Part shown: positions 1 to 64,000 of the stretch, piece by piece
Numbering within the stretch: position 1 is the stretch's first letter
How the letters are laid out: every line of letters begins with the position of its first letter
Assembly (NCBI GenBank): GCA_964544585.1
Contig: CAZJBV010000001.1
Location: 119,717 to 183,716, forward strand
Source of the DNA: an uncultured Gammaproteobacteria bacterium
GTDB taxonomy: Bacteria > Patescibacteriota > Microgenomatia > 2-02-FULL-39-11
Reading direction: 5' to 3'
Length of the DNA: 64,000 bases
Position numbers and translations under genes: made by a program
Notes under the pieces: generated by a model
What the model was told of the DNA's origin: nothing
Database searches by the model: none
Seen by the model: only the letters and a program-made list of their open reading frames with translations

Positions 1-75
1 AAATTTTTCGTGCTCGCGCGCTCCTCGCAGACTCGGGGGCATGACTGCGCGCGTAAAATTTGGGTTCGCCCTTTT
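1..75. repeat. GC-rich hairpin element, member A of a three-copy intergenic family (possibly truncated by the window edge)
   Basis: A GC-rich stretch in an AT-rich genome. Its right flank cgtaaaatttgggttc and left motif ttttcgtgctcg resemble the copies at 50040-50148 and 50959-51025. Confidence 0.5.
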
Positions 76-100
76 TGCTTATCATCAATTAGCCATTCAA

Positions 101-958
101 TTATACGAACTCTTCAATGAGTTTGGCAATGGTTTGATTTTCTAACTTGGGATGGTTTATAAGTGGGGTTTCTCCTAATTGAACTATTTGGTCCTCGTAA
201 GTCGGCTTTTCTTCTTGGTAAAATATGCCCATGGGGATTTTGTCGGACCATTCCAGAGCTTTTTTGTAAGCTTCTCCCCTATCGTTGGGAATGTAATTTT
301 CGGATAGGTCATAGATATGCTCTCTAAACCATTGATATGTATTTACATGGTTGAACGTGACGCAGGGCTGAAAGACATCAATGTATGAAAAACCCTTGTG
401 TTTTATGCCTGCAATTATTAGTTTGGTAAGATTGGGAATGTCTCCTGCGAATCCGCGAGCAACAAATGTGGCACCTGCGGCAAGGGCAATACTTAACGGA
501 TTGACTGGTACTTCTATTACACCTGCCGGAGTCGACTTGGTTTTGAATCCTTTTTGGGCGGTTGGAGCAGTTTGACCCGTTGTTAGGCCATAAACCTGAT
601 TGTCGTGGACGATCATGGTGATGTCATGGTTTCGCCGGGCGACGTGGACGAGGTGATTTGTGCCTTCACCAAATGTATCACCATCACCGGCCATGACTAA
701 AACGGGGAGTTTGTGGTTTGCCAATTTTACTCCCTCGGCAACGGGAATAGGCCGTCCATGAAGACCCTCTATGGAGTAGGATTTGAGAAAATTGACCAGA
801 TGACCGTGACAGCCGACACCATACACGGCACAGAAGTCTCCTGGAGTCCATCCGAGCTCTGTAATGGCAAGTTTGATTGCTGACCAAATACCAAAATCGC
901 CACAGCCTGGACACCAGTTTGGCTGGCAGGGTGTTTTGAAGTCTGAAAGAGAAGACAT
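101..958 (-). CDS. korB: 2-oxoacid:ferredoxin oxidoreductase beta subunit (TPP-binding)
   Basis: The N-terminal CPGCGDFGI motif and the GDG...TPP-binding region are typical of KorB/OorB-type beta subunits. It sits immediately downstream of the alpha subunit gene. Confidence 0.8.
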   Translation of the reverse strand: MSSLSDFKTPCQPNWCPGCGDFGIWSAIKLAITELGWTPGDFCAVYGVGCHGHLVNFLKSYSIEGLHGRPIPVAEGVKLANHKLPVLVMAGDGDTFGEGTNHLVHVARRNHDITMIVHDNQVYGLTTGQTAPTAQKGFKTKSTPAGVIEVPVNPLSIALAAGATFVARGFAGDIPNLTKLIIAGIKHKGFSYIDVFQPCVTFNHVNTYQWFREHIYDLSENYIPNDRGEAYKKALEWSDKIPMGIFYQEEKPTYEDQIVQLGETPLINHPKLENQTIAKLIEEFV

Positions 959-969
959 AATATGTCTAA

Positions 970-2697
970 TTAGGCTAATTTGGCTAATTTGTTAATAATT
1001 TCTTCCGGATAAAAGGGGCGGCCGTCGTATTTTAATATTTTATCCTTAATTTCTATGCCTGTTTTCATTCTAATCAGGTCGGCCATCTGGCCGTTGTGAT
1101 TTCCTTCGATATCGACGATGCGTTTTCTGGTGGAAAGATAATCTGAAACAAATTTCTTTGGGAATGGATTTATATAATTTAGATGTAAATAATTAGTTCG
1201 TAGTGAGTAGTTTGTAGTTTGTAGTTCTCGAATGGCTTCGAGGACTGGGCCTTTGGTTGAGCCCCAGCCGACAAGAGTTAATTCGGCATCGGGATTGCCG
1301 TAGACAGATGGGTCTGGAATATGATTTTCTGCTTCTTCTAACTTTTTCATTCTCTTTTCAATCATTTTTTTTGTATTTTCTCCGTCCTCGTTTGAATATC
1401 CATGGATATCATGTTCGTCTGAATTTCCTCTGAAGACTCCACCTTTTCTTCCAATTATTCCCCTTGGTGAGATACCGTCTGGTGAAAATTGATACCTGGC
1501 AAAATCGGTCATTTTATTTTGTTCTTCCTCGGTGAGCAATTTGCCGCGGTCAATAGTAATTTTGGCGTAGTCTAAAAAAGGAGTCGAATATCTGGTTTCC
1601 ATCAAAGCTTTGTCAACCAAGACAAAAGTGGGAGTCTGATAACGGTCGGCGAGATTGAGGGCTTCGGCGGTCAAATAAAAAGCTTCTTCGGGATCTCCTG
1701 GGGCAAGAACCAGACGGGGAAATTCTCCCTGGGCGGCATTTAAGATAAAATGGAGATCAGCTTGGGCTGTCCAAGTAGGGAGTCCGGTGGCAGGACCCGG
1801 GCGCATACCCATGATGATGACAACTGGGGTTTCGAGCATGCCGGCCAGGCCGGTTCCTTCGACCATCAGGGAAAAGCCTCCGCCGGCTGTAGCCACCATC
1901 GAGCGAACTCCAGTAAATCCGGCGCCGACGGCCATATTTATTCCAGCAATCTCATCCTCGGGCTGTTTATAAATAAAGCCACCCTTTTCCTGTTTTGCGG
2001 CCATGTATGCAAGAAGACCATTGATTGGAGTCATGGGGTATGCAGCAAAGAATTTTACTCCCCCGGCTATGGCACCCAAGCCTATTGCCTCGGCGCCTGT
2101 AAGGACAAGATTTTTTGGTTTTTCTTTTATTTCAAGTTTTTTTGTAGACTGGCTATTTTTTTGCACATAGTCGTATCCTGCCTGTGCCGCATTGACATTT
2201 TGGGCTACGACTTGTTCGCCTTTTTTGGCAAATTGAGCTGTCAAAATATCGGTAAGATACTCAAGCGGAAGGCCAAATGCGGCGAGGGTAGCGCCTAGGG
2301 CGACGGTATTTCTCATAAGCATTCCAGCACCAACACTTATGGCTATTTTTTTTAGTGGCACGGAGAGAAAATGAATTTGGGATGGATATTTGGTTTTGTC
2401 TATTTGATATTCAACGCCATCGAAGATGACGAGTGCATTTGGAGTCAACTCCCTTATATGAAAATCGATAGTCTCTCTATTTAAGGCAACTAGAATATCT
2501 ACTGGTTGCCATGAGGCGTGGATAGGTTGGTCACTAAATGTAACGGAAATGACATTGTGGCCGCCTCGAATAAGTGAGGGATAATCATTTATTTCATTGA
2601 TATAGTAACCGGCGCGGGAAAGTATCCGAGAAAAGGTCTGGCCTGCAGACATTATCCCGAAACCTGCTTCTCCACCTATTTTCCAGGTCATTCTCAT
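970..2697 (-). CDS. korA: 2-oxoacid:ferredoxin oxidoreductase alpha subunit (fused alpha/gamma type)
   Basis: A 575-aa protein starting MRMTWKIGGEAGFGIMSAGQTF, with PFOR domain order. It is adjacent to the beta subunit. Confidence 0.8.
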   Translation of the reverse strand: MRMTWKIGGEAGFGIMSAGQTFSRILSRAGYYINEINDYPSLIRGGHNVISVTFSDQPIHASWQPVDILVALNRETIDFHIRELTPNALVIFDGVEYQIDKTKYPSQIHFLSVPLKKIAISVGAGMLMRNTVALGATLAAFGLPLEYLTDILTAQFAKKGEQVVAQNVNAAQAGYDYVQKNSQSTKKLEIKEKPKNLVLTGAEAIGLGAIAGGVKFFAAYPMTPINGLLAYMAAKQEKGGFIYKQPEDEIAGINMAVGAGFTGVRSMVATAGGGFSLMVEGTGLAGMLETPVVIIMGMRPGPATGLPTWTAQADLHFILNAAQGEFPRLVLAPGDPEEAFYLTAEALNLADRYQTPTFVLVDKALMETRYSTPFLDYAKITIDRGKLLTEEEQNKMTDFARYQFSPDGISPRGIIGRKGGVFRGNSDEHDIHGYSNEDGENTKKMIEKRMKKLEEAENHIPDPSVYGNPDAELTLVGWGSTKGPVLEAIRELQTTNYSLRTNYLHLNYINPFPKKFVSDYLSTRKRIVDIEGNHNGQMADLIRMKTGIEIKDKILKYDGRPFYPEEIINKLAKLA

Positions 2698-2748
2698 ATG
2701 ATTATTTTGTCGGGAGTCACTTTTAAGTCATTCAAAGTTTTGTTCATT

Positions 2749-3000
2749 TTAGGGAAAGATTTGTTTTCCATTTTCGTCTTTTATGATAATTGCTGCGACC
2801 GGACATGCTTTGGCTGCGTCTAGAATTGTTTCTGATGATTCTTCTTCTGCCGTCGGCAGGAAAATCGCCTTTGCTTCATTATCCAAATTAAATGCCTTTG
2901 GTGCAACTGCGATACAGGAAGCGGCTCCAATACAGAGGTTTCGGTCAATTGCCACGGTCAGCTTCCTTATTTTTTGAGGAGAGGTAGGGTCAAAAGCCAT
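2749..3000 (-). CDS. small [4Fe-4S] ferredoxin
   Basis: CIGAASC...C and CPVAAI cysteine motifs. The start is trimmed to the internal Met (MAFDPTS) so it does not overlap sufU. Confidence 0.55.
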   Translation of the reverse strand: MAFDPTSPQKIRKLTVAIDRNLCIGAASCIAVAPKAFNLDNEAKAIFLPTAEEESSETILDAAKACPVAAIIIKDENGKQIFP

Positions 3001-3007
3001 TAACTTA

Positions 3008-3379
3008 TTATAACAGGGCCTTATGGAGGACTTCGAGGGGAAGAAGGGCGCATTTGAGGCGGGTGGGGGTGAGTTCGACGCCAAGCATTTGTAAAATATC
3101 GTCTTTGTTTAGCTTTTGCAGATCTTTCGTTGATTTTCCTTTGGCTAGTTCTGTAAGCATTGAAGCAGAGGCCATGGAGATGGCGCAGCCTTCGCCGGAA
3201 AAACGGATATCTTTAATAGTTTGTAGTTTGTAGTGGGTAGTGTGTAGTTTGAGAAATATTTTGAATTTGTCACCACAAAGAGGATTTTCCTCCTCTGCCT
3301 TTTTATCATGATTTTCCAACTCACCAAAATTTCTGGGATTTCTATAGTGGTCAAGGATATTTTCTCTGTATAAATCCAT
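3008..3379 (-). CDS. sufU: SUF FeS-cluster assembly sulfur-transfer protein SufU (IscU/NifU-like)
   Basis: Carries the LCGDKFKIFL and GEGCAISMASASMLTE conserved cysteines and the C-terminal KCALL motif. It lies downstream of sufS. Confidence 0.8.
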   Translation of the reverse strand: MDLYRENILDHYRNPRNFGELENHDKKAEEENPLCGDKFKIFLKLHTTHYKLQTIKDIRFSGEGCAISMASASMLTELAKGKSTKDLQKLNKDDILQMLGVELTPTRLKCALLPLEVLHKALL

Positions 3380-3404
3380 ATATGGAAATTTTAAATTTTT
3401 AATT

Positions 3405-4637
3405 TTAAATTTTAAATATCTTTTTTACTTTAAAGAGGCCTGCAACTAGTTTATCGACGTCTTCCTTTACATTATATATATAGAAAGAGGCACGGGATGT
3501 GGCGCCTAAGCCCAAGCGGATATGGAGAGGCATGGCGCAGTGGTGGCCTGATCTAATGCAAATGTTATCTTGGTTTAATATTTCTGCTATGTCGTGGGGA
3601 TGCAGACCTTTTATGGAAAATGCTACTACCCCACCTTTTATTTCAGGATCTTTTGGACCATAAATAGTCAATCCGGGAATTTCAGATAGTCTTTTTAGGG
3701 CGTATGATACGAGTTCTTTTTCGTGGGCACGAACGGCGTCTAACCCCAATGACGAGAGGTAATCGACTGCCGCACCTAGACCTATGGCTCCGGCGATATG
3801 GGGGGTACCGGCTTCGAATTTATGAGGAGGTTTTTTATAGATAGTATGATCAAGATGAACTTCTCTTATCATCTCTCCGCCCATCTGAAAGGGAACCATG
3901 GCATCAAGCAGATCGAATTTTCCCCAAAGAACTCCTGTGCCTGTCGGACCGAGCATTTTGTGGCCGGAGAAGACGAGAAAATCACAGCCAATTTCTTTGA
4001 CATTTACCGGCATGTGAGGGACGGATTGAGCAGCGTCGATAATGACTTTGATATCTTTGTTTCTTTTTTTGGCAATTTTTATGATTTCTTTAATAGGATT
4101 TATGGTTCCGAGAACATTGGATACGTGAGTGAGAGTAAGAATCTTAGTTTTGGGAGTGATTAGTTTATCTAAATTTTGCAAATTTAATTTATATTCATCA
4201 TTTATGTCGATGTACTTTAGGACTGATCCTGTTTCTGAGGACAACTCCTGCCAGGGAACAATATTGGCGTGATGTTCCATGACTGTGGAAATAATTTCAT
4301 CACCCTCTTCGATATTTAGTCTCCCCCAAGAATAGACAATAAGATTGATGGCTTCGGTGGCATTTCTGACGAATATGACTTCGTTTGGATTTTGGGCGCC
4401 AATAAATGTGGCGACTTTTTGCCGAGCCTGTTCATATTTTTCCGTTGCTTCTTCTGATAGAGTATAAAGACCGCGAAAGATATTGACTGAATACTGGGTG
4501 TAGTATTCGTTTATAGAATCGATAACTTTTTGAGGTTTTAATGAAGTAGCTGTTGAATCGAGATAGATGATAGGCTTGTTGTTTATTAGCCTTTTAAAGA
4601 TGGGAAAATCCACTTTGATTTGGGAATTAAATAACAT
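3405..4637 (-). CDS. sufS: cysteine desulfurase SufS (class V aminotransferase)
   Basis: A PLP-fold protein with the FSGHKMLGPTG lysine motif and the RSGHHCA active-site cysteine. The start is trimmed to the Met whose ATG abuts the upstream Rieske stop codon. Confidence 0.85.
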   Translation of the reverse strand: MLFNSQIKVDFPIFKRLINNKPIIYLDSTATSLKPQKVIDSINEYYTQYSVNIFRGLYTLSEEATEKYEQARQKVATFIGAQNPNEVIFVRNATEAINLIVYSWGRLNIEEGDEIISTVMEHHANIVPWQELSSETGSVLKYIDINDEYKLNLQNLDKLITPKTKILTLTHVSNVLGTINPIKEIIKIAKKRNKDIKVIIDAAQSVPHMPVNVKEIGCDFLVFSGHKMLGPTGTGVLWGKFDLLDAMVPFQMGGEMIREVHLDHTIYKKPPHKFEAGTPHIAGAIGLGAAVDYLSSLGLDAVRAHEKELVSYALKRLSEIPGLTIYGPKDPEIKGGVVAFSIKGLHPHDIAEILNQDNICIRSGHHCAMPLHIRLGLGATSRASFYIYNVKEDVDKLVAGLFKVKKIFKI

Positions 4638-4638
4638 T

Positions 4639-4947
4639 CTAAATCTCCACCAGTATATCATCCCCTTCAAGTTTGACGGGATAAATATTGATGGGAGATG
4701 GAGCTGGGGGTGAAAGCACCTTGCCGGTTGAAATATCAAACTGGGCTCCGTGACAGTAACATGTCAGAGTATATCCATCAAGGAAGCCGCCGGCCAAGGC
4801 GCAATGTTCGTGGGTACAAATACCATCAAAGGCAAAATAGTCGCCGTCGGTATTGGCAACGACAATAGTTTTGCCGTTTACATTATATTCGCGCATTTTG
4901 CCGGAGGGAAGGTCGGATTTTATAGCTACTTTGGTATACTCGGGCAT
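4639..4947 (-). CDS. Rieske [2Fe-2S] domain protein (suf-associated)
   Basis: Carries the two Rieske boxes, CTHEHC and CYCHGAQF. Confidence 0.75.
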   Translation of the reverse strand: MPEYTKVAIKSDLPSGKMREYNVNGKTIVVANTDGDYFAFDGICTHEHCALAGGFLDGYTLTCYCHGAQFDISTGKVLSPPAPSPINIYPVKLEGDDILVEI

Positions 4948-4950
4948 AGA

Positions 4951-5577
4951 TTAATTTTTCAATAATTGATCTATTTTATACTCTATTTTTTTTTCTAGAT
5001 CAATTTTAATATTTACATCTGTCACTTTGTTGACGACTTCTTGAAGGAAGCCTTTTATAATCAGCTTTTCGGCAAGTTTTCTTTCAAGGCCTCGTGTGGC
5101 TAAGTAAAATATTTCTTCCTCATTTATTTTTCCGATTGTGGCGCCGTGAGTGCAACGGACGTCATTGGCGAGGATTTCCAATTTGGGCCTCGAGTCGGCC
5201 CAAGCACTTTTCCCTATTAGTAAATTTTGATTTTTTTGATAGGCGTTGCTTTTTTGGGCGTCTTTTTCGATTTTAATGAGTCCTTCGTATGCCAGTCTTG
5301 CTTCATCAAAGAGGACCGACTTAATAAGGAGATCGCTGACGCTTTCTTTTTTTATATGATCCTGGAATGTATACAGTTTAATTTGTTGTTTTCCGGAACC
5401 GATAATTGTTCCTAAAATCTGGACATTGGAATTTGAGCCATCTATGTAGATTTTAACAGCGCCTTCTTGATTGTTATTATCAGTTAAAATAATAAAAATA
5501 ATTTTATCCTCGCCGGATTTGACGTAAAGTTCTTCTTCTTTTTGCAGTCGGTCAATAATAGAAATAGAATTTTTCAT
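4951..5577 (-). CDS. sufD: SufD-like FeS assembly protein (short form)
   Basis: Its position between sufB and sufS fits sufD. It has a beta-helix-like C-terminal region with the SAWADSRPKLEI...DVRCTHGATIG motif that resembles the SufB/SufD family. The start is trimmed to MKNSISII. Confidence 0.55.
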   Translation of the reverse strand: MKNSISIIDRLQKEEELYVKSGEDKIIFIILTDNNNQEGAVKIYIDGSNSNVQILGTIIGSGKQQIKLYTFQDHIKKESVSDLLIKSVLFDEARLAYEGLIKIEKDAQKSNAYQKNQNLLIGKSAWADSRPKLEILANDVRCTHGATIGKINEEEIFYLATRGLERKLAEKLIIKGFLQEVVNKVTDVNIKIDLEKKIEYKIDQLLKN

Positions 5578-5705
5578 CAACCTACGCTGCCTTCCCCCGT
5601 ACAATGCTTTCCGTTCGCGAGGGCTACGTCCTCGCCTCACGGTGGCGCATATACGGGGCTTCGAGCCGCAAAGCGGCTCTCGCATTTCTAACCTACGCTC
5701 CCTTC
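5578..5705. repeat. GC-rich hairpin insert flanked by 17-bp direct repeats (aacctacgctgccttcc / aacctacgctcccttcc)
   Basis: The second direct repeat encodes the last codons and stop of sufB. The first copy sits immediately before the sufD ATG. The interior carries the hairpins gagccgctttgcggctc and gcgaggacgtagccctcgc. Confidence 0.55.
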
Positions 5706-8102
5706 CATTTCCAGTTGAATAAGTCTATTTAGTTCGACTGCGTATTCGAGGGGGAGTTGTTTGACGATGGGTTCTATAAATCCATTGACGACCATGGCTT
5801 CGGCGTCTGGTTTGTTGATACCGCGACTCATGAGGTAAAATAATTGGTCATCGCCAATCTTTGAGACTGTTGCTTCGTGTTCGATGCGACAATCATTGTG
5901 TTTTATATCCATTGTCGGATATGTATCTGATCTAGACTCATCATCTATCAACAAGGCGTCGCAGACGACTTTGGATTTGGCGCCAATTGCACTTTGAAAA
6001 ACCTGAAGAAGTCCTCTATATGATGTCCTTCCTCCACCGTGACTGACCGATTTGGAAGTAATCTTCGAAGAAGTATATGGAGCAAAGTGAATGGCTTTTC
6101 CGCCTGCATCCTGGTGCTGGCCGGGTCCGGCATAGGCAACTGATAGCACCTCTCCTCGAGCTCCTTTGCCCATTAAATAGACGCTGGGGTACTTCATAGT
6201 AAGCTTGGAATTGTGAACTAAAATACCATTTGCAATAAAATTCCCTTTATCAACTTCTATATCAAATGTCTCTTTTGATCCTTGGGGTACAATGCTATTT
6301 ACTCGGACAAACTGAATTGTTGAATCTTTTTTATCATCTCCAAAATATAAGAAATGATGTTTATAAACTTTTTCTTCTATACCAAGTGGTTTTCTCTCTC
6401 TCCTTGTCCAAAGCGAAATTTTCCTTGGAGAAAATTTATCGGTTATGTAACTTAGGTCTTTGACTTGTTGTAATAATTTCTTATTTACCGATGTTATAGA
6501 TATATTTCTATGATTATCACGTCTATATCCATCTGCATCGATATAACCCTCGATGAATGATGTTATTTGGGATTTTGGTAATGTGTAGATCCATTCAGGA
6601 ACTTCTTTGTCTTGCGCTTTTCCTTTGAATCCAAGCTTTACCAAAAAATCAACAAATTTTGTGGAAGCATAACGAACAATATTTCTTTTTATTTCGGGTT
6701 TAAGTCCAAAAAGCTTATTTATTGTTTCAATAACCTTTTTAAAGCTTTTATCACTTTGTGGAACAGCTATATATACTCTTGTTTTGTCCATACATCCATC
6801 ACCAATGTAAAAACCTAGAAGCCATAGCAATTCTTCGCTGCTTATTTCCGGATAGAAAAACTCCTTTTTACCACGTTTGGGGTTAAAATGTATGGGATAA
6901 TTTTTTCCTACCCATGGAAGTTTTCCTGATACTGCAATTAAATCTCCAACTTTTATTTTATCTAAAGGCATCCAATTGAAGTAAGAAATTTTTCCTTTCT
7001 TTTTTAAGACAAGAAAAGGATGATTTGCAGTTGCTTCTACTTCACGAAAATCTTCTGTTGTGATTTTGAAAACTGGAAGGGGGGGATTTTTAACTTTAGC
7101 TAACAATTTGGCTCTTGTTAAGGTAAATTCTGGAGTCATCGAGTATAAATAGTCGCCCGGTCGAATGTCTTTAATGGAAAGAACATGATCATTTGCTATT
7201 ATTTTCGCATCCTCTGTTAAACATCCTAAATTACCGTCGATCCACTCGCCAATTCCCTCTTCTTCGACTCGCATTCTTTTGGTGACGAGATTGTAAACAT
7301 TGGTCGACCAGTTTTGAATGGTGGTATATCTGACTCGTGCTCCTTTTTTGACAAAAATTTCAACAACAGCGGCGTGAAGTGAATCTGTGGTATAAACGGG
7401 AGCGGTGCATCCTTCGACATAATGAACGAAACTACCCTCGTCGGCGATTATTAATGTTCTTTCAAACTGACCCATATTGGCGGCGTTGATACGAAAATAA
7501 GCTTGTAGAGGAAGTTCCACATTGACACCTTTGGGAACGTATATAAATGATCCGCCACTCCAAGTAGCCGAATTTAAAGCGGCGAATTTATTGTCATGTG
7601 GTGGAATGATTGTGCTAAAATATTCTTTGACCAAATCCGGATACTCACGAAGTCCTGAGTCCATATCCAAGAATACTACTCCTTTTTTGCCGAGAGTTTT
7701 TTGGATGCTTTTATATACGACTTCTGACTCATATTGAGCTGAAACACCGCCAAGATATTTTTTTTCTGCTTCTGGAATGCCAATTCGGTCGTAGGTTCGG
7801 CGAATTTCAATAGGTAAATCCTTCCAACTTCTAGCTTTTTTTTCTGTGGGTTTTATATAGTAATAAATGTTGTCGAAATTGATTTTGGAAAGATCTCCGC
7901 CCCAAGCAGGGAGTGTTTTTTTATAAAAGATGTCTAGAGCATCATGGCGAAATTTTCTCATCCAATCCGGTTCATTTTTGTGGTATGAGATTTCATCTAT
8001 CACTAAATGAGAAAGTCCTTTTTTAGACTTGAATGAATAGCGTTCGGCCTCGTGAAAGCCTAGAGGGTAGGAATCGTTAATTGCTATTTGTGATGTGGGC
8101 AT
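5688..8102 (-). CDS. sufB: FeS cluster assembly protein SufB interrupted by an intein
   Basis: An 804-aa ORF. The exteins carry conserved SufB blocks (NWSTNVYNLVTKR, WIDGNLG | SKLTMKYPSVYLMG, GEVLSVAYAGPGQHQDAGGK). A 338-aa insertion begins with Cys and ends with HN, followed by Ser. Confidence 0.85.
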   Translation of the reverse strand: MPTSQIAINDSYPLGFHEAERYSFKSKKGLSHLVIDEISYHKNEPDWMRKFRHDALDIFYKKTLPAWGGDLSKINFDNIYYYIKPTEKKARSWKDLPIEIRRTYDRIGIPEAEKKYLGGVSAQYESEVVYKSIQKTLGKKGVVFLDMDSGLREYPDLVKEYFSTIIPPHDNKFAALNSATWSGGSFIYVPKGVNVELPLQAYFRINAANMGQFERTLIIADEGSFVHYVEGCTAPVYTTDSLHAAVVEIFVKKGARVRYTTIQNWSTNVYNLVTKRMRVEEEGIGEWIDGNLGCLTEDAKIIANDHVLSIKDIRPGDYLYSMTPEFTLTRAKLLAKVKNPPLPVFKITTEDFREVEATANHPFLVLKKKGKISYFNWMPLDKIKVGDLIAVSGKLPWVGKNYPIHFNPKRGKKEFFYPEISSEELLWLLGFYIGDGCMDKTRVYIAVPQSDKSFKKVIETINKLFGLKPEIKRNIVRYASTKFVDFLVKLGFKGKAQDKEVPEWIYTLPKSQITSFIEGYIDADGYRRDNHRNISITSVNKKLLQQVKDLSYITDKFSPRKISLWTRRERKPLGIEEKVYKHHFLYFGDDKKDSTIQFVRVNSIVPQGSKETFDIEVDKGNFIANGILVHNSKLTMKYPSVYLMGKGARGEVLSVAYAGPGQHQDAGGKAIHFAPYTSSKITSKSVSHGGGRTSYRGLLQVFQSAIGAKSKVVCDALLIDDESRSDTYPTMDIKHNDCRIEHEATVSKIGDDQLFYLMSRGINKPDAEAMVVNGFIEPIVKQLPLEYAVELNRLIQLEMEGSVG
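6210..7223 (-). mobile_element. SufB intein with LAGLIDADG homing endonuclease domain
   Basis: Starts at Cys (CLTEDAKII) and ends in VHN followed by the +1 Ser. Two LAGLIDADG-like blocks are present (LLWLLGFYIGDGC and FIEGYIDADGY). It is inserted at the conserved GNLG/S site of SufB. Confidence 0.8.
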
Positions 8103-8874
8103 AGCCTTTTTCCTCCAATTCTTGGGCTAATTTTGGTCCTCCGGTTTTGACTATTTTACCATTAATTAAAATGTGGACAATATTGGGAGTAATATATTTT
8201 AAAATTCTTTGGTAATGAGTGATCATTAGTACTCCTGTACCATTTTTTTTCAATATATTTATACCCTGGGCGACGATTTTGAGAGCGTCGATATCAAGGC
8301 CGGTGTCGATCTCGTCAAAAATGACAAACTTTGGTTTCAATACCAATGCCTGTAGCATCTCAAGCTTTTTTTTCTCTCCTCCGGAAAAACTTTCATTTAT
8401 AGAACGGCGTAAGAATTCGTGAGGGATATGAAGTAAATCAGCTTTTTTTGCCAATTCTTCGTTGAATTTCCAAACTGTTTGCAAGGCAGGATTAGCGATG
8501 GTCTTTGGTCTTTGGTCTTTGGTCTTTGGTCCATGGAGAGATTCAAATGCATTTTTTAATAAATTGGCAACGGTGACACCTGGGACAGGGATGGGGTTTT
8601 GGAATGCTAAGAACAAGCCAGCCCTGGCACGCTTATCTGGAGAAAGATTTCTCATGTCCGTCTTGTCAATTTGAAATTTGATCCCGATTGAATCGGGATG
8701 AAATTTATAGGAGGGGTGTCCCATGAGAGCCTGAGCAAGGGTTGACTTTCCAGAACCATTGGGACCCATCAGGGCATGGACCTCTCCAGACTTTATTTGT
8801 AGCGATATGCCTTTCAAAATCTCTTTTTTTTCTAAGTAAACATGAAGATTCTCAATAGTTAGAGTGTGCTTCAT
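8077..8874 (-). CDS. sufC: FeS assembly ATPase SufC
   Basis: Has the Walker A motif GPNGSGKST, the ABC signature LSGGEKKK and Walker B. Its ATG overlaps the upstream stop in an ATGA arrangement. It contains an in-frame heptamer repeat (PKTKDQRPKT). Confidence 0.85.
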   Translation of the reverse strand: MKHTLTIENLHVYLEKKEILKGISLQIKSGEVHALMGPNGSGKSTLAQALMGHPSYKFHPDSIGIKFQIDKTDMRNLSPDKRARAGLFLAFQNPIPVPGVTVANLLKNAFESLHGPKTKDQRPKTIANPALQTVWKFNEELAKKADLLHIPHEFLRRSINESFSGGEKKKLEMLQALVLKPKFVIFDEIDTGLDIDALKIVAQGINILKKNGTGVLMITHYQRILKYITPNIVHILINGKIVKTGGPKLAQELEEKGYAHITNSN

Positions 8875-9440
8875 ATCGGTAATGTTAAGTCGACGGAAGT
8901 AAAACTTTTCCCTCGGGTGGCCCAATCGACTTTTATTTCTCGCCTTCCTTTGGCATCGAGGAAATACAAAGCGCCATATTTTTTGCCGTATTCGTAAAGA
9001 CTCCTGGTGATTTTAACATCTGAAAGGCAATATTGGCAAAGAGCGTCCCACTCTCCTTTTTTGAAGTACTCAATGGCTTTTAGTCCATGACCCTGCTTTT
9101 TTGTTCCAATTGTGGCTTTCGCAAGATCATCGAGGGCAACTCTAAAGCCGAGAGCTTTTTGGGCATCTTCGATAATATCAAGAACGGGAAATTTGAAAAT
9201 ATTACCGAGATAGTAAGGGGCAAGAACTTCGAGATCAAATTTGCGAATATTGAATCCGACTAAAAGTGAAGCGTGCTCTAATTTTTTAAAGAGATAGATT
9301 AAATCTTTTTCCAGATATGTTTCAAACTTGTTTGTGGCATAATCATAAATTCCCACAACTGAAACTTTGAGTTTTCTGTGGTCGTAGCCTACATCGGTAA
9401 AGAGATTTTGTGTTTCTAAATCAAGAACTATTGGGTGCAT
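8871..9440 (-). CDS. DEDD-family 3'-5' exonuclease (DnaQ-like fold)
   Basis: Has the N-terminal Exo I motif VLDLETQ and length and pattern consistent with RNase T/oligoribonuclease-like exonucleases. Confidence 0.55.
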   Translation of the reverse strand: MHPIVLDLETQNLFTDVGYDHRKLKVSVVGIYDYATNKFETYLEKDLIYLFKKLEHASLLVGFNIRKFDLEVLAPYYLGNIFKFPVLDIIEDAQKALGFRVALDDLAKATIGTKKQGHGLKAIEYFKKGEWDALCQYCLSDVKITRSLYEYGKKYGALYFLDAKGRREIKVDWATRGKSFTSVDLTLPI

Positions 9441-9446
9441 AGAAGT

Positions 9447-9983
9447 TTAGAACTTAAATTTTTGCAGAGCGATTTTGAGCCAGGGAGTATATTGATCAGG
9501 TTTTGCCTCTATATTTTTTTTCAGATCTTCAATTTTTACTTGTTGTGTCTGGGTAATTTCAACAGGATTGGGATGAATGACTTTATCAGTTTTCCCAACT
9601 AAAACATGGCAGTATTCATTTTCGCAACTTTGGCCATATTTGGCGAAATAATAAAACGCACCTAAATCTTTAAATTCAACTTCGACGCCTAATTCTTCTA
9701 ACCCACGTCGTTTGGCTGCACTTGTGACTGTCTCGCCTGGAAGGACATGACTAACTACTGATGCATCCCAAAATTTATTCCACAATGATTTTTTATCGCT
9801 TCTTTTTTGTAGAAAAATAAAGTCTTCCTCTGTGTAAAGTAAGGCTAGAAAGGCCAAATGGGGAATACCTTTTTCGAAATGGCATTGCCTGCGGGTGGCA
9901 GTGCCAATTATTCTGCCAATAGTATCAGTCGTTTGAAGAAGTTGATTTTCTCTTTCTCCTCTTAAATCATGAATATTATCCAT
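9447..9983 (-). CDS. NUDIX-fold hydrolase, IDI-1 (isopentenyl-diphosphate isomerase)-like
   Basis: The HLAFLALLY...LQKRS...W...ETV..AA.RR..EELGV pattern resembles type 1 IDI and the NUDIX fold. Confidence 0.45.
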   Translation of the reverse strand: MDNIHDLRGERENQLLQTTDTIGRIIGTATRRQCHFEKGIPHLAFLALLYTEEDFIFLQKRSDKKSLWNKFWDASVVSHVLPGETVTSAAKRRGLEELGVEVEFKDLGAFYYFAKYGQSCENEYCHVLVGKTDKVIHPNPVEITQTQQVKIEDLKKNIEAKPDQYTPWLKIALQKFKF

Positions 9984-10014
9984 AGGCTCCCATTATAGCA
10001 TCGAAAAATAAACT

Positions 10015-10040
10015 CACACGGCTTTAATTTAAGCCGTGTG
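10015..10040 (-). terminator. rho-independent terminator hairpin (cacacggctt-taattt-aagccgtgtg)
   Basis: A perfect 10-bp stem followed by a T-tract on the minus strand, immediately downstream of the small Pro-rich gene. Confidence 0.7.
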
Positions 10041-10061
10041 AGCTAAACTTTGTTCATTTTA

Positions 10062-10259
10062 TTACATTGCCGGACCCTGCGAAGGAGGTGCTGACGGTTG
10101 GCCACCGCCGGTATTGCCAGTATCTCCACCTGATGGCGGAGGTGTAGGTTGGGGTGGAGGCGGCATTGGACCTGAATCTCCCGGAGGAGTTGGTTGTGGT
10201 CCACCCGGAGTTTGACCTGGCATACCTGGAGCTGGTGCATTTGGATCTTGCTGCATCAA
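10062..10259 (-). CDS. small proline/glycine-rich protein (65 aa) in a GC-rich island
   Basis: A strong SD (ggaggtga) lies 7 nt upstream of the ATG. It is the only one of three overlapping frames with an RBS. Local GC is far above the genome background. Confidence 0.5.
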   Translation of the reverse strand: MMQQDPNAPAPGMPGQTPGGPQPTPPGDSGPMPPPPQPTPPPSGGDTGNTGGGQPSAPPSQGPAM

Positions 10260-10437
10260 TAATCACCTCCCTTCAAACGGGACAAAACCTATCGGTTTTT
10301 TCCCGACGATTTTCCCTAATTTGAATTTGCAAAGGGGAAAAATTCCAATCCACCCCTTTGCAAAGATTAGAACCTGTTTTTGTTTCTTTATTCTTCTTTA
10401 CAGTGTACTAAACGATCTCAGATTATACAAGAGTGAA

Positions 10438-10749
10438 TTATTTATTTAATTCATTTTCCATCCAGTTTTTGGCATCGCTATTTACTCTGGTTATGGGAGT
10501 TGCCGTCAAAACAAATGTTTCATAACTATGAAGTTTTTTTATTTCTTTTTCTATTTTTTCGAAATCAGATTCACGCCCATCCATCGTCAGTAATATTTCA
10601 TTTGCCTCTTCAACTTTTTCTTTCCACGGATATATTGAAGAGACAGGAATCCGTTTGGTGCAGACGACAAGATGTAATGAAATCAGGTGCGAAGCAATTT
10701 TTTTTGCTTCTTTATCACTCCCGCACGTAAGAAAATAGATGGCAAACAT
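10438..10749 (-). CDS. divalent-cation tolerance protein CutA-like
   Basis: About 100 aa with a CutA1-like pattern (C...A..IA..L.....V.C.....S.Y.W.G). Confidence 0.55.
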   Translation of the reverse strand: MFAIYFLTCGSDKEAKKIASHLISLHLVVCTKRIPVSSIYPWKEKVEEANEILLTMDGRESDFEKIEKEIKKLHSYETFVLTATPITRVNSDAKNWMENELNK

Positions 10750-10774
10750 ATACTAAATTTATTATACAGGAAGA

Positions 10775-11818
10775 TTAAAATGAGATGATATCGAGAATTG
10801 CGTTTAGAGGGTCTTTATTTTCTTGTAACAGCTCACCGGTTTCGGCGGAAACTATAACTTCTTCTTTTATAGAAACAGGAATTAATCCGAGAAGTTTTTG
10901 ATCAGAAATTCCACTAATTTCATAAACGGGTAGCTCATTTTGAAAACCTAATTCTATGACGCCTTGAATATTTGTCAGGCTTCCCTCCAAAACTTGGGAA
11001 GTTATGGCTTCGGTTCCCAAGCGATCGATGACATTAGCGGCAAGCATATTTTGTATTGCTTGATCGGGTAATATGGCAACTTCTTTGGTGCCGGCTGGTG
11101 TCGTAACTGTCAAAATATTTGTAGCCAGATCAACAGAGAGAGGAAAATTGGTTTGGGCGGCAAATTGTCCCCTGGAAAAAACCATTCTGTCACCGCCAGC
11201 AGTTGCTATTTTGACGACATTTTGATCCAATCTTTCTTCGATCTTAAATAATTCTTGTTCGCCAAGTTCGGATTCGGTGCCATCCTCATTTTCTGCTTTA
11301 ATGATGAGCCTGCCGTCTTTGGTTTCAAAGCGTACTTTTACTCCACCTGAATAAATATCTGTTCTAGTCTCACCGTCTTTAATTCTAGTTTTTATTTTTT
11401 CATCTTCACCAAAACGAATTTCAGTTTTTTGATCTTCTTGTCTTATTCTAATGCCTGATGTTGGCTGAACTGATTGTGTATTCTGGGATCCTGATGAGCC
11501 GTCTGAGGATGAGCCAGATGATCCGGAACCGGATGAGCCGGAATTATCATCGGAACTACCACCGTCGCCTGAACCTGAACTATCTCCCCCTCCACTACCT
11601 GACGAACCGCTACCTGATGAGCCACTTCCAGACCCACTTGATCCTCCACTATCTTCGCCTTCTTTAGCGTATACGGCGCCTAAAATATTGTCGTCTTTGT
11701 ATATGAGCTGACCTTGGCCGTCAACATACCATGCAGCAGAGATCTTGGTGGGAATAAAAAATGGAAAGGGAAAAAGAATAATTAGAAGAAAAATAAAAGC
11801 CGTATTCTTTTGGGACAT
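10775..11818 (-). CDS. secreted protein with Gly/Ser-rich low-complexity linker
   Basis: An N-terminal signal/TM segment, then a long SGSGSSGSG tract, then a beta-rich C-terminal domain. Confidence 0.45.
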   Translation of the reverse strand: MSQKNTAFIFLLIILFPFPFFIPTKISAAWYVDGQGQLIYKDDNILGAVYAKEGEDSGGSSGSGSGSSGSGSSGSGGGDSSGSGDGGSSDDNSGSSGSGSSGSSSDGSSGSQNTQSVQPTSGIRIRQEDQKTEIRFGEDEKIKTRIKDGETRTDIYSGGVKVRFETKDGRLIIKAENEDGTESELGEQELFKIEERLDQNVVKIATAGGDRMVFSRGQFAAQTNFPLSVDLATNILTVTTPAGTKEVAILPDQAIQNMLAANVIDRLGTEAITSQVLEGSLTNIQGVIELGFQNELPVYEISGISDQKLLGLIPVSIKEEVIVSAETGELLQENKDPLNAILDIISF

Positions 11819-11850
11819 TAATTAAGTATAGATTGAGAAAGATTATCGTG

Positions 11851-12663
11851 TCAAGAATTTGACCGGAAGAATTCGAGGGTGGTGCATTTGACCGATCCTC
11901 CGCCTTTGAAATATTCATTCATAGGTGTTTCAAAAACTTTTAATCCTTCTTTTTCCAGTGTCCTTTTTATATCTTTACTCATTCCCTTCCCTACAATTAC
12001 GGCATCATCGGTTGCTACTATATTACAACAAAAAAATGGGTTATCTTTTTTAGAAACTGTTATTACTTTGCGAAAATTCTTTTTTATTTTATCGATATCA
12101 TCATTTGAAAATGATGCTGGATGGATTATAACTTTGCCTTTTCCTAGAGGGGCAAAGCAGGTATCGAGGTGAAAGAAGTATGGATCTTTTTTTACCATAA
12201 AAGTAATAATTTTTTCTCCTAATATATTTTCAAGATGTCCGATTGCTTTTTTAGATGTTCTCCTGCCGTAGGCTGCGAAAAATTTACCATCTCTAAAAAA
12301 TAGATCACCTTGACCTTCAAAGTAGACATTTGATGGAAGAGTGGCTATTTTAAATTTTTTTTGGCGGAATAATTTTTCGGCAAAGTCCGATTCTTTTCTC
12401 CTTTGCTGGTAGCGGAAATTGGCTTTAATGAATAGATTGTCAATGACAAATCCGCAATTGGCAGTGTAAACCATATCAGGAAGGCCGGGTTCCGGATCCA
12501 TGATCCAGACATCAAGTCCGATTTTTTTGTAAATATTCTTGAGATTATCGAATTCTTCATGGGTTCTCTCGGGGTCGACTTTATTTTCCACGTGCATCCA
12601 GGGATTTATCTCGTATTCAATTTGATAGTATTTGGGCGGACACAAAAGGACTGTGTTGATCAT
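11851..12663 (-). CDS. amidinotransferase/DDAH-like guanidino-group modifying enzyme
   Basis: FHLDTCFAPL and the C-terminal GGGSVKCTT motif (catalytic Cys) are typical of the arginine deiminase/DDAH/amidinotransferase superfamily. Confidence 0.6.
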   Translation of the reverse strand: MINTVLLCPPKYYQIEYEINPWMHVENKVDPERTHEEFDNLKNIYKKIGLDVWIMDPEPGLPDMVYTANCGFVIDNLFIKANFRYQQRRKESDFAEKLFRQKKFKIATLPSNVYFEGQGDLFFRDGKFFAAYGRRTSKKAIGHLENILGEKIITFMVKKDPYFFHLDTCFAPLGKGKVIIHPASFSNDDIDKIKKNFRKVITVSKKDNPFFCCNIVATDDAVIVGKGMSKDIKRTLEKEGLKVFETPMNEYFKGGGSVKCTTLEFFRSNS

Positions 12664-12707
12664 ATTAGATAGGAATATACTACTTATGACGCATTAGTGC
12701 AAAAATG

Positions 12708-12779
12708 ACCTGCCTGCCGGCAGGCCCGCCTGCCGGACGGGCAGGCAGGTTGACATCGGATATTTGAAAGGACTACAAT
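12708..12779 (+). promoter_or_regulatory. GC-rich perfect hairpin abutting a sigma70-like promoter for corA
   Basis: acctgcctgcc...ggcaggcaggt forms an 11-bp perfect stem with an inner mini-hairpin. Its 3' arm runs into TTGACA, and about 18 nt later comes TACAAT. Confidence 0.5.
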
Positions 12780-12797
12780 TTTATTGAAATACGTTCT

Positions 12798-13820
12798 ATG
12801 AAACACACTGGTGGAATTTTCAATTTTCTATTTCCAAGGAAGAATGGCGCCAATGGACTTTCTGATGTGATAAAAAAAAATGCCGATCAGTCGGGATCTA
12901 AAGAGCATTTTCAGCAAATATCAATTCAAAAGACGAAGTTGACTGTCATCCGGCAACCAAAAGAAGAGCACGTAGAATTTTTACGCGATAATTATCACAT
13001 CCATCCAATCCATCAAGAAGATGTTCTGTCAGCGGTGCAAAGACCAAAAATAGACTTTGAAGACAATTATATTTTTTTTGTGCTCCATTTTCCCTGGTTT
13101 AATGAAACTACTCAACGAATTGAATCCAGAGAAATTGACTTTTTCTTTCTGAAAACTGATTTGGTGATTATTATTAATGATGATTATCCTCCGCTTGAAG
13201 AGATACTGGATGTAATTTTACATGAATCAACTGTTAAAGATAGATATTTTGCCAAAGGAGCAGGATTTCTTCTATATCGAATCATTGATAACCTGGTTGA
13301 TACAATATTTCCGCTGGTAGAACAAATAGAAAGAAGTCTAGAACAAATTGATAAAGATGTCTTTACAAAAACAGCAAGGCATGTAGTCAAGAAGATATCA
13401 TTTTTAAGAAGAAATGTTATCTATTTCCAAACCATGGTTAAGCCAGAAATGAATTCATTTAGAGCCATGGAAGAAAAGCCTCATCCCTTGATAAATAAGG
13501 AATTGAAAACATATTTTTCAAATGTGACTGATCATTTTAAAAAACTCTTTGATAGGCTGGAAGATGCAAAAGAATTGACTGATAATTTATCATTAACATT
13601 TGAAAACTATTTATCTTTTCGGACAAATGAAACGATAAAATATCTGACTGTTTTTTCGGCTATTCTTATGCCATTAACGCTTCTTACAGGCGTATATGGA
13701 ATGAATTTGAGATTTCTACCTCTGGCTTCCGATCCTAAGGCAATATTTTTATTTATGGGAATAAGTTTTGTGATAGTGGTATCAATGCTATCTTATTTTC
13801 GCTTTAAACATCTCATATGA
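12798..13820 (+). CDS. corA: CorA-family Mg2+/Co2+ transporter
   Basis: Has the YGMN motif before two C-terminal TM helices, with typical length and domain order. Confidence 0.8.
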   Translation: MKHTGGIFNFLFPRKNGANGLSDVIKKNADQSGSKEHFQQISIQKTKLTVIRQPKEEHVEFLRDNYHIHPIHQEDVLSAVQRPKIDFEDNYIFFVLHFPWFNETTQRIESREIDFFFLKTDLVIIINDDYPPLEEILDVILHESTVKDRYFAKGAGFLLYRIIDNLVDTIFPLVEQIERSLEQIDKDVFTKTARHVVKKISFLRRNVIYFQTMVKPEMNSFRAMEEKPHPLINKELKTYFSNVTDHFKKLFDRLEDAKELTDNLSLTFENYLSFRTNETIKYLTVFSAILMPLTLLTGVYGMNLRFLPLASDPKAIFLFMGISFVIVVSMLSYFRFKHLI

Positions 13821-14170
13821 GGCTTTTGGCAGAATGGATAATCAAAGCTTTTATACTCCTGATTACAACGAGATTGGTCCCTGGATTTACTATAGATTCA
13901 TGGCTGACTGCCTTGGTGGTAGCATTGGTTTTGGGAATACTCAATACTGTGTTGAAACCTATTTTGGTCCTTCTTACGCTGCCGGCAACTATATTGACTC
14001 TTGGACTATTTATGTTTGTAATCAATGCCGTGCTGTTAATTTTAACGTCAAAGTTTGTAACAGGATTTCAGATTGAATCCTTTGGGACGGCGATCATTGC
14101 TTCTATTGTGATTTCCTTACTTTCTCTATTGGTAAATATGGTATTTAAAAGCGAAGAAAAAAACTCTTGA
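13817..14170 (+). CDS. PF04020 (YvlD-like, phage-holin-4 superfamily) membrane protein
   Basis: A close pattern match to B. subtilis YvlD (LVPGF..D.WLTAL..AL.L..LN...KP.L..LTLP.T.LTLGLF.FVINA). Its start overlaps the corA stop (ATGA). Confidence 0.6.
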   Translation: MRLLAEWIIKAFILLITTRLVPGFTIDSWLTALVVALVLGILNTVLKPILVLLTLPATILTLGLFMFVINAVLLILTSKFVTGFQIESFGTAIIASIVISLLSLLVNMVFKSEEKNS

Positions 14171-14693
14171 GAACTTTGATTGCCTCTTCTGGATTTTTTA
14201 CGTACTGAAAATATTGGCCGAAATTGTGGTTTAAAAATCCTTCCGCACGCATTTTTTCCATGACCTGACCAAAGGGAATAAAATAGTCATCGATAAGAAT
14301 GAGGGGTTTGCCCTCGGGTACCTCCCCTTTCCTTTTAAGCGCTAAAACGGCTACTATCTCGTAAATAGTGCCAATACCACCGGGTAGTGAAAGAAAGGCG
14401 TCTCCGAGATTTAATAATTTTTCTTGACGAGGATTGAGGGCATCAAAAAGTAGATGTTGTGTAGCGTATGTGGAATGTACTCTGCCTGGAATTTGGAGTC
14501 TGACACCGATAGTTTTTCCCCCATTTTCAAAGGCGCCTCTCATGACTTCATTCATTAGACCTGGACCTCCTCCTGTGACTGTAACAAAGCCATTTTGTGC
14601 CAATAATTTCCCCATTTTGTAAGCCATGGTGTAATAATAATTTTCTCTTTCTTTTTTGACCTCATTGGCGGCAAAGACGACGATATTTCTCAT
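14145..14693 (-). CDS. LOG-family cytokinin riboside 5'-monophosphate phosphoribohydrolase-like
   Basis: Has the GGGPGLM and PGGIGTIYE signature motifs. Confidence 0.8.
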   Translation of the reverse strand: MRNIVVFAANEVKKERENYYYTMAYKMGKLLAQNGFVTVTGGGPGLMNEVMRGAFENGGKTIGVRLQIPGRVHSTYATQHLLFDALNPRQEKLLNLGDAFLSLPGGIGTIYEIVAVLALKRKGEVPEGKPLILIDDYFIPFGQVMEKMRAEGFLNHNFGQYFQYVKNPEEAIKVLKSFFLRF

Positions 14694-14882
14694 TAAGAAC
14701 TCCTTTCAAAATCCCATTTCTACTGCAAGCCTCTATATTCGGCTGCAAATGGTGCAAAATTCCTAGAAGTATATTGCCATATACTCCGTCGTCATTTCTT
14801 ACCATTTTCGCTCGAATATAGAGTCTTTCGCTACGAAAGCGGGATTATGAAATGAGTTCTGTTTCTGTATTATAATACTTTT

Positions 14883-15149
14883 ATGCCTTATATAAGAAAA
14901 GAAAAGAGACCAGAGGTGGATAAAATACTTGATCCTCTCATTGTATACCTTAAATCAAAACCGATGGAAGAGCAGGATGGGATAGTTAATTATGTAGTTT
15001 CCAAAATGATTTGGAGTTTATATCCTAAAAAATATTTTCACCTCAACCGCGCTCTGGGAGTCCTGACGGCAATTACTCATGAACTTTACCGCCGCATCGT
15101 TGCCCCATTTGAAGATGAGATGATTAAAGAAAGAGGAGATATAAAATAA
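14883..15149 (+). CDS. hypothetical protein
   Basis: An ORF with an upstream TATAAT-like box. No recognisable motif. Confidence 0.3.
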   Translation: MPYIRKEKRPEVDKILDPLIVYLKSKPMEEQDGIVNYVVSKMIWSLYPKKYFHLNRALGVLTAITHELYRRIVAPFEDEMIKERGDIK

Positions 15150-15720
15150 CTATTTCCCTTGTGCTGTCTTAAGGGCCTTTGCCCACCAGAGGAGTTCGTC
15201 TAAAAGATTTTGCAGTCGTTCATTAAAGTGACCTTTGAGTAGGTTTCCGTTTTCGTCTAAAGTATCTAATACATAACTTATATGAATTGATTGGCTTATG
15301 GGGGCCATCTGAAGTTCTATACTGGTAAGTCTTAGCTGTTCAACAGCGCGAATGCCTCCGGCTTGGTTGGGAGAATAACTTATAAAAGCAACCGGTTTTT
15401 TATTCCACTCGTAATAGACCCAGTCCAGGGCATTTTTTTAAAACTCCCGAAGTTCCGTGATTGTACTCCGGGGTTATTATAATAAATGCGTCTTTCTCAC
15501 CTATCTTGGCTGCCCATTTTTTAGCAAACTTATTTGTATATTTGCCTTCCAGTCCTTCGGGAGAATTTGATTCGTTGTAAAAAGGCAATGGGTAATCTTT
15601 CAAATCAAGGAGTTCGAATTCTATGCTTTTAAATTTTGGCAGTTGGGACATGAGCCATTTGGCGACTCTGCCTCCCCTTCTTATTTCCCTAATGCTGCCA
15701 AGAATTACGCCGATTTTCAT
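15149..15720 (-). pseudogene. NAD(P)H-dependent FMN reductase, frameshifted at an A7/T7 homopolymer
   Basis: The N-terminal 106 aa ORF ends shortly after TPEYNHGTSGVLK. Removing one A from the run at 15434-15440 restores ...VLKNALDWVYYEWNKKPVAFISYSPNQAGGIRAVEQLRLT... through to a stop at 15149. Confidence 0.6.
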
Positions 15721-15744
15721 GGGGGTATTATAGCAAATTTCGTT

Positions 15745-16068
15745 TTACAATTTTTTAGGTTCTAGTAATAGAAATACTGCTCTTTTTTTGGCCACAGGAC
15801 AATGTTTTATTCCCTTGGGGACGACGTAGCCTTCACCCTCTGCCAGCTCTATATTTCCCTTTTCCGTCTGAATTGTAACTTTGCCTTTATAGATAAGAAA
15901 GAATTCGTCATAATCGTGAGTATGCCAGTGAAATTTTCCTTTTACTGCAGCCGCCTGTAAAACCCAACCGTTCATAGACGCAACATCTATCGGCGACCAA
16001 TACTTTTCTCCTAGCTTTCTATCGATATCTTTAAGATTATATTTTGGAGGAAGTTTTTTTACTTTCAT
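15745..16068 (-). CDS. cupin domain protein
   Basis: The C-terminal 107 aa carry cupin motifs (HWHTHDYDEFFLIYKG ... G..VVPKGIKH). The N-terminal ORF extension has no support and is trimmed. Confidence 0.6.
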   Translation of the reverse strand: MKVKKLPPKYNLKDIDRKLGEKYWSPIDVASMNGWVLQAAAVKGKFHWHTHDYDEFFLIYKGKVTIQTEKGNIELAEGEGYVVPKGIKHCPVAKKRAVFLLLEPKKL

Positions 16069-16237
16069 TGGCGATATAATTTTTTGCTGCGGGACTTGGA
16101 CTCGGACCAAGATTACCAGATTCAGAGTCTGGCTGCCTACCATTAGCAGATCCCGCAATTTGTTATATTTTATCAAATTGAGGCTGAGATTACACTTTTT
16201 TATCCCTAGCGTAGCAGTGTTACAATAAGCACATTCT

Positions 16238-16513
16238 ATGGCAAATAAAAAATATTGGTCGGGGTATGTAACTAAACATAGTTTTGCGCTGGATTTGGAA
16301 GAAGGAGTGTTTACTTGGGATGATCCGAAGAAAATAGCTGCCTCACTTAAGAATTCTGCTGAGGACAGCACTCGACGCAAAGCATCACCATTTCAATCGG
16401 CAATGTCGATGCTTAATTTTTATATAAACCGGGCGGGCAAGAATCTGAAACCGGAGAGAAAATCTGTCTTGGAAAAGGCAAAGATGGAGTTGAGAAAACT
16501 ATATAATAGATAA
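16238..16513 (+). CDS. DUF3175 family protein
   Basis: The pattern DPKKIA.SLK.SAE.S.RRK..PF.SAMSMLNFYINRAGK matches DUF3175. Confidence 0.55.
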   Translation: MANKKYWSGYVTKHSFALDLEEGVFTWDDPKKIAASLKNSAEDSTRRKASPFQSAMSMLNFYINRAGKNLKPERKSVLEKAKMELRKLYNR

Positions 16514-17365
16514 ATGATCAAGGCGATAATACTGGACGTGGATGGAGTGATTGTAGGAGAAAAGATTGGTCACAATGCACCACATCCGCATGCTGAGGTG
16601 GTGCAGAGATTGGTGGAACTAAGAAAAAAGGGTATCGGTGTAGTTTTGTGTACCGCCAGACCTCATTATTCAATTCAAAAAATAATTGATGATGCAAAAC
16701 TTAATAACTTCCATATTACAGCCGGCGGTGCGGTGATCATTGATCCATTAGATAAGAAGATCTATAAGGCTTACCCTATCCAAAAGAAACAGGCAATACA
16801 AATTATAGAGACTTATTTGAATGAACAGGCATATACCGAACTTTATACTGTCGATCGTTATTTTATCCAAAAAGATCAGCAATCAGAGATCACAAAAAAA
16901 CATACTTTTACTTTGCAGAAAAATCCACAGATAGTTCCGTCTCTTGTAAGTGTGGCAGAGAAATATGAGACTATTAAAATACTGCCTATTGCTAAAGATC
17001 AATCCGATAAAACTCGACTGACACAAATTTTTAGACCTTTTGAGGGGGTGGCAACCTTGAGTTGGGGTATTCATCCTGCAATTGCCCCTTTGCAATTTGG
17101 AAATATTACTGCTGCCGGAATATCAAAAAGAGAATCGGCTATGGAGGTGGTGAAGTCTCTTGATCTTTCGTTTTCAGAAGTACTTGGAATTGGAGATAGT
17201 ATGAGTGATTGGCAGTTTATGGAACTTTGCGAATATGCGGGTGCAATGGAGAATGCGAGTGAAGAACTGAAAAAACTGGTTTTGGCAAAGGGGAATAAGG
17301 GATACGTTGGCAAGTCTGTTGATGAAAACGGAATTTTGGATATTTTAAAGTTTTTCGGGATTTAA
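16514..17365 (+). CDS. HAD-superfamily hydrolase, Cof-like (IIB) phosphatase
   Basis: Has the N-terminal DVDGV motif, the C-terminal GIGDSMSD motif, and a cap domain in between. Confidence 0.75.
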   Translation: MIKAIILDVDGVIVGEKIGHNAPHPHAEVVQRLVELRKKGIGVVLCTARPHYSIQKIIDDAKLNNFHITAGGAVIIDPLDKKIYKAYPIQKKQAIQIIETYLNEQAYTELYTVDRYFIQKDQQSEITKKHTFTLQKNPQIVPSLVSVAEKYETIKILPIAKDQSDKTRLTQIFRPFEGVATLSWGIHPAIAPLQFGNITAAGISKRESAMEVVKSLDLSFSEVLGIGDSMSDWQFMELCEYAGAMENASEELKKLVLAKGNKGYVGKSVDENGILDILKFFGI

Positions 17366-17838
17366 TTTAATATAATAATTGATACGTTGAGGAGGGAGGC
17401 AAAACTTACCCAGAAAAAATATGGAATGAGTAAATATGCCGCAACTTTGGATATTTTGGAAAATTTTAGAATAGTCAGAAGGATAAAAATCCAGAGAACT
17501 ATGATATCAATAAAGCCGAGTATTGGAGAGTGCAGTCCAAAAAAGAGAAAAGACCAGAGGGAATTTAGAAAAAGCTGGATGACGAAAAATAAGAGTGCTG
17601 TTTTGACTAAATTTTTGTTGATTCCTCTTTCCCATATTAGATAGGCCGCGTAGCCCATCATAAAATACAGGACAGTCCAGACGGGACCGAATATCCAATT
17701 TGGAGGTGAGAAAAAAGGTTTGGCGAGGGTTGCATACCAGACAGGAATTGCATTTATGGTCACGGGAGTAGCTATGAGTCCAACTAATTCGCACAGTAAA
17801 ATTGTAAATATCAGCCTGGCAGGGTGTTTTACTCGCAT
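17362..17838 (-). CDS. tspO: TspO/MBR tryptophan-rich sensory protein
   Basis: A five-TM, 158-aa protein with the PPNWIFGPVWTVLY motif. Confidence 0.8.
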   Translation of the reverse strand: MRVKHPARLIFTILLCELVGLIATPVTINAIPVWYATLAKPFFSPPNWIFGPVWTVLYFMMGYAAYLIWERGINKNLVKTALLFFVIQLFLNSLWSFLFFGLHSPILGFIDIIVLWIFILLTILKFSKISKVAAYLLIPYFFWVSFASLLNVSIIILN

Positions 17839-19026
17839 AATTTTACTATACTATATTTAGTGAAAAATATTTTAATTCTATTTGCTATTTTAATTTTTAT
17901 AGGAGCGGGAGGATTTTATTTTTGGACATCGAAGAATAAAAATACTCCCCCTTCCCCCATTCAACAAATTCCTTCTGTTTCTCGCGAAAAAATAGATAGT
18001 GAAAGTCCACCTATAGCAGTAGTAGCAGAAAATCTTGAAGTGCCATGGGCAATTGCTTTTTTGCCTGCCTCGCCGGCAGGCGGGCCAGACGGGGGAATGC
18101 TTGTAACAGAAAGACCAGGAAGAGTGAGATTTATTGATAATGATGGAAAACTAGATTCTACTCCAGTTGCGACTATAGATTCTGTCAATGCCGTTGGAGA
18201 GGGAGGACTGATGGGAATTGCGCTCCATCCAGATTTTGAGAAAAATCAATATGTATATCTTTACTATACTTATGATGGAAGTGGTAATAATACTTCAAAT
18301 CGATTGGTGCGGATGAGATTTGAAAATAATCACTTGGCAAACGAAGAAATTTTGGTAGATAGTATTCCAGGAGCAAGCAATCATAACGGAGGAAGAATAA
18401 AGTTTGGACCGGACGGATTTCTTTATATAGGAACGGGAGATGTCCAAGAGCCGTCACAATCACAGAATAGAAATACACTGGGAGGAAAAATTTTGAGAGT
18501 TACAGACACTGGTAAACCGGCGCCAGGAAATCCATTTGGAAATGAAGTTTACTCTTATGGACATAGAAATGTGCAAGGACTGGCGTGGGATAGTCGCGGC
18601 CAGATGTGGGCGACGGAACACGGACCATCAGGAATTTGGCCAAACTGTTGCCAGGATGAAATAAATCGAATTGAACAGCAAGGAAACTATGGGTGGCCTC
18701 AAAGTGTCGGAGATAAAGTTGCCGCTGGAACTGTTGGTCCTATGTTTCATTCAGGAAGAGATATTTGGGCACCGAGCGGCGCTTCCATTGTGGGAGACTC
18801 ATTCTTTTTTGCGGGTCTACGAGGAGTCACTTTGTATGAGGCAGTTATAGAAAATGGGGAGGTCACTGAGGTAAAAGAGCATTTCAAGGGACAATTTGGA
18901 AGATTGCGGGAGGTAGTTGTCGGGCCTGATAATATGCTTTATATAACAACTAGCAATAGAGATGGAAGGGGCAAACCTCAAAGCGGTGATGATAAAGTAA
19001 TAAGAGTGAATCCTAATCTTCTTTAG
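17824..19026 (+). CDS. PQQ-dependent soluble sugar (aldose) dehydrogenase, YliI/SGDH family, membrane-anchored
   Basis: Carries beta-propeller motifs (PWAIAF, GRVRFID, NHNGGRIKFGPDG, YSYGHRNVQGLAWD, YGWP) after an N-terminal TM segment. Confidence 0.75.
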   Translation: MFYSHNFTILYLVKNILILFAILIFIGAGGFYFWTSKNKNTPPSPIQQIPSVSREKIDSESPPIAVVAENLEVPWAIAFLPASPAGGPDGGMLVTERPGRVRFIDNDGKLDSTPVATIDSVNAVGEGGLMGIALHPDFEKNQYVYLYYTYDGSGNNTSNRLVRMRFENNHLANEEILVDSIPGASNHNGGRIKFGPDGFLYIGTGDVQEPSQSQNRNTLGGKILRVTDTGKPAPGNPFGNEVYSYGHRNVQGLAWDSRGQMWATEHGPSGIWPNCCQDEINRIEQQGNYGWPQSVGDKVAAGTVGPMFHSGRDIWAPSGASIVGDSFFFAGLRGVTLYEAVIENGEVTEVKEHFKGQFGRLREVVVGPDNMLYITTSNRDGRGKPQSGDDKVIRVNPNLL

Positions 19027-19074
19027 TCCCCCTTTTAACATTTAAGCGTTTTTTCAGAGTGGTCCTGTAATATA

Positions 19075-19404
19075 TTGCCAAGATTGGATGTAGAGAAAGT
19101 ATTTGATGAGCACCATCAAGAAATGCAGGCAAAAATGCAGGAGCAATTTGAACAAAGACTCTCTCAACTTGTAAGTGAGGAGAAAATTACAGAGGCCCAA
19201 AAAGAGCTAATAATCAAAAAGCATGAAGAGTTGAAAGCAGAAAAAGAGTCGCTCATGGAGGCGGGGAAAGATAAAACGCCTGAGGAAAGAAAGGCTCTGA
19301 TGGATGAACACAGAAAAGAACTGGAGACTTGGGCAGAAGAAAATGGGATAGATCTTCAATATATAATGTTTGGAAAGATGGGATTTGGTAATAGAATGAT
19401 GTAG
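19075..19404 (+). CDS. hypothetical coiled-coil protein
   Basis: A charged helical ORF with no motif. Confidence 0.3.
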   Translation: MPRLDVEKVFDEHHQEMQAKMQEQFEQRLSQLVSEEKITEAQKELIIKKHEELKAEKESLMEAGKDKTPEERKALMDEHRKELETWAEENGIDLQYIMFGKMGFGNRMM

Positions 19405-19457
19405 AAGTGATACTTGAGGGGAGTTGTGGTGGTGGGAAAGTGATAAAGTCCTTAAAA

Positions 19458-19748
19458 TCAGATGGGTTCTAAACTGCTGAGATTTGAGACTCCGAAAAAA
19501 GAGGACGCAATAAGAGTTATGGACCATAGAATGAAGGTTCCAATTAAAAGCGCCCATCCAGCTAGACTCAAAAGAGTTTTCTTCAAATATTTTTCTTTAT
19601 CATCCTGGGCCTGGCTAGAAATTAATTTTATGAGAAAAATAATTGCTAAGGGACTACCTATTATAATCCACAAAAATCCAATTAACGCTAAGATAATTAA
19701 TATAAGACTGAATCCCGCTAATACTATTGATCCAAATGTTGGTGTCAT
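19458..19748 (-). CDS. hypothetical small membrane protein
   Basis: Three predicted TM helices. Confidence 0.35.
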   Translation of the reverse strand: MTPTFGSIVLAGFSLILIILALIGFLWIIIGSPLAIIFLIKLISSQAQDDKEKYLKKTLLSLAGWALLIGTFILWSITLIASSFFGVSNLSSLEPI

Positions 19749-19935
19749 TTCTTTTTTATTTAATTATAATATTATAACATTCTGTTGATATAATCACTTT
19801 TTATGAAAAGCTATAGAGAGTTTGCGCTGGAATTGGCTTAAAGAGCTAAGGAAAATGCTGAAGTGTACTTGAAAGTTATTAAACAAGTCTTGTAGATAAA
19901 TAGATTACAATTAATAAAAATGACTTTACAAATAC

Positions 19936-19964
19936 TTGACAATTAATTTTTGTTAGTTTACAAT
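19936..19964 (+). promoter_or_regulatory. near-consensus sigma70 promoter (TTGACA-17 nt-TACAAT)
   Basis: TTGACA at 19936-19941, a 17-nt spacer, then TACAAT at 19959-19964, 12 nt upstream of the 19976 ATG. Confidence 0.65.
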
Positions 19965-19975
19965 TATGATTACCT

Positions 19976-21010
19976 ATGAATACTGTAGAAGCAATCAACG
20001 CCTTAGCTCGACGGAAGAATGTATTTAAAACCTCAGATGTAATTCGGATACTTGGGGGTAATGTGTCGCGTCAATTTGTAAGTCGTATACTGCGAAATCT
20101 GGTTTCTGAAGGACAACTCGTTAAGGGCGGCTCTACAAAAAGTGCAATCTATGCCCTTCCCCAGAATGCTACTTTTTTAAGAATTGGAACGAGAAAAAGA
20201 CTATTAAATAAAAATCTTAAGGAACATGAAGTATGGGAGAATCTGAAGGAGCAAACTCCTTTAATCAATAACCTCCCAGAAAATATTCAAAGCATACTTG
20301 ATTATGCTTTTACGGAAATGCTTAATAATGCTATTGAACATTCCCACTCTGATTATATTGAGGTTGGATTGAAAGAGGAATCCCGCTTTATTCGCTTTAT
20401 CGTTAATGATTTTGGAATAGGAGTATTTAGAAGTGTGATGAAGAAGAGAAAACTCCATTCAGAGCTTGAGGCGCTACAGGATCTTCTCAAAGGTAAAGTT
20501 ACAACACAACCCCAATCGCACTCCGGGGAAGGAATTTTTTTTACATCTAAAGTAGCGGATATTTTCATATTAGAAAGCTTTGACTTAAGACTTCGGATAG
20601 ACAATACTATTTCTGACATTTTTGTTGAGGAACTTAAACCTAAAAAGAATGGTACTAGGGTAATTTTTAGTATTTCCAAAGAATCTATTAAGCATTTAAT
20701 AAATATTTTTCAAAAATATCAATCCACAAAAGATACCTATGCATTTGATAAAACTGAAGTTCATGTTCGTCTATATACAATGGGAACGATATATATATCG
20801 CGATCACAAGCTAGGCGTATACTAGCAGGTTTAGAAAAGTTTAAACTTGTAATATTGGATTTTGACCGTGTTCCAACTATCGGTCAAGCTTTTGCTGATG
20901 AAGTATTTCGAGTGTTTAGAAATTTGCATCCTGAAATAGAGATTCGGCCAATCCATTTGAATGAGGCAGTCCGGTTTATGATCGAAAGGGTTGAACATGA
21001 AAAATTATAG
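19976..21010 (+). CDS. wHTH - GHKL ATPase - DUF4325 (STAS-like) domain protein
   Basis: An N-terminal winged-helix domain, then a HATPase_c-like N box (EMLNNAIEHS) and G box (DFGIGVF), then a C-terminal STAS-like block typical of DUF4325. Confidence 0.55.
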   Translation: MNTVEAINALARRKNVFKTSDVIRILGGNVSRQFVSRILRNLVSEGQLVKGGSTKSAIYALPQNATFLRIGTRKRLLNKNLKEHEVWENLKEQTPLINNLPENIQSILDYAFTEMLNNAIEHSHSDYIEVGLKEESRFIRFIVNDFGIGVFRSVMKKRKLHSELEALQDLLKGKVTTQPQSHSGEGIFFTSKVADIFILESFDLRLRIDNTISDIFVEELKPKKNGTRVIFSISKESIKHLINIFQKYQSTKDTYAFDKTEVHVRLYTMGTIYISRSQARRILAGLEKFKLVILDFDRVPTIGQAFADEVFRVFRNLHPEIEIRPIHLNEAVRFMIERVEHEKL

Positions 21011-21767
21011 AGAATTTTCAGAAGAGATGGCCGGGAAGGCGGGGAAAATAATACGGGAGAATTTTTCGTTGGGGATGAAGAAGGAGTGGAAAAAAGATAA
21101 TACTCCGGTTACTATGACTGATAAGGAAATTAATCGCATGATTATAGAATCTGTTAGAGAAAATTTCCCTGATCATGGGGTTTTGGGAGAAGAAGAAAAA
21201 TATAAGATAGATTCTGAATATGTCTGGGTTTGTGATCCTGTCGATGGCACAATCCCATTTTCTCACGGAGTTCCACTTTCGACATTTTCACTTGCGCTTA
21301 CATTCAGAGGAGAAAGTATACTTGGTGTCATAGTCGATCCATTTATGAATAGAACTGTGATGGCCGAAAAGAATAAAGGCGTTTATCTAAATGGAAAAAA
21401 TATTCAAGTATCTAAAGCTGAATCTATTAAAAATGCAATTGTTGCAGTCGAATATATACCCAGTTTTCCTCACGATCTGCATCTCGTCAAAAATAAATTA
21501 ATAAAAAAAGGGGCTTATGCATACTCAATCTATTCTGTATCGTATTCGGGAATGATGATTGCCATGGGAGAGTTTTTAGGTGTTGTAAGCAGTGTAATTT
21601 CCCCATGGGATGGGGCGGCGGTGAAAATAATTGTTGAAGAAGCGGGAGGGAAAGTGACAGATCTTTTTGGTCAAGAGCAAGATTATACAAAAGAGATAAA
21701 GGGATTTATTGCGAGTAATGGAAAAGTACATGATATATTGTTAGAATTGTTGAGAAAAAATATTTAG
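20991..21767 (+). CDS. inositol monophosphatase family protein (SuhB-like)
   Basis: Has the GEEE, WVCDPVDGT and later WDxAAG motifs. Confidence 0.8.
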   Translation: MNMKNYREFSEEMAGKAGKIIRENFSLGMKKEWKKDNTPVTMTDKEINRMIIESVRENFPDHGVLGEEEKYKIDSEYVWVCDPVDGTIPFSHGVPLSTFSLALTFRGESILGVIVDPFMNRTVMAEKNKGVYLNGKNIQVSKAESIKNAIVAVEYIPSFPHDLHLVKNKLIKKGAYAYSIYSVSYSGMMIAMGEFLGVVSSVISPWDGAAVKIIVEEAGGKVTDLFGQEQDYTKEIKGFIASNGKVHDILLELLRKNI

Positions 21768-21844
21768 TTTATAAAAATGGGTGGTGCATATTGCTTTTAC
21801 CGATGTGTCTAGCTTGTACACCCCGGGTGTGTGTATCACTTTTA

Positions 21845-22420
21845 TCAATTCTTGGCGCTTTTGGGGTCTTGAAGATCAGCGTATTTGTGCTCGTCTTTTC
21901 TCCATTCAAGTTCGAATGGTTTTTGGGGTTCATAGAGGGCGGCGAATTTTGCTGTTTCGTCGACCGGGAAATCGGTCGTGAGCATAAAATTTTCTATATC
22001 TTTGTCTTTGGCGGTTTTATAAAAAGGGGTGGCGGCGGCAAAAACCTCTTCCTTTTTTTCGGTAAGACTGGGGGTTACTAATATGCGATAAAAGTCTGAA
22101 TAATCGAGAATACGAGCAAATTCGTCGGCTCTCATTTCGGGATCAAATGTAATCCACGGATCATTCCAATATATTCTTTTTAAGGGAACATAAGAATGAA
22201 ATAATACCGGCATGATGATAAGGACATCATCGATGCGGAAGTCTTTGTTTTCGTATTCATTTCTAATCAAGCGAATATCCATGACAATTTCGGCGATTGT
22301 TTTTTGGAGAAGGTAAAATGGATGGATATGGACGATTTCTTCCTCCACTACAAGCGGAACCATGGCGATATAAGCTTTAGGGGGAAATTTAGGAATGCGA
22401 TAGCAATACTTCTTAAGCAT
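21845..22420 (-). CDS. hypothetical protein
   Basis: ORF trimmed to the internal Met so it does not overlap the upstream small gene. No motif. Confidence 0.35.
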   Translation of the reverse strand: MLKKYCYRIPKFPPKAYIAMVPLVVEEEIVHIHPFYLLQKTIAEIVMDIRLIRNEYENKDFRIDDVLIIMPVLFHSYVPLKRIYWNDPWITFDPEMRADEFARILDYSDFYRILVTPSLTEKKEEVFAAATPFYKTAKDKDIENFMLTTDFPVDETAKFAALYEPQKPFELEWRKDEHKYADLQDPKSAKN

Positions 22421-22445
22421 ATATGGAACTTTTGGCAAGTAATTT

Positions 22446-22706
22446 TTACTTCTTCCCAGATTTCTTGGAAGCCTCCCTGCTTGCTGGAGAGGCGGGCTTG
22501 GGTTTGTCTTCGAGCTCTTCATCGTCTGTGACAAGAATAGAAAAAAGGATAAAGCCGGCGAAGATGGGCATAATAAGAGTAAAGCGGGTTACTTCGTCGG
22601 GAACGACTATTAAAACTCCTATTGTTAAAACTATACCAACGACTGCTGCCCAAGTGATGAGTTTGTTATTTTTATAAAACTCTTTTAATTTCTTGTCCAT
22701 AACCAT
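22446..22706 (-). CDS. hypothetical small membrane protein
   Basis: Two TM helices and a charged C-terminal tail. Confidence 0.35.
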   Translation of the reverse strand: MVMDKKLKEFYKNNKLITWAAVVGIVLTIGVLIVVPDEVTRFTLIMPIFAGFILFSILVTDDEELEDKPKPASPASREASKKSGKK

Positions 22707-22743
22707 CTTTATAGTAGGTGATCAATGATATAATTGTCAAGTT

Positions 22744-23613
22744 ATGAAATCAGGGTATGTGGCTCTTGTGGGTCGGCCAAATACAGGAAAATCAACTCTA
22801 CTAAACAATATTCTGCAACAAAAAGTGTCGATAACATCTCCTTTGCCGCAGACGACTAGATTTTCTATTCAGGCTGTGTATGAGGATGACCGAGGACAAA
22901 TTGTATTTATAGATACGCCTGGGATATTTGGAAAAGTTGAAGACCCTGTTTCGAAAGTGATTAATCCAAAGGCAGAGAAAACTCTTAAAGAGGGAGGTGT
23001 CGATGTGATTGTGTATTTAATAGATCACACCAGAGATCGCAGTTTTGAAGAGAATAAAATTCTGGGGATGGTGAGAAAGATTGCTAAACCAAAGATACTG
23101 GCTTTTAATAAATCTGATATCAAAGAACCGGACTTTTATCCCCATTATCGCTTTATGGAAGAAGAATTTGACAAAACAATCCATATATCGGCAATGTTTC
23201 GACACAATTTAAATTATCTATTGGATGCGATATTTGCTTATCTGCCAGAACGAAAGAAAAAACTAGTTGATACAACGGACCGCCCGACACCCCTTCTTAA
23301 TATGGATAGTAAGATGTATATCGCTGATATAATCCGGGAAAAAGCTTATTTATTTTTGCGGGATGAAGTACCGTATTCATTAATGACAAAAGTCGAAGAA
23401 GTGGAGACGAGGGAAAATGGAATGGTTTATATTAAAGCGTCAATTATTACTACCCAAGAAAAATATAAAAGTATGATTATCGGATATAAAGCCCGAATGA
23501 TTAAAGAAATCGGAATGGCGGCGAGAAAAGAGCTTGAGACCGCCACAAATAAAAAAGTCTTTGTCGACCTCACCGTCGAAGTCAATCCCCATTGGACGGA
23601 GGAGTTGGTTTAA
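22744..23613 (+). CDS. era: GTPase Era
   Basis: Has the G1 motif GRPNTGKST, DTPG, NKSD, and a C-terminal KH domain. Confidence 0.9.
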   Translation: MKSGYVALVGRPNTGKSTLLNNILQQKVSITSPLPQTTRFSIQAVYEDDRGQIVFIDTPGIFGKVEDPVSKVINPKAEKTLKEGGVDVIVYLIDHTRDRSFEENKILGMVRKIAKPKILAFNKSDIKEPDFYPHYRFMEEEFDKTIHISAMFRHNLNYLLDAIFAYLPERKKKLVDTTDRPTPLLNMDSKMYIADIIREKAYLFLRDEVPYSLMTKVEEVETRENGMVYIKASIITTQEKYKSMIIGYKARMIKEIGMAARKELETATNKKVFVDLTVEVNPHWTEELV

Positions 23614-24443
23614 CTTTCACTAGATTTTCTCAAGAAAATATTAATACTGTTTGCGACTTCTTTTGGTTTTTCCCAGAAGGTCATGTGGCCAGCTTCCGGG
23701 ATGATTGAAATTTGAAGATTTCCGTTTTCTAAAGGCCTTGCATATTGTGGCGGTGCAACTTTGTCTTCTTTTCCATAAATAAGTAGTGTAGGTATATGAA
23801 GACTTCCTACTATTTCTTCTAAACTAGTACTACTGAATTCAACACCCATATCTATAAAGGCAGAAATTCTCATTTTTTTCTTTCCTTCTGTACCATAGGT
23901 ATCTACAAGAGTCTTATCAAATTTGTACATATTCATATATTTTGCCATAAAATATGCAAATTTTTTTGATACTACAATCCGTCGCAATATTTTTTGAGTA
24001 AAAACTGTTTTATCTAATGATCTTAGAGTTTTCCTTAAAAGAGAATTAGCTGAAAAATTGGTTCCTTTTTTTAACGGAGGACCGATAAGTATCAGTGATT
24101 TTACCAATTCTGGGAAGTTTTTTGCTGTCATGGATGCTACGAACGTACCCATAGAAAAACCCATAACCACAACGGGTGCAAGATTTAATAATTTAATGAA
24201 ATCTGCAATATAGAAAGATTGCTTTTTTAGTGTGTAGGTATGCAGGTCTCCCGAGTCTCCATATCCTGGTAAATCTATTAAATAAAGTTTATTATTTTTC
24301 TTTAGATGCTCGGCTAACGGTAACCATCCTTTCCAGTTGTTCGTCCATCCATGTATCAAAATTATTGGACTTCCGTAACCTACTGTTACAAAGTTTAGAA
24401 ATATTCCATCTATTCTAATTTTTTGCGGAGATATATTTTGCAT
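23610..24443 (-). CDS. alpha/beta-fold hydrolase
   Basis: Has the HGW oxyanion region and the GFSMG nucleophile elbow. Confidence 0.7.
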   Translation of the reverse strand: MQNISPQKIRIDGIFLNFVTVGYGSPIILIHGWTNNWKGWLPLAEHLKKNNKLYLIDLPGYGDSGDLHTYTLKKQSFYIADFIKLLNLAPVVVMGFSMGTFVASMTAKNFPELVKSLILIGPPLKKGTNFSANSLLRKTLRSLDKTVFTQKILRRIVVSKKFAYFMAKYMNMYKFDKTLVDTYGTEGKKKMRISAFIDMGVEFSSTSLEEIVGSLHIPTLLIYGKEDKVAPPQYARPLENGNLQISIIPEAGHMTFWEKPKEVANSINIFLRKSSES

Positions 24444-25003
24444 AGTTTCAATGCACGGGCTCTGTGACTGATTTTGTCTTTTTCTTTTTCTGAAGCTTCC
24501 CCAAATGTTTTTTCCAAATCATTACTCCAGAAGATGGGGTCGTAGCCGAAGCCGTTGAGACCTTCCATGTGGTCAAGTATTTTTCCTTTGGCTTCCCCAC
24601 GAAATAGTGATACCTTTTTGGTTGTCTTATCGTAAGCGGCTACTACTGCAACATATTTTGCGGATCTTTTGTTTGGTGGAATTTTTTTGATTTTTTTTAT
24701 GATAACATCGATTCGATCTTGATCCGAACCTTCTGTATGACGAGCAGATTTTATTCCTGGCCAACCTGCGAGCGTATCAATTTCGAGTCCCGAATCTTCA
24801 CCAAGAGTCAAAAGTCCTGACTTCTCGCCTATTGATTTAGCTTTTAATATGGCGTTTTCTTTGTAAGTTTTTCCTGTTTCGGCAATATCATCTTTTATGC
24901 CAATATCCGAAAGTGTTTTTATCTCGTAGGAAATATCTTTTAAAATATTTTTAATTTCTCTAATTTTTCCTTTGTTCCGGGTGGCGAGGAGGAGGATTTT
25001 CAT
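24410..25003 (-). CDS. rdgB: non-canonical purine NTP pyrophosphatase (RdgB/HAM1)
   Basis: Has the TRNKGKIREI and GFGYDPIF motifs. Confidence 0.8.
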   Translation of the reverse strand: MKILLLATRNKGKIREIKNILKDISYEIKTLSDIGIKDDIAETGKTYKENAILKAKSIGEKSGLLTLGEDSGLEIDTLAGWPGIKSARHTEGSDQDRIDVIIKKIKKIPPNKRSAKYVAVVAAYDKTTKKVSLFRGEAKGKILDHMEGLNGFGYDPIFWSNDLEKTFGEASEKEKDKISHRARALKLCKIYLRKKLE

Positions 25004-26439
25004 GAAGGTAATGATTGCAGGCGTTTTACAACCTCACCCTTGCCTAATATTTCCATAGACTCATTTAAGGGTGGAGAGATTTTTTTGCCGGTGATGGCTA
25101 CTCGGACTGCCATAAAAAAGTCGCTACTTTTGTAGCCCTCTTTGGCGACGAGGTCTTGCATTGCTTGGCCGATAGACGGGGCTGTCCAATTGTTTATCCG
25201 CTCTAAAGATTTGACTAATTGGGCTAATTGGTCTTTTTTGGAAGAAAGATCGATTTCACGTTTTTCGGGGCGGCGGAAGAAAAATTCACACAGAGGTAGA
25301 TAGTCTGATAATTTTTTAATACGCTCCTGAATTAATGGAATCGTCTTTTCGACAATATTTTGGTCATATTTTTTTCCAATAAAGTCTGTAATTTTAAATT
25401 TTAAATTTTCAATTTTGAATTTGCGTATGTATTCTCCATTCATCCATTCAAGTTTCTTAAGATCAAATGCTGGACCAATTGGCTTAACATCCTCGAGTCT
25501 AAAATTTTTTATCATTTCGGAGAGAGTAAATATCTCTCTTCCATCGGGCATAGACCAACCCATGAGGGCAAGAAAATTTAATATGGCTTCGGGGAAAAAA
25601 CCTTGCTCTATATACCATGATGCCCAAACGGGATTTTTTCTTTTTGAGAGCTTGCTTTTGTCGGGATTACGCAAAATCGGTCCATGGGCAAAAATGGGGA
25701 GAGGCCAGCCTAAAAATTTGTAGATGAGAATATGTTTGGGAGTTGAAGAAATCCATTCTTCAGCACGGATGACGTGGGTAATTTTCATAAGATAATCATC
25801 GACAACGACGCCAAGATGATAGGTTGGGTAGCCGTCGGATTTTAAGAGTACCTGATCGTCTATTAATTTATTTTCGAATGTTATTTTGCCGCGGATGACG
25901 TCGGTAAAATCTGTTGTTCCTGAATCAGGAACGTTGAGGCGGATGACGTGTTTAGTATTAGGTTGTAGGTTGTAGGTTGTAGGTTGTAGGTTTTTACAGT
26001 GGCCGTCGTACATGGGAGGCAATCCTTTTGCGGCTTGGTCTTTTCTCATTTGTTCTAATCTTTCCGGTGTACAAATGCAATAATAGGCATGACCTTTTTG
26101 TACTAACTCTTCGGCGTATTTTTTATAAAAATCTAGTCTTTCTGATTGCCTATATGGAGCATAGGGTCCGCCTATATCCGGACCTTCATCATAATCTAGG
26201 CCAAACCAATGAAGAGAAGTTAAGATCCTTTCCTCTCCCCCTTTTACTAATCTTGTTCTATCTGTATCTTCGATTCTGACGATAAATTTTCCTTTATTTT
26301 TTTGGGCAAAAACGTAATTTAAGAGCGCTGTATAGACATTTCCGATATGAAGATCTTCTCCGGTTGGGGAAGGGGCGATGCGAACACGAACAGCATGCAT
26401 AGACCGTTTGATAATAGCATAGGGACTTACTATACTCAA
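25000..26439 (-). CDS. gltX: glutamate--tRNA ligase
   Basis: Has the HIGH-type motif PSPTGEDLHIGN and the KLSKRK motif. The true start may be the internal Met 13 codons downstream. Contains two in-frame simple-repeat tracts. Confidence 0.85.
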   Translation of the reverse strand: MSIVSPYAIIKRSMHAVRVRIAPSPTGEDLHIGNVYTALLNYVFAQKNKGKFIVRIEDTDRTRLVKGGEERILTSLHWFGLDYDEGPDIGGPYAPYRQSERLDFYKKYAEELVQKGHAYYCICTPERLEQMRKDQAAKGLPPMYDGHCKNLQPTTYNLQPNTKHVIRLNVPDSGTTDFTDVIRGKITFENKLIDDQVLLKSDGYPTYHLGVVVDDYLMKITHVIRAEEWISSTPKHILIYKFLGWPLPIFAHGPILRNPDKSKLSKRKNPVWASWYIEQGFFPEAILNFLALMGWSMPDGREIFTLSEMIKNFRLEDVKPIGPAFDLKKLEWMNGEYIRKFKIENLKFKITDFIGKKYDQNIVEKTIPLIQERIKKLSDYLPLCEFFFRRPEKREIDLSSKKDQLAQLVKSLERINNWTAPSIGQAMQDLVAKEGYKSSDFFMAVRVAITGKKISPPLNESMEILGKGEVVKRLQSLPS

Positions 26440-26442
26440 TGT

Positions 26443-27507
26443 ATGGCGACACTTACTGAAGTATCAGTGATAACAAGAAAATTGATTATGTGGATTGTGA
26501 TTGGAATTGTAGCTTATTTTATCCTGCGCGTCGTATTTTCCTTTGCCGTATCTTATTGGCAAAGTTTAAATCCGGTAGAGGAGGCTCCACCTACTGTAAT
26601 CTTTGGGCCCATACCTCCTCCGCAATTTCTAGATACACTGTCTAAAACTGCGGGGCTTAATCTTAATCTTTTGACGATTGAGGGTGGACCACAAGAGGCG
26701 ACGTCTACTGGTAAGGTGTATTTCATGCCAAAAAAACTCCCTTCTCTTTTGACTTCTAAGCGGGCACGAGAAACTGCTGGAAGATTGAAATTTAGTGTCG
26801 AGCCGGCAATTGTATCATATACATTATATCGCTTCAGTGAGGGGAATAGGACTTTGGAACTGGATACGGTGAATAATAATTTTGTTTATACTTATAGATA
26901 TCAATCTGATGATTCCTTTTTTTCCCAAAATACTGCAATAGAGACGAATAAAGCCTTGTCTTTGACGACGGCATTTTTCCAATCGGCCGGAATTGTTGAC
27001 AGTTCTATTTATGCTAAAAATAATGTGGTCCTTTTATCGTATTCGAAAGAGACGGATATATTTACGCCGACTACAAATATGGAGGTAGCAAATGCTGCCA
27101 GGGTAAATTATTTCCGTGCCGATGTAGACGGCCTTGCCCTTTTGCCTCCTGAATATAATTTAAGTTATATATACGCTGTTGTATCTCCCAGTAATGATGA
27201 AAGTAAAAAAATTATCCGGGCGGAGTATAAATTCTGGCCGATTGATTTTAATAATTTTGGCACTTATCCACTCCGGACGTCGCTGTCTTCCTGGGAAGAT
27301 ATAAAAGAAGGACGCGGAGTGGTGGCAACATTTGGGCAAAATCCAAAAGAGGGAGAGATTATCATCCGGAAGGTATATTTGGCTTATTACGACAGCGGCA
27401 TGCCCGAAAACTACCTCCAGCCAATATTTGTGTTTGAGGGAGACAATGGCTTTATAGCCTATACCTCTGCTATAGATCCGCAGTATCTTACTCTACCGGA
27501 GAACTAG
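26443..27507 (+). CDS. hypothetical membrane-anchored extracytoplasmic protein
   Basis: A single N-terminal TM segment followed by a soluble domain. No motif. Confidence 0.4.
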   Translation: MATLTEVSVITRKLIMWIVIGIVAYFILRVVFSFAVSYWQSLNPVEEAPPTVIFGPIPPPQFLDTLSKTAGLNLNLLTIEGGPQEATSTGKVYFMPKKLPSLLTSKRARETAGRLKFSVEPAIVSYTLYRFSEGNRTLELDTVNNNFVYTYRYQSDDSFFSQNTAIETNKALSLTTAFFQSAGIVDSSIYAKNNVVLLSYSKETDIFTPTTNMEVANAARVNYFRADVDGLALLPPEYNLSYIYAVVSPSNDESKKIIRAEYKFWPIDFNNFGTYPLRTSLSSWEDIKEGRGVVATFGQNPKEGEIIIRKVYLAYYDSGMPENYLQPIFVFEGDNGFIAYTSAIDPQYLTLPEN

Positions 27508-28453
27508 CTCCATTTACCCAGGTATGATTATTAAAGACCCAGTTGATGAGATTTGCTGTTTCGCCGAAGCGGTCTTGACTTTTGAGAAGAACGACTAGAA
27601 TTGCGGTATTGTTTCTTTTGACTAGTGTCACAAGGCATTCTTCCGCATTTTCGGTAAAACCTGTTTTTATGCCGGCAACTCCGGGAATGCCTCCTAATAA
27701 TTGATTTACATTGTGAAGTTCATGAAAGTAAGTATATGAAGTATCCGAAACTGTGATGGAGCGGGTGGCGACAATTTTTCCGATATTTTTATTTTGAAGA
27801 GCCAATTTTGCCAGGCTCGCTAGCTCTTTTGCGGTGGTATAGTGATTTGTATCGTCAAAACCCATGGGGTTGGTGAAGCGGGTATTTATAAGGCTTAAAG
27901 TGGCGGCTTTTTGATTCATGGCTTCGATAAATTTGGTAATTCCGCCGGGGTAGTTTTCGGCAATTGTCAGGGAAGCGTCATTTGCCGAGGCAACCAGGAG
28001 TCCGTATAAAAGAGACTCGAAGGTGATTTTTTCACCGACTCTAAGACCCATCGAAGCCTCACGGGGGTCGATCTTATTGACAGTCAGGATGTCTTCTAGC
28101 TTAAAATAGTCAAAGGCTACAAGGGCGGTGACTATTTTGGTGGTGGAAGCCGGAGAAAGGCGAATGTCGGGATTTTTTTGATAGAGAATAGTACCCGATG
28201 GCAGGTCTAAAACGTATACTCCTTCGGCCGTAAGATAGGGGGCGGGAATATTTCTGGTGTTTTGGGGGTAGGGGGTGGGAGTGGCAGCGATTTTTATCTC
28301 TTCTGGTTGATATTGATCGTTTGAAATTGAGTATTCATATAACTTAAACCCTGGGAAAAGTGCCAAAAGAAAAGCAAAAAGGGCGATTTTAAGAGAAAGT
28401 AAAATATATCTTGAGTGAAAACTCTTGTCGGCTCTCTTTTTATTTTTTTTCAT
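27488..28453 (-). CDS. D-alanyl-D-alanine carboxypeptidase (S11, PBP5/6-like)
   Basis: Has the SxxK active site ASTTK, then SAN and KTG-like motifs, and an N-terminal TM anchor. Confidence 0.75.
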   Translation of the reverse strand: MKKNKKRADKSFHSRYILLSLKIALFAFLLALFPGFKLYEYSISNDQYQPEEIKIAATPTPYPQNTRNIPAPYLTAEGVYVLDLPSGTILYQKNPDIRLSPASTTKIVTALVAFDYFKLEDILTVNKIDPREASMGLRVGEKITFESLLYGLLVASANDASLTIAENYPGGITKFIEAMNQKAATLSLINTRFTNPMGFDDTNHYTTAKELASLAKLALQNKNIGKIVATRSITVSDTSYTYFHELHNVNQLLGGIPGVAGIKTGFTENAEECLVTLVKRNNTAILVVLLKSQDRFGETANLINWVFNNHTWVNGASSPVE

Positions 28454-29841
28454 CGCAATTTGATGCCTAATTCTTTTAACTGTTCATCATTAACTTTGCT
28501 GGGCGCATCCATGACAGAAATCTGGCCTCCAGCTGAAGCTGGGAAAGCCATGACTTCACGGACGCTTGGTTCACCTAAAACGGCCATGAGAAAGCGATCG
28601 ATTCCGGGGGCAATGCCGCCGTGAGGAGGAACCCCATATCTGAATGCAGCTAGCATGTGGGTGAACTGCTTTTTTTGGTCTTCTGTAAAACCAATAAGGG
28701 AAAATACTTTTTCCTGAATCTTGGGATCGTGGATTCTAATACTTCCTCCGCCGATTTCAAAACCATTGAGGACGAGGTCATGCTGGAGGCCACGGACTTT
28801 GAGGGGATCGGTATCCAGTAAGGGGATATCGTCAGAATGAGGGGCGGTAAACATGTGATGTGAAGGAGCAAACTTTGCTTGTCCTGAGCCGTAATAGAAA
28901 TCTTCTTTTGTTTGCTCCTTAAAAAGGGGAAAATCGATGGTCCAGGAAAAAGCTAGTTCGTTTGGATCACTTTTATTTTTTCTTAGATCGGGTTTGTCTG
29001 TGCCATATTTTTTTTGGACCTCGTTATGAGAAAGTCGCGGAAAAGGAATTTGGGTAATAGCTTTTTGGGGAAAATATTTTTTAACTATGCCTATATAAAG
29101 CTCCTCGGTTAAATTTAATATGTCTTCTTGGGTAACAAAAGACATTTCCAAATCGAGTTGAGTAAATTCTCCATAGGCTCTGTCTTTTCGCGGATCTTCG
29201 TCTCGGAAACACCGGGCTATTTGGAAATATCGCTCGAAACCGGCAACCATGAGAAGCTGTTTGTATTGTTGGGGGGATTGGGGCAGGGCGTAGAATTTAC
29301 CATTTTGGAGTCTGGATGGAACCAGAAAATCGCGCGCACCTTCTGGTGTAGTCTTGGTCAAAATGGGCGTTTCGATTTCGACAAAGTCTCTTTCGAGGAG
29401 AAAACTTCTGATAAAGGAAACTACTTTTGAGCGAATTCTCATATTTTTTGCCATTCGGGGTCGGCGAAGATCGAGGTAGCGATACTTCATCCGTAATTCT
29501 TCGTCGATATTGTAGCCATCATTATCAATCGGAAAAGGCAGATCTATTGCATGGGAGATAATTTCTATTTTTGAGGCTTCGACTTCGACTGAGCCTGTCG
29601 CTATTTTAGGATTAACCAGTTTTTCGGGGCGTTTTTTAACTGTGCCTATGATTTTTACTACGTCTTCGTTTCTAATTGAGCCTATTAAATCTTGCCTGAC
29701 AACGACCTGGATAATGCCGGTTCTGTCTCTAAGATCAATGAAGACTATTTTGCCGTGATCTCTTCTTGTTTCTACCCAACCTAAAAGCATGATTTCCTCA
29801 CCAATTTTTTTTAGTGTTTCGGCAGTGAGTGTTCTTGACAT
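28450..29841 (-). CDS. aspS: aspartate--tRNA ligase (short, GAD-less form; possibly non-discriminating)
   Basis: An anticodon-binding OB fold (GWVETRRDHGKIVFIDLRDRTGIIQVV) and class II motifs (FRDED, GGGSIRIHD). Confidence 0.8.
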   Translation of the reverse strand: MSRTLTAETLKKIGEEIMLLGWVETRRDHGKIVFIDLRDRTGIIQVVVRQDLIGSIRNEDVVKIIGTVKKRPEKLVNPKIATGSVEVEASKIEIISHAIDLPFPIDNDGYNIDEELRMKYRYLDLRRPRMAKNMRIRSKVVSFIRSFLLERDFVEIETPILTKTTPEGARDFLVPSRLQNGKFYALPQSPQQYKQLLMVAGFERYFQIARCFRDEDPRKDRAYGEFTQLDLEMSFVTQEDILNLTEELYIGIVKKYFPQKAITQIPFPRLSHNEVQKKYGTDKPDLRKNKSDPNELAFSWTIDFPLFKEQTKEDFYYGSGQAKFAPSHHMFTAPHSDDIPLLDTDPLKVRGLQHDLVLNGFEIGGGSIRIHDPKIQEKVFSLIGFTEDQKKQFTHMLAAFRYGVPPHGGIAPGIDRFLMAVLGEPSVREVMAFPASAGGQISVMDAPSKVNDEQLKELGIKLR

Positions 29842-29867
29842 ATGATTCCTTTCTTAGGGTCAGACCT

Positions 29868-31091
29868 TTAATGCGTTGAAGGTCTGACCCTGATATACTC
29901 ATTATACTTTTCTAATGCTAGGCCAAGAAGTTTTATAGCTCGTTTGAGTTTTTTTTCTTCCAAGACATAGGCGATGCGGATCTCCTGACGGCCTAAACCA
30001 GGGGTGGCATAAAATCCACCTGCTGGAGAAATCATGACCGTTTCTTTGTTGTGAGAGAAATCGGTAAGGAGAAAGCGGGCAAAATCATCGGAATTGTCAA
30101 CCGGGATTTCGACGATTATATAAAAGGCTCCAAATGAAGGAATGAATTTGGCTCCGTCTATTTTTCGCAATTCTTTAATTACCACATTTCTTCTACTAGC
30201 ATAGATTCTCCGTACCTTTTCGACATATTTTTGGTGATTTTTGAGTAAATTTATGACTGCAAGCTGTTCGACCGTGGCAACGGAGAGTCTGCCCTGGGCA
30301 AAGCGAAGTATACTACTCATTACTTCTTTGTTTTTGCTGACCACACAACCAATACGAGCTCCACAGGCATTGAACCTTTTGGAGACACTATCGACTATAA
30401 TGAGGCGGTCTTTCAATTGGTTAAATCTGGTGAGAGGGAAAACTTTTTGGCCCTCAAAAACTATCTCCTGATATGTCTCGTCGGAAATAATAAAGAGATT
30501 GTGCGTAACTGCAACCTCTGCTATCATTTCGATTTCCTTTTTGGTGTATACCGTTCCGGTGGGATTGTTGGGGTTGCAAATTATTATTCCTTTGGTTTTC
30601 TGGTTAATTGCCTTTTGGATTGTTTGCCTGTCAGGAAGGTGAAAACCCTCCTTTATGTGTGTCGTGACGGGTTTTAAATTGATGTTGCCCATTCCTGCAG
30701 AGATGGCATAGCTGGTATAAAATGGTTCAAAAACTAACAATTCGTCACCGGGATCTGCCACGGCAAAAAAGGCAAACATCAGTCCCTCCCCTCCTCCCGA
30801 AGTAACAATAATGTCTTCGGGTGCATAGTCGAAACCTTTATTCTGATAAAAGGTGCTCCATGCCAATCTTGTCTCTGGCATGCCGGTGGAGGGGGCATAT
30901 TCCAGAATTTTTCTTTTTAAGTGGCGAAATTCCCGCAGAATTTCGTCGGGAGTGGGAATATCGGGTTGTCCGATATTGACATGGTAAACTTTTATGCCTT
31001 TTTCTTTAGCAATATCTGCTAGTGGCACAAGTTTTCTGACTGCTGAGGCAGGTGTATTTATGGCGCGCTTTGAGACAGATAAGTTGGTCAT
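29868..31091 (-). CDS. class I/II PLP-dependent aminotransferase (aspartate aminotransferase-like)
   Basis: Has the N.GQPD motif, the SVSKRFNACGARIG lysine motif, and typical fold length. Confidence 0.8.
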   Translation of the reverse strand: MTNLSVSKRAINTPASAVRKLVPLADIAKEKGIKVYHVNIGQPDIPTPDEILREFRHLKRKILEYAPSTGMPETRLAWSTFYQNKGFDYAPEDIIVTSGGGEGLMFAFFAVADPGDELLVFEPFYTSYAISAGMGNINLKPVTTHIKEGFHLPDRQTIQKAINQKTKGIIICNPNNPTGTVYTKKEIEMIAEVAVTHNLFIISDETYQEIVFEGQKVFPLTRFNQLKDRLIIVDSVSKRFNACGARIGCVVSKNKEVMSSILRFAQGRLSVATVEQLAVINLLKNHQKYVEKVRRIYASRRNVVIKELRKIDGAKFIPSFGAFYIIVEIPVDNSDDFARFLLTDFSHNKETVMISPAGGFYATPGLGRQEIRIAYVLEEKKLKRAIKLLGLALEKYNEYIRVRPSTH

Positions 31092-31092
31092 T

Positions 31093-32592
31093 TTAGCCTA
31101 GACTCCTTCTTAGTTTTCCGGATGCGGTAATTAGGTTGGCAATATTATTTCTTTTTTCTATCCGCTTGTATATTTTATTTGTCAATAATTTGTGTTCATG
31201 ATGGATTGACCTTTTTGGTCCAAGTTCTATATTAAGTGTAGTTTCTATGCCTTCGATGTCTTCTTTTAATTCTTTTTCTAAGCCGATTTTTTGGCCAATT
31301 CTGGCGATATTTTCCTTGTTAAGAAAATAGCCTGCCATTATCATATCATTTTTTAGGTGTATGTAATGCTTTAAGACTATATCCATTAAACCCTTATTTT
31401 TAAGTCTTTTTAGTATCCTGCCAGTGCCGATTAATTCAGGGGGTAAACCTATTGAATAAAGGCTGCCTGTAAAGGGAATTGCGCGGGGAAGTTTTACTTT
31501 TCCTACACCCCGAGAATAACCAAATAGGCCAATATGCTGTAATCTTTCTCTTCTTTTGGGAAATGTTTTACTTATTTTATTGATAAGAGGAGCTAGAAGC
31601 TCGACGGAATTTCGATAGGGCAATTCTGCCTCGGGAATAATTTTTTTAATTATTTCCTTGTCCTTTGGCGAAACTTTTTGTGGGGTTTGGGGCAATACTT
31701 TTTTTAGTCGGGCAACAGCCTTTTTTACACTCTCTTTGGGATAGTCATAGCGGAAGGCGCTTTGAATAGTAAATGTGGCCACGCCTTTGTATTCCGAAAT
31801 TACATTGTCTAAGTTTTCCGGATTCATGCTGCCGCGGAAAGGCAAAGAACCTGTGCCAAGTAGCGGATACAGGGCGACACCTGACTTATCTTGAAATTTT
31901 TGATATTCGGAGAGAGCAACTTTGGCTGCCAAGACCGTGGGGACGATGCCGGAATTTAATGCAGGGTCACTGCGGGCTATGTAAGGACGGATATATTCGG
32001 GATGTCGTCGGAATTTATTTTTATACAATTTAAGGTATCTTCTGAGAATATCAGCTGAATTAATAATGATAGAAACCTGTTCAAATAAGGGGATAACTTC
32101 GAGTTTTTGGATCGAGTGGTCCATTTTTAAAAGAGGGTTTTTAACAGAAACCAGTTCGGCAAAAGCTTCCTGAATATTGAATATATCTTCGGCTGTTTCG
32201 GTCAAGGGTAGGATGGCCTCAAAAATGGGAGGAGAGCTAAATCCTAGACTTTTGGCGTGCTGACTTGAGGTGATGGCCACCATAAAGGCGCGGGCGAGGC
32301 GAAATTGAGATTCGACGCGGGGGTTTGGGATCCGGAATGTAATAAACTTTTCTTTACCGATGGGATGATCTGAAAAATAATTATAGAAATTATGGAGGAG
32401 ACGATCATATACTTCCTCGTCGACAAATTTTCCTTCCCAATCCCAGTTGTATTCGTCGATATCAAATTCTTTGAAGCAGAGAAAACTCTCTTTTAACTCG
32501 GCGAGGGTGGAAACGACGGGCCGCGGATACCAGGAAAGCTTCCGGGCATTGTCCGGATGCTGAGTTGCCATGGAGGTGGGGATAATTCTCAT
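31093..32592 (-). CDS. archaeal-type phosphoenolpyruvate carboxylase (PEPcase_2)
   Basis: About 500 aa starting MRIIPTSMATQHPDN, which is diagnostic of the archaeal-type PEPC family rather than the 900-aa bacterial Ppc. Confidence 0.7.
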   Translation of the reverse strand: MRIIPTSMATQHPDNARKLSWYPRPVVSTLAELKESFLCFKEFDIDEYNWDWEGKFVDEEVYDRLLHNFYNYFSDHPIGKEKFITFRIPNPRVESQFRLARAFMVAITSSQHAKSLGFSSPPIFEAILPLTETAEDIFNIQEAFAELVSVKNPLLKMDHSIQKLEVIPLFEQVSIIINSADILRRYLKLYKNKFRRHPEYIRPYIARSDPALNSGIVPTVLAAKVALSEYQKFQDKSGVALYPLLGTGSLPFRGSMNPENLDNVISEYKGVATFTIQSAFRYDYPKESVKKAVARLKKVLPQTPQKVSPKDKEIIKKIIPEAELPYRNSVELLAPLINKISKTFPKRRERLQHIGLFGYSRGVGKVKLPRAIPFTGSLYSIGLPPELIGTGRILKRLKNKGLMDIVLKHYIHLKNDMIMAGYFLNKENIARIGQKIGLEKELKEDIEGIETTLNIELGPKRSIHHEHKLLTNKIYKRIEKRNNIANLITASGKLRRSLG

Positions 32593-32957
32593 AGTAATCT
32601 AGCCATAATCCCGTACAAAGCTTACTTGCTCGCATGGTTTACATCCATGCCTCGCGAGGGCGCTTATACGGGATTGATCGGCTGGTAAACTCTCCGCTAG
32701 ATGGCGGATCGTTAACCAGCCATCAAAAAATCACCTTTCTGAAGGGTGATATAAATCACGGTGCCACCTTGCTTTTCCGCCAGAAATGGGCGGACTTATT
32801 TATTGCTATTACGGGCTTGCCCGGCAAGGTCTACTTATAAAGATATGAGGATAAATGATAAACGATATGAAGAAAATTATTTCTTATCTTTTATCTTGTA
32901 TCTCTTATCTTATATTTTCTTCTTGCGGCTCGGGTGTGTCTGGCACCGTCATCGCCT

Positions 32958-34598
32958 TTATTCATTTGGGATATTAACATCTTTTATATTTAATTGCAAA
33001 CTGGTTTTTCCATTCCAATGATTTTCTTCCAGGGAATAAGCGATATCCATATTTTTTTTCAATTGTTTAAATCTGTCTCCTAGGCCAAAGCCTATACCAT
33101 CAATAATGTCATTTTTGTTGGCGAATTGAACTTTTAAATGTTGTCCATAACTCCCTACTTTTTTGGCATTGATGATAGTTACCCTTTCTGTGGCAAAGAC
33201 TGGTTCGGGATTTCCTATACCGTAGGGAGATAATTTACTAACTACCGTTAACAAATCTTTGCCTATAAGGTCAAAAATGAGCGGACAGTCGATAGAAAGG
33301 GATTTTATCAGAAGATTTGGGTCGATTGTTGACTCTGCTATTTGATAAAGTCTTTTGATTAGAGAGGGGATTTTGTTTTTCTCGACCGTGAATCCGCCTG
33401 CCATCGGATGTCCGCCGACATTCTCTAAAAGATTGTCTATCGACCTTACCATTTCGGTAATATTTACTCCGGGAATAGACCTCATTGAAGCTTTTGCCAG
33501 AGGCCCAGTTTCGGAAATGACTATGGCCGGTTTATAAAAAATTTCGGCGAGTTTTCCGGCAACAAGCCCAATGATGCCTGGATTGTATTGTCCACTAATG
33601 GCAATAATTTTTTCATTATTTGCGGAATTTTTATATTGGTCTATTGCCTCTTTTAGAGCTATCTCTGAGGCTTGTTGGCGCGATTTATTTGTTTGATTTA
33701 AGAGAAAAGCCAATTTTTCGGCACGATCAATATCTTTGGTACACATGAGGCGGAGTGAGTCGAGGGCATGAGCAATTCTGCCCATGGCATTTATTCTCGG
33801 GCCGAGAATAAAGCCTATATCAAAGACGCCAATTTTTTCCTTTTTAATTCCTGCCTGTTTGATGAGGGCATTGAGGCCTATTCTTTTGGTTTTTCTTAGT
33901 TCATCCAGTCCATGCACGACTAGCGATCTGCCTACTCCCTGAAGGGGCATGCAGTCGGAAACTGTAGCAAGGGCACAGAGATCTAGGTTGGCGGCGCTTT
34001 CTGGCTTTTTTATTTTAGTTAGGTTATTTATTACATACCAGGCAATTGAGGTGGCGCAAATTTTGGTGGTATGAACGATTTTGGCGTCTATAATATTGCC
34101 TTTGGTATGGTGGTCAAGGACGATGGTTTCTATCCCGCAATCTTTTGCATACTGGATTTGTGATTGGGCAGATATGCCATTGTCAATGGTGATAATAAGA
34201 GATGGATTATATGCTTTTTTAATATTATCGATGCCTATTTTGCCTAGACCATATCCTTCTTTTTTCCTTTCTGGGACGTAGGGCATGACTTTGAGGCCAT
34301 ACTCGTATAGACCCTCCCAAAGGATGGTACCGCCTAAGATTCCGTCTACATCATAATCTGTGTAGATGACGATAGATTCTTTGTCTCTTTTTGCTTTATT
34401 TATTCTTTCTAAAACAATTTTGAGGTCTTTTTTATCTATATTGAGATCTTTTAGTGAAATGTCGGCAGGGTGAGACGGGTTCTGGAAAAATTTTTTTGCA
34501 TCTTCTGTTGCAAGTCCTCTATTTTGATAGAGAGTATTTTCTATGTCTTTAATACTTTTATGAACAGTACTGGAAATTTTTTTCCAAACTTGAGCCAT
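32958..34598 (-). CDS. recJ: single-stranded-DNA-specific exonuclease RecJ
   Basis: Has the DHH motifs (DYDVDG, DHH), a DHHA1 domain and a C-terminal OB region. The start is trimmed to MAQVWKK to avoid overlap with divergent cca. Confidence 0.8.
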   Translation of the reverse strand: MAQVWKKISSTVHKSIKDIENTLYQNRGLATEDAKKFFQNPSHPADISLKDLNIDKKDLKIVLERINKAKRDKESIVIYTDYDVDGILGGTILWEGLYEYGLKVMPYVPERKKEGYGLGKIGIDNIKKAYNPSLIITIDNGISAQSQIQYAKDCGIETIVLDHHTKGNIIDAKIVHTTKICATSIAWYVINNLTKIKKPESAANLDLCALATVSDCMPLQGVGRSLVVHGLDELRKTKRIGLNALIKQAGIKKEKIGVFDIGFILGPRINAMGRIAHALDSLRLMCTKDIDRAEKLAFLLNQTNKSRQQASEIALKEAIDQYKNSANNEKIIAISGQYNPGIIGLVAGKLAEIFYKPAIVISETGPLAKASMRSIPGVNITEMVRSIDNLLENVGGHPMAGGFTVEKNKIPSLIKRLYQIAESTIDPNLLIKSLSIDCPLIFDLIGKDLLTVVSKLSPYGIGNPEPVFATERVTIINAKKVGSYGQHLKVQFANKNDIIDGIGFGLGDRFKQLKKNMDIAYSLEENHWNGKTSLQLNIKDVNIPNE

Positions 34599-34620
34599 CT
34601 GTGATGATATAATAACACTT

Positions 34621-35994
34621 ATGAAATATGCTCTTCCAGAAGAAGTTGGGAAAACTTTGCAGAAATTGCGAAATGCAGGGTTTGAGGCGTATGCGGTCGG
34701 AGGATGTGTGCGCGATCTTTTGTTGGAAAAGGAAACAAAGGATTGGGATTTTACCACCAATGCAACTCCGGAACAGATACTCTCACTTTTTCCAGATGGC
34801 TTTTATGATAATAAATTCGGAACGGTAGGAGTGCCGATAGAGTTAAAAGTTAAAAGTGAAAAGTTAAAAGTTGTTTATGAAATCACAACATACAGGATGG
34901 AGCATGGATATTCTGATCACAGGAGACCCGATAAAGTGGTGTGGGGAACTAGCCTCTCCGATGATCTCTCTAGGCGCGATTTTACAATCAATGCCATGGC
35001 TTATGACGGAAAAAAATTTTTTGATCCGTTTGAGGGAAAAAAAGATTTGGAGAAAAAATTAGTCCGGGCAGTAAGAAATCCAGAAGAACGATTTGCCGAG
35101 GATGCGCTCAGGATGATGAGGGCGGTAAGATTTGCTAGTGAATTGAGATTTACTATCGAGGAAAAAACATTTGCGGCCATACAAAAACATGTAAAACTCA
35201 TTAGTCATGTCTCTCATGAAAGAATAAGAGAAGAACTCGTGAGGATACTTTCATCATACTCCCCTGCTGACGGAATACTTCTTCTGAGAAATGGCGGACT
35301 TTTGGAAGTTATTCTTCCTGAAGTGGAAAGATGTTTCGGCGTCGAACAAAAAAGTCCCAAACGCCACCATATTTATGATGTAGGGACACACCTCGTTGAA
35401 TCATTGAGACATTGTCCTTCTCACGATCCTATCGTCAGGCTGGCGACGCTGCTTCATGACACGGGAAAAGCAGAAACGTACGCAAAAACAGATGAGGGAG
35501 TGATTACTTTTTATAATCATGAAATATTAGGAGGATCGATAGTCTTCAATATAGCCGAACGATTGAGGTTTTCTAAAAAGGAGAGAGAAAAGTTGGTAAC
35601 TCTGGTGAGATGTCATCAATTTACTGTTGATGAGAGACAGACTGATAAGGCTATACGTAGATTTATTAGAAATGTTGGCAGCGAAAATTTAGATGATATG
35701 CTTGCAGTTCGTATTGGAGACAGACTGGGAGGAGGAGCGACGGAAACTTCGTGGAGGCTGGAACTGTTTAAGAAGCGGCTGGTGGATGTACAAAAGCAAC
35801 CTTTTACTGTGGCAGACCTCAAAGCAGATGGAAATGATGTGATGAAAATCTATGGAATAGGATCTGGACCGTTGGTTGGGGTAGCACTCGATATGCTTTT
35901 TAATGATGTAGTTGAAGGAAAAATCAAAAACGAGCGCGAAGCACTTTTGCAAAGAATTGAGGATTTGAAGAAGGAAAGTAAGATAGGAAAGTAA
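34621..35994 (+). CDS. cca: CCA-adding tRNA nucleotidyltransferase with HD domain
   Basis: Has the polymerase beta head GGCVRD..L.....D.D and an HD domain (HD...LLHDTGK). Contains an in-frame heptamer repeat (ELKVKSEKLKV). Confidence 0.8.
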   Translation: MKYALPEEVGKTLQKLRNAGFEAYAVGGCVRDLLLEKETKDWDFTTNATPEQILSLFPDGFYDNKFGTVGVPIELKVKSEKLKVVYEITTYRMEHGYSDHRRPDKVVWGTSLSDDLSRRDFTINAMAYDGKKFFDPFEGKKDLEKKLVRAVRNPEERFAEDALRMMRAVRFASELRFTIEEKTFAAIQKHVKLISHVSHERIREELVRILSSYSPADGILLLRNGGLLEVILPEVERCFGVEQKSPKRHHIYDVGTHLVESLRHCPSHDPIVRLATLLHDTGKAETYAKTDEGVITFYNHEILGGSIVFNIAERLRFSKKEREKLVTLVRCHQFTVDERQTDKAIRRFIRNVGSENLDDMLAVRIGDRLGGGATETSWRLELFKKRLVDVQKQPFTVADLKADGNDVMKIYGIGSGPLVGVALDMLFNDVVEGKIKNEREALLQRIEDLKKESKIGK

Positions 35995-36882
35995 TCATTT
36001 TTTCTTTTTCCATTCTTCCCAAATGACTAAGAGTGGGGCGGCGTTGAAGATGGAGGAATAGGTTCCGGAGATGATACCTATAAGAAGGGCTACGATAAAC
36101 CATTTTATAGATTCTCCACCAAAAAGAAGAAGGGCTGTCAGTGTAAATAAAACGGTGAGGGAGGTAGAAAGGGAACGGGCTAGTGTTTGGAGGATTGCCT
36201 CGTTGACAATGTCTGAAAATGACTTGCCGGCCATTTTGATGAGATTTTCTCTGATTCGGTCAAAGACGACGATCGTATCATGGACTGAGAAGCCCATGAT
36301 GGTAAGGAGGGCTGTTATAAAAAGGCTGTCAATTTCCACACCTCCGAAATGTCCAAATATAGAAAATACTCCTACAACTACTAATATATCGTGAATAAGG
36401 GCGGCAACTGCACAAATGCCAAATTTCCATGAGGAATATCCTTTGGGAATTTTTCTAAATGCCAGAGTTATATATCCAATGATGGCGATTGAGGCTATTA
36501 TAACTCCCTGGATGGCCTTTTCTGTAGTCTCGCGTCCAATGGTCGGCCCGATCGTCTCAAAACGAAGTTCCTCGATATTTTGATATTTTTTAGTTATTGA
36601 TTTCTGAAACGATTTATTTGTTTTTTGATCTATCGGATCTGTTCTTATCAAGAAAGTTCCCTTTTGTGTCTCTTGGATACTAACAACTTTTAATTTTGCC
36701 TTTTGGGCAAGATTTTTAAGATCATTAGGTTTTGCCTTTTCTACTTTTAGTTCGATGAGACTTCCGCCGGTAAAATCCTGGGAGAGATTTAATCCCCAAA
36801 GAGAGAGAGCTATTAAACCAGGAATAATCGTCAATCCCGAGATTAGAAAGAATAACCACTTTTTGTCGATAATGTTTATCAT
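35995..36882 (-). CDS. secF: protein translocase subunit SecF
   Basis: A six-TM SecD/SecF family protein immediately downstream of secD. Confidence 0.85.
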   Translation of the reverse strand: MINIIDKKWLFFLISGLTIIPGLIALSLWGLNLSQDFTGGSLIELKVEKAKPNDLKNLAQKAKLKVVSIQETQKGTFLIRTDPIDQKTNKSFQKSITKKYQNIEELRFETIGPTIGRETTEKAIQGVIIASIAIIGYITLAFRKIPKGYSSWKFGICAVAALIHDILVVVGVFSIFGHFGGVEIDSLFITALLTIMGFSVHDTIVVFDRIRENLIKMAGKSFSDIVNEAILQTLARSLSTSLTVLFTLTALLLFGGESIKWFIVALLIGIISGTYSSIFNAAPLLVIWEEWKKKK

Positions 36883-36886
36883 TTAA

Positions 36887-38188
36887 TTATTTATATAAAT
36901 ATCTTAAAAATGTCCTGGTGACGGTGATGGCGCTAAAAAGTGAAACCATGATGCCGATTGCCAGGGTTATGGCAAAACCCCTGACGATACCTGTACCAAA
37001 CCAATATAAAATCGCACAGGTTATGAGGGAAGAAATATTGGAATCCCTGATTGAGGGAAAGGCGCGCTCAAAACCTAATTTGAGGGCTGTCTCTTTATTT
37101 TTTCCCCAACGAATTTCTTCTTTCATTCTTTCGAAAATGAGAATATTGGCATCAACGGCCATACCTATTGATAGAATAAATCCAGCGATGCCAGCAAGGG
37201 TAAGGGTGATGGGAACGAGGCGGAAAATGGCAAAGGTAATGAGGGTATAGACAATAAGAGCAAGGGTAGCGGCAAGGCCTAATCTTCGATACATAAAAAG
37301 CATAAAGGCTACAATGGAAGACCCACCAATTATACCTGCAATAATACTCTTTTGAATCGACTCTTGACCCAGAGTAGCTCCGATACTTGTTTGACTGATA
37401 ACCTTTATGGGTACGGGGAGAGCTCCGGCGTTGAGGGCAATTGAAAGATTTTTTGCTTCGGCAGATGTGAAATTACCTCTAATAATGGCATTGCCGCCAA
37501 TAATTTTTTCATCTACAGACGGCGCGGAAATTAACTGATTATCCAAAAAAATGGCGATGGTTTTGCCGACATTTTTTTCCGTCAATTCTTCAAATAATTT
37601 TGAGCCCTCTTTATCAAATTCGAGGGTGACGACGGGATTTCCCGAAGTTGTGTCGATTGTGACTTGGGATTTTCTCAGATTTTTTCCAGATAGTTTGGTA
37701 GGTACTGTCCAGACATTGGTAAAAGCTGAGGTGGTGGCAATTTCGGCTGCATTGGTAGCTTCCTCCCAAAAGCGAAGTTCTGCTGTTTGGCCGATGAGAT
37801 CGACTGCTTGTCCGGTATCCTTGACACCTGGTAATTCGACGATAATTCTATACGAATTTCCTACTTTTGCGGACTGGACGATGGGTTCGGTCAAGCCGTA
37901 GAGATTGACGCGTCTTTCGATCACTTCTTTGGCACTTACGAGAGCATCATCGCGATCTGATGGATTAATATCTTTCATGTCTGTTTCTAAAACCAAGTGT
38001 GTACCACCGGATAAATCGAGTCCGTAGTGAGTGCTTATCTCTTTTTTAAAAGTAAAAGGGCCAATTGAAAAATCTATATTGGGGGAATTTAGGGTGTAGT
38101 TAAAGAGAGTTAAATTGTTGGGAATATCAATAATGGCGGCCAAAACTGTCAAGAAAAGGATGATCCAAATAATATATCTCGTTAGCAT
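36887..38188 (-). CDS. secD: protein translocase subunit SecD
   Basis: A periplasmic domain followed by a C-terminal six-TM RND-like bundle (LGLDL.GG pattern). Confidence 0.85.
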   Translation of the reverse strand: MLTRYIIWIILFLTVLAAIIDIPNNLTLFNYTLNSPNIDFSIGPFTFKKEISTHYGLDLSGGTHLVLETDMKDINPSDRDDALVSAKEVIERRVNLYGLTEPIVQSAKVGNSYRIIVELPGVKDTGQAVDLIGQTAELRFWEEATNAAEIATTSAFTNVWTVPTKLSGKNLRKSQVTIDTTSGNPVVTLEFDKEGSKLFEELTEKNVGKTIAIFLDNQLISAPSVDEKIIGGNAIIRGNFTSAEAKNLSIALNAGALPVPIKVISQTSIGATLGQESIQKSIIAGIIGGSSIVAFMLFMYRRLGLAATLALIVYTLITFAIFRLVPITLTLAGIAGFILSIGMAVDANILIFERMKEEIRWGKNKETALKLGFERAFPSIRDSNISSLITCAILYWFGTGIVRGFAITLAIGIMVSLFSAITVTRTFLRYLYK

Positions 38189-38192
38189 GTTT

Positions 38193-38384
38193 TTAGGACA
38201 ATTGTTTTTTTGTCAGTGTGAGAGGTAATTGAAGGGTGCCTTGGAATGTTAATGTAATACGACCTTTTTCTGGTTTGGCAAAAAGATTAACTTTGTCTCC
38301 AGCTTTTATCCCCATAACTCTGGTCACCCGGGATGGTATTACCACAGCCAGACTATGCCCTGCTCTTATAATTTTTTGCGTCAT
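38193..38384 (-). CDS. AbrB/MazE/SpoVT-family swapped-hairpin DNA-binding protein
   Basis: A 63-aa protein with the looped-hinge-helix pattern (IIRAGHSLAVVIPSRV...GIKAGDKV). Confidence 0.5.
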   Translation of the reverse strand: MTQKIIRAGHSLAVVIPSRVTRVMGIKAGDKVNLFAKPEKGRITLTFQGTLQLPLTLTKKQLS

Positions 38385-38467
38385 AAATTTATAAGGGTAT
38401 AGTTTGTAAGGGTATAGCGTCTAGTTTTTTATAACTATACCCTAAACGCTAATTTCTATACCCTTTT

Positions 38468-39043
38468 TTAGTGAATCAGTTCTTCTTCATCGCCTACAAT
38501 CATGAGTTTGGAACTGTTTAGTATACCCAAGATAAAAGGATCTTTTCTTTTTTTTCTAAACTCAAATTCGTCTTCGGTCATAACTGTATAGTTTATTTCT
38601 CCATTTCGCCTTCCCTCTTCGTGTCTGATCAATTGGGCTAATTCGGGGATGACTGCCTTTCCTACGACTAAAAGATCTACTTCATTTTGGGTCCGGGGTA
38701 AATTTCTGATAAATTTTCCTGAGAGACAGACGTATTTTAGTCTTCCTATCTTTACCCTATTTTTGAGAATACCTCCTCCAAGACCAGTCGTTTTGGCAGT
38801 GAGATAAAGCAGGTCAAAATGGAGGGGATAATCGCGGCGGAGGATATAAAATAGCCTATTGGCACGCCTGTCCTTTTGGAGGATACCTGCCTTTTCCAGA
38901 TGGAGAAGTTCACGTCTGACGGCATTTATTTCTTCGTCTACCCGTCTAACAATTTCTCGAACATGATACATTTGTCCAATATTTTGGAAAAAAAGCTGGA
39001 GTATTTTCACCCGGACTCTTGAGATAATTAGATCTTCTAACAT
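38468..39043 (-). CDS. wHTH transcriptional regulator-like protein
   Basis: An N-terminal winged-helix region (VREIVRRV..EINAVRRELLHLEKAGIL) with a C-terminal domain of unknown function. Confidence 0.4.
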   Translation of the reverse strand: MLEDLIISRVRVKILQLFFQNIGQMYHVREIVRRVDEEINAVRRELLHLEKAGILQKDRRANRLFYILRRDYPLHFDLLYLTAKTTGLGGGILKNRVKIGRLKYVCLSGKFIRNLPRTQNEVDLLVVGKAVIPELAQLIRHEEGRRNGEINYTVMTEDEFEFRKKRKDPFILGILNSSKLMIVGDEEELIH

Positions 39044-39077
39044 GATCCTCCTCCGGGCAGTCCCGATTAAATCGGGA

Positions 39078-40247
39078 TTAATATGTAACGTTTTCTTGGT
39101 CTGAAACTAATTCTATCCAGATAAGTCCTCGATCAAATGAGACTTCCTGACCTTTGGCGTCAAAAAACCTGGTCCTCGATATTCTTGACGGCTTTGACCA
39201 GGTGCCGACTATGGACTGGCCATCCTGAAAAATGATGGCTTTTCCCGAGCCAATTGTGGTATAGAGAAAATGGCCATTGGCATCGACGGGGCCTTGGAGC
39301 TTTGTAATTTGGGCGATGATATTTTTGGCCATGATATTTTCTTTCGACTCATGATCAGTGTGGACTACACCTCCGTTGTATCTGGTGTATGAGTCTGTTT
39401 TGGGATCAAATCTCCATTCGACGTCATACTTTGTATATCCAGGTGAAAAGACTATTTTTATATTGTTGACCTGGCCGAATTCAGAAGAATTGGCGTCGTC
39501 TTTAAATTTCCACTCGACAAAATTTTTATCCCAAGCAATACCATCTTCGTCTACATTGGTCCACTTCTTCTTTTCGGCAATTTTGTAGAGATTTTCGGAG
39601 AAACAGACCATTTGATGCTCGGTAGCAACGGGGTGGTCTAGCCTATCCGGATTTCTATAACAATCTGGAAAACCGATGCCGAATTCGTCCATGTCTTTGA
39701 TGCCATAGCGATCGATCTGGCCTAAGGCATCGGCGCGAGGATCGGTTGCCGCGGCATTGTCACCTAATCTGTTGGCTCCCCCGACATGATTGTAGAGGGC
39801 ATCGTATTCTGATACCCAATCAATAAAGTAGGTGCGGGCTGACCTCACCGGGGCGATGGGCATATTTTCAAAGGGAGTGTTGCAATAAAATACGCCCATA
39901 AAACGGGTAATCCAACCTTCGGCGAGAGCTTCGTAAACTATATCGGCGCGAGAAAGGGATGATTGGGGACGGGCATCTTCGCTATTTTCGATCATGACAG
40001 CAAGGGGCCGCCTTTTGTCATAGACGTCTGACTCTTTTTTGGTATATTTGGCGCCGTTGAGGGGACAGACCTGGTCGCGGGGGATTGAGGGGTCTACTTT
40101 GAACTTTGCTCTTTTCCCGGGAGTAGTTGAGATAGTAGTATCGACTGTCTCTGGGAATGTGCCTTTACTTCCTAAAACCGCATAAGTAATGCCGGTTGAA
40201 ATAAGATAAAGACCTAGATAAACGACGATGAGTAGTTTCTTATTCAT
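39078..40247 (-). CDS. DUF3048 (YerB-like) secreted protein
   Basis: A signal/TM segment and conserved DUF3048 blocks (PLAVMIEN, RPQSGL-like, RSARTYF). Confidence 0.55.
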   Translation of the reverse strand: MNKKLLIVVYLGLYLISTGITYAVLGSKGTFPETVDTTISTTPGKRAKFKVDPSIPRDQVCPLNGAKYTKKESDVYDKRRPLAVMIENSEDARPQSSLSRADIVYEALAEGWITRFMGVFYCNTPFENMPIAPVRSARTYFIDWVSEYDALYNHVGGANRLGDNAAATDPRADALGQIDRYGIKDMDEFGIGFPDCYRNPDRLDHPVATEHQMVCFSENLYKIAEKKKWTNVDEDGIAWDKNFVEWKFKDDANSSEFGQVNNIKIVFSPGYTKYDVEWRFDPKTDSYTRYNGGVVHTDHESKENIMAKNIIAQITKLQGPVDANGHFLYTTIGSGKAIIFQDGQSIVGTWSKPSRISRTRFFDAKGQEVSFDRGLIWIELVSDQENVTY

Positions 40248-40702
40248 TTTGTGCTTTTAATCGCCTCTATTTCTTCTTTTGATAATTCGTGATTTACTCC
40301 TTTTGACTGTTTAACATTTTTGGCATACCACCGGGTTATACCTCTGGTATGAAGAGAGGTAACTACAATACCTGTACCTTCTTCGTCGAGTAAAGCGATG
40401 ATAAAACTTTGATTTCCACCTGTATCACCAAAGGGATTGAAACGTAAAACGGATGCTTTCTTGATATGAAGCCTGGCATCCTTTTTTACTTTTTCAATTT
40501 CTTCTTTAATATTCCGGATTTCTTTTGCTGTAATTTCATTATTGGCTATTATCTCCTCCAGTAGAGACTCCAAATTAGTTTTGTTTGATCCTATTATGAG
40601 TCTTCTGTAATGATTTATTGTCTTATATAAAAAAAACCCTCCAATTATTAAGCTAATGGTTAGGGCTATTTCGCCCAAAAAAAGAATTTCGATATTTCCC
40701 AC
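40244..40702 (-). CDS. DUF4446 family membrane-anchored protein
   Basis: An N-terminal TM segment, a coiled segment, then RFNPFGDTGGNQSFIIALLDEEGTGIVVTSLHTR. Confidence 0.55.
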   Translation of the reverse strand: MGNIEILFLGEIALTISLIIGGFFLYKTINHYRRLIIGSNKTNLESLLEEIIANNEITAKEIRNIKEEIEKVKKDARLHIKKASVLRFNPFGDTGGNQSFIIALLDEEGTGIVVTSLHTRGITRWYAKNVKQSKGVNHELSKEEIEAIKSTK

Positions 40703-40781
40703 ATTTTTTGAGTAAACTATGTATACACATTGTAGAAACTTTACAAGGTAGTGTCAATATGATAATAGTGAGAAATATCCT

Positions 40782-41036
40782 ATGCCTAGGAAAACAAAAA
40801 AGAAAAAGATGCTTGCCGAAAAGCATCGATTGAGTCAAAGAGAAGATTTCACATTTCAATACACTCCAGTCAAAAGTCGAAGTTCACCAGCAGATATAAC
40901 TTATTCGGAGGCGCCGAAACAAGAATTGGCCGGTCAGTATGATTATGTTGGTCGTGACTTATTTAAGATTGTTATTTTTGCTTTGCTTGCATTTAGCTTC
41001 CAAGTTGTGCTAGTATTTCTCTTACGCACGAAATGA
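40782..41036 (+). CDS. hypothetical small membrane protein
   Basis: A basic N-terminus and one C-terminal TM segment. Confidence 0.3.
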   Translation: MPRKTKKKKMLAEKHRLSQREDFTFQYTPVKSRSSPADITYSEAPKQELAGQYDYVGRDLFKIVIFALLAFSFQVVLVFLLRTK

Positions 41037-41191
41037 AGCTGAATATGATTAAATGTTTCTGTCCGCCGGATCTTACTTCTCGCCTTTGCAGTTCTATTCG
41101 AACACGGCTCGAAGAGCGATCCATGGCGGATGCAAGAAACAGTATCCCGATAATTAATCGGGACTGTTTCTAGCAAAGGGGGTGATTATAA

Positions 41192-41335
41192 ATGGCAACG
41201 ATGTATTGTGTGAAATGCCGCGCAAAGCGAGATGATCCGAATGCAGTCAAGGTAACGATGAAAAATGGAAAACCAGCGATGAAAGGAAAGTGTCCAGTCT
41301 GCGGAACTGGAATGTATAAAATTGGAGCCGCATAA
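41192..41335 (+). CDS. small zinc-ribbon protein (47 aa; DUF5679-like), missed by the ORF track
   Basis: A strong SD (aaagggggtga) precedes MATMYCVKCRAKRD...GKCPVCGTGMYKIGAA, with two CxxC pairs. It is followed by a perfect terminator hairpin. Confidence 0.55.
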   Translation: MATMYCVKCRAKRDDPNAVKVTMKNGKPAMKGKCPVCGTGMYKIGAA

Positions 41336-41382
41336 AAGTATTAGTTAAATTAGACTAATTAGACTAATTAGTTTTGAAATTT

Positions 41383-41407
41383 AAACCCCCGATTTAATCG
41401 GGGGTTT
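41383..41407. terminator. bidirectional terminator hairpin aaacccccgatttaatcgggggttt
   Basis: A perfect 10-bp GC-rich stem with A/T tracts on both sides, lying between convergent genes. It contains the recurring CCCGAT-N-ATCGGG core. Confidence 0.65.
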
Positions 41408-41438
41408 TGGCATATATTAGGGTATAGTTAGTCAGCAT

Positions 41439-43373
41439 CTAGCGTCTAGTTTTCAGAAACTCTAAAATGGATCTTTTTTTCTCGTCAAAGAGGGCATCGA
41501 TATAAGAGAGAAGATTGGCAGGATTTAAAAGGCAGCTTTTTATATTATATTGGCAGTCGGGGGCGAAGAAAATGGGAATATTTTTGGCGAGAATCTTTCC
41601 GTCGAGACTAATATAAATTTCTGTGTTTATACTTTTATCGGAACTAATGTCGATAAACCAAGGAGAAATTCTATAGGAATAATCGGTTGGGTAAGAAAAA
41701 TTTTGGAAAGATAAACCATTTCCTTTAATGTCTACTTTTTCCACTTGAGTTGCGCGACTAAATTTATTTCTAGGGAGGATAAAAATTCGGATTGGGTTTC
41801 TTCCGGCTATGGCTTTGGTATTATTCCAATAGACTATAGTTTTTTTGGGATCCATTTCTAATGGGCTTTTGTCAGGCTGGAAAAGAAAATCGAGATTTGA
41901 CAAAAGGTTTTGGTTTTTTATTCCCGGAATAAGTTCAAAAGAATCTTTTTTATCTAGTATTTGCAAAAAAGGAATTTCGTTTCCATTTATATCCCATCCC
42001 ATTTCGATGTATCCACTGGTTGGATTGAGGAAGAGTTTAGGGTGCCTAGGAAATGATAGAGTTACTTTCTTTCGTTTCTTCAAAAGATCGGCAAATAACA
42101 TGCCATTTGTGAATGAAGGATTTCTGCTTTTAGCAATTGTGATCGAATGGGGTCCGAAATGGACTTTAGTGTCGATGTTTGTTTTGTCTAATGAAATGCC
42201 GAAATTGAATTGGGAATTATCTAAAATATAGGGAACAATCCAGTAGGCAAAATCTAATCTTGCTGGATTTTCTTTGTATGGATCGTTTAGATTGGCATAA
42301 ATGCGTAGATCATCGAGGATCCAGTGATCTTCTTTTTTTATGACTCTTGCCCTATATGTTTTGCTAAAGTACCAGAAGACGGAGTTATTTTCCAAAGTTC
42401 TAGACGGGTTTTGGCTGTTTTGAAATTGAAAAATCTCGATAAACTTGCTGATGGGGAGGATGGCAATTTTTTCTTTTTCCCTCAGATCTTTCAAGTAGTT
42501 GAGTTGTCTCATATACTCTTTACCATAGTCATCCCAGGAAAAAGAGTTTTCGAAACCTATTAGTCCAAATCCATCATTCTGTTTTACTATCTCTTTGACA
42601 AGCTTCTCAAAATAGTTTTTTTCTGCTTTTGGATTTGAGAGGTAGTCATTTGGTTGAGAAGTAAAATAGGCTTTGGACGAACCATAATTTTTGAGAATAT
42701 CGGAAATGGTTTGACGAACAATAATAATATCCAGTTTATCTTCATCATAACCCGGGAGGAGAGGATGATTTTTAGATGGATAATAGGGTAAATTGAACAT
42801 TCCGCCATATAAGGTATAAGAATCTGTCTCGTATTGTTCCTTTGTAAGCTCGTGAAGATTTACTCCGTAAATGTCGTGGATATAATTTAGTGACCAAGCA
42901 TCTATCATCCAAGCAACTGTAAATTCTGGATATGTGCCAAAAATATTTTTATACTTAGTAAAAAGTGTATCGATGAGTTTTTTTCTTTCTTCGATCGTGT
43001 ATCCAATAAGAAATGTATTTTTGGCACTATTCCAATTGCTACCATCGGGAAAGCCTTTGTAATCCACACCACTTGCTGACGCGAGAGAGGGAGTAATTTC
43101 AAGAAGTAGACCGAGTTCGTCATCTTTGATGGGAGAAATATATCTTTCATTTAAAGCGTCGAAGCGGAGGGCCCAGGCTGTGGGAAGAGTCTGAATTTCT
43201 TTATCCTTTGATATGGTTTTTAATATATCAGTACTTCCATTTTGACAGCATGATTCGTCACCCCTAACCTGATTGATGATAAGAAAAGTGGGTTCTTTGG
43301 AAAGTGCGGGTTTAGCGAAAATAAATAATAGAATGATGAAAAGTCCTATTTTTTTTAGAAAATTTAATACCAT
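41439..43373 (-). CDS. large secreted hypothetical protein
   Basis: A signal peptide and a 644-aa soluble protein with no firmly recognisable motif. Confidence 0.4.
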   Translation of the reverse strand: MVLNFLKKIGLFIILLFIFAKPALSKEPTFLIINQVRGDESCCQNGSTDILKTISKDKEIQTLPTAWALRFDALNERYISPIKDDELGLLLEITPSLASASGVDYKGFPDGSNWNSAKNTFLIGYTIEERKKLIDTLFTKYKNIFGTYPEFTVAWMIDAWSLNYIHDIYGVNLHELTKEQYETDSYTLYGGMFNLPYYPSKNHPLLPGYDEDKLDIIIVRQTISDILKNYGSSKAYFTSQPNDYLSNPKAEKNYFEKLVKEIVKQNDGFGLIGFENSFSWDDYGKEYMRQLNYLKDLREKEKIAILPISKFIEIFQFQNSQNPSRTLENNSVFWYFSKTYRARVIKKEDHWILDDLRIYANLNDPYKENPARLDFAYWIVPYILDNSQFNFGISLDKTNIDTKVHFGPHSITIAKSRNPSFTNGMLFADLLKKRKKVTLSFPRHPKLFLNPTSGYIEMGWDINGNEIPFLQILDKKDSFELIPGIKNQNLLSNLDFLFQPDKSPLEMDPKKTIVYWNNTKAIAGRNPIRIFILPRNKFSRATQVEKVDIKGNGLSFQNFSYPTDYSYRISPWFIDISSDKSINTEIYISLDGKILAKNIPIFFAPDCQYNIKSCLLNPANLLSYIDALFDEKKRSILEFLKTRR

Positions 43374-45004
43374 GCGTAAATTGTGACTGCATCGTTTTGA
43401 TAGACGGGTTTTAAAAAGGGATAAAATTCTGCGAGATTTTTGTTGCTAGCCCTTTCCCTCTCCTGTGGCCCAAAGAAGATATAACGAATACGTCCTGTAC
43501 GTAAAAACACTTGCGCTTCATTCCATGTCATGAGGCCAGTAAAAAATTTTTGTACTAGAGCATATTTTCTATCGTAGTCGTATGTGTTAACCTGACCAAA
43601 ATAGACTGTATTTCCGGCGTAGGCTGGGATATGATTTCCAGCCGAAATTTCGGCTACTATGACGTCGTCTCGGCGGGTGTTTTCACGTAAAAATCTCATT
43701 GCATCCATCCATTTTTTGAGGGGATGAACTGTTTGGGGTGGGTAGGCCACTGGGGGAATATTGGCGCGGGCTCGAGCGACATTGAATATATATTGCCAAT
43801 CCCAACTTAATTTCAAAATAAATAAATTTTCGATAAAATAAAGGATGAGAAATAGATAGATAATCGTTTTTGGAAAAATTTTTAACGATTGAAAGATTGC
43901 ATAATAACCTAAAATGCCTAATGGAATATGAATGCCCCCTTGGGTAAATCGGAGCGGGCTTTGTTCTTTATAATGAGTAAAAACTATAGAGTAGAAAAAT
44001 GAAACTACGATCCAAAGGATAAAAGGAGTCATTTTTTTGTCTTTTTGAAAAAGAGATACTATGATCCCGATAAACGCAAGGATGACAACTGGGCCAAGAG
44101 CCAGCAAATATTCGGTAAAGGGAATGAGCATATGATTTATTCTGTGGACATGGACGAGGGCAATCCAGGGGATTTGGCGGGTCAAATCCCAGATATAAAT
44201 TTGAGAGAGAAGGCTGACCAGCACAAAGAAAATGAGATATAAATGAGGATATAAATTTCGTGTTTTGATAATTTTTATAATGGCAAAAAGAATGATGACC
44301 GAATTAAGAGTGATAAGACTGGGGGGGAAAATTAGGCCTAAAATATTTCCAACTATTGCATAAATTAATATGTCTTTTGACGTCACGATCCAATTTTTTT
44401 TGAGAAGAAAATAAAAAACTAGAAATGAGACTATCTGGCCAAAAAGGATATGGGGGATAAAGGCAATTCTTTGGAGGCTATCGATATTTGACCACCATTC
44501 CATGTATCTTTGGACAATTAATTGCCCTCCTTCGCCTGTGGTAAATTTTGGAAAACTGCTCGAAACAACAATTGTTATAAATCCAATAATTTGCCAGAGA
44601 CTATTTTTAAATACATGAGTTGTAAGAAGGAAAATAACAAGTAGAAGAATTGGGGTGAGCATAAGTCTACCGAGCTGGTAGGAAAAATTGGGATCAAGGC
44701 CAATAATCTTTCCTATCATTCCTAAAATTGAATAAAAGATTTGGATGAGAGACCCTGAATGGGGTTCGCTTGAATAGAGTTCTTTGGGAAATAGTTTGCC
44801 TTCCTGTCCCTGGCGTATTTTTGAAAGATACAAATTGAAATCTGGCCAGTAATAGTTGTGTTCCAATATGAACTCCCGATTTTGATCGTAGAGTTTATTT
44901 GATAAAGATAGATCATGAATGGTGGGCAGAAATGAGAGGAAAGTAAAAAGAAAAATTAGAAAAGAAATAATGTGGAGTTTGTATTTTGCAAGAATCATTG
45001 ACAT
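43364..45004 (-). CDS. polytopic membrane protein (possible GT-C-like glycosyltransferase)
   Basis: At least 10 TM helices followed by a C-terminal soluble domain. The ORF's N-terminal 96 codons overlap rnpB and are trimmed to MSMILAKY. Confidence 0.4.
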   Translation of the reverse strand: MSMILAKYKLHIISFLIFLFTFLSFLPTIHDLSLSNKLYDQNREFILEHNYYWPDFNLYLSKIRQGQEGKLFPKELYSSEPHSGSLIQIFYSILGMIGKIIGLDPNFSYQLGRLMLTPILLLVIFLLTTHVFKNSLWQIIGFITIVVSSSFPKFTTGEGGQLIVQRYMEWWSNIDSLQRIAFIPHILFGQIVSFLVFYFLLKKNWIVTSKDILIYAIVGNILGLIFPPSLITLNSVIILFAIIKIIKTRNLYPHLYLIFFVLVSLLSQIYIWDLTRQIPWIALVHVHRINHMLIPFTEYLLALGPVVILAFIGIIVSLFQKDKKMTPFILWIVVSFFYSIVFTHYKEQSPLRFTQGGIHIPLGILGYYAIFQSLKIFPKTIIYLFLILYFIENLFILKLSWDWQYIFNVARARANIPPVAYPPQTVHPLKKWMDAMRFLRENTRRDDVIVAEISAGNHIPAYAGNTVYFGQVNTYDYDRKYALVQKFFTGLMTWNEAQVFLRTGRIRYIFFGPQERERASNKNLAEFYPFLKPVYQNDAVTIYAWY

Positions 45005-45048
45005 TATTATACAGCGAAATTTTAGAAAAAATGGTATAATATACTTAT

Positions 45049-45493
45049 CCTGCGGAGGCCGGATGACTGGGGGGTACCAGACGGTACCCTCAGGAAAGTC
45101 CAGACTGCTGTAGACAGAGGAATCGCGGCAACGCGTTATCCCGATTAAATTGGGACTGGTGCTTCGACGCCGAAAGGAGTCGGGGACGATTCCGGAATTG
45201 ACCGGATGAGAGAGCCACAGAGACGAGCAGTTATCTAAACCGCAAGGCATGATAGCTGGGTGAAACGAGGGAACGTAAAATTTGCTTCGCAAATTAACGT
45301 TCCTGTTGGCAATCCCACTTGCAGCAATCTCCGATTAGATCGACAAAGACTGATGTCTTCCAGATCCGCCAGTAGGCGGACAGGGATCTAAAGATTGAGA
45401 GCATCCCGCTCAGCGGGACGACAGGATGACTTTTATCATCAGTCGAGAGAAATGGTCATTTAAACAGAATCTGGCTTATGAGCCTCTGCAGGA
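45049..45493 (+). ncRNA. rnpB: RNase P RNA (bacterial type A)
   Basis: GGAAAGTCCAGAC (P4 5' strand), GGGTGAAACG and ACAGAATCTGGCTTATGAGCC (P4 3' strand) are conserved. The P1 helix pairs cctgcggaggc with gcctctgcagg. An extended -10 (TGgTATAAT) lies at 45032-45040, and a terminator hairpin follows. Confidence 0.85.
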
Positions 45494-45502
45494 TTAAATA
45501 GT

Positions 45503-45519
45503 TCCCCCGCTAAGCGGGG
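45503..45519. terminator. terminator hairpin cccccgctaagcggggg
   Basis: A perfect 7-bp GC stem followed by ATTATTTTT. It serves rnpB (+) and abuts the convergent AI-2E gene. Confidence 0.65.
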
Positions 45520-45521
45520 GA

Positions 45522-46502
45522 TTATTTTTGAGGGTGAGTTCGTGACTTGAGATATTGGGAAAATGCTGTTTCGACGGTGACGAGAATCGGGATGGAAAGA
45601 AGTGCACCTCCGATACCTGATATTTTTGCTCCTGCCATTAAAGCTATAATTGTGACAAGAGGAGGCAGACCCACTGCTTTTTTCATTACAAAGGGGACGA
45701 CCAGATTTGCTTCCAACTGCTGAATTAAGATATATGCTCCTGTGGTGATGAGTGCGTGAAAAGGAGAGATAGTGAAAGCAACCAAAATTCCCGGAATTGC
45801 GGCAATAATGGGGCCTATAATTGGGACAATTTCCAGAAGACCAGCAAGAAGAGCCAAGGGTAATGCGTAGGGGATTTTCAAGGCAAATAAAGCAATGTAA
45901 GTTACTACTCCGATGGTTACGGCTAAAATAAATTGTCCTCTGACCCATGCTCCAAGTCTCTCTTCGATTTTTGAAAGGACTTTGACGAAGGGATCTGCGC
46001 TTTCTTCACCCATGAATTGATCAAGATGATTTTTGAGTCTCCCCCGTTCTATGGTTAAATAAAAGGCGATAACGAAGATAGTAAATACCGCGAGAATATT
46101 GTTGAACAATCCTACTGTAACTCTAATGGCGTTTTCTCCTATAGAAGTAATCTGTTGTGTCATAATCTGTTGATCAACTTTTATAAAGGGTATGACTTGA
46201 TTTAAGAATCCAGGAAGTCTTTCGATAAGATGAGCAGATTGAACAACAAATGGAGGAAGGAGGGTGGTAACTGCAAGAGCTAGAATCCCAATTATTAGGA
46301 TATACATGATCATGACTGATAAAGCTCTCGGGACACGAAATTTTTCGAGACTTTCTGCCCAGGGTTTTAAGGCTGACATAAGAATAAAAGAGACAAATAT
46401 CCAAGAAATAATTTCTCTTACCTGATATAAAAACCAGAGAAGTAGTAGAAAAGCAACGATAAAGACTATTGTTTTATATGAAACTTCTACTTTAGTAGGC
46501 AT
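45522..46502 (-). CDS. AI-2E family transporter (PerM-like)
   Basis: An eight-TM protein with the pattern conserved in the AI-2E family. Confidence 0.75.
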   Translation of the reverse strand: MPTKVEVSYKTIVFIVAFLLLLWFLYQVREIISWIFVSFILMSALKPWAESLEKFRVPRALSVMIMYILIIGILALAVTTLLPPFVVQSAHLIERLPGFLNQVIPFIKVDQQIMTQQITSIGENAIRVTVGLFNNILAVFTIFVIAFYLTIERGRLKNHLDQFMGEESADPFVKVLSKIEERLGAWVRGQFILAVTIGVVTYIALFALKIPYALPLALLAGLLEIVPIIGPIIAAIPGILVAFTISPFHALITTGAYILIQQLEANLVVPFVMKKAVGLPPLVTIIALMAGAKISGIGGALLSIPILVTVETAFSQYLKSRTHPQK

Positions 46503-46503
46503 T

Positions 46504-47397
46504 TTATGGAGTATACCATTTTAGAACCATGGCTTCTATTTTGGCAATAAAATCTGAATTTTCGATATCAAACCAATTAATATCTTTTTCTTTTTTAAAC
46601 CAGGTTATTTGGCGCTTGGCATATTGATACTCGGCAAGATTCCATTTTTTTATCGCCTCGGGCAAAGATTCTTTCCCGTCGATATATTCTTTTAATTGTC
46701 TAATACCAGTAGAGGTGATTGCGGGGAGATTTGGATTTTTATATTTTTTCAAAATATTTTTTGCTTCTTCCAATGCACCCATTTTCAGGCGTTTATTTAC
46801 TCTTTGATCAATTTTTTTATTTATATATTCCTTGGATGCAGTAAGTCCAATTATGAGGGTGTCAAACTTCAGGAATTTTATACCCTGCCTCTTTTCTTTT
46901 GATAGTGCAATTTCGATGGCTCGGATGAGTCTCCTTGGATTGTTTTTGTCGGAATGATTTGCTTTTTTCCACCAATCAGGATTTAATTGACTAACTTTAC
47001 GCTGCAGCGAATATTTAGTCAATGATTCAAGTTGTTGTCTTAATTTTTTATCGGGAGGAATATTGATATCTTCGAGGGGTTTTAAAATGGAACGGACATA
47101 TAATCCTGTTCCGCCGACGATAATGGGCAATTTGCCGCTTCTTGAGACGTTGTTTACAGCTTTTAGCGTTAAAGTACGATACTCGCCGACGTTGAAGATA
47201 TAATCCGGCTCGGCAACATCAATAAGATGAATTGGGATATCTTTGGGCACGTCCTTTCCTGTAATAATATCAATTCCCTTATACACATGGCGGCTGTCGG
47301 CGGAAATGATTTCACCGTCAAATTTTTTAGCTAAATGCTCGCCTAGAGCTGTTTTGCCAGTTGCTGTCGGGCCGCAGATAATTAAGAGCTTGTTCAC
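46504..47397 (-). CDS. miaA: tRNA dimethylallyltransferase
   Basis: Has the P-loop GPTATGKT and the ISADSRHVYKG motif. Confidence 0.85.
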   Translation of the reverse strand: MNKLLIICGPTATGKTALGEHLAKKFDGEIISADSRHVYKGIDIITGKDVPKDIPIHLIDVAEPDYIFNVGEYRTLTLKAVNNVSRSGKLPIIVGGTGLYVRSILKPLEDINIPPDKKLRQQLESLTKYSLQRKVSQLNPDWWKKANHSDKNNPRRLIRAIEIALSKEKRQGIKFLKFDTLIIGLTASKEYINKKIDQRVNKRLKMGALEEAKNILKKYKNPNLPAITSTGIRQLKEYIDGKESLPEAIKKWNLAEYQYAKRQITWFKKEKDINWFDIENSDFIAKIEAMVLKWYTP

Positions 47398-47585
47398 TTG
47401 GCGTAACTTTCGAGGAACCCGCAGGATTTGCAGCGATAACTGGTTACTGATTTTTTATTTTCAATAGTTCCCCAAAATCTGTCGATTTCTGTTCCCCATT
47501 TAGTGCTTCCACCTCCACCTTTTGTGAATTCAATAAGTATACCTTCTTCCATTTCTCCTTGGCATTTGGGACATTTATTGTTCAT
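47394..47585 (-). CDS. small zinc-ribbon protein
   Basis: CPKC...CKSC cysteine pairs. It overlaps the miaA start by 4 nt. Confidence 0.4.
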   Translation of the reverse strand: MNNKCPKCQGEMEEGILIEFTKGGGGSTKWGTEIDRFWGTIENKKSVTSYRCKSCGFLESYAK

Positions 47586-47661
47586 AAAAGTTTTTCTTGC
47601 TCCCTACACCGTCCGAGGAGTCCCTTCGGGCCACCTCGGAGGTGTCTTTGGGCTAATTATA

Positions 47662-48894
47662 TTAATTTAAATTTCCTTTAGCAAGATTGGGTTTGTTGAT
47701 GAGGTTTTCGAGGATTTGCCAGCGGGATTTTTTTTCGCTGTGAGGAATGTCATCTTTGAAGGCTTTGTGGGCGGCGGTTGCGGGGCGGTCTGAATACATG
47801 GAAATGTAAGCTTTATAAAAACCGACTTTTTTGGCAAGGTCAACTGTATCTAAAAATTCCTCTTCTGATTCGCCGCAGAAACCAACAATAATATCAGTAC
47901 TCAATTTTAAATTTTCAATTTTAAATTTTAAATTTTTTACAAGATCTAAATATTGTTCCCTAGTATACCAGCGGTTCATGCGTTTTAAGACAGAATTGCT
48001 TCCTGACTGGACCGGCAAATGAATTGATCTTGTCACTTTTGGGTTGTGGGCGATAACGTCTATCAATACTTCGGAAAAATCCCAGGGATTTGAAGACATA
48101 AAATCTATTTCCCCAATTCCCTCAATTTTACAGATATCTTTTAACAGATAAGGAAAAAGAGTTGGGATGCGGTATCGGTTCAGGTGTTTAACATAAATTG
48201 GTTTTATTTGGGAATTTTCAATTTTAAATTTTAAATTTTCATTCAATTTTAAATTTTTAATTTTTGAATTATCAAAATATGTGTTTTTAATATCTCTCAT
48301 TACATGAATATTTTCGGAACCTAAAATTAGATCTGCACCGTATGAATTGACGTTCATACCAAGGAGGGTAATCTTTTTGTAGCCGTGGTTGGCAAGTTCT
48401 TGACATTCTTTTATAACTTCATTGTATGGCCTACTTATTTCGCGGCCGCGAGTAAAAGGGACGACGCAAAAAGTACAAAAATTATTGCAGCCGTTTGAAA
48501 TTGGGACCCAGGCATTTAGGGCATTTGTGCGAAGGGGTGCATGGTCGAAGCCTACTTCTTCAATGGGCAAAAACTCGTCAACTTCGGGCATTCTTATTTT
48601 TAGGAGTTTTAAAAATTTGCCTGTTTTATCTCTTGCGGCCATTCCGACCATACAGCCGGTAACGACAATTTTTTCGGGCATGCCTGTAGTACGCTTTTTT
48701 TTGGTCAAATTGTTGACAAGACCATAGACGCGGTTTTCCGCCATTTCCTTGACCATGCAGGTATTGATGATGATATGATTTGCGGCATCAATATTTTTTG
48801 CTTTTTCCATGCCGCGGGCTTCAGGCATGGCGGCAATACGCTCTGAATCCGAAACATTCTGCTGGCAGCCAAAAGTTTGGATAAAGTATTTCAT
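47662..48894 (-). CDS. miaB: tRNA methylthiotransferase MiaB-like (radical SAM)
   Basis: An N-terminal MTTase domain (FIQTFGCQQN...C), the radical SAM motif CNNFCTFC, and a TRAM domain. The start is trimmed to MKYFIQTFGC. Two in-frame AATTTTA-type repeat tracts are present. Confidence 0.8.
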   Translation of the reverse strand: MKYFIQTFGCQQNVSDSERIAAMPEARGMEKAKNIDAANHIIINTCMVKEMAENRVYGLVNNLTKKKRTTGMPEKIVVTGCMVGMAARDKTGKFLKLLKIRMPEVDEFLPIEEVGFDHAPLRTNALNAWVPISNGCNNFCTFCVVPFTRGREISRPYNEVIKECQELANHGYKKITLLGMNVNSYGADLILGSENIHVMRDIKNTYFDNSKIKNLKLNENLKFKIENSQIKPIYVKHLNRYRIPTLFPYLLKDICKIEGIGEIDFMSSNPWDFSEVLIDVIAHNPKVTRSIHLPVQSGSNSVLKRMNRWYTREQYLDLVKNLKFKIENLKLSTDIIVGFCGESEEEFLDTVDLAKKVGFYKAYISMYSDRPATAAHKAFKDDIPHSEKKSRWQILENLINKPNLAKGNLN

Positions 48895-48952
48895 TTGTAG
48901 GCCAATTTTACCAAATCTTAGTAAATTCCACCACATATGCTACTATTCATTT

Positions 48953-49255
48953 ATGGATTATGAGAAGACCGTTATAGTATTGCCTCCACAGCGCATAGAG
49001 GGGTTTGCTGGATATAATTGGTTTGACTGTGAAATTTTAGGTTCTTTACCGGGAGCGATGTTTACGTTTGTTGCCCTCTTTATTCTTAGTCTTATTGTGT
49101 ACGCTGTGTTTAAGCTTATTTTTAAGAAAACTACAGTAAGATTTTTTAAAGTAACAATTATTATTTTTCTTTTGATCGAAATCTTCTATCTGCTTGCAGG
49201 ATATTTTTGGGGTATTAGACTATTTCCATTTCCTCACCCATTTGCCTGTATTTAG
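48953..49255 (+). CDS. hypothetical small membrane protein
   Basis: ORF trimmed to MDYEKT with two TM helices. Weak. Confidence 0.3.
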   Translation: MDYEKTVIVLPPQRIEGFAGYNWFDCEILGSLPGAMFTFVALFILSLIVYAVFKLIFKKTTVRFFKVTIIIFLLIEIFYLLAGYFWGIRLFPFPHPFACI

Positions 49256-49259
49256 TAGC

Positions 49260-50039
49260 TTAACTCGAGGCGGAGGTGTAGCGGCGCAGAGCAAATTGCC
49301 AGAAGAAGAGGCTTATTAAAATAGATATCCCTGAAACAGCAAATGCAAAAATTACTCCGAAAGGCGAAACTAGTCCTAAGAGAGCTTTTGCCGGGGTTGT
49401 CATCATGATGCCAACTGGTACTATAAATGTGAGAAATCCGCGAACTGGCTCTCGATAGACATCAATTGGGATCCGACCTGTTGAAGTCAGATCACGGTAG
49501 ATCATGACTGCGTGGTCAATTTCTGTAGTTAGTATTCCAAGAGCTAAAACGAGAATATGAAAGGCTGCGGCAATCCCAAGACCTGAAAAAATAAGGAGAA
49601 TAAAAAGAATACTGTCTATGACTGTCGGATGCTGGAGGAGGGCAACCCAAGCTGTGGCAACAATAAAAGGGATGATCATAAAAAGATCAAAGATGTCTGC
49701 ACCTCCTAAAAGCGAGCGAAAAAGAGGACTGATTGGCTTTATCAAAACCAGGTCCAGATTTCCGGAAACGACCAGCTGGCGAAAGCGGTAAACTTCGCGA
49801 AAGAAAAACTGGGAAGTAGTGTCTATGACATTGAATGTCAGGAAAAAGAGAATAGCTTGAGATTGTGTATATCCTGCAATCGTTTGTTGCTTTTGAGTAA
49901 TAATCAGTAAAAAAATCAGAAAGAAAATAAAGCGAAGGGTTTTACCTAGAAGAAAAAGAAGTCCTCCCAGTCTGGAAACGAGCATTGAGGCAAAAGAATT
50001 GAGACTCATCAAATACCAGGTCGAGATATATTTGTTCAT
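49260..50039 (-). CDS. ABC-2 family transporter permease
   Basis: A six-TM permease downstream of the ABC ATPase. Confidence 0.6.
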   Translation of the reverse strand: MNKYISTWYLMSLNSFASMLVSRLGGLLFLLGKTLRFIFFLIFLLIITQKQQTIAGYTQSQAILFFLTFNVIDTTSQFFFREVYRFRQLVVSGNLDLVLIKPISPLFRSLLGGADIFDLFMIIPFIVATAWVALLQHPTVIDSILFILLIFSGLGIAAAFHILVLALGILTTEIDHAVMIYRDLTSTGRIPIDVYREPVRGFLTFIVPVGIMMTTPAKALLGLVSPFGVIFAFAVSGISILISLFFWQFALRRYTSASS

Positions 50040-50148
50040 AGTTTTATGGCTCGACCCCGTTTTTTTGAGGTGCTCGACTGCCCTCCGCCAGCTGGCGGAT
50101 TGCGGGGCCCGCCGCTGCGCTCCTAAAAAAAGGGGTCTTCGCCATTGA
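50040..50148. repeat. GC-rich hairpin element, member C of the intergenic family
   Basis: ttttgaggtgctcg ... ccgccagctggcgg (a palindrome) ... cgctgcgctcctaaaaaaa, with outer inverted flanks gaccccgttttttt/aaaaaaaggggtc. Confidence 0.55.
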
Positions 50149-50958
50149 TTATCTTCCTTCGGCTGTGTATAATCTGAGACCTTTTTTCCATAAATATTTA
50201 TAGGCGAAATAGAAAATGAAAAGCCAGAAAATTAAAACAGTAAATCCAGTAATGATTTCATTTCCCGAAAGTCCCCCGATATAAATTTTAAGGGGAAAAT
50301 ACATCATGTAGGGAAAGGGAGTCAACAAGAGAATCTTATATAAATTTTGGGGGAGAATGTCCAAAGGAAATAGACCGCCGGCGAGAAAATCGGAAATAAC
50401 AAAAAATAAAAATCTGTGGGCCCAGGACTCCTGCGTCCAGAAACTGACGAGGCTTAATAAGAAACTCACCATAAAATACATAATGATCCCTAAAATTATT
50501 GAGATAAAAACCCAGGGAAGTATATTTACGCTTTGCGAAATAAAAATGGGCGGACTAAAGATAATGAAAACTAAGGAGACTTCTGCTACAGAAAAAATGA
50601 AATTGAGTGATTTATCGGCTATATCCCGGGCGATCAAGTATTTAAAAATATTAATCGGTTTTGTCAACCAGTTTGAAAGGTTTCCGGTATAAATCAGTTC
50701 GCCAAATTCTTGTGTTTTTGAGGAAAATATAAAAGTTGCGACAATTTGAGAAAGAAGAATATAAGTAAGCATTTGGCTTTCGGAATAACCAAAGACGTTT
50801 GACTGGGAAGAATAAATTGCCTGCCAGAGAAAGAAAAGTATTAAAAGACGCAAAAGTAAGCGGAAGCGCCATAGGGTAAAATTTAATCTATAAGCGGTTA
50901 CCTCAGAGACTGAATTTCTAAATATTTGTAAAAATAATTTCATATGAAAACTGTTCAC
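50149..50958 (-). CDS. ABC-2 family transporter permease
   Basis: A six-TM permease. Confidence 0.6.
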   Translation of the reverse strand: MNSFHMKLFLQIFRNSVSEVTAYRLNFTLWRFRLLLRLLILFFLWQAIYSSQSNVFGYSESQMLTYILLSQIVATFIFSSKTQEFGELIYTGNLSNWLTKPINIFKYLIARDIADKSLNFIFSVAEVSLVFIIFSPPIFISQSVNILPWVFISIILGIIMYFMVSFLLSLVSFWTQESWAHRFLFFVISDFLAGGLFPLDILPQNLYKILLLTPFPYMMYFPLKIYIGGLSGNEIITGFTVLIFWLFIFYFAYKYLWKKGLRLYTAEGR

Positions 50959-51025
50959 CCTAAATTTTGAGGTGCTCGTCTCTCCCGTAAACAGGAGCCC
51001 TTCGCTGCGCTCCTAAAATTTGGGT
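50959..51025. repeat. GC-rich hairpin element, member B of the intergenic family
   Basis: ccctaaattttgaggtgctcg ... cgctgcgctcctaaaatttgggttc. It shares both conserved flanks with member C and the right flank with member A. Confidence 0.55.
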
Positions 51026-52018
51026 TCACACTTTTGAATTATCTTTTTCTCCAGCAAAAACTCTTCTTATGATATCTTCTATGTCTGGTTCTGTGATGTT
51101 GAGGTCGTCGATTTGGTAAGTTTCCAGAAGTTTGGCGGCAATGTTGTTTGAATCTTTTCTAGAAACGGCAAGTTCGACATGGGGAAAGATAAATTTTTTC
51201 AGATCTCCGAATTTTTCTAATTCGGATCGCGAAACTTCTTTTTCAAAAGTGATCGATAATAATTTTTCTTGGGCGAATTTTTTGACTATATTTTCAAGGA
51301 GTCCATCGAAGATGAGCTTGCCGTGGTCGATGATGATGACTCTTTTACAAAGTTGGCGGACATCTTCCATATAATGAGAGGTTAGAAGAATGGTTGCATG
51401 GTATTCCCTGTTGTAGTCTCTAATAAAATCCCTGATTGTCTTTTGCATGACGACGTCGAGACCGATGGTTGGCTCGTCCATAAAAATGACTTCTGGACTG
51501 TGAAGGAGGGAGGCGATGAGTTCGCATTTCATCCTTTCTCCTAGTGATAATTTTCTAACCGGGACATTGATCAAATCTTTGACTTTTAAAAGTGAAGTAA
51601 GTTTTGTCAGGGTTTTATTAAACTCATTTTCTTCTATTTCGTAGATTTCTTTATTTAAGAGAAATGAGTCCATGGGTGGTAGATCCCACCAGAGCTGGTT
51701 TTTTTGACCCATAATAAGGGAGATTTTTTTTAAGAAATCTTTTTGACGATTGAATGGATTGAAATCTAGAACTGAAATCTTGCCACCGTTGGGATAAAGA
51801 AGGCCAGAGAGACATTTTAAGGTTGTGGTTTTTCCTGCGCCATTTGGGCCAATAAATCCGACTAATTCCCCTTTTTGAATTTCAAAAGAAATGCCGTCAA
51901 CTGCTTTGACGTCGTAGAATTTGCGATTGACGAGAGACTTGAGTGAACCTATGAGTCCAGGTTCTTTTTGGTAGACAGGATAATATTTTTTTAGATGGGA
52001 AACACTGATCGCAATCAT
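51026..52018 (-). CDS. ABC transporter ATP-binding protein
   Basis: Has Walker A GPNGAGKTT, the signature LSLGERMK, and Walker B IIFMDEPT. Confidence 0.85.
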   Translation of the reverse strand: MIAISVSHLKKYYPVYQKEPGLIGSLKSLVNRKFYDVKAVDGISFEIQKGELVGFIGPNGAGKTTTLKCLSGLLYPNGGKISVLDFNPFNRQKDFLKKISLIMGQKNQLWWDLPPMDSFLLNKEIYEIEENEFNKTLTKLTSLLKVKDLINVPVRKLSLGERMKCELIASLLHSPEVIFMDEPTIGLDVVMQKTIRDFIRDYNREYHATILLTSHYMEDVRQLCKRVIIIDHGKLIFDGLLENIVKKFAQEKLLSITFEKEVSRSELEKFGDLKKFIFPHVELAVSRKDSNNIAAKLLETYQIDDLNITEPDIEDIIRRVFAGEKDNSKV

Positions 52019-52098
52019 AAGGGTTTCTTATTCTAACATAAAAAGAGAGCACCCCAATTAAAGGTAGACTCTCTTTTTATAAAAAACTTTTTGAGTTC

Positions 52099-52371
52099 TT
52101 AGCGAATAGATTTTTTGAGCGCTTTTCCTGCCGTAAAACCCGGAGTTTTTCTGGCCGGAATATTTATAGGAGCGCCTGTTTGGGGATTTCTCCCTTTGCG
52201 GGCGGCTCGAGATCGGACCATAAAAGTACCAAATCCGGTGACGACAACCTTGTCGCCTTTTTTAAGCGAGTCGGTAACCGCTCCAAAGACTGCATTGACT
52301 GCATCTTTGGCTGCTTTGGCTGTGAGACTAGCCTTTTTGGCGACGTGGGCGACTAAATCTGCCTTGGTCAT
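52099..52371 (-). CDS. hup: HU family DNA-binding protein
   Basis: A 90-aa protein with the GFGTF and RNPQTG arm motif. A strong SD ggaggtg lies upstream. Confidence 0.85.
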   Translation of the reverse strand: MTKADLVAHVAKKASLTAKAAKDAVNAVFGAVTDSLKKGDKVVVTGFGTFMVRSRAARKGRNPQTGAPINIPARKTPGFTAGKALKKSIR

Positions 52372-52575
52372 TTTTTAGAAATTCACCTCCTCCGGGCAGG
52401 AGATTTTATGCGATCTTTTGAACAGATCGATTTGACAATCTAATTAAAAATGTATGGTAAATATGTCGCGCTGTCAAGCCCCAAAAACTATATCAAATCA
52501 ATTATATCCGTAACAAAGATTGTCAGGATGAGAAATATTAGGGTATAGATAAGTTAGGGTATAGGGTATAGTTTA

Positions 52576-54069
52576 TTAATGGACAGTCTCTACAACCCGT
52601 AACTCACGAATAATAGTAATTTTTATTTGGCCTGGGAAGGTCGGGAATTTTGCGGCTATCTCCTCCTGAATTTTGTGAGCTAATACTGTAGCACCTGCGT
52701 CATCGATAATTCCGGGATTGACGATGACTCTAATTTCTCTTCCTGCCTGAAGGGCGTAAACACTTTCGACGCCTGGATGTTGTTTGGCTATGTCTTCTAA
52801 ATCTTTTAATCTTTTGACATATTGGTCGTAATCTTCATAACGGGCTCCGGGACGGGCGCCGGAAATGGCATCGGCAATGTAGACTATGACTGCCTCAAGA
52901 GAGGGAAAAGGGATGTCTTCGTGATGAGCGGCAACACAATCAATAACTGATTGAGGCATATTGTTTTTCTTTAAAAGTTCAATTCCCAGCTGGACATGGG
53001 AGCCCTCTTTGTCTGTAATTACTTTGCCTATATCATGAAGTAGACATCCTAGTCGAACGACGTTTACGTCTGCGCCTAGTTCGTGGGCTAGTGCTATACC
53101 GATTTTTGTTTCTTCGAGGGTGTGGGATATCATGTTTTGGCCGTAGGAAAATCTATATTTGAAGCGGCCTAAAAGGGCTACTTTATCTTGTGGCAAATTA
53201 TAGACTCCTACTGCCTGACAGAGTTTTCTTCCTTCTTCAAACATGATTTTTTCGAGCTCTTTTCTCGTTTCTGTGACAATTTCTTCAATTCTTACCGGTT
53301 GGATTCTGCCATCTTTCATAAGTCTTTCAAGTGAAATCCTGGCTATCTCCCTGCGTACTGGATCAAATGAGGAAAATCTGATGACTCCTTCTTCGTCCAA
53401 ATCTACATCTACACCCGTGGCCATTTCAAAAGCTCTAATATTTCTACCCTCTTTGCCTATGATTCTGCCTTTGAATTCTTCATCAGGAAGTTTTATAGTG
53501 GATACTGTATACTCAGAAACGTAGTCTGTGGCACCATGACGCATGGCTTCTATTAGAATCTCGCGGACTTTTTTGTCCGCTTCTTCTTTGGCTTGACTCT
53601 CTGCCTCGCGTATTTTTTTGGCGATTTCTTCTTTTAGTTTTTCTTCCCAGGCACGAAGAATAAGATCGCGGGCTTCGTCGCGGGTCAGGTGGCTGACTTT
53701 TTCGAGCTTTAAGAGAAGCTCTTGTTTAGTTCTGTCCAAAGTTTCAATGCGCTTTTTTATCTCTGAATTTTTGTATTCTATGTCTCGGCTTTCTCGTTCC
53801 AGTTGCCCCATTTTACTATCAACACTTTCTTCTTTTTGTAAAACGCGTCTTTCAATACTCAAAACTTCTTCTCTGAGTCTTCGCGCTTCTTCTTCGGCTT
53901 CTTTCCTTATTCTGAATGCCTCGTCTTTGGCTTGAAGTAAGATGGGGTTTACATCTGGAACTTCTTTGACAACCTCTTTTTTATCAATTGGCTGGACGAC
54001 TTTTTCTTCTTTATCTAGCCTACTTTCAATATTTTCCAATCTTTTGAGAATGGTTTTAAGAATATCCAT
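52576..54069 (-). CDS. rny: ribonuclease Y
   Basis: An N-terminal coiled coil, a KH domain (IGKEGRNIR), and an HD domain (HHEDIP...ADAISGARPGAR). Confidence 0.85.
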   Translation of the reverse strand: MDILKTILKRLENIESRLDKEEKVVQPIDKKEVVKEVPDVNPILLQAKDEAFRIRKEAEEEARRLREEVLSIERRVLQKEESVDSKMGQLERESRDIEYKNSEIKKRIETLDRTKQELLLKLEKVSHLTRDEARDLILRAWEEKLKEEIAKKIREAESQAKEEADKKVREILIEAMRHGATDYVSEYTVSTIKLPDEEFKGRIIGKEGRNIRAFEMATGVDVDLDEEGVIRFSSFDPVRREIARISLERLMKDGRIQPVRIEEIVTETRKELEKIMFEEGRKLCQAVGVYNLPQDKVALLGRFKYRFSYGQNMISHTLEETKIGIALAHELGADVNVVRLGCLLHDIGKVITDKEGSHVQLGIELLKKNNMPQSVIDCVAAHHEDIPFPSLEAVIVYIADAISGARPGARYEDYDQYVKRLKDLEDIAKQHPGVESVYALQAGREIRVIVNPGIIDDAGATVLAHKIQEEIAAKFPTFPGQIKITIIRELRVVETVH

Positions 54070-54240
54070 ATAGACTCCTTATAAATAAATCAATATTGGA
54101 ATTAAATAGCAGATTTAGATCGATGAGGAGATTACTTTTGCACTAAAAAATGACCCGTTGAAGGGTTTCTTGGGTCTTTTGATTCTGCGAAAAGCCGTCT
54201 TCTTATCATCACTAATAAACTATTTAATTATTGTCTTATT

Positions 54241-54726
54241 TTATTCTTTTTTGATCATAGTGTCAATTACATCGTAGATAGTATCCCAGTCAAAACCTCT
54301 TCTTGCCAGGGCTCCTTCCAGTTTTTGTTTTAGTTCGACTTTTGGGAGATTTTTATATAAATTCAGTTTTTTTTGGGCGACTGTGAGAGCTTTTTCAAAT
54401 TCGCTGCGATACAATTTATTTACAGAGAAAAACTCTTCAATATCGGCTGTCGCGATGCCTTTTTGGCGAAGTTCTTGTTTTAAAAGCATTTTTCCTTTGG
54501 GTCGGAAAGTGTCTCTTTGATCGACCCACCATGAAATAAAAGCTTTATCCGAAACTAATTTTCGCTCTTCCAAGTCCGTAATGACTTTGTCGATTGTTTT
54601 TTTGGCGATACCGCGTTTAAAACTATATTGAAAAAGTTTGCCATAGAGTTCTTTTTGGGAACGGGGGCGAATTGATAAAAGTTTTAGGGCTTTATCGATA
54701 AGAAGTTGGTATTGATCTTGATCCAT
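54241..54726 (-). CDS. recX: regulatory protein RecX
   Basis: A 161-aa helical-repeat protein immediately downstream of recA. Confidence 0.75.
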   Translation of the reverse strand: MDQDQYQLLIDKALKLLSIRPRSQKELYGKLFQYSFKRGIAKKTIDKVITDLEERKLVSDKAFISWWVDQRDTFRPKGKMLLKQELRQKGIATADIEEFFSVNKLYRSEFEKALTVAQKKLNLYKNLPKVELKQKLEGALARRGFDWDTIYDVIDTMIKKE

Positions 54727-55754
54727 TAATCAGATTTTTCTCTACCTGTTTTTTCTTTGGCGTGGCCGGTTTTATGTGCTTTATATATTTGTTCCAAAAT
54801 TTCGCGGGCTAATTTATGATTTTCTTTTAAGTACATTTTGGCTGCTTCTCTACCCTGACCGAGCATGGTCGTCCCATACTTTAGAAAAGCGCCGGATTTG
54901 GTGATAATGCTATATTCTAGGCCAACATCGATAAGACCCCCTTCTCTGGATATACCACTACTATCGATATCGAATTCTGCAATTTTGAAGGGAGGCGAAA
55001 CTTTGTTTTTGACTATTCTTACCCTATGACGTGTTCCTACCACCTGATCCCCATCTTTAAGAGTCTCTATTTTCCTGATATCGATCCTAATTGAGGCATA
55101 AAACTTGAGGGCCAAGCCTCCGGGAGTCGTTTCGGGATTGCCAAACATAATGCCTATTTTTTGGCGCAGCTGATTGGTAAAAAGACAAATTGTTTTGGAC
55201 TTGGAGATAACGCCTGTGAGTTTGCGAAGTGCTTGGGACATGAGGCGGGCCTGCATACCCATGACAGCATCACCCATCTCGCCTTCGATTTCGGCTCGCG
55301 GGACTAGAGCTGCGACTGAATCTATAACGACGACATCAACTCCCCCAGACCTTATTAATGTCTCTGCAATTTCTAGGGCTTGCTCGCCTGTGTCGGGCTG
55401 GGAAATAAGAAGATCTTCCAGTTTGACACCCAGTCTTTCTGCCCAGACGGGATCGAGGGCGTGCTCGGCATCAATAAAGGCGGCTACACCTCCGTGCTTT
55501 TGGGCTTCGGCAATAACAGTCAGAGCAAGGGTTGTTTTTCCGGATGCCTCGGGGCCGAATATTTCGGCGATTCGCCCTTTAGGTAAGCCTCCTATTCCTA
55601 GGGCAAGATCGACGGCAATAGAACCTGTGGGGATAACATCAATTGTTAGTTTTTGGGTTGACTCGCCTAATTTCATGATAGATCCTTTGCCGTACTGCTT
55701 TTCTATCTGCTCCATCGCCAGTTTAATTGCTTGGAATTTTTGGTCGTTTGTCAT
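54726..55754 (-). CDS. recA: recombinase RecA
   Basis: Has Walker [10 protein letters not shown], the L1/L2 loops, and highly conserved sequence throughout. Confidence 0.95.
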
Positions 55755-55808
55755 TGGGCCTCCTAATGAAATGTGGAAAATGTTTTGAGCAGGAATCGAT
55801 TTTTATTC

Positions 55809-57410
55809 TTACATAGATAATGCTAGAATACAATAGTTCAAAACGGGGTGTAGGTCATCGGTAGACCGCGCGCATGGGGTGCGTGAAGTAGTGGGTTCAA
55901 TTCCCGCCACCCCGACAGATAGAGAGTCCGCGAAGCGGACGGAAGGTTGGGTCTGCGCGCCCCCACTCGCGCAGACTTCTGCAAAGCCCTGATTATATTC
56001 TGGGACAAGCCGCCGATCAGTTAAAAAGAAGTTCGAGCCGACAGTTTTTGCCATGATCGACAGATCATGGGATGTATTTTTTGCGCGCGCGATTTTTGCG
56101 CACGATAGTGCGCTACCAATGAAGTTTTTGAAAGGTTCGAGCCAACTCGAACCATTTTGTTTTATTTGTTCTAATTCTTCACTTATTTTTAATTTTTCTT
56201 CGAAAAATTCGTTCTTTTTTGTCTTGTAAATTTCGGGGTCAATAATTCCTTCTAAGTAACCATCTAAGAGTTTATTAAGTTTTACATCAATATCTTTTAA
56301 TTGCTGCTCTAATTTTAGGGTATTATCGTGAATGGATACAGTCTCTAATTTCTCATCCTCATCTAGCCATTTATACCAATTACTAGCCCATTTTTCTGGT
56401 AATGCAACATCATCAATGGCTTTTCTAAATTGTTGTTCAAGCTCTGGTTCTGAAATGTAAGGTTGATTGCAGGGTTTAATTTTTTTAGTACATCTATAGT
56501 AAACATATTCAACAGTTCTATTTGTTCCTTTGTAGAATTTTTTATGAGATTCAGCGGTAATAGTTGCTCCACACTCTCCACATCTCATTAAACCCATAAA
56601 GGGGAAATTATATCTTCTTTTTTTATGTCTATCCCTAAACTTTAATTCTTGCTGGACTTTTTGGAATAACTCTTTACTTATAATAGTTTTATGAGTACCC
56701 TCGTGATATTCTCCGTTGTAATACATTATGCCTATGTAAAATCTGTCTGATAAAATCTGGCGGATTTGATTTATATGTAGGGGTTTATCAATTTTTCTTT
56801 TAAGGTCAAACTTATATAGAAAGGTCGCAATATCAGTAAAAGTTTTGTCGCCTTCGCTAAATAATTCAAAAGCCTTCTTAATTGCTTTTAGTTTTTCTCC
56901 ATCTACATCTATCCCACGGGTTTTAGGATTATTAATATACCCATAAGGAGCTTTGCCAGGATAAACACCATTGCGGATTTTTTGTCTTAACCCACGTCTT
57001 ACATTTTCAGATAAATTATCCACATAATATTTACTCTGACCAAAGGCAATATTTAACATAAATTTTCCCTGGGGAGTATTTTCAAACCAAGAGGTCGGAA
57101 ATTTTAAGTCCTTCAATTTCCCGGTATCTAAAAGGTAAATTATTTTCCCACCATCTATTGAGTTACGAGCTAATCTATCAGGATGCCACGCAATAATCCC
57201 TTGTATATGACCTTTTTCTATTTTCTTCAAAACTTCCGCAAATTTTTCTCTGCCCGGAATCTTGGCAGTTTTTTCTTCTTCAACAAATTCGGTAATTTCC
57301 AAATGCTCTCTTTTAGCGTATTCTTTTAGCTCGGCAATTTGAGCAGAGATAGATAAAATCTGTTTATCTTTTTCTTCTCTGGATTTTCTACAGTAAGCAA
57401 TGTATTTCAT
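55809..57410 (-). CDS. large serine recombinase (resolvase domain + recombinase domain + zinc ribbon)
   Basis: An N-terminal YCRKSREE...SISAQ catalytic-serine motif, a recombinase domain, and CGECG...YYRC. The last ~90 codons read through IR1-L and antisense tRNA-Pro (GIEPTTS), so the true C-terminus is uncertain. Confidence 0.8.
   Translation of the reverse strand: MKYIAYCRKSREEKDKQILSISAQIAELKEYAKREHLEITEFVEEEKTAKIPGREKFAEVLKKIEKGHIQGIIAWHPDRLARNSIDGGKIIYLLDTGKLKDLKFPTSWFENTPQGKFMLNIAFGQSKYYVDNLSENVRRGLRQKIRNGVYPGKAPYGYINNPKTRGIDVDGEKLKAIKKAFELFSEGDKTFTDIATFLYKFDLKRKIDKPLHINQIRQILSDRFYIGIMYYNGEYHEGTHKTIISKELFQKVQQELKFRDRHKKRRYNFPFMGLMRCGECGATITAESHKKFYKGTNRTVEYVYYRCTKKIKPCNQPYISEPELEQQFRKAIDDVALPEKWASNWYKWLDEDEKLETVSIHDNTLKLEQQLKDIDVKLNKLLDGYLEGIIDPEIYKTKKNEFFEEKLKISEELEQIKQNGSSWLEPFKNFIGSALSCAKIARAKNTSHDLSIMAKTVGSNFFLTDRRLVPEYNQGFAEVCASGGAQTQPSVRFADSLSVGVAGIEPTTSRTPCARSTDDLHPVLNYCILALSM
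55844..55915 (+). tRNA. tRNA-Pro (anticodon GGG)
   Basis: Cloverleaf: acceptor cggggtg/caccccg, D stem ggtc/gacc, anticodon stem cgcgc/gcgtg with loop aTGGGgt, T arm gtggg-ttcaatt-cccgc, discriminator A. Confidence 0.75.
55913..56015. repeat. IR1-L: 103-bp perfect inverted copy of 57519-57621
   Basis: Exact reverse complement of IR1-R. It starts 3 nt inside the 3' end of tRNA-Pro. It contains the internal hairpin gtctgcgcg-agtggggg-cgcgcagac. Confidence 0.9.
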
Positions 57411-57518
57411 TTTTTATTTTCCTCTTATAAGAAGAGTTCTTTTGCGAGCGAAGCGAGCAGTCCCGATGATATATCGGGACAAAATTTTTGCGTTCCTCGT
57501 TTTTTGTTCTTTTTAACC

Positions 57519-57700
57519 GGCGGCTTGTCCCAGAATATAATCAGGGCTTTGCAGAAGTCTGCGCGAGTGGGGGCGCGCAGACCCAACCTTCCGTCCGCTT
57601 CGCGGACTCTCTATCTGTCGACCTTTTTAAAAAAATCCGAACTCGCTTTAAGTCGAATCGGTAGGCGCGCTACGCGCGCCATCTTATCCGCTCGGCCTTC
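57519..57700. repeat. IR1-R (57519-57621) fused to IR2-L (57615-57700): the junction segment of two inverted-repeat-bounded modules
   Basis: The left 103 nt are the exact reverse complement of 55913-56015. The right 86 nt are the exact reverse complement of 62493-62578. Confidence 0.9.
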
Positions 57701-57850
57701 GGCCGAAGCTCTTAAACTGTCGGCCGAACCAGTCCGTAGGACTGCAAAAAACGCAAAAATTTTAAAGAACTTTTGTTATTTCTGTTTGCTTATTCCAATT
57801 TGGCATATTACATTTTGGAATATATCATATACTGTATCTTATTTTCAACT

Positions 57851-58078
57851 ATGAAAAAATCTATTTTTTCGGAGGATCATAAATATTTAGTAAGTCAACT
57901 TAAAAAAGCCAGAGAAGAAGCATCTCTTGAGCAAGAAGAGGTGGCTAAGTTACTTGGAAAAACTCAATCTTATATTTCAAAAATAGAGTCAGGTCAAAGA
58001 AGAATAGACATCGTTCAATTAAAACAATTTGCGAAGTTATACAAGAAAGAGGTTAATTTCTTTATTAAAAAGGCATGA
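57851..58078 (+). CDS. XRE-family HTH protein, probable R-M controller (C) protein
   Basis: A 75-aa Cro/C1-type HTH (QEEVAKLLGKTQSYISKIESGQR). Its stop overlaps the downstream ORF start (ATGA), as in C-R operons. Confidence 0.6.
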   Translation: MKKSIFSEDHKYLVSQLKKAREEASLEQEEVAKLLGKTQSYISKIESGQRRIDIVQLKQFAKLYKKEVNFFIKKA

Positions 58079-58920
58079 GAAGAAAAGAAATAATTAAATT
58101 TATCACCGGAATGATCGAAGAAGGTGGATTAACCTTTACTGATTATGCGACTAAACTCGAGGAGATAGTTAATAAACTATCGTTGGAAGATATAAAAATA
58201 AGCCTACTTGAATGTGGCGTAATCCCAGAGTCTTTTAATCACGATTCAACGGAAGAAAAATTATATTCAAAATATTCAGATATGTTACTTGCAAGAGCGT
58301 TCACATTCATCGGAATAGATTCCAAAGTTATTAAAGAAAGAGCAGATGCGGCAGATGTTGAGGGTAAAACTAAAGACTACACTCTTGTTGCAGATGGAAA
58401 GGTCTTTCGGTTAAGCCGAACTGCTAAGAATCAGAAGGATTTTAAGGTCGAAGCGTTAGATAAATGGAGGAACGGTAAAGATTTCGCTTGTTTGGTATCT
58501 CCTCTTTATCAATACCCTAAAAGTAAAAGTCAAATTTATAGACAAGCTATTGGTAGAAATGTTACCTTATTTTCCTATATCCACCTATATTTTATTCTCT
58601 CTCAAAATAAGTCGAACCAGTGCAACTATAAACCCTTATGGTTGGTTAGTAAGAAATTAAAAGGTGCAAAAGGAGCAGTAACTTATTGGAAGGGAATTGA
58701 TAAGACGCTTTGCAAAATCCTAAATAAAAGTCTAAAAGAGCTAGAAGCGATTAAAAAACTTGAGCTTGATTTACTAAAAGAATCTGCAAAAGAAGAAGTG
58801 GCATATATTGAAGGTAAAATTGAAACAATAAAATCATTATCACATACCGAGGCTATTGAGAGATTAATAAAAGCAGAAAAACTTGATCAGAAAATTAATC
58901 AAATAACAAGAATGGCTTGA
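58075..58920 (+). CDS. putative Type II restriction endonuclease (by context)
   Basis: A 281-aa protein with no family signature recognised. It is translationally coupled to the C-protein and convergent with the methyltransferase. There is a possible PD-(D/E)xK arrangement (GID ... DVEGK). Confidence 0.35.
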   Translation: MRRKEIIKFITGMIEEGGLTFTDYATKLEEIVNKLSLEDIKISLLECGVIPESFNHDSTEEKLYSKYSDMLLARAFTFIGIDSKVIKERADAADVEGKTKDYTLVADGKVFRLSRTAKNQKDFKVEALDKWRNGKDFACLVSPLYQYPKSKSQIYRQAIGRNVTLFSYIHLYFILSQNKSNQCNYKPLWLVSKKLKGAKGAVTYWKGIDKTLCKILNKSLKELEAIKKLELDLLKESAKEEVAYIEGKIETIKSLSHTEAIERLIKAEKLDQKINQITRMA

Positions 58921-60495
58921 TTAAAATAGAGGTTCCTGATTTACTTTACCATTTTTTGGATTAGAAACATAAGCTCCATTTAATCTTTTTTTGGCAATCT
59001 CGCAAAATTCACTGGAAATTTCAAAACCAATATATTTTCTATTAAGATTCTTTGCCGCAATAGCGGTCGAACCGGAACCAAGAAATGGATCCATAATAAC
59101 CTGACCATCTTTTGTTACAAGCCTAATTAAATATTCTAATAACTCCACTGGCTTCTGTGCTTCGTGTAGTCCTCCTTCGCCTTTGCCAAAACCAAACTGT
59201 AGAATATTTGTCGGAGATTTTCCGTTGATTAAAGACGCATCTATATTCATGGCTCCTACTTTATTTTTTAGTACATTATCTGTAATTGTAATTTCATAGG
59301 GTTTAAATAACCAGGCAATCGGTTCATATTTTGGCGCGAGATTACCAACCTTCCAACCTTCCCATTCCTTTGCTTCTTCTACCAATCCTCTTTTCTTAAT
59401 AATTTCACTTATATATTGAGCTCTGTGATGAGCATTTGGTTTTTCCCAAGCTAGGATATCTCTTAACAGAAACCCACTATCTTCAAGAGCTATAATTGCC
59501 CTGTGCAGAGTTCTTCTTGCGCCGAAAATAAATATACTTGCGCCTTCTTTTAAAGAAGGGTAGAGCTTTTTTGCCCACGAATAACACCATTCTTGGTATT
59601 CTTTTGGGATATTTCTGTCTGCGCTTGACCACCCATTAATAGGTTTTCCTCTTCTCCGAAATGCCTTTTTGCCTATCTGTGCAGGTGATTGTCCTAAAAG
59701 GGCGGAGTTTGTGTTAGCGTGTAAAACATCCCATTCATCCAGTGATATTCCATAAGGAATATCCGACAGAACTAGATCTATTGAATCCGGCTTCACCTTA
59801 TCTAGAAGTTCTATAGCATCACCACAAAGAATTTGATTTTCTTCAATATATTCGGATGGACTAACTTTATTTTCAGTTTCTGGAGGTAAATTAGTTTTGG
59901 TATTGAGATTTTTAATAATGTCAATAACAATTCCTTGCACAATTAAATTTTCTGGATCAACAAAAAATGGATCTAAACTTGAATTTGCTGGCTGAAGTCT
60001 TATTTTTCCTCTTTCCCTATATAATTTTTTCAAAGTTACTTCTGAATTGTTTATTAATGCAACTACTTTTTGTCCATTATCGGCTGTAGGTTGGCTTTTT
60101 ACTATTACTATATCTCCATGATCAATATTTTCATCAATCATACTTTGTCCAGCAACACGTAGGCCGTAGAAATCACCATTTTTCGGTATTTTTGATTTTG
60201 GTACTGCTATAAACTCTTTATCTTCAATAGCTAAAATTGGTTGTCCCGCAGCAATAGTGCCAAGCAGAGGAATCTGTACCATTTGCATCTCATCATACAC
60301 ATCAATTGCCCGAGGCTGATTTTCTTCTTTTCTTAACAAACCCAAATCTTCTAATGCCTTGACGTGATGATGGGCTGTTGAAACAGAGGATAGCCTTAAA
60401 TGCTTCTTTATTTCTTCCAAAGAAGGAGCATAACCATGTTTAGTTTTGTAGGATTTTATATATTCCAGAACTTGCTTTTGTCTTTTTGTAATCAT
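58921..60495 (-). CDS. LexA repressor (HTH + S24 peptidase) fused to a beta-class N4/N6 DNA amino-methyltransferase
   Basis: The N-terminal ~205 aa have the LexA architecture: a wHTH domain, the AAG cleavage site (TIAAGQP), catalytic Ser (AGQSM) and Lys (TLKKL). The C-terminal ~320 aa have motif IV SDIPYG preceding motif I DPFLGSGST (PF01555-like). It is a single open frame with no internal start. Confidence 0.75.
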   Translation of the reverse strand: MITKRQKQVLEYIKSYKTKHGYAPSLEEIKKHLRLSSVSTAHHHVKALEDLGLLRKEENQPRAIDVYDEMQMVQIPLLGTIAAGQPILAIEDKEFIAVPKSKIPKNGDFYGLRVAGQSMIDENIDHGDIVIVKSQPTADNGQKVVALINNSEVTLKKLYRERGKIRLQPANSSLDPFFVDPENLIVQGIVIDIIKNLNTKTNLPPETENKVSPSEYIEENQILCGDAIELLDKVKPDSIDLVLSDIPYGISLDEWDVLHANTNSALLGQSPAQIGKKAFRRRGKPINGWSSADRNIPKEYQEWCYSWAKKLYPSLKEGASIFIFGARRTLHRAIIALEDSGFLLRDILAWEKPNAHHRAQYISEIIKKRGLVEEAKEWEGWKVGNLAPKYEPIAWLFKPYEITITDNVLKNKVGAMNIDASLINGKSPTNILQFGFGKGEGGLHEAQKPVELLEYLIRLVTKDGQVIMDPFLGSGSTAIAAKNLNRKYIGFEISSEFCEIAKKRLNGAYVSNPKNGKVNQEPLF

Positions 60496-60602
60496 AGATA
60501 TTGACAGCTCAAGAATAATTCTATACAATTAGGTTAATCGAAAATGAATCGAAAGTCAAGTGGTTAAAATTTAACCTGAAGATTAAAGGGGGTGATGAAA
60601 AT

Positions 60603-60815
60603 ATGACTCATCGTAAAGGATCAAAACCAAATCATAAAGGAGAGCAGTGGACAGAATCACAAGTTGAGCGTCTTGAGAATTTGGCTAAAAGGAATACACC
60701 TACCCCTTTAATTGCAGATGCATTAGGTAGAACGGAGGGGGCAATAAGATCTAAAACATCGGAAGAGAATATTTCTCTTAAGCCAATCAATAAATCTCCC
60801 TATAGTAGAAGGTAA
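60603..60815 (+). CDS. small GcrA/Myb-like HTH protein
   Basis: W-T-E..V..L..L......P..IA..LGRT..A...K resembles the GcrA N-terminal/SANT-like DNA-binding fold. A good SD (aagggggtga) lies upstream. Confidence 0.35.
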   Translation: MTHRKGSKPNHKGEQWTESQVERLENLAKRNTPTPLIADALGRTEGAIRSKTSEENISLKPINKSPYSRR

Positions 60816-60836
60816 AATAGAATTGATAAAGCAATT

Positions 60837-61814
60837 ATGGACTTATTTTCGAAAGTCAAACCATCACTTTTTATAGCCCGTCCTTGGGATACATCCTTTG
60901 CTGAACTTTATGAACCCATTAAGAAAAACCTCGTTGGTAAATGGGAAATTAATGACGGCCCCCTTATAGTTAAAGAAGATGAGGCTCAAGCAGAAAGAGA
61001 AATGTTCATAGGTAGAAACAAGCAACTGTACGAACAGATTGTTTTAGGGATAAAGAAGTCAGATGTCTTTATTGCCGATGTAACAAATGCTAATGCAAAC
61101 GTTATGATGGAATTAGGAATTGCAATACAACTAAACAAAAATGTCATTATAGTGACAGGGCAAGATAGGAATAGACTCCCGTTTGATATACAGGGTTTTA
61201 AAGCAGAAAAATATGATAATATAAATGACCTCGGTGAAAAAATTGGAAATGGACTTTCTTTATATTTATCAATAAAAGAACAGAATTTTGATAAGCCCTT
61301 TCCAGAAAACCACATACCTATATCTGATGGGAAATTAACGGGACTTAGGGCAATAATGCCGATTCAACTTTCCAAACCTATTAAAAATTTAAAGCTGAGA
61401 ATCGAATACAAATTTGTAAATAAATCTGATGATCAGGATTGGCTAGGAATACATTTGCGAGCATCTCCCTCTATTCAACCTTCTGAATTAGTGTATGTTA
61501 GATCAAATGGTAGCTTAGAGATTGTAACGCTCCCTACCAGACCTGCACCCTCGGTAGGAGTAGATAAAGAAAATATAGATAACAGGTTAGAAGATGGATA
61601 CACTAGATTAGAACTAATTCTTGATGGCAATAAATTACTGGCCGCTACCTCAACTAAAGAGTTATATGACGATTTAATTCAAATAGAATCGTTCGGCAGT
61701 ATATTTCTTCAGGCAAATGGACATAGCCAAGATCCACAAAAACGAGAGAGTCTTGAGATTGATTTTAGAAATTTTGAAATTATTAATATAGATACGACAA
61801 GTCCTAACTCGTAA
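60837..61814 (+). CDS. nucleoside 2-deoxyribosyltransferase-like (NDT/TIR-like Rossmann) N-domain protein with unknown beta-rich C-domain
   Basis: The N-terminus (LFIARPW ... SDVFIADVTNANANVMMELGIAIQLNKNVIIV) resembles the PF05014/PF15891 fold. The C-terminal 180 aa are unassigned. Confidence 0.45.
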   Translation: MDLFSKVKPSLFIARPWDTSFAELYEPIKKNLVGKWEINDGPLIVKEDEAQAEREMFIGRNKQLYEQIVLGIKKSDVFIADVTNANANVMMELGIAIQLNKNVIIVTGQDRNRLPFDIQGFKAEKYDNINDLGEKIGNGLSLYLSIKEQNFDKPFPENHIPISDGKLTGLRAIMPIQLSKPIKNLKLRIEYKFVNKSDDQDWLGIHLRASPSIQPSELVYVRSNGSLEIVTLPTRPAPSVGVDKENIDNRLEDGYTRLELILDGNKLLAATSTKELYDDLIQIESFGSIFLQANGHSQDPQKRESLEIDFRNFEIINIDTTSPNS

Positions 61815-62492
61815 ATTATATTTTTATTTTTTAACCTTTGAAGCGGCTCCGCCGCCCCCGCCCTGTTGGGGATAATTTCCCTTAAAGGAGGGCTGCCGTC
61901 AGAAAAACTTTCAAGTAGGGAGCTAAAAGAAAATCTGGGATAGGCAGCCCGACAAACGCGAGAGCCGAGAGGAATATTTTCGGATTATAGAAAAACTCGG
62001 CTCGAGCCATCGGAATCAGTAGCGTAGCGAGCTCTCGAGAGCGAGCAAGCGGTGGGAAGCAGAAGGGGTACAAATAATAAAGGCGGGGGCGAAAAGCGGA
62101 ATACCCCCGCAACGGCAGGAGATACTAAAACAGAAAAAGGGGAGGCGAGGAGCGGCCGAAGGCTATTTTGTTCTTCGCTCCTCGCCGTGGTAGAGACTGT
62201 AAAGCGAAAATAGAAAACCCCTAATATGGGAAAGGCTCCCCCTAGGGAGCCCTCTCGCCCAAAAGCGGGGGTGCCGCTTCCTTTTAATTGGGTGGGAGGG
62301 ATGATGGGAATTTGTACCAGCGTATAGATATATGTTTTTAAAGGGAGCGTTAAGTTAGTTTTCCGCGGATGGGTGGGTTGGGCCAAGGAAAACATTTGTG
62401 TTTTTGTTACTTTACCTGTCCGCGTCAGCGGACTATAATAAATAAAAATCGCGCGCATTTCTGTCTTTGCAAAAAATACTAGAGCGAGGCCA
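61815..62492 (+). other. GC- and purine-rich non-coding segment with dense local hairpins (candidate structured RNA)
   Basis: No credible ORF. GC is far above background. There are multiple perfect hairpins (gaggcgaggagcg/cgctcctcgcc, ggctccccctagggagcc, gcgggggc...gcccccgc). Confidence 0.35.
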
Positions 62493-62578
62493 AAGGCCGA
62501 GCGGATAAGATGGCGCGCGTAGCGCGCCTACCGATTCGACTTAAAGCGAGTTCGGATTTTTTTAAAAAGGTCGACAGA
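62493..62578. repeat. IR2-R: 86-bp perfect inverted copy of 57615-57700
   Basis: Exact reverse complement. Contains the hairpin ggcgcgc-tac-gcgcgcc. Confidence 0.9.
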
Positions 62579-62651
62579 ATACGAATTCACAGAAGAAGAG
62601 TCACGGAGGCTCTGCGCGGGTGGGGGCGGGGGGGATCCTTCAAGAATTGAA

Positions 62652-63314
62652 TCAATTGCAGTTCCAATAACAAAAGGTAATTTTGCCAGTAATACTTTCT
62701 CTGGGAATAAATCCTATAAATCTAGAATCGGCACTATTGGGTCTATTGTCTCCTAAGACAAAATAATGACCGGAAGGAATAGTAACTTCATTATCCTCAG
62801 GAAGAAAAGTTCCCCCCATTGTCGTTATATTTGGGGGGAGGTATTTACTATCATCTAATTTTTTACCATTTATGTATACTTGACCACCTTGAATCATCAC
62901 TTTTTCACCTGGTAATCCTATGACTCTTTTGAAATAGTCGATATCTTTATTATCAGGTGCCTGAAATACAACAACATCATATCGATTGATCGTATCACTA
63001 GAGTAGACAACTTTAGCCACATAATATTGACCATCTTTATAAGAAGGATTCATCGCGATTCCCTTTATTTGAATTGGTTTAATAAAGAAGAGATATGTTA
63101 CAACACCAAATGACAAGGCTAATAATAATGCTAAGGGGAGAGTAAGAAGTATTTTAAGCCATTTGGGCCAGAAGGTAAATCGCCACATGATAATTATGCC
63201 AATTATAAATAGTAGGTTCCATATAATTCCTAGAACTAGTAATACAATTGTGATGATTGTAATCGTAGTTGGAGAAATACGGGCTTTGGATTGGAATTTA
63301 CTTGGCATAAACAA
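62652..63314 (-). CDS. lepB: signal peptidase I
   Basis: An S26 family protein with the SM(N)PS-like box (GIAMNPS), KR box (FKRVIGLPGE) and GDNR..S.DSR box. Confidence 0.85.
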   Translation of the reverse strand: MFMPSKFQSKARISPTTITIITIVLLVLGIIWNLLFIIGIIIMWRFTFWPKWLKILLTLPLALLLALSFGVVTYLFFIKPIQIKGIAMNPSYKDGQYYVAKVVYSSDTINRYDVVVFQAPDNKDIDYFKRVIGLPGEKVMIQGGQVYINGKKLDDSKYLPPNITTMGGTFLPEDNEVTIPSGHYFVLGDNRPNSADSRFIGFIPRESITGKITFCYWNCN

Positions 63315-63424
63315 TTCTATTCAAAAAGCAATATATGTTTATTTTATATTATCATAAAACAGAAATAAGGGACCGCAATTTTTTGTAATATATTGCAATA
63401 TATTGGAAAATATTGGAAGATGCA

Positions 63425-64000
63425 ATGAATAATTTGGGAATTACACTTGTATTGGGGCTTTTGTTGGGGCTTAAGCATGCGATGGAAGCAGATCATGTGG
63501 TGGCGGTGACGACGCTTCTTACCGAATATAAAAATCTGTGGAAATCTTCACTGGTGGGGATGTTTTGGGGACTTGGGCATACGACGATTCTTTTTGTCAT
63601 AGGGTTGGTAGTTCTAATGCTTAGAATAAATATTCCAAAAAATGTGTCGCTTTTTTTCGAAACTTTGGTGGGAGTGATGCTTGTAATTTTGGGTATAAGG
63701 GCTATTGTTGTAGGATCGTCAATACATATCCATAAGCATAAACATGAAAGTTTAGAGCATAGTCATGTCCATAGCGGTTTACATCACAGATCGTTTCTAA
63801 TTGGTGTTGTTTATGGAATAGCTGGCAGTGGAGCATTGATGCTTTTGGTTTTGACTTCGATTAATTCGATAGTTTTGGGACTGATTTATATAATTGTCTT
63901 TGGTATTGGATCTATTGCAGGAATGATGGGGATGAGTTTTGTTATTGGACTGCCGGTGTATTTTAGTATGCGAAAATTTAAGGCAATTGAATCGTGGATT
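63425..64000 (+). CDS. NicO/HoxN-like nickel/cobalt transporter family protein (3' partial at window edge)
   Basis: The HAMEADH (H-x4-DH) signature is in TM1, GLGH is in TM2, and there is a His-rich loop (HIHKHKHESLEHSHVH). Not in the ORF track because no stop falls within the window. Confidence 0.5.
   Translation, partial: MNNLGITLVLGLLLGLKHAMEADHVVAVTTLLTEYKNLWKSSLVGMFWGLGHTTILFVIGLVVLMLRINIPKNVSLFFETLVGVMLVILGIRAIVVGSSIHIHKHKHESLEHSHVHSGLHHRSFLIGVVYGIAGSGALMLLVLTSINSIVLGLIYIIVFGIGSIAGMMGMSFVIGLPVYFSMRKFKAIESWI

Follow-up and report, generated by a model that had tools for sequence, protein, structure and literature searches.

Heptanucleotide repeats are, in the account that PMC4679880 and PMC4692102 give of Mrazek et al. 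2007, the most abundant class of long simple-sequence repeats (LSSRs) in most prokaryotic genomes, and polymerase slippage was proposed as their origin. In Xanthomonas and Nostoc, arrays of approximately four units were noted as preferred. Several families are built from a single unit, namely the cyanobacterial STRR and the TAACTGA repeats of Beggiatoaceae and cyanobacteria (PMC4679880), and GGGNATC, the G-quadruplex repeats of Xanthomonas and Nostoc (PMC4692102). Non-triplet SSRs were reported to be depleted from coding sequence in other prokaryotes (PMC3315296). Within essential genes, such repeats are supposedly purged when they lie mid-gene, because one slipped unit breaks the frame. The candidate-phylum-level lineage studied here bears them in gltX, trmD, sufC, iscU, a miaB-like gene and the gene of the CCA-adding enzyme. 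We found no description of heptamer or tandem repeats in the literature on CPR, Patescibacteria and Microgenomates.

The two arrays of gltX

The window, that is the whole stretch of 64,000 nucleotides that was analysed, contains the gltX gene with two arrays:

25000..26439, minus strand: gltX (glutamate--tRNA ligase), the longest open reading frame, from a TTG codon, assigned by its identity to P0006 and by Pfam
25959..25992, minus strand: array 1 at gltX site 1, a perfect (TAGGTTG)x4.9 as written on the plus strand, located by TRF
25390..25422, minus strand: array 2 at gltX site 2, (AATTTTA)x4.7 with two interruptions, located by TRF

The gene product carries the Pfam domains tRNA-synt_1c and Anticodon_2, in agreement with the identity proposed by the first-pass annotation. 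It is 100% identical to the database protein P0006, a glutamate--tRNA ligase of 466 aa from Candidatus Gottesmanbacteria bacterium, whose start at 26400 lies 13 codons inside the longest gltX reading frame. The nearest relative found anywhere (locus L081) shares only 76% of its amino acids. One reading frame spans the whole GluRS enzyme, and translation confirmed the earlier claim that it stays open through both arrays (codons 150-162 and 340-350 of 479). A programmed -1 frameshift was rejected, since, read in the frame of gltX, neither CAACCTA nor AAAATTT/G matches the motif X XXY YYZ, and the gene is a single reading frame. Structural comparisons were made with T. thermophilus GluRS (1j09), 160 Microgenomates homologs and an AlphaFold model (AF2; pLDDT 94.6).

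At site 1, TRF returned a period of 7 (TAGGTTG x4.9, 100% matches). The first-pass annotation had correctly seen four GGTTGTA copies in frame, which lie exactly at 25961-25988, but its span of 25951-25985 was displaced by about 8 nt. The minus strand has (CAACCTA)n, which is translated as K-NLQPTTYNLQPNT-K, the NLQPTTYNLQPNT peptide directly following a CxC...HC zinc-knuckle motif. The pattern GGTTGTAGGTTGTA matched three times in the window with at most one mismatch, against 0.02 matches expected. The AF2 model gives this segment a short helix followed by low-confidence coil and the lowest pLDDT of the protein; it is loop-like and probably exposed. L081, the closest relative, carries (CAAACTA)n at these codons.

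At site 2, TRF again gave a period of 7 (AATTTTA x4.7, 92% matches). The AATTTTA-type tract had been annotated at 25383-25425 together with its peptide KFKIENLKFKI, and both stand with the slightly shorter TRF span. The coding strand reads AAATTC AAAATTG AAAATTT AAAATTT AAAATT, and the peptide comes after the conserved EWMNGEYIRK. The G interruption (GAA, Glu) sits precisely where a perfect (AAAATTT)n would create an in-frame TAA. The pattern AATTTTAAATTTTA, with up to one mismatch, had 13 matches in the window compared with 0.84 expected, and L082 has an array of the same type. In the AF2 model, array 2 forms a well-ordered helix (pLDDT above 93) that opens the anticodon-binding domain.

Period-7 arrays in the window and in related loci

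The window holds further heptamer arrays:

1194..1226, minus strand: TAGTTTG x4.7 in the gene of a 2-oxoacid:ferredoxin oxidoreductase alpha-subunit (970..2697); peptide ELQTTNYSLR
3217..3251, minus strand: TAGTTTG x5.0 in an IscU/NifU scaffold gene (3008..3379); peptide KLHTTHYKLQTI
3386..3417, minus strand: AAATTTT x4.6, covering the end and stop of a class-V aminotransferase (cysteine desulfurase-like) gene (3405..4739), then the spacer before iscU
8499..8531, minus strand: perfect TGGTCTT x4.7 (coding AAGACCA) in sufC (8077..8925); peptide GPKTKDQRPKT
12815..12837, plus strand: short AATTTTC x3.3 near the 5' end of corA (12798..13820)
32884..32915, no strand assigned: TTATCTT x4.6 with 80% matches, in the spacer downstream of recJ (32958..34760, minus strand)
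34841..34872, plus strand: AGTTAAA x4.6 in the CCA-adding enzyme gene (34621..35994); peptide ELKVKSEKLKV
47903..47936, minus strand: AATTTTA x4.9 in a MiaB-like radical SAM methylthiotransferase gene (47662..48936); peptide KNLKFKIENLKL
48213..48270, minus strand: interrupted longer AATTTTA x7.9-8.6 in the same MiaB-like gene; peptide NSKIKNLKLNENLKFKIENS

These data bear out the earlier observation that other genes, for instance sufC and iscU, carry like arrays. That both gltX units recur in them is true of AATTTTA, which builds the arrays at 3386-3417, 47903-47936 and 48213-48270; a pattern search, however, found the exact GGTTGTA unit in the window at array 1 alone, and it is the one-base variant TAGTTTG that forms the arrays at 1194-1226 and 3217-3251. 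According to TRF, at least six units occur in the window (TAGGTTG, TAGTTTG, TGGTCTT, AATTTTA, AGTTAAA and TTATCTT). Rfam and tRNA scans of the window returned two tRNAs only and no match at the arrays.

A mismatch-tolerant detector found seven period-7 arrays in the window, compared with zero or one at each other period from 4 to 15, and no period-7 array in 50 shuffles of the window. Nine were obtained at a laxer threshold, and the total for the window is 9-12. A 50-kb control from E. coli gave no array of any period. The first 80 related loci contained 51 period-7 arrays against 0-2 at other periods, apart from period 14 with 10; period 14 is a multiple of 7. Period 7 is thus the sole enriched tandem period. 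Altogether, the window and 160 related loci (1.98 Mb) yielded 129 period-7 arrays, 114 of which (88%) lie inside reading frames of at least 100 aa, all 114 being in frame. The arrays are a lineage-wide property of Microgenomates (CPR) genomes, and gltX is one instance of it.

Perfect arrays showed a sharp upper limit of 34 nt, in a size distribution dominated by the two gltX sites, and intergenic arrays were similar in size. The coding strand of the arrays is rich in A (48%) and poor in G (8%). Among 101 unique coding arrays, the unit is free of stop codons on the coding strand alone in 61, while in 26 others a stop-containing unit is broken by interruptions. Stop-codon avoidance therefore accounts for most of the A-rich orientation.

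Turnover and origin of the arrays

Arrays recur at orthologous positions with differing units. In 149 unique gltX sequences, site 1 bears an array in 17, built from 14 units; at site 2, 50 of 146 sequences do so, with 26 units. Nine species have arrays with nine units around residue 75 of TrmD, and an HhH-GPD glycosylase likewise has arrays of differing units at an orthologous site. The units of gltX site 2 are variants of AAAnnTC, placed between the conserved codons for Lys (AAA) and Gln-Ile (CAAAT), and in L006, a relative with no array, AAA still recurs at 7-nt intervals at this site. Many lineages have a degraded array, or have lost it, at the same gltX site without replacement. The window and L081 have (ACCTACA)x4.8 and (AACTACA)x4.7, respectively, at shared codons of site 1, so that one base position differs in all five copies. 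L028 and L044 have identical arrays in genes that are only 80% identical.

The length of the protein at these sites is largely kept. Among 161 Microgenomates GluRS sequences, those that bear an array and those that do not have the same modal length at both gltX sites. Most site 1 segments measure 17-18 aa, and smaller groups of sequences lie at 11 aa and at 24-25 aa. L084, shorter by 7 aa, keeps two AATCTCA units; at site 2, L063, L078 and L080 are likewise short by 7 aa. Seven residues correspond to three heptamer units (21 nt).

We consider it probable, with a fair measure of reserve, that the gltX tracts are heptanucleotide simple-sequence repeats produced by slippage or conversion and filtered by selection for frame and against stop codons. 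DNA copying in a 7-nt register, probably through replication slippage and out-of-register correction of heteroduplexes within the tract, would homogenise segments of about 33 nt again and again. Selection would then spare the strand orientation, or the interrupted version, that has no in-frame stops, a filter that is visible in the coding arrays. Because slippage by one unit shifts the frame, this model requires rare three-unit events or length-neutral conversion, both known only from their footprints in the sequences; the pattern of lengths shows essential genes keeping only three-unit (21 nt, 7 aa) or zero-net changes. A change in one unit spreads to all copies, as the window and L081 show, since the copies would be copied from one another; orthologous arrays therefore remain perfect within a species and differ between species. 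Arrays may last only where the protein segment tolerates them. Read through three frames, a 7-nt repeat gives a peptide repeat of seven residues (QPTTYNL, KFKIENL, KTQNSKL), which may explain this tolerance. Since seven residues make approximately two turns of an alpha-helix, an array could take the place of a flexible linker or of an amphipathic helix exposed to solvent. The arrays themselves look like a mutational signature accommodated by the proteins, and no function is indicated for them. Two features fit this slippage and conversion model less readily. The arrays are not depleted from coding sequence, and the 34-nt limit, with the similar size of intergenic arrays, is not obviously predicted by plain slippage under coding constraint.

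That size limit, together with the length kept at array sites, would be expected if Microgenomates possessed a dedicated, enzyme-driven system that rewrites hot-spot patches of about 21-34 nt with heptamers or palindromes and thereby re-codes protein segments at constant length, rather than passive slippage. Such templated patch-writing, or a micro-mobile element, would hit coding and non-coding DNA alike, the gltX arrays being its footprints, and could involve a reverse transcriptase, a primase-polymerase, ssDNA-annealing recombination or a hairpin-recognising transposase. If true, it would be a new route to protein diversification. The comparison of L014 with L015 (89% nt identity) points in this direction: six consecutive bases, CAGCAG versus AGATTT, are replaced in place with no indel, which makes an additional GATTTAA unit. 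Furthermore, two families of GC-rich palindromes, TCCGCCAGCTGGCGGA and CCTGCCTCGCCGGCAGGCAGG, are identical across species and occur within gltX site 1 (L001, L086, L120), gltX site 2 (L003, L074, L081, L084), the TrmD site (L018) and intergenic DNA, including that of the window. The 21-nt palindrome has the length of three heptamers, and its site 1 carriers L001 and L120 are 7 aa above the modal length. These palindromes hint at a further process acting at array sites, outside the slippage model. The gltX gene of the window, however, has no GC-rich palindrome; its two tracts are non-palindromic and have no sequence in common. Several observations make the active system unlikely as the source of the heptamers. 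The units vary between loci and are similar to the ancestral sequence of the site concerned, so that a common template cannot supply them. No candidate enzyme was found in the window, the palindromes have no consistent target-site duplication, and the two-copy contracted forms and degenerate arrays match ordinary repeat turnover. Target-site duplication by palindromes was also considered as the source of the 7-nt unit and rejected: the flanks of L074, L001 and L120 keep the register, those of L003 and L156 do not.

We regard as unlikely the view that the arrays are functional cis elements. They would serve in mRNA or ssDNA as platforms for a protein of which each monomer binds one heptamer or, in a variant, would keep the mRNA locally unstructured, A-rich and G-poor and so adjust its translation or decay. 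Cold-shock-type OB-fold proteins have been suggested as binders for other heptamer repeats, and CspB binds heptamer direct repeats (PMC4679880). Positions conserved across deep divergence, a uniform copy number of about 4.7, the skewed composition of the coding strand and the identity of the L028 and L044 arrays would all suit such a role. The unit, however, is not conserved, and the 26 units at gltX site 2 exclude a sequence-specific binder. In addition, many lineages lost or degraded their array without replacement, stop-codon avoidance and AT-rich codon usage explain orientation and composition, and concerted evolution by itself lowers the apparent divergence of arrays.

The first-pass annotation had read the gltX tracts as low-complexity inserts that are specific to the lineage and lie in surface loops of GluRS. 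Array 1 does fall in the segment that is modelled with the least confidence and is partly coil. Arrays in other proteins of the window also fall in segments that exceed their PDB homologs: the SufC segment around its array is about 14 aa longer and the IscU segment with KLHTTHYKLQTI 5 aa longer than the T. thermophilus proteins, and NSKIKNLKLNENLKFKIENS lies within a segment of about 50 aa that MiaB (7mjv) is without, whereas KNLKFKIENLKL aligns to the same structure without gaps. Neither gltX site, however, has extra residues compared with T. thermophilus GluRS: at array 1, the protein is two residues shorter than 1j09, and array 2 aligns without gaps. Modal lengths with and without an array are equal, and array 2 is a confident helix. 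The loop-insert reading is thus not borne out for gltX and appears improbable. Concerning the proposed check on core residues, the GluRS alignment shows that the positions are variable and do not belong to a conserved core, but that the segment is ancestral and not specific to the lineage.

A phase-variable contingency locus, in which heptamer copy number would turn gltX on or off, is very improbable even though phase variation classically relies on non-triplet SSRs (PMC3315296, PMC4692102). The gltX gene is single, essential and housekeeping, its arrays are mid-gene, and trmD, sufC, iscU and the CCA-adding enzyme gene are equally essential hosts. Every array is in frame across the 161 homologs, and no copy-number difference was found in 21 gltX pairs from near-identical assemblies (at least 96% nt identity). 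A metagenome scan with both flanks of array 1 and a gap of 13-43 nt returned no match, and exact-sequence cluster look-ups gave singletons, or clusters that differ in the start codon only. Finally, the window comes from a MAG, but an assembly or sequencing artefact can be practically dismissed because about 50 assemblies, made independently in many projects and with many assemblers, have arrays at the same sites, all in frame and with species-specific units.

These arrays offer a natural system for studying how protein structure absorbs mutational bias, here the conversion of a 7-nt into a 7-residue repeat, and they signal that replication or repair is probably unusual in CPR bacteria. They also warn annotators and phylogeneticists that segments of marker proteins evolve by concerted steps other than point mutation, and provide easily scored markers for strain tracking.

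Relation to described repeat systems

The arrays share with prokaryotic heptanucleotide LSSRs, as portrayed in these accounts, head-to-tail 7-nt units beyond chance length, a favoured period of 7 and few copies. They differ in location: those accounts place known LSSRs mostly between genes and deem non-triplet units unlikely in coding regions, whereas 88% of the present arrays are in reading frames, mid-gene in essential housekeeping genes. Unlike the LSSRs so described, they are also found at orthologous positions throughout a lineage of phylum level, and their copies evolve in concert.

The STRR, TAACTGA and GGGNATC families resemble the arrays in their period, in having 2-6 (often about four) copies and in their many arrays per genome. 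Each of these families, however, has one conserved unit, whereas here the unit differs by locus and species. They are found mainly at gene ends or in spacers, with regulatory or G4 roles suggested, while the arrays described here are translated (114 of 129 in reading frames) and A-rich and G-poor on the coding strand.

Rickettsia palindromic elements (RPEs) are dispersed palindromes of 100-150 bp and defined sequence that form in-frame insertions in housekeeping reading frames. Like them, the arrays are short repeated DNA tolerated in frame at permissive sites of essential genes. In contrast to RPEs, the gltX tracts are 33-nt tandem heptamers, non-palindromic and with no shared sequence; it is the GC-rich palindromes at the array sites of relatives that behave in an RPE-like manner, being dispersed and in frame.

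Contingency SSRs of Haemophilus, Neisseria and Campylobacter (PMC3315296, PMC2651432) are comparable in that a non-triplet repeat lies in a reading frame and could in principle shift it. Here, however, the hosts are essential and neither surface nor virulence genes, and the arrays are mid-gene instead of near the 5' end. Near-identical genomes showed no polymorphism in copy number, and between species only three-unit changes are seen.

The encoded peptides repeat every seven residues, as do the heptads of coiled coils and amphipathic helices, and at gltX site 2 the a/d-like hydrophobic spacing I-x-x-L-x-x-x-I aligns with L, V and V of the Thermus helix. Protein-level selection for heptads was nevertheless rejected as the cause, because such selection predicts a periodicity of 21 nt and not of 7 nt. 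Here the 7-residue repeat, which spans only about 1.5 heptads, is a by-product of a 7-nt repeat that is read in three frames.

The two heptamer arrays of gltX

In the window, whose G+C content is 39%, the gltX product matches Pfam tRNA-synt_1c and Anticodon_2 and aligns with the T. thermophilus GluRS (1j09) with E = 8e-133. The database protein P0006 (glutamate--tRNA ligase, Candidatus Gottesmanbacteria MAG) is 100% identical to it and starts 13 codons downstream of the start of the ORF. Two tandem arrays were detected by TRF within the gene.

gltX and its arrays
25000..26439, minus strand: gltX, 479-codon ORF
25959-25992, in minus-strand gltX: array 1, TAGGTTG x4.9, 100% matches
25390-25422, in minus-strand gltX: array 2, AATTTTA x4.7, 92% matches

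The first-pass annotation had reported four GGTTGTA heptamers in the gene, and four exact copies are indeed found at 25961-25988, the whole array lying about 8 nt further right than it had been placed. Its coding strand, (CAACCTA)n, is translated in frame into NLQPTTYNLQPNT. The second tract was also correctly described as encoding KFKIENLKFKI: its coding strand reads AAATTC AAAATTG AAAATTT AAAATTT AAAATT, in frame, and both arrays keep the frame open as had been noticed. The matches in the window far exceed chance for the pattern of array 1 (3 versus 0.02 expected) and for that of array 2 (13 versus 0.84). That the units are common to other genes holds for AATTTTA; for GGTTGTA, only the one-base variant TAGTTTG was found elsewhere.

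A 386-aa ORF on the plus strand (26347-27507) is divergent from gltX, with an overlap of about 90 nt at the gltX 5′ end. Its product, an uncharacterised CPR protein with a hydrophobic N-terminal segment, gave no match in a Pfam search.

Period-7 arrays in the window and in related Microgenomates

Seven is the only enriched tandem period in the window. Exact tandem runs of periods 2 to 15 numbered seven for period 7, one for period 9 and none for the rest, and a mismatch-tolerant detector returned seven arrays of period 7 and 0-1 for each other period. The same detector found zero arrays in 50 shuffles of the window; the E. coli control (50 kb) gave zero arrays, whatever the period. The arrays outside gltX span about 32-35 nt each.

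Heptamer arrays of the window outside gltX
1194-1226: 2-oxoacid oxidoreductase gene
3217-3251: iscU/nifU
3386-3417: end of a cysteine desulfurase-like gene
8499-8531: sufC, perfect array
12815-12837: corA
32884-32915: spacer after recJ
34841-34872: CCA-adding enzyme gene
47903-47936: MiaB-like gene
48213-48270: MiaB-like gene, second array

A 21-nt unit repeated twice (32837-32877) adjoins the TTATCTT array downstream of recJ, and a perfect 9-nt repeat, AATTAGACT x2.7, lies at 41348-41371. The window also carries a probable integrated element (55809-62578) adjoining tRNA-Pro (55844-55916). Perfect inverted repeats of 103 nt (55913-56015 and 57518-57620) bracket a gene for a large serine recombinase (55809-57410). 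Immediately next to them is a 91-nt inverted pair (57614-57704 and 62488-62578), within which lie a HindIII-like restriction endonuclease gene (58075-58920) and a neighbouring methylase gene; this nesting suggests invertible or mobile segments. The adjoining minus-strand ORF (58921-60528, 535 aa) is an unusual fusion of a LexA DNA-binding domain, a Peptidase_S24 self-cleavage domain and an N6/N4 DNA methylase. Because it stands beside the endonuclease gene, it may join an SOS-type, self-cleaving regulator to the methylase of a restriction-modification system.

The window and 160 loci of related Microgenomates (1.98 Mb) contain 129 period-7 arrays, 114 of them within ORFs of at least 100 aa, taken from stop to stop and not from curated gene calls; other periods are essentially absent among the related loci. 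In gltX, site 1 holds an array in 17 of 149 unique sequences, with 14 different units, and site 2 in 50 of 146, with 26 units; ten sequences have both. Arrays recur likewise in a HhH-GPD glycosylase and at about residue 75 of TrmD (9 species, 9 units). The site-2 units are AAAnnTC variants placed between conserved codons for Lys (AAA) and Gln-Ile (CAAAT), and AAA every 7 nt is still visible at this site in array-free relatives such as L006. Two heptamer units alternate with a period of 14 at site 2 of L008, L013, L029 and L035 and at site 1 of L083 (AAATTTA/AAAGTCA is one such pair), which looks like either a variant unit midway in homogenisation or the spread of two units at once. The Gottesmanbacteria locus L068 carries, upstream of gltX, a perfect 58-nt GGGTTGC array (8796-8853, 8.3 copies). 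Being G-rich and G-quadruplex-capable, it is unlike the A-rich coding arrays and nearer to the Xanthomonas/Nostoc type.

Protein context and changes of the arrays

The gltX arrays had been taken for inserts. This did not hold, since array-bearing and array-free homologs are equal in modal length and no insert is seen against 1j09. In the phmmer alignment, the gltX product is shorter than 1j09 by 2 residues at array 1 and ungapped across array 2, and site lengths in Microgenomates homologs with DNA (n=80, then 160) have the same modes with and without an array. An AlphaFold2 model (87 homologs, pLDDT 94.6) predicts a short helix then coil for array 1 (residues 137-149 of P0006), directly after the CxC...HC zinc-knuckle motif; this block has the lowest confidence of the model (pLDDT 67-83). 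In the same model, array 2 (residues 327-337) starts where helix 314-327 ends and continues into helix 330-341 (pLDDT >93). Exposure of both segments was judged solely by secondary structure and model confidence. Other window genes give a mixed picture: the sufC segment exceeds that of Thermus SufC by about 14 aa and the iscU segment that of T. thermophilus IscU by 5 aa; against the MiaB structure 7mjv, one MiaB-like array is ungapped and the other lies within an additional segment of some 50 aa.

The same gltX codons read (ACCTACA)x4.8 in the window and (AACTACA)x4.7 in its closest relative L081 (76% identity), the identical base differing in all five copies; at site 1, L082 carries (AAATCCG)x4.6. 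Array copies evidently change in concert. At site 1 the modal lengths are 17-18 aa, with secondary groups at 11 aa and 24-25 aa; L084 is 7 aa shorter, with two AATCTCA units kept, and site 2 is 7 aa shorter in L063, L078 and L080. Length thus appears to change in three-unit steps. Between L014 and L015 (89% nucleotide identity), six consecutive bases differ without indel (CAGCAG versus AGATTT), producing a further GATTTAA unit, so that a unit can apparently be overwritten in place. Over short distances the arrays seem stable: gltX pairs with an identity of 96% or more (n=21) did not differ in copy number, and of the three substitutions that separate L089 from L090, one lies within the array.

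Among 101 unique coding arrays, the unit is stop-free on the coding strand alone in 61 and on both strands in 14, while in 26 interruptions break a stop-containing consensus. In array 2, the G of GAA falls exactly at the TAA position of a perfect (AAAATTT)n, and the same solution, IENL, occurs in both MiaB-like arrays. As judged from these units, stop codons have been filtered out of coding arrays.

Origin of the arrays and comparison with known systems

Translation of a 7-nt repeat passes through each of the three frames in turn and consequently yields a 7-residue repeat (QPTTYNL, KFKIENL, KTQNSKL). At site 2, the hydrophobic residues coincide with L, V, V, F and L of the Thermus helix in the alignment to 1j09, so the array can stand in for a native amphipathic helix. 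Selection on the protein cannot produce a 7-nt periodicity, which must therefore stem from copying at the DNA level in a 7-nt register. On the most economical reading, the tracts belong to the heptanucleotide SSRs, which have been put down to polymerase slippage, and are subject to a selection filter and to homogenisation. The filter would retain open frames, a net length change of 0 or ±21 nt, and permissive protein segments; homogenisation would make arrays perfect within a species and different between species. We infer the copying steps; the filters and the concerted pattern are shown by the sequences. Heptanucleotides are the commonest long SSR in prokaryotes, with slippage blamed, according to Mrazek 2007 as summarised in PMC4679880 and PMC4692102.

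Alternatively, an active 'patch-writing' or micro-mobile-element process could have made the tracts, which we regard as rather improbable. It is kept in view by observations that sit less easily with the SSR reading. Perfect arrays have a sharp upper limit of 34 nt, in length statistics dominated by the two sites of a gltX-centred set, and arrays are not depleted in coding DNA, unlike the SSRs described in other prokaryotes (PMC3315296). In addition, GC-rich palindromes of two families, TCCGCCAGCTGGCGGA and CCTGCCTCGCCGGCAGGCAGG (21 nt, or three heptamers), recur inside array sites of different species and are identical between Microgenomates species.

GC-rich palindromes
Window: 12707-12749, 18062-18096, 50078-50125
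Related loci: L001 3227, L003 10993, L074 10962, L081 6994, L084 1051, L086 1624, L120 2843, L018 TrmD

Within genes they are in frame, sometimes without length change, encode peptides such as S-I-R-Q-L-A-D and P-A-S-P-A-G-R-Q, and often lie within or beside heptamer arrays (gltX sites 1 and 2, TrmD site). They also occur in intergenic DNA, that of the window included, and one window palindrome falls within an ORF (17824-19026) of glucose/sorbosone dehydrogenase-like type. The palindromes may represent tiny elements, either mobile or templated.

The lack of conservation of the unit makes a function of the arrays at the nucleic-acid level unlikely. Phase variation is unlikely too, given essential host genes and arrays that all lie in frame. 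About 50 independent assemblies show such arrays, which rules out an artefact.

The gltX tracts fall within the definition of heptanucleotide SSRs, and lack the features that define contingency loci, single-unit heptamer families (STRR, TAACTGA, GGGNATC), lineage-specific inserts, slippery frameshift sites and RPE-like elements. A literature search for coding heptamer arrays in CPR bacteria found no description in the papers covered. The mechanism of the gltX tracts is probably ordinary; their location, conserved position and lineage-wide scale are unusual.

Follow-up and report, generated by a model that had tools for sequence, protein, structure and literature searches.

We analysed a 64-kb stretch of DNA (hereafter, the window) with a G+C content of about 39%. 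Public records list its proteins under Candidatus Gottesmanbacteria, which places the source among the CPR/Microgenomates genomes. The window is essentially identical to a contig of assembly GCA_016186845.1 (L013) over the 7 kb that the two have in common. The genes near elements B and C described below are all carried on the minus strand, including those for HU (52099-52371), an ABC ATPase (51026-52018), the ABC-2 permeases 1 and 2 (perm1, 50149-50943, and perm2, 49260-50039), and MiaB (47662-48936). At the start of the window, also on the minus strand, lies korB (101-958), encoding the beta subunit of a 2-oxoacid:ferredoxin oxidoreductase; an identity with the plasmid protein KorB was rejected for this gene. 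According to precomputed Pfam hits, the SufB gene (window about 5560-7225; L013:87-1538) contains an intein with a LAGLIDADG domain, unlike the uninterrupted SufB genes of two relatives (contigs L029 and L031). A segment of 131 nt inside the Rieske-protein gene (window 4612-4742) is absent from the GCA_016186845.1 contig, which is nearly identical otherwise and in which Rieske and SufS form one fused gene. The difference is due either to strain variation or to a fault of the assembly.

Three related GC-rich palindromic elements, designated A, B and C, are located in the window on the minus strand, and together with a fourth copy from a relative (C', see below) they range from 94 to 117 nt in length. 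Copy B (50041-50148, 108 nt) fills the spacer between perm1 and perm2 (50040-50148), and is flanked by the perm1 stop codon TAA (50149-51) and by the T-ATG of perm2 (ATG at 50037-39). Copy C (50945-51038, 94 nt) fills the spacer between the ATPase gene and perm1, where it is flanked by an out-of-frame TAA (51039-41) at the 3' end of the ATPase gene and by the T-ATG of perm1 (ATG at 50941-43). This TAA stands at the position where the ATPase of the relative that carries C' (L028) stops, but it is one base out of frame, and therefore the ATPase reading frame enters the left arm of copy C by five codons (..GEKDNSKV*) and ends at a TGA (51026-28). Copy A (1-100) lies between the korB stop codon (101-103) and the lon promoter. 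Since the window start cuts this copy, about 17 nt of its 3' arm fall beyond it, and the full element was taken from contigs with an identical korB (L014:3316-3432, equal to L013:6996-7112). An initial sequence-only reading had placed elements at these three sites; its extent for copy B stands, that for copy A (1-75) lengthens to 1-100, the copy itself being truncated by the window start, and that for copy C (50959-51025) is superseded by the spacer 50944-51038.

The relationship between the three elements was established by shared motifs, a repeat finder and arm profiles. Exact copies of TTTTGAGGTGCTCG and CGCTGCGCTCCTAAAA (a 14-mer and a 16-mer) occur exactly twice each, in B and C; in shuffled sequences, the numbers of matches with up to two mismatches were 0.41 and 0.00, respectively. 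Both motifs had been described as common to all three elements, which is true for B and C, while the diverged copy A carries TTTTTCGTGCTCG, GACTGCGCGCGTAAAA and GACTGCGCGCGTAAAATTTGGGTTC in their place. Only the cores GTGCTCG (plus strand; CGAGCAC in the sense of the genes) and CTGCGC (GCGCAG in the sense of the genes) are therefore invariant. The former is found at 50070-50076 in B, 50972-50978 in C and 10-16 in A, and the latter at 50115-50120, 51005-51010 and 45-50, respectively. A further proposed common motif, TTTGGGTTC, is present in A and C and absent from B. The repeat finder grouped the right-hand 39 nt of A, B and C into one family (D4) at 67-82% identity. With profile HMMs built for the two arms and applied to 138 kb of DNA, the true copies scored 22-29 bits (E<=4e-5), including 24.2 bits for positions 45-75 of copy A, and everything else scored no more than 7 bits.

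We describe the anatomy of the elements on the gene-sense strand, i.e. the minus strand of the window. Each copy starts just after a TAA, the end of a fixed 5' flank ATAA, and ends just before a TATG. Directly after the upstream TAA comes the arm of an outer helix, which reads AATGGC in A, B and C' and AAAAGTGT in C, and whose complement at the 3' side (GCCAT or ACAGTTTT) is followed by a few bases and then by the TATG. The 5' arm has the form ..GA(A/C/T)CCC-(AAATTTT/TTTTTTT)-A-(GGAG/CGCG)-CGCAG, and the 3' arm has the form CGAGCAC-(CTC/GA)-(AAAATTT/AAAAAAA)-N-GGG(G)T..., where N is a single bulged base between the A/T tract and GGG(G)T. Between the arms there is an apical hairpin of 23-38 nt that is unrelated from copy to copy. 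The palindromic build with variable palindromic interiors and inverted outer flanks, noted at the outset, is upheld, but the palindrome is longer than first described and spans the whole distance between the upstream stop and the downstream start. Each of the four possible combinations of the two outer and the two inner sequence types is represented in the set A, B, C and C', and the copies are therefore mosaics. Among the candidate functions considered for parts of the element, an element-borne ORF was rejected, as was a Shine-Dalgarno/anti-Shine-Dalgarno role of AGGAG/CCTC, since A and C' have CGCG/CG at this position, and as were pairs of DNA-uptake sequences, since the two cores are not related by inversion and their density is low.

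All four copies are predicted by RNAfold to form the same nested long hairpin, on both strands. The sense-strand energies are -35.6, -51.6, -28.2 and -34.6 kcal/mol for A, B, C and C', respectively, and the corresponding z-scores are -0.6, -4.3, -2.4 and -2.5, so that B is the most stable copy. Because MAFFT mis-registers the right arm and makes the RNAalifold consensus unusable, base pairs were counted on a hand alignment of the four copies. In this alignment, which was built with the hairpin in mind and is therefore biased towards structure, 87 of the 108 arm positions in helices H1-H4 form Watson-Crick pairs, and compensatory changes on both sides are seen at seven helix positions, comprising three A-T to T-A exchanges in the A/T tract, an A-T to C-G exchange in H2, a C-G to G-C exchange in H4, and two exchanges in H1. 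Wobble pairs number five on the sense strand and seven on the antisense strand of the same alignment, and neither strand is favoured. The invariant cores are not complementary to each other, and their pairing register is not constant.

Several other structured elements are present in the window. The junction between the genes for MiaB and DUF6487 (TAA...TATGAAC) is filled by a GC-rich palindrome, hairpin D (47586-47661, minus strand; -30.2 kcal/mol, z -4.1), where a relative (L018) has an 11-nt spacer. Hairpin D has no match to the arm HMMs and is unrelated in sequence to the family arms, and we regard it as a parallel case and not as a member. A divergent bacterial RNase P RNA is encoded at 45051-45494 on the plus strand (76 bits, E 3e-23); since its score is below the gathering score of 100, it is missed by a default Rfam scan. 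It spans 444 nt against 367 positions of the model and probably carries insertions. The intergenic region 14694-14882 is predicted to be very strongly structured (-58.8 kcal/mol; z about -6.9 with mononucleotide shuffles), with a fold built on 34-nt inverted arms (14727-14760 and 14794-14827), and shows no Rfam match at the gathering threshold. Two GC-rich palindromes at 12697-12762 and 18054-18107 both contain CCTGCCGGCAGGC-type motifs, are mutually 84% complementary over 31 nt, and may constitute a second small repeat family. Finally, the region 55809-62651 next to tRNA-Pro (55844-55916) is a probable integrated island. It contains a large serine recombinase gene (55809-57410) bracketed by perfect 103-nt inverted repeats (55913-56015 and 57518-57620) and a second inverted pair of 91 nt (57614-57704 and 62488-62578), and it also encodes an HTH protein, a HindIII-like endonuclease and a LexA-S24-methylase fusion.

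The fourth copy, C', was identified at the ATPase/perm1 junction of an ENA contig (L028:292-389), which represents the closest available relative by permease 1 (75% identical at the protein level). The left arm of C' is 91% identical to that of B over 35 nt, whereas the surrounding coding DNA is only 70% identical. Over the whole length, C' shares 67% identity with B and 60% with C, although it is C that holds the same junction and the site of C' is not orthologous to that of B. In the same contig, the perm1/perm2 spacer reads TAA-AAGGGCGAAACCC-ATG and corresponds to copy A at its left end (AAAGGGCGAACCC). These 13 nt are plausibly the remnant of a lost copy; they were spotted by eye and had been missed by the fuzzy, regex and nhmmer searches described below. 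A search with the ATPase for homologues yielded no new close relatives. The grouping proposed from the three window copies is thus reinforced by a further copy in another species and by the fold that all four have in common.

The orthologous junctions of other relatives are empty. In L018 (perm1 67% identical), the ATPase/perm1 spacer is 11 nt long, perm1 and perm2 overlap by ATGA, and no element is present. In L019 (perm1 53% identical), the ATPase and perm1 genes overlap by 4 nt, the perm1/perm2 spacer is 1 nt long, and an element is likewise absent. Excision of the 108 nt of copy B from our sequence gives GGAAGATAATATGAA, with a GATAA-TATG junction, which is exactly the sequence found in L019; B has thus been inserted cleanly between TAA and TATG. 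There is no target duplication at B beyond at most one ambiguous T, and no consistent direct repeat was seen in the sequences flanking A, C or C'. A model with duplication of a TA target was rejected, as it would delete the conserved perm1 stop codon. At the site of copy A, the korB/lon spacer is 174 nt long in this genome, compared to 67 nt in L029 and 65 nt in L031, both of which have a korB similar to that of the window (79% and 77% identical, respectively) and no element. In these two relatives, the korB TAA is followed by 11-15 nt and then by the -35 box of lon, and our genome has an extra 108 nt or so ahead of the same lon promoter and operator, which are conserved right after the insert. 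Taken together, these comparisons show that the copies were inserted at sites whose orthologues in related genomes lack them. A polymorphic empty site was not seen within the population, as every Logan and NCBI version carries the same copies. The lon promoter itself (TTGACA-17-TAAACT) overlaps a CIRCE-like inverted repeat, TTAGCAGTC-N9-AACTGCTAA, just outside the window start (L014:3437-3476), which is kept in the same two relatives (L029:10868-10902 and L031:10874-10908). Its conservation suggests an HrcA-type heat-shock control of lon.

In total, about 74 kb of this genome (the 64-kb window and 10 kb beyond) yielded only three copies, to which the relative adds one. Fuzzy arm searches, a regular expression for the cores, and nhmmer at maximum sensitivity revealed no other or degenerate copy in the 138 kb. 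The arm HMMs, fuzzy searches and core expression were likewise negative for the rest of the window, the 10 kb beyond it (L013/L014) and 52 kb of the relatives' loci. We also scanned larger collections with the exact pattern GTGCTCG-N15-45-CTGCGC-N3-TAAAA-N3-GGG, which is satisfied by all four copies. The scan returned six matches among GTDB representatives, all in unrelated GC-rich genomes and at chance level, three unrelated matches in JGI metagenomes, and none in IMG/VR; the source genome is evidently not included in these collections. An indication of further copies comes from assembly breaks. At one 30-mer in the left arm of B (GGCGAAGACCCCTTTTTTTAGGAGCGCAGC), three independent Logan assemblies come to an end and a fourth contig starts, which is the pattern expected where this 30-mer has more than one context in the metagenome. 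These breaks suggest, but do not prove, that the metagenome contains at least one more B-like copy. No autonomous partner or transposase with matching ends was found in the window, and neither the window nor the adjoining 10 kb contains a parent IS with the same ends.

We interpret A, B, C and C' as a lineage-restricted, non-coding, dispersed palindromic repeat family, REPIN/MITE-like in build, and estimate the probability of this reading at about 60%. The resemblance to REP/MITE-like repeats, suggested already by the sequence-only reading, is borne out by the dispersed copies with conserved termini and inverted arms, by the empty orthologous junctions of relatives, and by the greater similarity of C' to a non-orthologous copy. 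This reading also agrees with a common origin of the copies at unlinked sites, with their gain and probable loss, and with the strand-symmetric pairing. Moreover, the arms have diverged less between species than the coding DNA beside them, which implies that some trans-acting factor recognises them. Counterpoints are the small number of copies found, the lack of an autonomous partner in the window and of a polymorphic empty site in the population, and the chance-level or absent matches in the larger collections. In addition, the same orientation of the copies relative to transcription and the conservation of their arms would also arise from a selected RNA function. A further counterpoint is that template switching can yield compensatory changes in a DNA palindrome without selection.

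The following mechanism can be proposed for such a family. The copies would be spread by a trans-acting, structure-recognising enzyme, possibly an HUH/Y1 transposase that acts on single strands, of the RAYT or IS200/IS605 type, with which the missing duplication and the constant ATAA on the 5' side would agree; no such gene was found, and specifically no RAYT gene was seen among the window proteins, which were scanned in part. That the copies last in so compact a genome might be explained by their precise placement at stop/start junctions, which spares both reading frames. In the mRNA, the stop codon would lie at the 5' foot of the hairpin (or inside it, in the case of C), and the 3' arm would bury the downstream start region. 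The hairpin could then be opened by a terminating ribosome, so that translation stays coupled, and a hairpin left unopened might insulate the cistrons or protect the upstream mRNA. A stronger version, in which the family is specialised for the stop/start junctions of ultra-compact CPR genomes through duplication-free, hairpin-recognising single-strand insertion directly 3' of ATAA and through self-folding that loops the insert out of the mRNA, a terminating ribosome then opening it and keeping the next cistron coupled, appears to us quite improbable. If true, it would describe a selfish element with a structure tuned to be harmless, or regulatory, inside operons.

The effects on the host are that overlapping operon junctions are replaced by structured spacers of 82-109 nt and that the C-terminus of the ATPase is altered. 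The repeat has thus twice split overlapping genes of one transporter operon in a tightly packed CPR genome, indicating that hairpin DNA, selfish or regulatory, is able to establish itself even where translation of adjacent genes is coupled. Should the family prove numerous, it could serve as a strain-typing marker, account for breaks in MAG assembly, and provide a natural test of hairpin effects on coupling.

An alternative that we regard as unlikely is that the element, whatever its origin, is a selected intercistronic mRNA element, such as a site for RNase III or other processing, a protective 3' hairpin that raises the level of the upstream cistron, or a device for coupling (by ribosome-mediated unfolding) or insulating downstream translation. 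The orientation relative to the genes is identical in all four copies, paired changes in both strands of the helices preserve them, and the conservation of the arms between species exceeds that of coding DNA. The stop codon lies at the 5' foot (inside it in C), the start codon follows 3-10 nt past the 3' foot, and stable structures just after stop codons have been reported to control re-initiation in operons (PMC7518266). However, close relatives have the same operon with overlapping genes and without the element, which is therefore not needed for the operon, and copy A is located outside any coupled gene pair. The counts of G-U versus A-C pairs (five in sense and seven in antisense) do not favour the transcribed strand, and the invariant cores lack a constant pairing register. 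In addition, the elements have no match in Rfam, where nothing relevant was obtained at the gathering threshold or at E<=10, the best match reaching 18 bits against a threshold of 51 (E 2.3). Together with the absence of strand asymmetry in the pairing, this leaves the proposed family of small structured RNAs, taken as a curated one, unsupported.

The strand symmetry of the pairing is compatible with a site acting at the DNA level, i.e. a folded or duplex palindrome bound by a host protein such as a recombinase (as in integron attC sites), a nucleoid protein or a topoisomerase (as in BIMEs), with the cores as the recognition sequence. The build is indeed attC-like, with invariant non-complementary cores, a variable palindromic centre and no target duplication. 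Nevertheless, this explanation is very unlikely, as the core sites RYYYAAC/GTTRRRY are not visible at the ends, the flanking genes are syntenic core genes and not cassettes, and the only recombinase in the window, the large serine recombinase, belongs to a separate island 5 kb away. Also very unlikely is that the copies are lineage-acquired intrinsic terminators or attenuators, with A ending the suf-kor transcript before the lon promoter and C and C' lowering the transcription of the permeases relative to the ATPase: although A, C and C' have four or five T after the 3' arm (GCCATTTTG, CAGTTTTC and GCCGTTTTT, respectively) and an A-run before the 5' arm, and although copy A is placed where a terminator would be expected, a consensus scan for terminators is negative at A, B and C, the T-run of A, C and C' is paired with the A-run in the predicted fold, B carries AAAAC and no T-run, the T-run of the internal T7/A7 tracts precedes the GC core on its 5' side whichever strand is read, which is the reverse of a terminator, and two copies lie between the subunit genes of one transporter. 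The sequence-only suggestion of terminator-attenuators is accordingly unsupported as a general reading, but copy A, with its short T-run after the outer arm, could help to end the kor transcript.

The dispersed palindromic repeat family that we favour can be compared with several known systems. Correia elements are MITEs of Neisseria of about 100-150 nt that form hairpins, have inverted ends, lie beside or between genes, are co-transcribed with them, and can alter gene ends; they have a fixed 26-bp terminal inverted repeat and a TA target duplication. The present family is alike in changing a gene end, as the ATPase gains a five-codon tail from copy C, but the TA-duplication model fails here. 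More generally, in comparison with classical MITEs derived from DDE transposases, terminal inverted repeats are present (imperfect, about 35 nt), but a target-site duplication is absent. The MIRUs of Mycobacterium are found between the cistrons of operons in one orientation, with stop and start codons at the edges of the unit, and consist of tandem direct repeats with small ORFs, not palindromes. Our copies resemble them in operon placement, single orientation and the stop and start codons at their edges, but are palindromic. Integron attC sites have conserved ends and a variable, imperfectly palindromic centre whose length also varies, and they are recognised as folded single strands without duplication. 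In contrast, the present elements have no R''/R' core sites (RYYYAAC ... GTTRRRY) at their ends, their flanking genes are syntenic core genes, and an integrase and a cassette array are absent here. Ribosome termination structures are stable mRNA hairpins immediately after a stop codon within an operon, which form no sequence family or repeat and are reported mainly as insulators of re-initiation (PMC7518266). The post-stop hairpin inside an operon is alike, but in our case it belongs to a repeated sequence family.

The closest known kind of element is represented by REPINs and REP elements, which are mobilised by RAYT (Y1/HUH) transposases (PMC3116915, PMC3337134, PMC2817692). As far as these accounts describe them, they have in common with our copies a non-coding unit of about 100 nt with two inverted arms that forms one long hairpin, an extragenic location that is often directly 3' of genes and inside operons, and conserved arms with a variable spacer; for a single-strand mechanism, no target-site duplication is expected. 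The head of a REP carries a conserved GTAG or CGTC tag, as described in PMC3733652, whereas GTAG occurs in no copy here and CGTC only within the variable centre of C. Furthermore, the arms of our elements are not simple short REP palindromes, and their copy number (three per 74 kb) is apparently low compared to the more than 100 copies per genome given as typical of REPs in the sources consulted. The host is a CPR bacterium, and the partial scan of window proteins mentioned above gave no RAYT gene. Since the tag and a RAYT are missing and the copy number is apparently low, the family is not filed as REP. The literature searched contains no relevant report on palindromic repeats in CPR bacteria, and the main value of our observation is that, within that literature, this is the first palindromic repeat family described in a CPR genome, a modest and descriptive addition to a known class. 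The kind of element, selfish palindromic repeats, is already known, and the family itself is new.

What the first reader, a model, noticed from the sequence alone, without database searches (positions are those of the whole stretch)
55844..62640. tRNA-Pro-adjacent accessory island: serine recombinase module plus an R-M-like cargo module
The core genome is AT-rich, gene-dense and syntenic-looking. This 6.8-kb block is different in three ways. It starts exactly at the 3' end of a tRNA gene. It carries a large serine recombinase. It is bounded by long perfect repeats. Its cargo comprises a C-protein HTH, a putative endonuclease, the LexA-methyltransferase fusion, a GcrA/Myb-like protein, an NDT-like protein, and a long GC-rich non-coding tract. 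The ensemble looks like a mobile defence or epigenetic island. Several of its parts have no assignable family.
Basis: partly seen in the sequence, partly recalled or inferred. Interest (0 to 1): 0.8.

Follow-up and report, generated by a model that had tools for sequence, protein, structure and literature searches.

The report
Self-splitting serine-recombinase island at tRNA-Pro
The block is a real 6.7-kb mobile island inserted at the 3' end of tRNA-Pro, and it belongs to a large, apparently undescribed family in candidate-phyla-radiation bacteria whose recombinase gene is cut by its own integration, which keep an inverted spare copy of the attachment site, and many of which carry a new structured RNA alongside defence genes.

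Summary
tRNA-Pro(GGG) ends at 55916, and a large serine recombinase (LSR), a C-protein/HindIII-type/LexA-methyltransferase R-M system, an NDT/TIR-like gene and a GC-rich tract follow it. The long repeats are real but inverted and interlocked. Three sites share the core CGACAGA: attL (55913-19), an intact inverted attP (57614-20) and attR (62572-78). In related genomes, 27 of 28 recA/tRNA-Pro sites are empty, so this is an insertion.

The three-site layout recurs in about 60 independent loci at many different tRNAs. The P arm mimics the tRNA T-loop, offset by 4-5 bp, as expected for LSR attP versus attB.

Read across attP, the recombinase frame ends in a conserved tail, Y-x-K-I-R-T-x-F, whose codons vary synonymously. 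The native gene therefore spans attP, and integration replaces its C-terminus with antisense-tRNA sequence. The internal attP is an inverted spare 3' end.

The GC-rich tract is a roughly 470-nt covarying RNA motif absent from Rfam. It occurs in 18 other elements, always beside attR, and those elements carry defence cargo.

The roles of the spare attP and of the RNA are inferred, not shown. I rate this a new variant of a known kind, interest 0.8.

The parts
55844..55916 (+). tRNA-Pro(GGG). Its T-arm and acceptor 3' strand form the B half-site of the attachment site.
   Evidence: Found by ARAGORN and Rfam. In 65 of 80 related loci an antisense tRNA or tmRNA sits at the same distance (about 1490 nt) from the recombinase start.
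55913..55919 (+). S1 core CGACAGA. This is the attL crossover region: the last two acceptor-stem bases, the discriminator base and 4 more nt.
   Evidence: It is the sequence shared by all three sites. Across the family the core is the last 3-4 nt of the tRNA.
55920..56015 (+). P' arm, attL copy. It encodes (antisense) the last ~35 codons of the recombinase before the core and holds two hairpins just downstream of the tRNA.
   Evidence: It is the left arm of IR1, 103 nt and 100% identical to its partner. Hairpins are shown by the fold.
55809..57410 (-). Large serine recombinase as it stands in the integrated state (533 aa). Residues from about 498 onward are translated from the core and the antisense tRNA.
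   Evidence: Pfam finds Resolvase, Recombinase and Zn_ribbon_recom. R8 and S10 are invariant. Homologues carry tRNA-antisense tails.
57411..57517 (-). Region upstream of the recombinase, a putative promoter. It contains the motif AACGCAAAAATT at 57483-57494.
   Evidence: Based on position only. The same motif is mirrored at 57750-57761 on the cargo side and recurs in L172. This assignment is inferred.
57518..57704 (+). S2, an intact attP in inverted orientation: rc(P') 57518-57613, core 57614-57620, rc(P) 57621-57704. On the + strand it reads ...SLSV|DLFKKIRTRFKSNR, with the stop at 57662-57664 followed by two GC hairpins. It is therefore a spare copy of the native 3' end of the recombinase gene.
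   Evidence: The right arm of IR1 and the left arm of IR2 overlap by the 7-nt core. Translation is, tail conservation, hairpins.
57857..58078 (+). C-protein (controller HTH) of the R-M system.
   Evidence: Pfam HTH_3, and PADLOC Control_protein and HTH models.
58075..58920 (+). HindIII-family type II restriction endonuclease.
   Evidence: Pfam RE_HindIII E = 2.2e-76; PADLOC REase_II E = 1e-70.
58921..60528 (-). A full LexA (DNA-binding domain plus S24 peptidase, with AAG, GQSM and LKK motifs) fused to an N6/N4 DNA methyltransferase.
   Evidence: Pfam LexA_DNA_bind, Peptidase_S24 and N6_N4_Mtase. NCBIfam TIGR00498 scores above its cutoff. The same fusion occurs in L033/L034, and LexA-like genes stand alone in L007 and L075.
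60603..60815 (+). 70-aa ORF of unknown function.
   Evidence: No family matched in Pfam, NCBIfam or PADLOC. It was called as a gene in Logan contigs.
60837..61814 (+). 325-aa protein with an N-terminal NDT/TIR-like domain (residues about 47-135) and an unassigned C-terminal half.
   Evidence: Pfam Nuc_deoxyrib_tr E = 7e-7; PADLOC TIR effector E = 3e-8; PDB DNPH1/Rcl E about 2e-3.
61836..62302 (+). Core of a conserved structured RNA motif. It is GC-rich and reads towards attR. Conserved 3' blocks continue to about 62470.
   Evidence: nhmmer E = 1.6e-109. There are 18 further copies, all in recombinase loci and all next to S3. Covariation is shown. Rfam has no match.
62488..62578 (+). S3, the attR side: the P arm (62488-62571) plus the core CGACAGA (62572-62578). 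It carries the displaced tail codons and hairpins of the recombinase gene. On this strand it has a hairpin plus U-run, resembling a terminator.
   Evidence: It is the right arm of IR2, 91 nt and 99% identical to its partner. Logan contigs from the lepB side end at about 62549, where the sequence becomes repeated.
62579..62651 (.). Host flank (B') between attR and the lepB stop codon. It is not part of the element.
   Evidence: Its similarity to P' is not above shuffled controls. lepB at 62652-63308 is a host gene.

Best explanation
**What is shown**

Positions 55917-62575 are an integrated mobile element driven by a large serine recombinase. It inserted by attP x attB recombination exactly at the 3' end of tRNA-Pro(GGG).

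- The tRNA T-arm and acceptor end form the B half-site.
- The element's P arm imitates that half-site (GTTCGRA), with the motif 4-5 bp further from the crossover. This is the geometry known for LSR attP versus attB.
- The native recombinase ORF runs across attP. After the core it continues for 11-15 codons into the P arm, giving a conserved tail x-[LVI]-[YF]-x-K-[IVC]-R-T-x-F, then a stop codon and hairpins.
- Integration therefore splits the gene. In the chromosome the recombinase ends in variable antisense-tRNA sequence, and its true tail sits about 5 kb away at attR.
- About 100-200 nt upstream of its start, the element also keeps an inverted, near-identical copy of the whole 3' end: the last ~35 codons, the core, the tail and the hairpins. 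This copy is an intact attP (S2).

The cargo consists of:

- a C-protein-controlled HindIII-type R-M system whose methyltransferase is fused to a complete LexA;
- a TIR/NDT-like protein;
- a roughly 470-nt structured RNA beside attR.

**What is inferred**

- Recombination through the gene-spanning attP disables or alters the recombinase. This would explain why every chromosomal copy is the same isomer and why S2 stays unreacted.
- Inverting the recombinase segment across the 103-nt repeat would rejoin the gene to the spare tail and re-arm it.
- Two loci carry a second tRNA in place of the P arm at S2, the arrangement expected if S2 can recombine with a second tRNA.
For: **Insertion**
- 27 of 28 related recA/tRNA-Pro(GGG) sites are empty.
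- In L010 a second tRNA begins about 10 nt after attR.

**Family-wide design**
- 438 relatives occur in species-representative genomes.
- 65 of 80 loci have an antisense tRNA or tmRNA at the recombinase 3' end.
- IR1 is found in 56 of 61 eligible loci and IR2/S3 in 35 of 42. Median arm identity is 98%, although the proteins are only 50-86% identical.

**Site anatomy**
- The pattern B|core|P', P|core|P', P|core|B' holds in 67 loci.
- The GTYC motif lies 4-5 nt further out in P than in the tRNA in 30 of 34 loci. This matches the 5-bp zinc-ribbon-domain (ZD) motif shift described in PMC3783163.

**Gene spans attP**
- The tail is conserved in 39 distinct P arms, with synonymous codon variation: Arg CGA/AGA/CGG/CGT/CGC, Thr ACN, Tyr TAY, Phe TTY.
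- Integrated-state tails vary from 8 to 50 codons.
- 5 of 120 database homologues end with the native tail.

**S2 appears able to recombine**
- L081 and L053 carry a tRNA-Glu in place of the P arm.

**Cargo and RNA**
-.

**Not phage**
- Neither the recombinase nor the RNA has a relative in viral contigs.

**Literature**
- S-Int use of t(m)RNA genes was described as not previously reported (PMC7192596).
- No paper on this family was found.
Against: - No excision product, empty site or circle was seen for this particular strain. The closest genomes with empty sites have only 69-79% RecA identity.
- All 67 chromosomal copies are one isomer, and the RNA is always at the attR end (19 of 19). Inversion of either segment has therefore never been observed.
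- The few native-tail contigs (L172-L174) break at the repeat. They could be assembly mis-joins across a 100-nt repeat.
- Loss of activity in the tRNA-tailed protein is assumed, not tested.
- No recombination directionality factor was identified, so how excision happens is unknown.
- Concerted evolution of the repeat arms could reflect gene conversion without any function.
- The function of the RNA is unknown. Its link with defence cargo is a correlation across 39 elements.
Confidence: 0.72

Rival explanations
1. The internal inverted attP (S2) is chiefly a second working attachment site. The excised form is then a circle with two inverted attP sites. It can integrate through either site or carry out cassette exchange between two convergent tRNA genes. 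S2 is not there to re-arm the recombinase.
For: - S2 is a complete P|core|P' site with correct half-site geometry.
- In L081 and L053 a tRNA replaces the P half of S2. This is the product expected of S2 x attB.
- In L074 the recombinase sits between two different P arms.
Against: - If both attP sites were used equally, about half of the chromosomal copies should have the recombinase 5' end next to the tRNA. The observed count is 0 of 65.
- The arms are about 100 nt long, far more than an LSR site needs.
- LSRs are not known to recombine attP with attP, attL or attR (PMC3783163).
Confidence: 0.25
2. The repeats define a phase-variation switch. The recombinase acts as an invertase that flips the recombinase segment and/or the cargo segment to turn the R-M system and the RNA on or off, as in shufflon or Gin/Hin-type systems.
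For: - Two adjacent segments are each bounded by long, perfect inverted repeats that share a core.
- Serine recombinases include invertases.
- The arms are kept near-identical within each locus.
Against: - Only one orientation of the recombinase segment is seen, in 67 of 67 loci.
- Only one orientation of the cargo end is seen: the RNA is next to attR in 19 of 19 cases.
- Single cargo genes mostly point the same way.
- The sites are attL, attP and attR types with P-versus-B geometry, not equivalent inversion sites.
- The protein is a large serine integrase, not a small invertase.
Confidence: 0.08
3. The block is ancestral core genome, and the repeat structure is an assembly artefact of a metagenome-assembled genome.
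For: - The window comes from a MAG.
- Many related contigs end near this gene.
- Logan contigs break in and around the block.
Against: - 27 of 28 related sites are empty.
- The same architecture appears in about 60 independent assemblies from different studies and different tRNAs.
- The repeat homology fades through an indel rather than stopping at a k-mer edge.
- Contig breaks coincide with repeat edges, as expected for a real repeat.
Confidence: 0.02
4. The block is a decayed prophage or phage satellite whose integrase happens to lie next to a tRNA.
For: - Large serine integrases and S24/LexA-like repressors are typical of temperate phages.
- Islands next to tRNAs are often prophage remnants.
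Against: - Cargo from 39 elements contains no capsid, terminase, tail or replication genes. Many elements hold the recombinase plus one housekeeping-type gene, with the whole element about 3 kb.
- Neither the recombinase nor the RNA has a relative in 2.9 million viral contigs.
Confidence: 0.03

Closest known systems
Large serine integrases of temperate phages (A118/LI, Bxb1, phiC31, SPbeta)
   Same: - They share the three-domain architecture and the catalytic R8/S10.
- attP x attB gives hybrid attL and attR with a short common core.
- The zinc-ribbon-domain motif lies about 5 bp further from the centre in attP than in attB (PMC3783163). Here the shift is 4-5 bp.
   Different: - The target is the extreme 3' end of tRNA or tmRNA genes, with several tRNA species used per subfamily.
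- The recombinase ORF crosses the crossover site, so integration swaps its C-terminus.
- An inverted second attP is kept inside the element.
- No RDF gene is evident.
- The element is not in a phage, and can be as small as about 3 kb.
SCC cassette recombinases CcrA/B/C and the heterocyst excisase XisF
   Same: - These are the best named NCBIfam relatives (E about 1e-31).
- They are also LSRs that move small, cargo-bearing, non-phage chromosomal cassettes into the 3' end of a conserved gene.
   Different: - The scores fall far below the family cutoffs (110 bits against 375-900).
- SCC elements target rlmH, not tRNAs.
- Neither system has a split recombinase gene or an internal inverted attP.
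tRNA-targeting genomic islands and tycheposons (tyrosine integrases)
   Same: - They are small cargo islands at tRNA genes.
- They show variable cargo and tandem accretion, and the same tRNA sites are used repeatedly.
   Different: - They use tyrosine recombinases and duplicate a tRNA 3' fragment.
- Here a serine recombinase crosses over at the discriminator base and no tRNA fragment is duplicated.
- S-Int use of t(m)RNA genes was described as previously unreported (PMC7192596).
Integration-dependent gene truncation (mycobacteriophage BPs/Brujita type immunity; recalled from my own knowledge, not checked here)
   Same: attP lies inside a coding sequence, so integration changes the C-terminus of an element-encoded regulator. 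The protein thereby senses whether the element is integrated or free.
   Different: - In those phages the gene cut is the repressor and the integrase is a tyrosine enzyme.
- Here the recombinase's own gene is cut, and a spare inverted 3' end is carried.
Inversion systems that swap gene 3' ends (Mu Gin G-segment, R64 shufflon) and the yeast 2-micron FLP/FRT inverted repeats (from my own knowledge)
   Same: - A recombination site lies inside a coding region, with alternative 3' ends.
- In the 2-micron circle, two inverted copies of the site divide the circle into two unique segments.
   Different: - Inversion has not been observed here.
- The sites are of attL, attP and attR type.
- The gene whose end would be swapped is the recombinase itself.
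Large 'ornate' bacterial RNAs found in mobile elements near tRNAs (ROOL, GOLLD, HEARO, OLE)
   Same: - They are several hundred nucleotides long and GC-rich in an AT-rich genome.
- They have many covarying helices and invariant blocks.
- They are carried by a mobile element next to a tRNA gene.
   Different: - The motif matches no Rfam 15 model, even at E = 1.
- It is restricted here to Microgenomates LSR elements.
- It has a fixed position and orientation next to attR.
- It co-occurs with R-M, Shedu and Abi-type cargo.
C-protein-controlled type II R-M systems (HindIII family)
   Same: - It has a controller HTH, a HindIII-family REase and an N6/N4 MTase.
- The genes lie in the usual compact arrangement.
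   Different: - The methyltransferase carries a complete, apparently cleavage-competent LexA at its N-terminus.
- The fusion recurs in another element (L033/L034).

Membership tests
Large serine recombinase (serine integrase) | Resolvase catalytic domain plus Recombinase domain plus zinc beta-ribbon domain | tested here: met
   Pfam PF00239 (E = 3e-22), PF07508 (E = 4e-14) and PF13408 (E = 3e-11), all above their cutoffs.
Large serine recombinase (serine integrase) | Catalytic serine with a conserved arginine near the N-terminus | tested here: met
   Y6-C7-R8-K9-S10 is invariant in 20 aligned homologues.
Large serine recombinase (serine integrase) | attP and attB half-sites share a ZD motif that lies about 5 bp closer to the centre in attB | tested here: met
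   The GTYC motif lies 18 nt from the shared core in the tRNA (modal value, 26 loci) and 22-23 nt in the P arm. The difference is +4 or +5 in 30 of 34 loci. The rule is taken from PMC3783163. Only the left half-sites could be compared.
Large serine recombinase (serine integrase) | Coiled-coil motif and a cognate RDF that control directionality | not tested
   A heptad-rich stretch (residues about 350-420) is visible in alignment A1 but was not analysed. No small gene is conserved across the 39 cargo regions.
Integrative mobile element / genomic island | Related genomes have the same site unoccupied | tested here: met
   27 of 28 related recA/tRNA-Pro(GGG) loci with at least 2 kb beyond the tRNA lack the island.
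Integrative mobile element / genomic island | Hybrid junctions that recombine in silico into attP and attB | tested here: met
   The left half of S3 plus the right half of S1 equals S2 (P|core|P') at 99-100% identity. The pattern repeats in 35 loci that have all three sites.
Integrative mobile element / genomic island | Excised circle or empty site in the same population | not testable with these tools
   Only assembled contigs are available. Logan unitigs break at the repeats. Native-tail contigs L172-L174 are ambiguous.
Site-specific inversion switch (invertase/shufflon type) | Both orientations of the segment occur in nature | tested here: not met
   The recombinase segment has the same orientation in 67 of 67 loci. 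The RNA end of the cargo is next to attR in 19 of 19.
Type II R-M system with controller (HindIII family) | REase, cognate-type MTase and C-protein encoded together | tested here: met
   RE_HindIII E = 2e-76; N6_N4_Mtase E = 3e-45; PADLOC Control_protein E = 1e-7. Recognition of AAGCTT is not shown, and the site is not depleted in the window.
LexA / S24 autocleaving repressor | Winged-helix DNA-binding domain plus S24 peptidase with an Ala-Gly cleavage site and a Ser/Lys dyad | tested here: met
   NCBIfam TIGR00498 scores 182 bits against a cutoff of 111, covering profile positions 3-202 of 203. The AAG, GQSM and LKK motifs are read directly from the sequence. Cleavage itself was not tested.
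Any Rfam 15 RNA family (including ROOL, GOLLD, HEARO, OLE, RNase P, tmRNA, introns) | Covariance-model match | tested here: not met
   There is no hit at gathering score in the window. Only noise appears at E up to 1 over 61750-62700.
Structured non-coding RNA (generic) | Conserved base pairs supported by compensatory changes, beyond the controls | tested here: met
   Across 17 sequences, 95.7% of cells are paired against 44-52% with slid partners. There are 53 double-change cells against 5-14 in the slid controls, and 0 of 500 shuffles reach this. G-U pairs point to the + strand as the transcript. Transcription was not tested.
Prophage / phage satellite | Phage structural, packaging or replication genes, or presence in viral sequence collections | tested here: not met
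   None appear among the Pfam hits of 110 cargo proteins. IMG/VR has no relatives.

The most novel reading that the evidence does not exclude
This family uses a directionality and safety mechanism not described for serine integrases. The recombinase gene straddles attP, so the act of integration removes a conserved C-terminal tail and switches the enzyme off. An inverted spare 3' end (S2) allows a simple inversion to rebuild the gene and re-arm the element. This would replace a separate RDF and restrain an enzyme able to attack many tRNA genes. In addition, the ~470-nt RNA beside attR would be a new class of large structured RNA functionally tied to the defence cargo, or to the element's mobility.
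Probability: 0.35. Interest if true: 0.9.

Novelty: new variant of a known kind. Interest (0 to 1): 0.8.

Why it matters
1. Serine integrases are workhorses of genome engineering, and their directionality control is an active structural question. A natural family in which integration rewrites the enzyme's own C-terminus, and which carries a built-in spare, would be a new solution to that problem. It is directly testable with two protein isoforms and three short DNA sites.
2. The family shows that serine integrases can target tRNA and tmRNA 3' ends on a large scale. Here that means hundreds of species and more than a dozen tRNA types. This behaviour was thought to belong almost only to tyrosine integrases.
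3. The elements look like a main vehicle of accessory genes in the tiny genomes of Microgenomates (CPR), whose routes of gene exchange are poorly known. Cargo ranges from single housekeeping-type genes to R-M, Shedu and Abi systems.
4. A new large structured RNA with clear covariation, a fixed place in a mobile element and a link to defence cargo is a ready candidate for RNA structure and function studies.
5. The recurrent LexA-methyltransferase fusion suggests that control of restriction-modification is coupled to DNA damage.

Tried and rejected
- **Exact-protein look-ups.** The 533-aa recombinase and lepB with its TTG start returned nothing. lepB with its ATG start worked.
- **Logan contigs.** They could not show empty sites or isomers because unitigs break at the repeats and inside the tRNA.
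- **Rfam.** Gathering and E-value modes gave no family for the GC-rich tract or for the S2 region.
- **Viral collection.** It holds no relative of the recombinase or the RNA, so a prophage reading was dropped.
- **Promoter and terminator scan.** Hits were not above shuffled expectation, so it was not used as evidence.
- **AAGCTT avoidance.** The site occurs 23 times against 29.9 +/- 5.3 expected, which is uninformative.
- **Host flank after attR as a relic of an older P' arm.** I first read it that way. An alignment against shuffles showed no significance (score 33 against a mean of 32), so the claim is withdrawn for the window. Clearer cases exist in other loci, for example L039.
- **S2 as a small C-terminal peptide gene.** Start codons are not conserved across loci, so this was rejected.
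- **Free flip-flop of the two segments.** Rejected because only one isomer is ever seen.
- **Conserved cargo gene as an RDF candidate.** Clustering of 157 cargo ORFs found none shared across subfamilies.
- **Literature.** Eight searches found no description of this family, its architecture or the RNA.

Full report
**1. Checking the observation**

ARAGORN and Rfam place tRNA-Pro(GGG) at 55844-55916 (+). Immediately after it lies a 533-aa ORF (55809-57410, minus strand) with Resolvase, Recombinase and zinc-ribbon domains. This is a large serine recombinase (LSR).

Downstream lie:
- an HTH C-protein (57857-58078);
- a HindIII-family restriction endonuclease (58075-58920, Pfam E = 2e-76);
- a complete LexA fused to an N6/N4 methyltransferase (58921-60528; NCBIfam LexA 182 bits against a cutoff of 111);
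- a 70-aa ORF with no family match;
- a 325-aa protein with a weak NDT/TIR-like N-terminal domain;
- a GC-rich tract.

Two long repeats are present. One is 103 nt and 100% identical (55913-56015 with 57518-57620). The other is 91 nt and 99% identical (57614-57704 with 62488-62578). Both are inverted, and they abut each other at 57614-57620.

**2. Three sites, one core**

Written in one orientation, the three junctions are:
- tRNA|CGACAGA|P' at 55913-55919;
- P|CGACAGA|P' at 57614-57620, inverted;
- P|CGACAGA|host flank at 62572-62578.

These have the form of attL, an intact attP, and attR. The crossover region covers the last two acceptor-stem bases, the discriminator base and four following bases. 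No tRNA sequence is duplicated or lost.

**3. It is an insertion**

A metagenome scan with the neighbouring RecA gave 80 loci with 69-79% RecA identity.
- 42 keep the window's divergent recA/tRNA-Pro(GGG) arrangement.
- 28 of those have at least 2 kb beyond the tRNA.
- 27 of the 28 have no recombinase there.

In L010 a second tRNA starts about 10 nt after attR, so that element sits between two adjacent tRNA genes.

**4. It belongs to a very large family with a fixed architecture**

The recombinase has thousands of homologues. There are 438 relatives in species-representative genomes. By record title these are essentially all Microgenomates-group CPR bacteria: Blackburn-, Davies-, Woese-, Gottesman-, Levy-, Collier- and Shapirobacteria, among others.

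Among the 80 best loci:
- 65 have an antisense tRNA whose 3' end lies about 1490 nt after the recombinase start. The tRNAs include Pro, Gln, Glu, Gly, Lys, Leu, Val, Thr, Trp, Phe, Ile and Ser, and one locus uses a tmRNA.
- The double inverted repeat is present in 56 of 61 loci where it could be seen. The outer P copy is present in 35 of 42.
- The two copies of each arm are typically 98% identical within a locus, while the proteins of different loci are only 50-86% identical to the window's.

This rules out an assembly artefact. Logan unitigs from four samples also end exactly where the attR arm becomes identical to the S2 arm.

One subfamily with the same P arm sits at tRNA-Glu, tRNA-Lys and tRNA-Val genes that all end in TCAC. 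Targeting therefore depends on the generic T-loop plus a few terminal bases.

**5. The sites follow serine-integrase rules**

The P arm carries a GTTCGRA-like copy of the tRNA T-loop. In 30 of 34 loci this motif lies 4 or 5 nt further from the shared core in P than in the tRNA. Rutherford et al. showed that the zinc-ribbon-domain motif lies 5 bp closer to the centre in attB than in attP (PMC3783163). S2 is therefore a true attP-type site and the tRNA end a true attB-type half-site.

Mageeney et al. noted that use of t(m)RNA genes by serine integrases had not been reported, with only 14 of 297 cases in their survey (PMC7192596). No paper describing this family was found.

**6. The recombinase gene spans attP**

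In the chromosome, the ORF runs through the core into the antisense tRNA and ends after a variable 8-50 codons. This explains the odd 'GIEP...RSTDELHP' tails of database homologues.

Read instead across the core into the P arm, as at S2 or in an excised circle, the frame ends after 11-15 codons. The tail is conserved: x-[LVI]-[YF]-x-K-[IVC]-R-T-x-F. In the window it reads SLSV|DLFKKIRTRFKSNR, followed by the stop codon.

In 39 distinct P arms the conserved residues vary synonymously:
- Arg is CGA, AGA, CGG, CGT or CGC;
- Thr is ACC, ACT, ACG or ACA;
- Tyr is TAC or TAT;
- Phe is TTT or TTC.

This is the signature of selection on a translated sequence. The T-loop mimic is at the same time the codons I-R-T. 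GC hairpins follow the stop codon.

So the native gene straddles the crossover point, and integration replaces its conserved tail. S2 is then an inverted spare copy of the gene's 3' end: the last ~35 codons, the core, the tail and the hairpins. It lies 115-231 nt upstream of the start codon.

Five of 120 homologue clusters end with the native tail. Their contigs (L172-L174) show the gene reading into an S2-type flank. These contigs break at the repeat, so an assembly mis-join cannot be excluded.

**7. How it most likely works**

Shown:
- insertion by attP x attB at the tRNA end;
- the split gene;
- the conserved spare attP.

Inferred:
- Recombination through the gene-spanning attP disables or changes the enzyme. 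This would explain why all 67 chromosomal copies are the same isomer and why S2 remains unreacted.
- An inversion across the 103-nt repeat, by host homologous recombination or by residual recombinase, would rejoin the gene to the spare tail.
- Two loci fit an 'armed' isomer whose gene-spanning attP then hit a second tRNA. In L081 the recombinase lies between two convergent tRNA-Glu genes, each followed by the core and P'. L053 has a tRNA-Glu at the S2 position.

Evidence against free inversion:
- the cargo end is fixed, with the RNA next to attR in 19 of 19 cases;
- no alternative isomer is assembled anywhere.

No conserved small gene that could act as an RDF was found.

**8. Cargo and the RNA**

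Between loci of one subfamily, the conserved parts are the recombinase module, both P arms and short adjoining stretches. The interior is unrelated. It ranges from about 1.1 to 9.8 kb.

The window's GC-rich tract is conserved at 69-75% identity in many elements. An nhmmer profile finds it in the window (61836-62302, E = 1.6e-109) and in 18 other recombinase loci at different tRNAs. It finds none in the 80 RecA control loci. It is always 100-450 nt inside attR and reads towards it.

Alignments show invariant GC blocks and helices with compensatory changes. On 17 sequences:
- 95.7% of cells pair, against 44-52% with slid partners;
- 53 cells show double changes, against 5-14 in the slid controls;
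- 0 of 500 shuffles reach the observed value.

G-U pairs point to the + strand as the transcript. Rfam 15 has no match, and viral contigs hold none.

Cargo differs with the RNA:
- Elements with the RNA carry defence genes: HindIII- and Alw26I-type REases, C5 and N6 MTases, Vsr, a type I system, Shedu, AbiEii-like ATPases and four LexA-like proteins.
- Elements without it carry single housekeeping-type genes: vitamin transporter, deformylase, Ddl, epimerase, sortase and DHFR.

L033/L034 carry the same C/HindIII/LexA-MTase cassette behind a recombinase only 57% identical to the window's. The fusion is therefore recurrent and the cassette mobile.

**9. Comparison and verdict**

The element works like a serine-integrase island and passes the family tests that could be run. 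It differs in five ways:
- its target;
- the split recombinase gene;
- the inverted spare attP;
- the lack of an evident RDF;
- the associated RNA.

I file it as a new variant of a known kind. The island itself is firmly established. The switch model and the role of the RNA are hypotheses with clear tests.

Noticed in passing
Proteins P0010-P0016, P0018, P0021, P0023, P0028, P0051, P0061, P0062, P0073, P0090: About 20 homologues of 865-932 aa are in-frame fusions. A full recombinase runs, at about residue 500 (its P' region), into a second recombinase that starts at the conserved LAFGQSKYY (about residue 120). This looks like a recurrent insertion of one element into the recombinase gene of another.
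   Followed up: partly
Window 54726-55916; loci L007, L008, L014, L099, L131, L136, L157, L163, L164, L166: The orientation of tRNA-Pro(GGG) relative to recA differs between lineages, even at empty sites (42 divergent, 6 co-oriented). The block [tRNA plus element] is inverted in the window relative to L007, L008 and L014, although the wider gene order (rplM-rpsI-PIN-RHH ... recA) is the same. The cause is unknown.
   Followed up: partly
L081:9796-11582; L053:9753-10001: In L081 the recombinase is flanked by two convergent tRNA-Glu genes, each followed by the core TCAC and a P' arm. L053 has a tRNA-Glu upstream of the recombinase at the S2 position, but its contig ends before the 3' end. The P half of the internal attP has been replaced by a tRNA, as expected if that site recombined with a second tRNA gene.
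   Followed up: partly
L074:1-2518: The recombinase 3' end abuts a P arm of a different subfamily, one nucleotide out of frame, instead of a tRNA. One element seems to have used another element's P arm as its target.
   Followed up: no
L042:1798-2198: One family member is integrated at the 3' end of a tmRNA gene rather than a tRNA.
   Followed up: no
Window 57483-57494 (-) and 57750-57761 (+); L172:28-48 and 1686-1706: The motif AACGCAAAAATT(TTAAAG) occurs in divergent copies on both sides of the internal attP. One faces the recombinase and the other faces the cargo. These may be paired promoters or operators.
   Followed up: no
Window 60512-60522 and 60562-60576: Two palindromes lie in the intergenic region between the LexA-methyltransferase gene and the 70-aa ORF: AGAATAATTCT, inside a TTGACA-17-TACAAT promoter-like site, and GGTTAAAATTTAACC. 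They are candidate operators for the LexA domain.
   Followed up: no
Window 62290-62308: The sequence GGGTGGGAGGGATGATGGG has four G-tracts and is G-quadruplex-like. It lies at the 3' edge of the RNA motif, and the GGG.GGG.GGG part is invariant in 17 sequences.
   Followed up: no
Window 55868-55872 (ends of Logan contigs L001-L005): Contigs from five samples carrying the identical recA all stop inside the tRNA, before the attachment core. This implies a co-occurring sequence variant that diverges within the tRNA body.
   Followed up: no
L014 (reverse complement) 15762-18200: The recA ORF is 812 aa long in this relative, which suggests an intein or another insertion.
   Followed up: no
L088:5380-5500; L090 and L133 just 3' of tRNA-Pro: Some 'empty' sites carry traces of earlier events. 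L088 has a duplicated tRNA-Pro 3' half about 70 nt downstream. L090 and L133 have short P'-like sequences after the tRNA. These may be scars of earlier elements.
   Followed up: no
L012:1941, 8132, 9816; L007:1928; L039:26: A third P-arm copy lies further out, and L012 also has a partial second recombinase. This indicates tandem accretion of elements at one tRNA.
   Followed up: no
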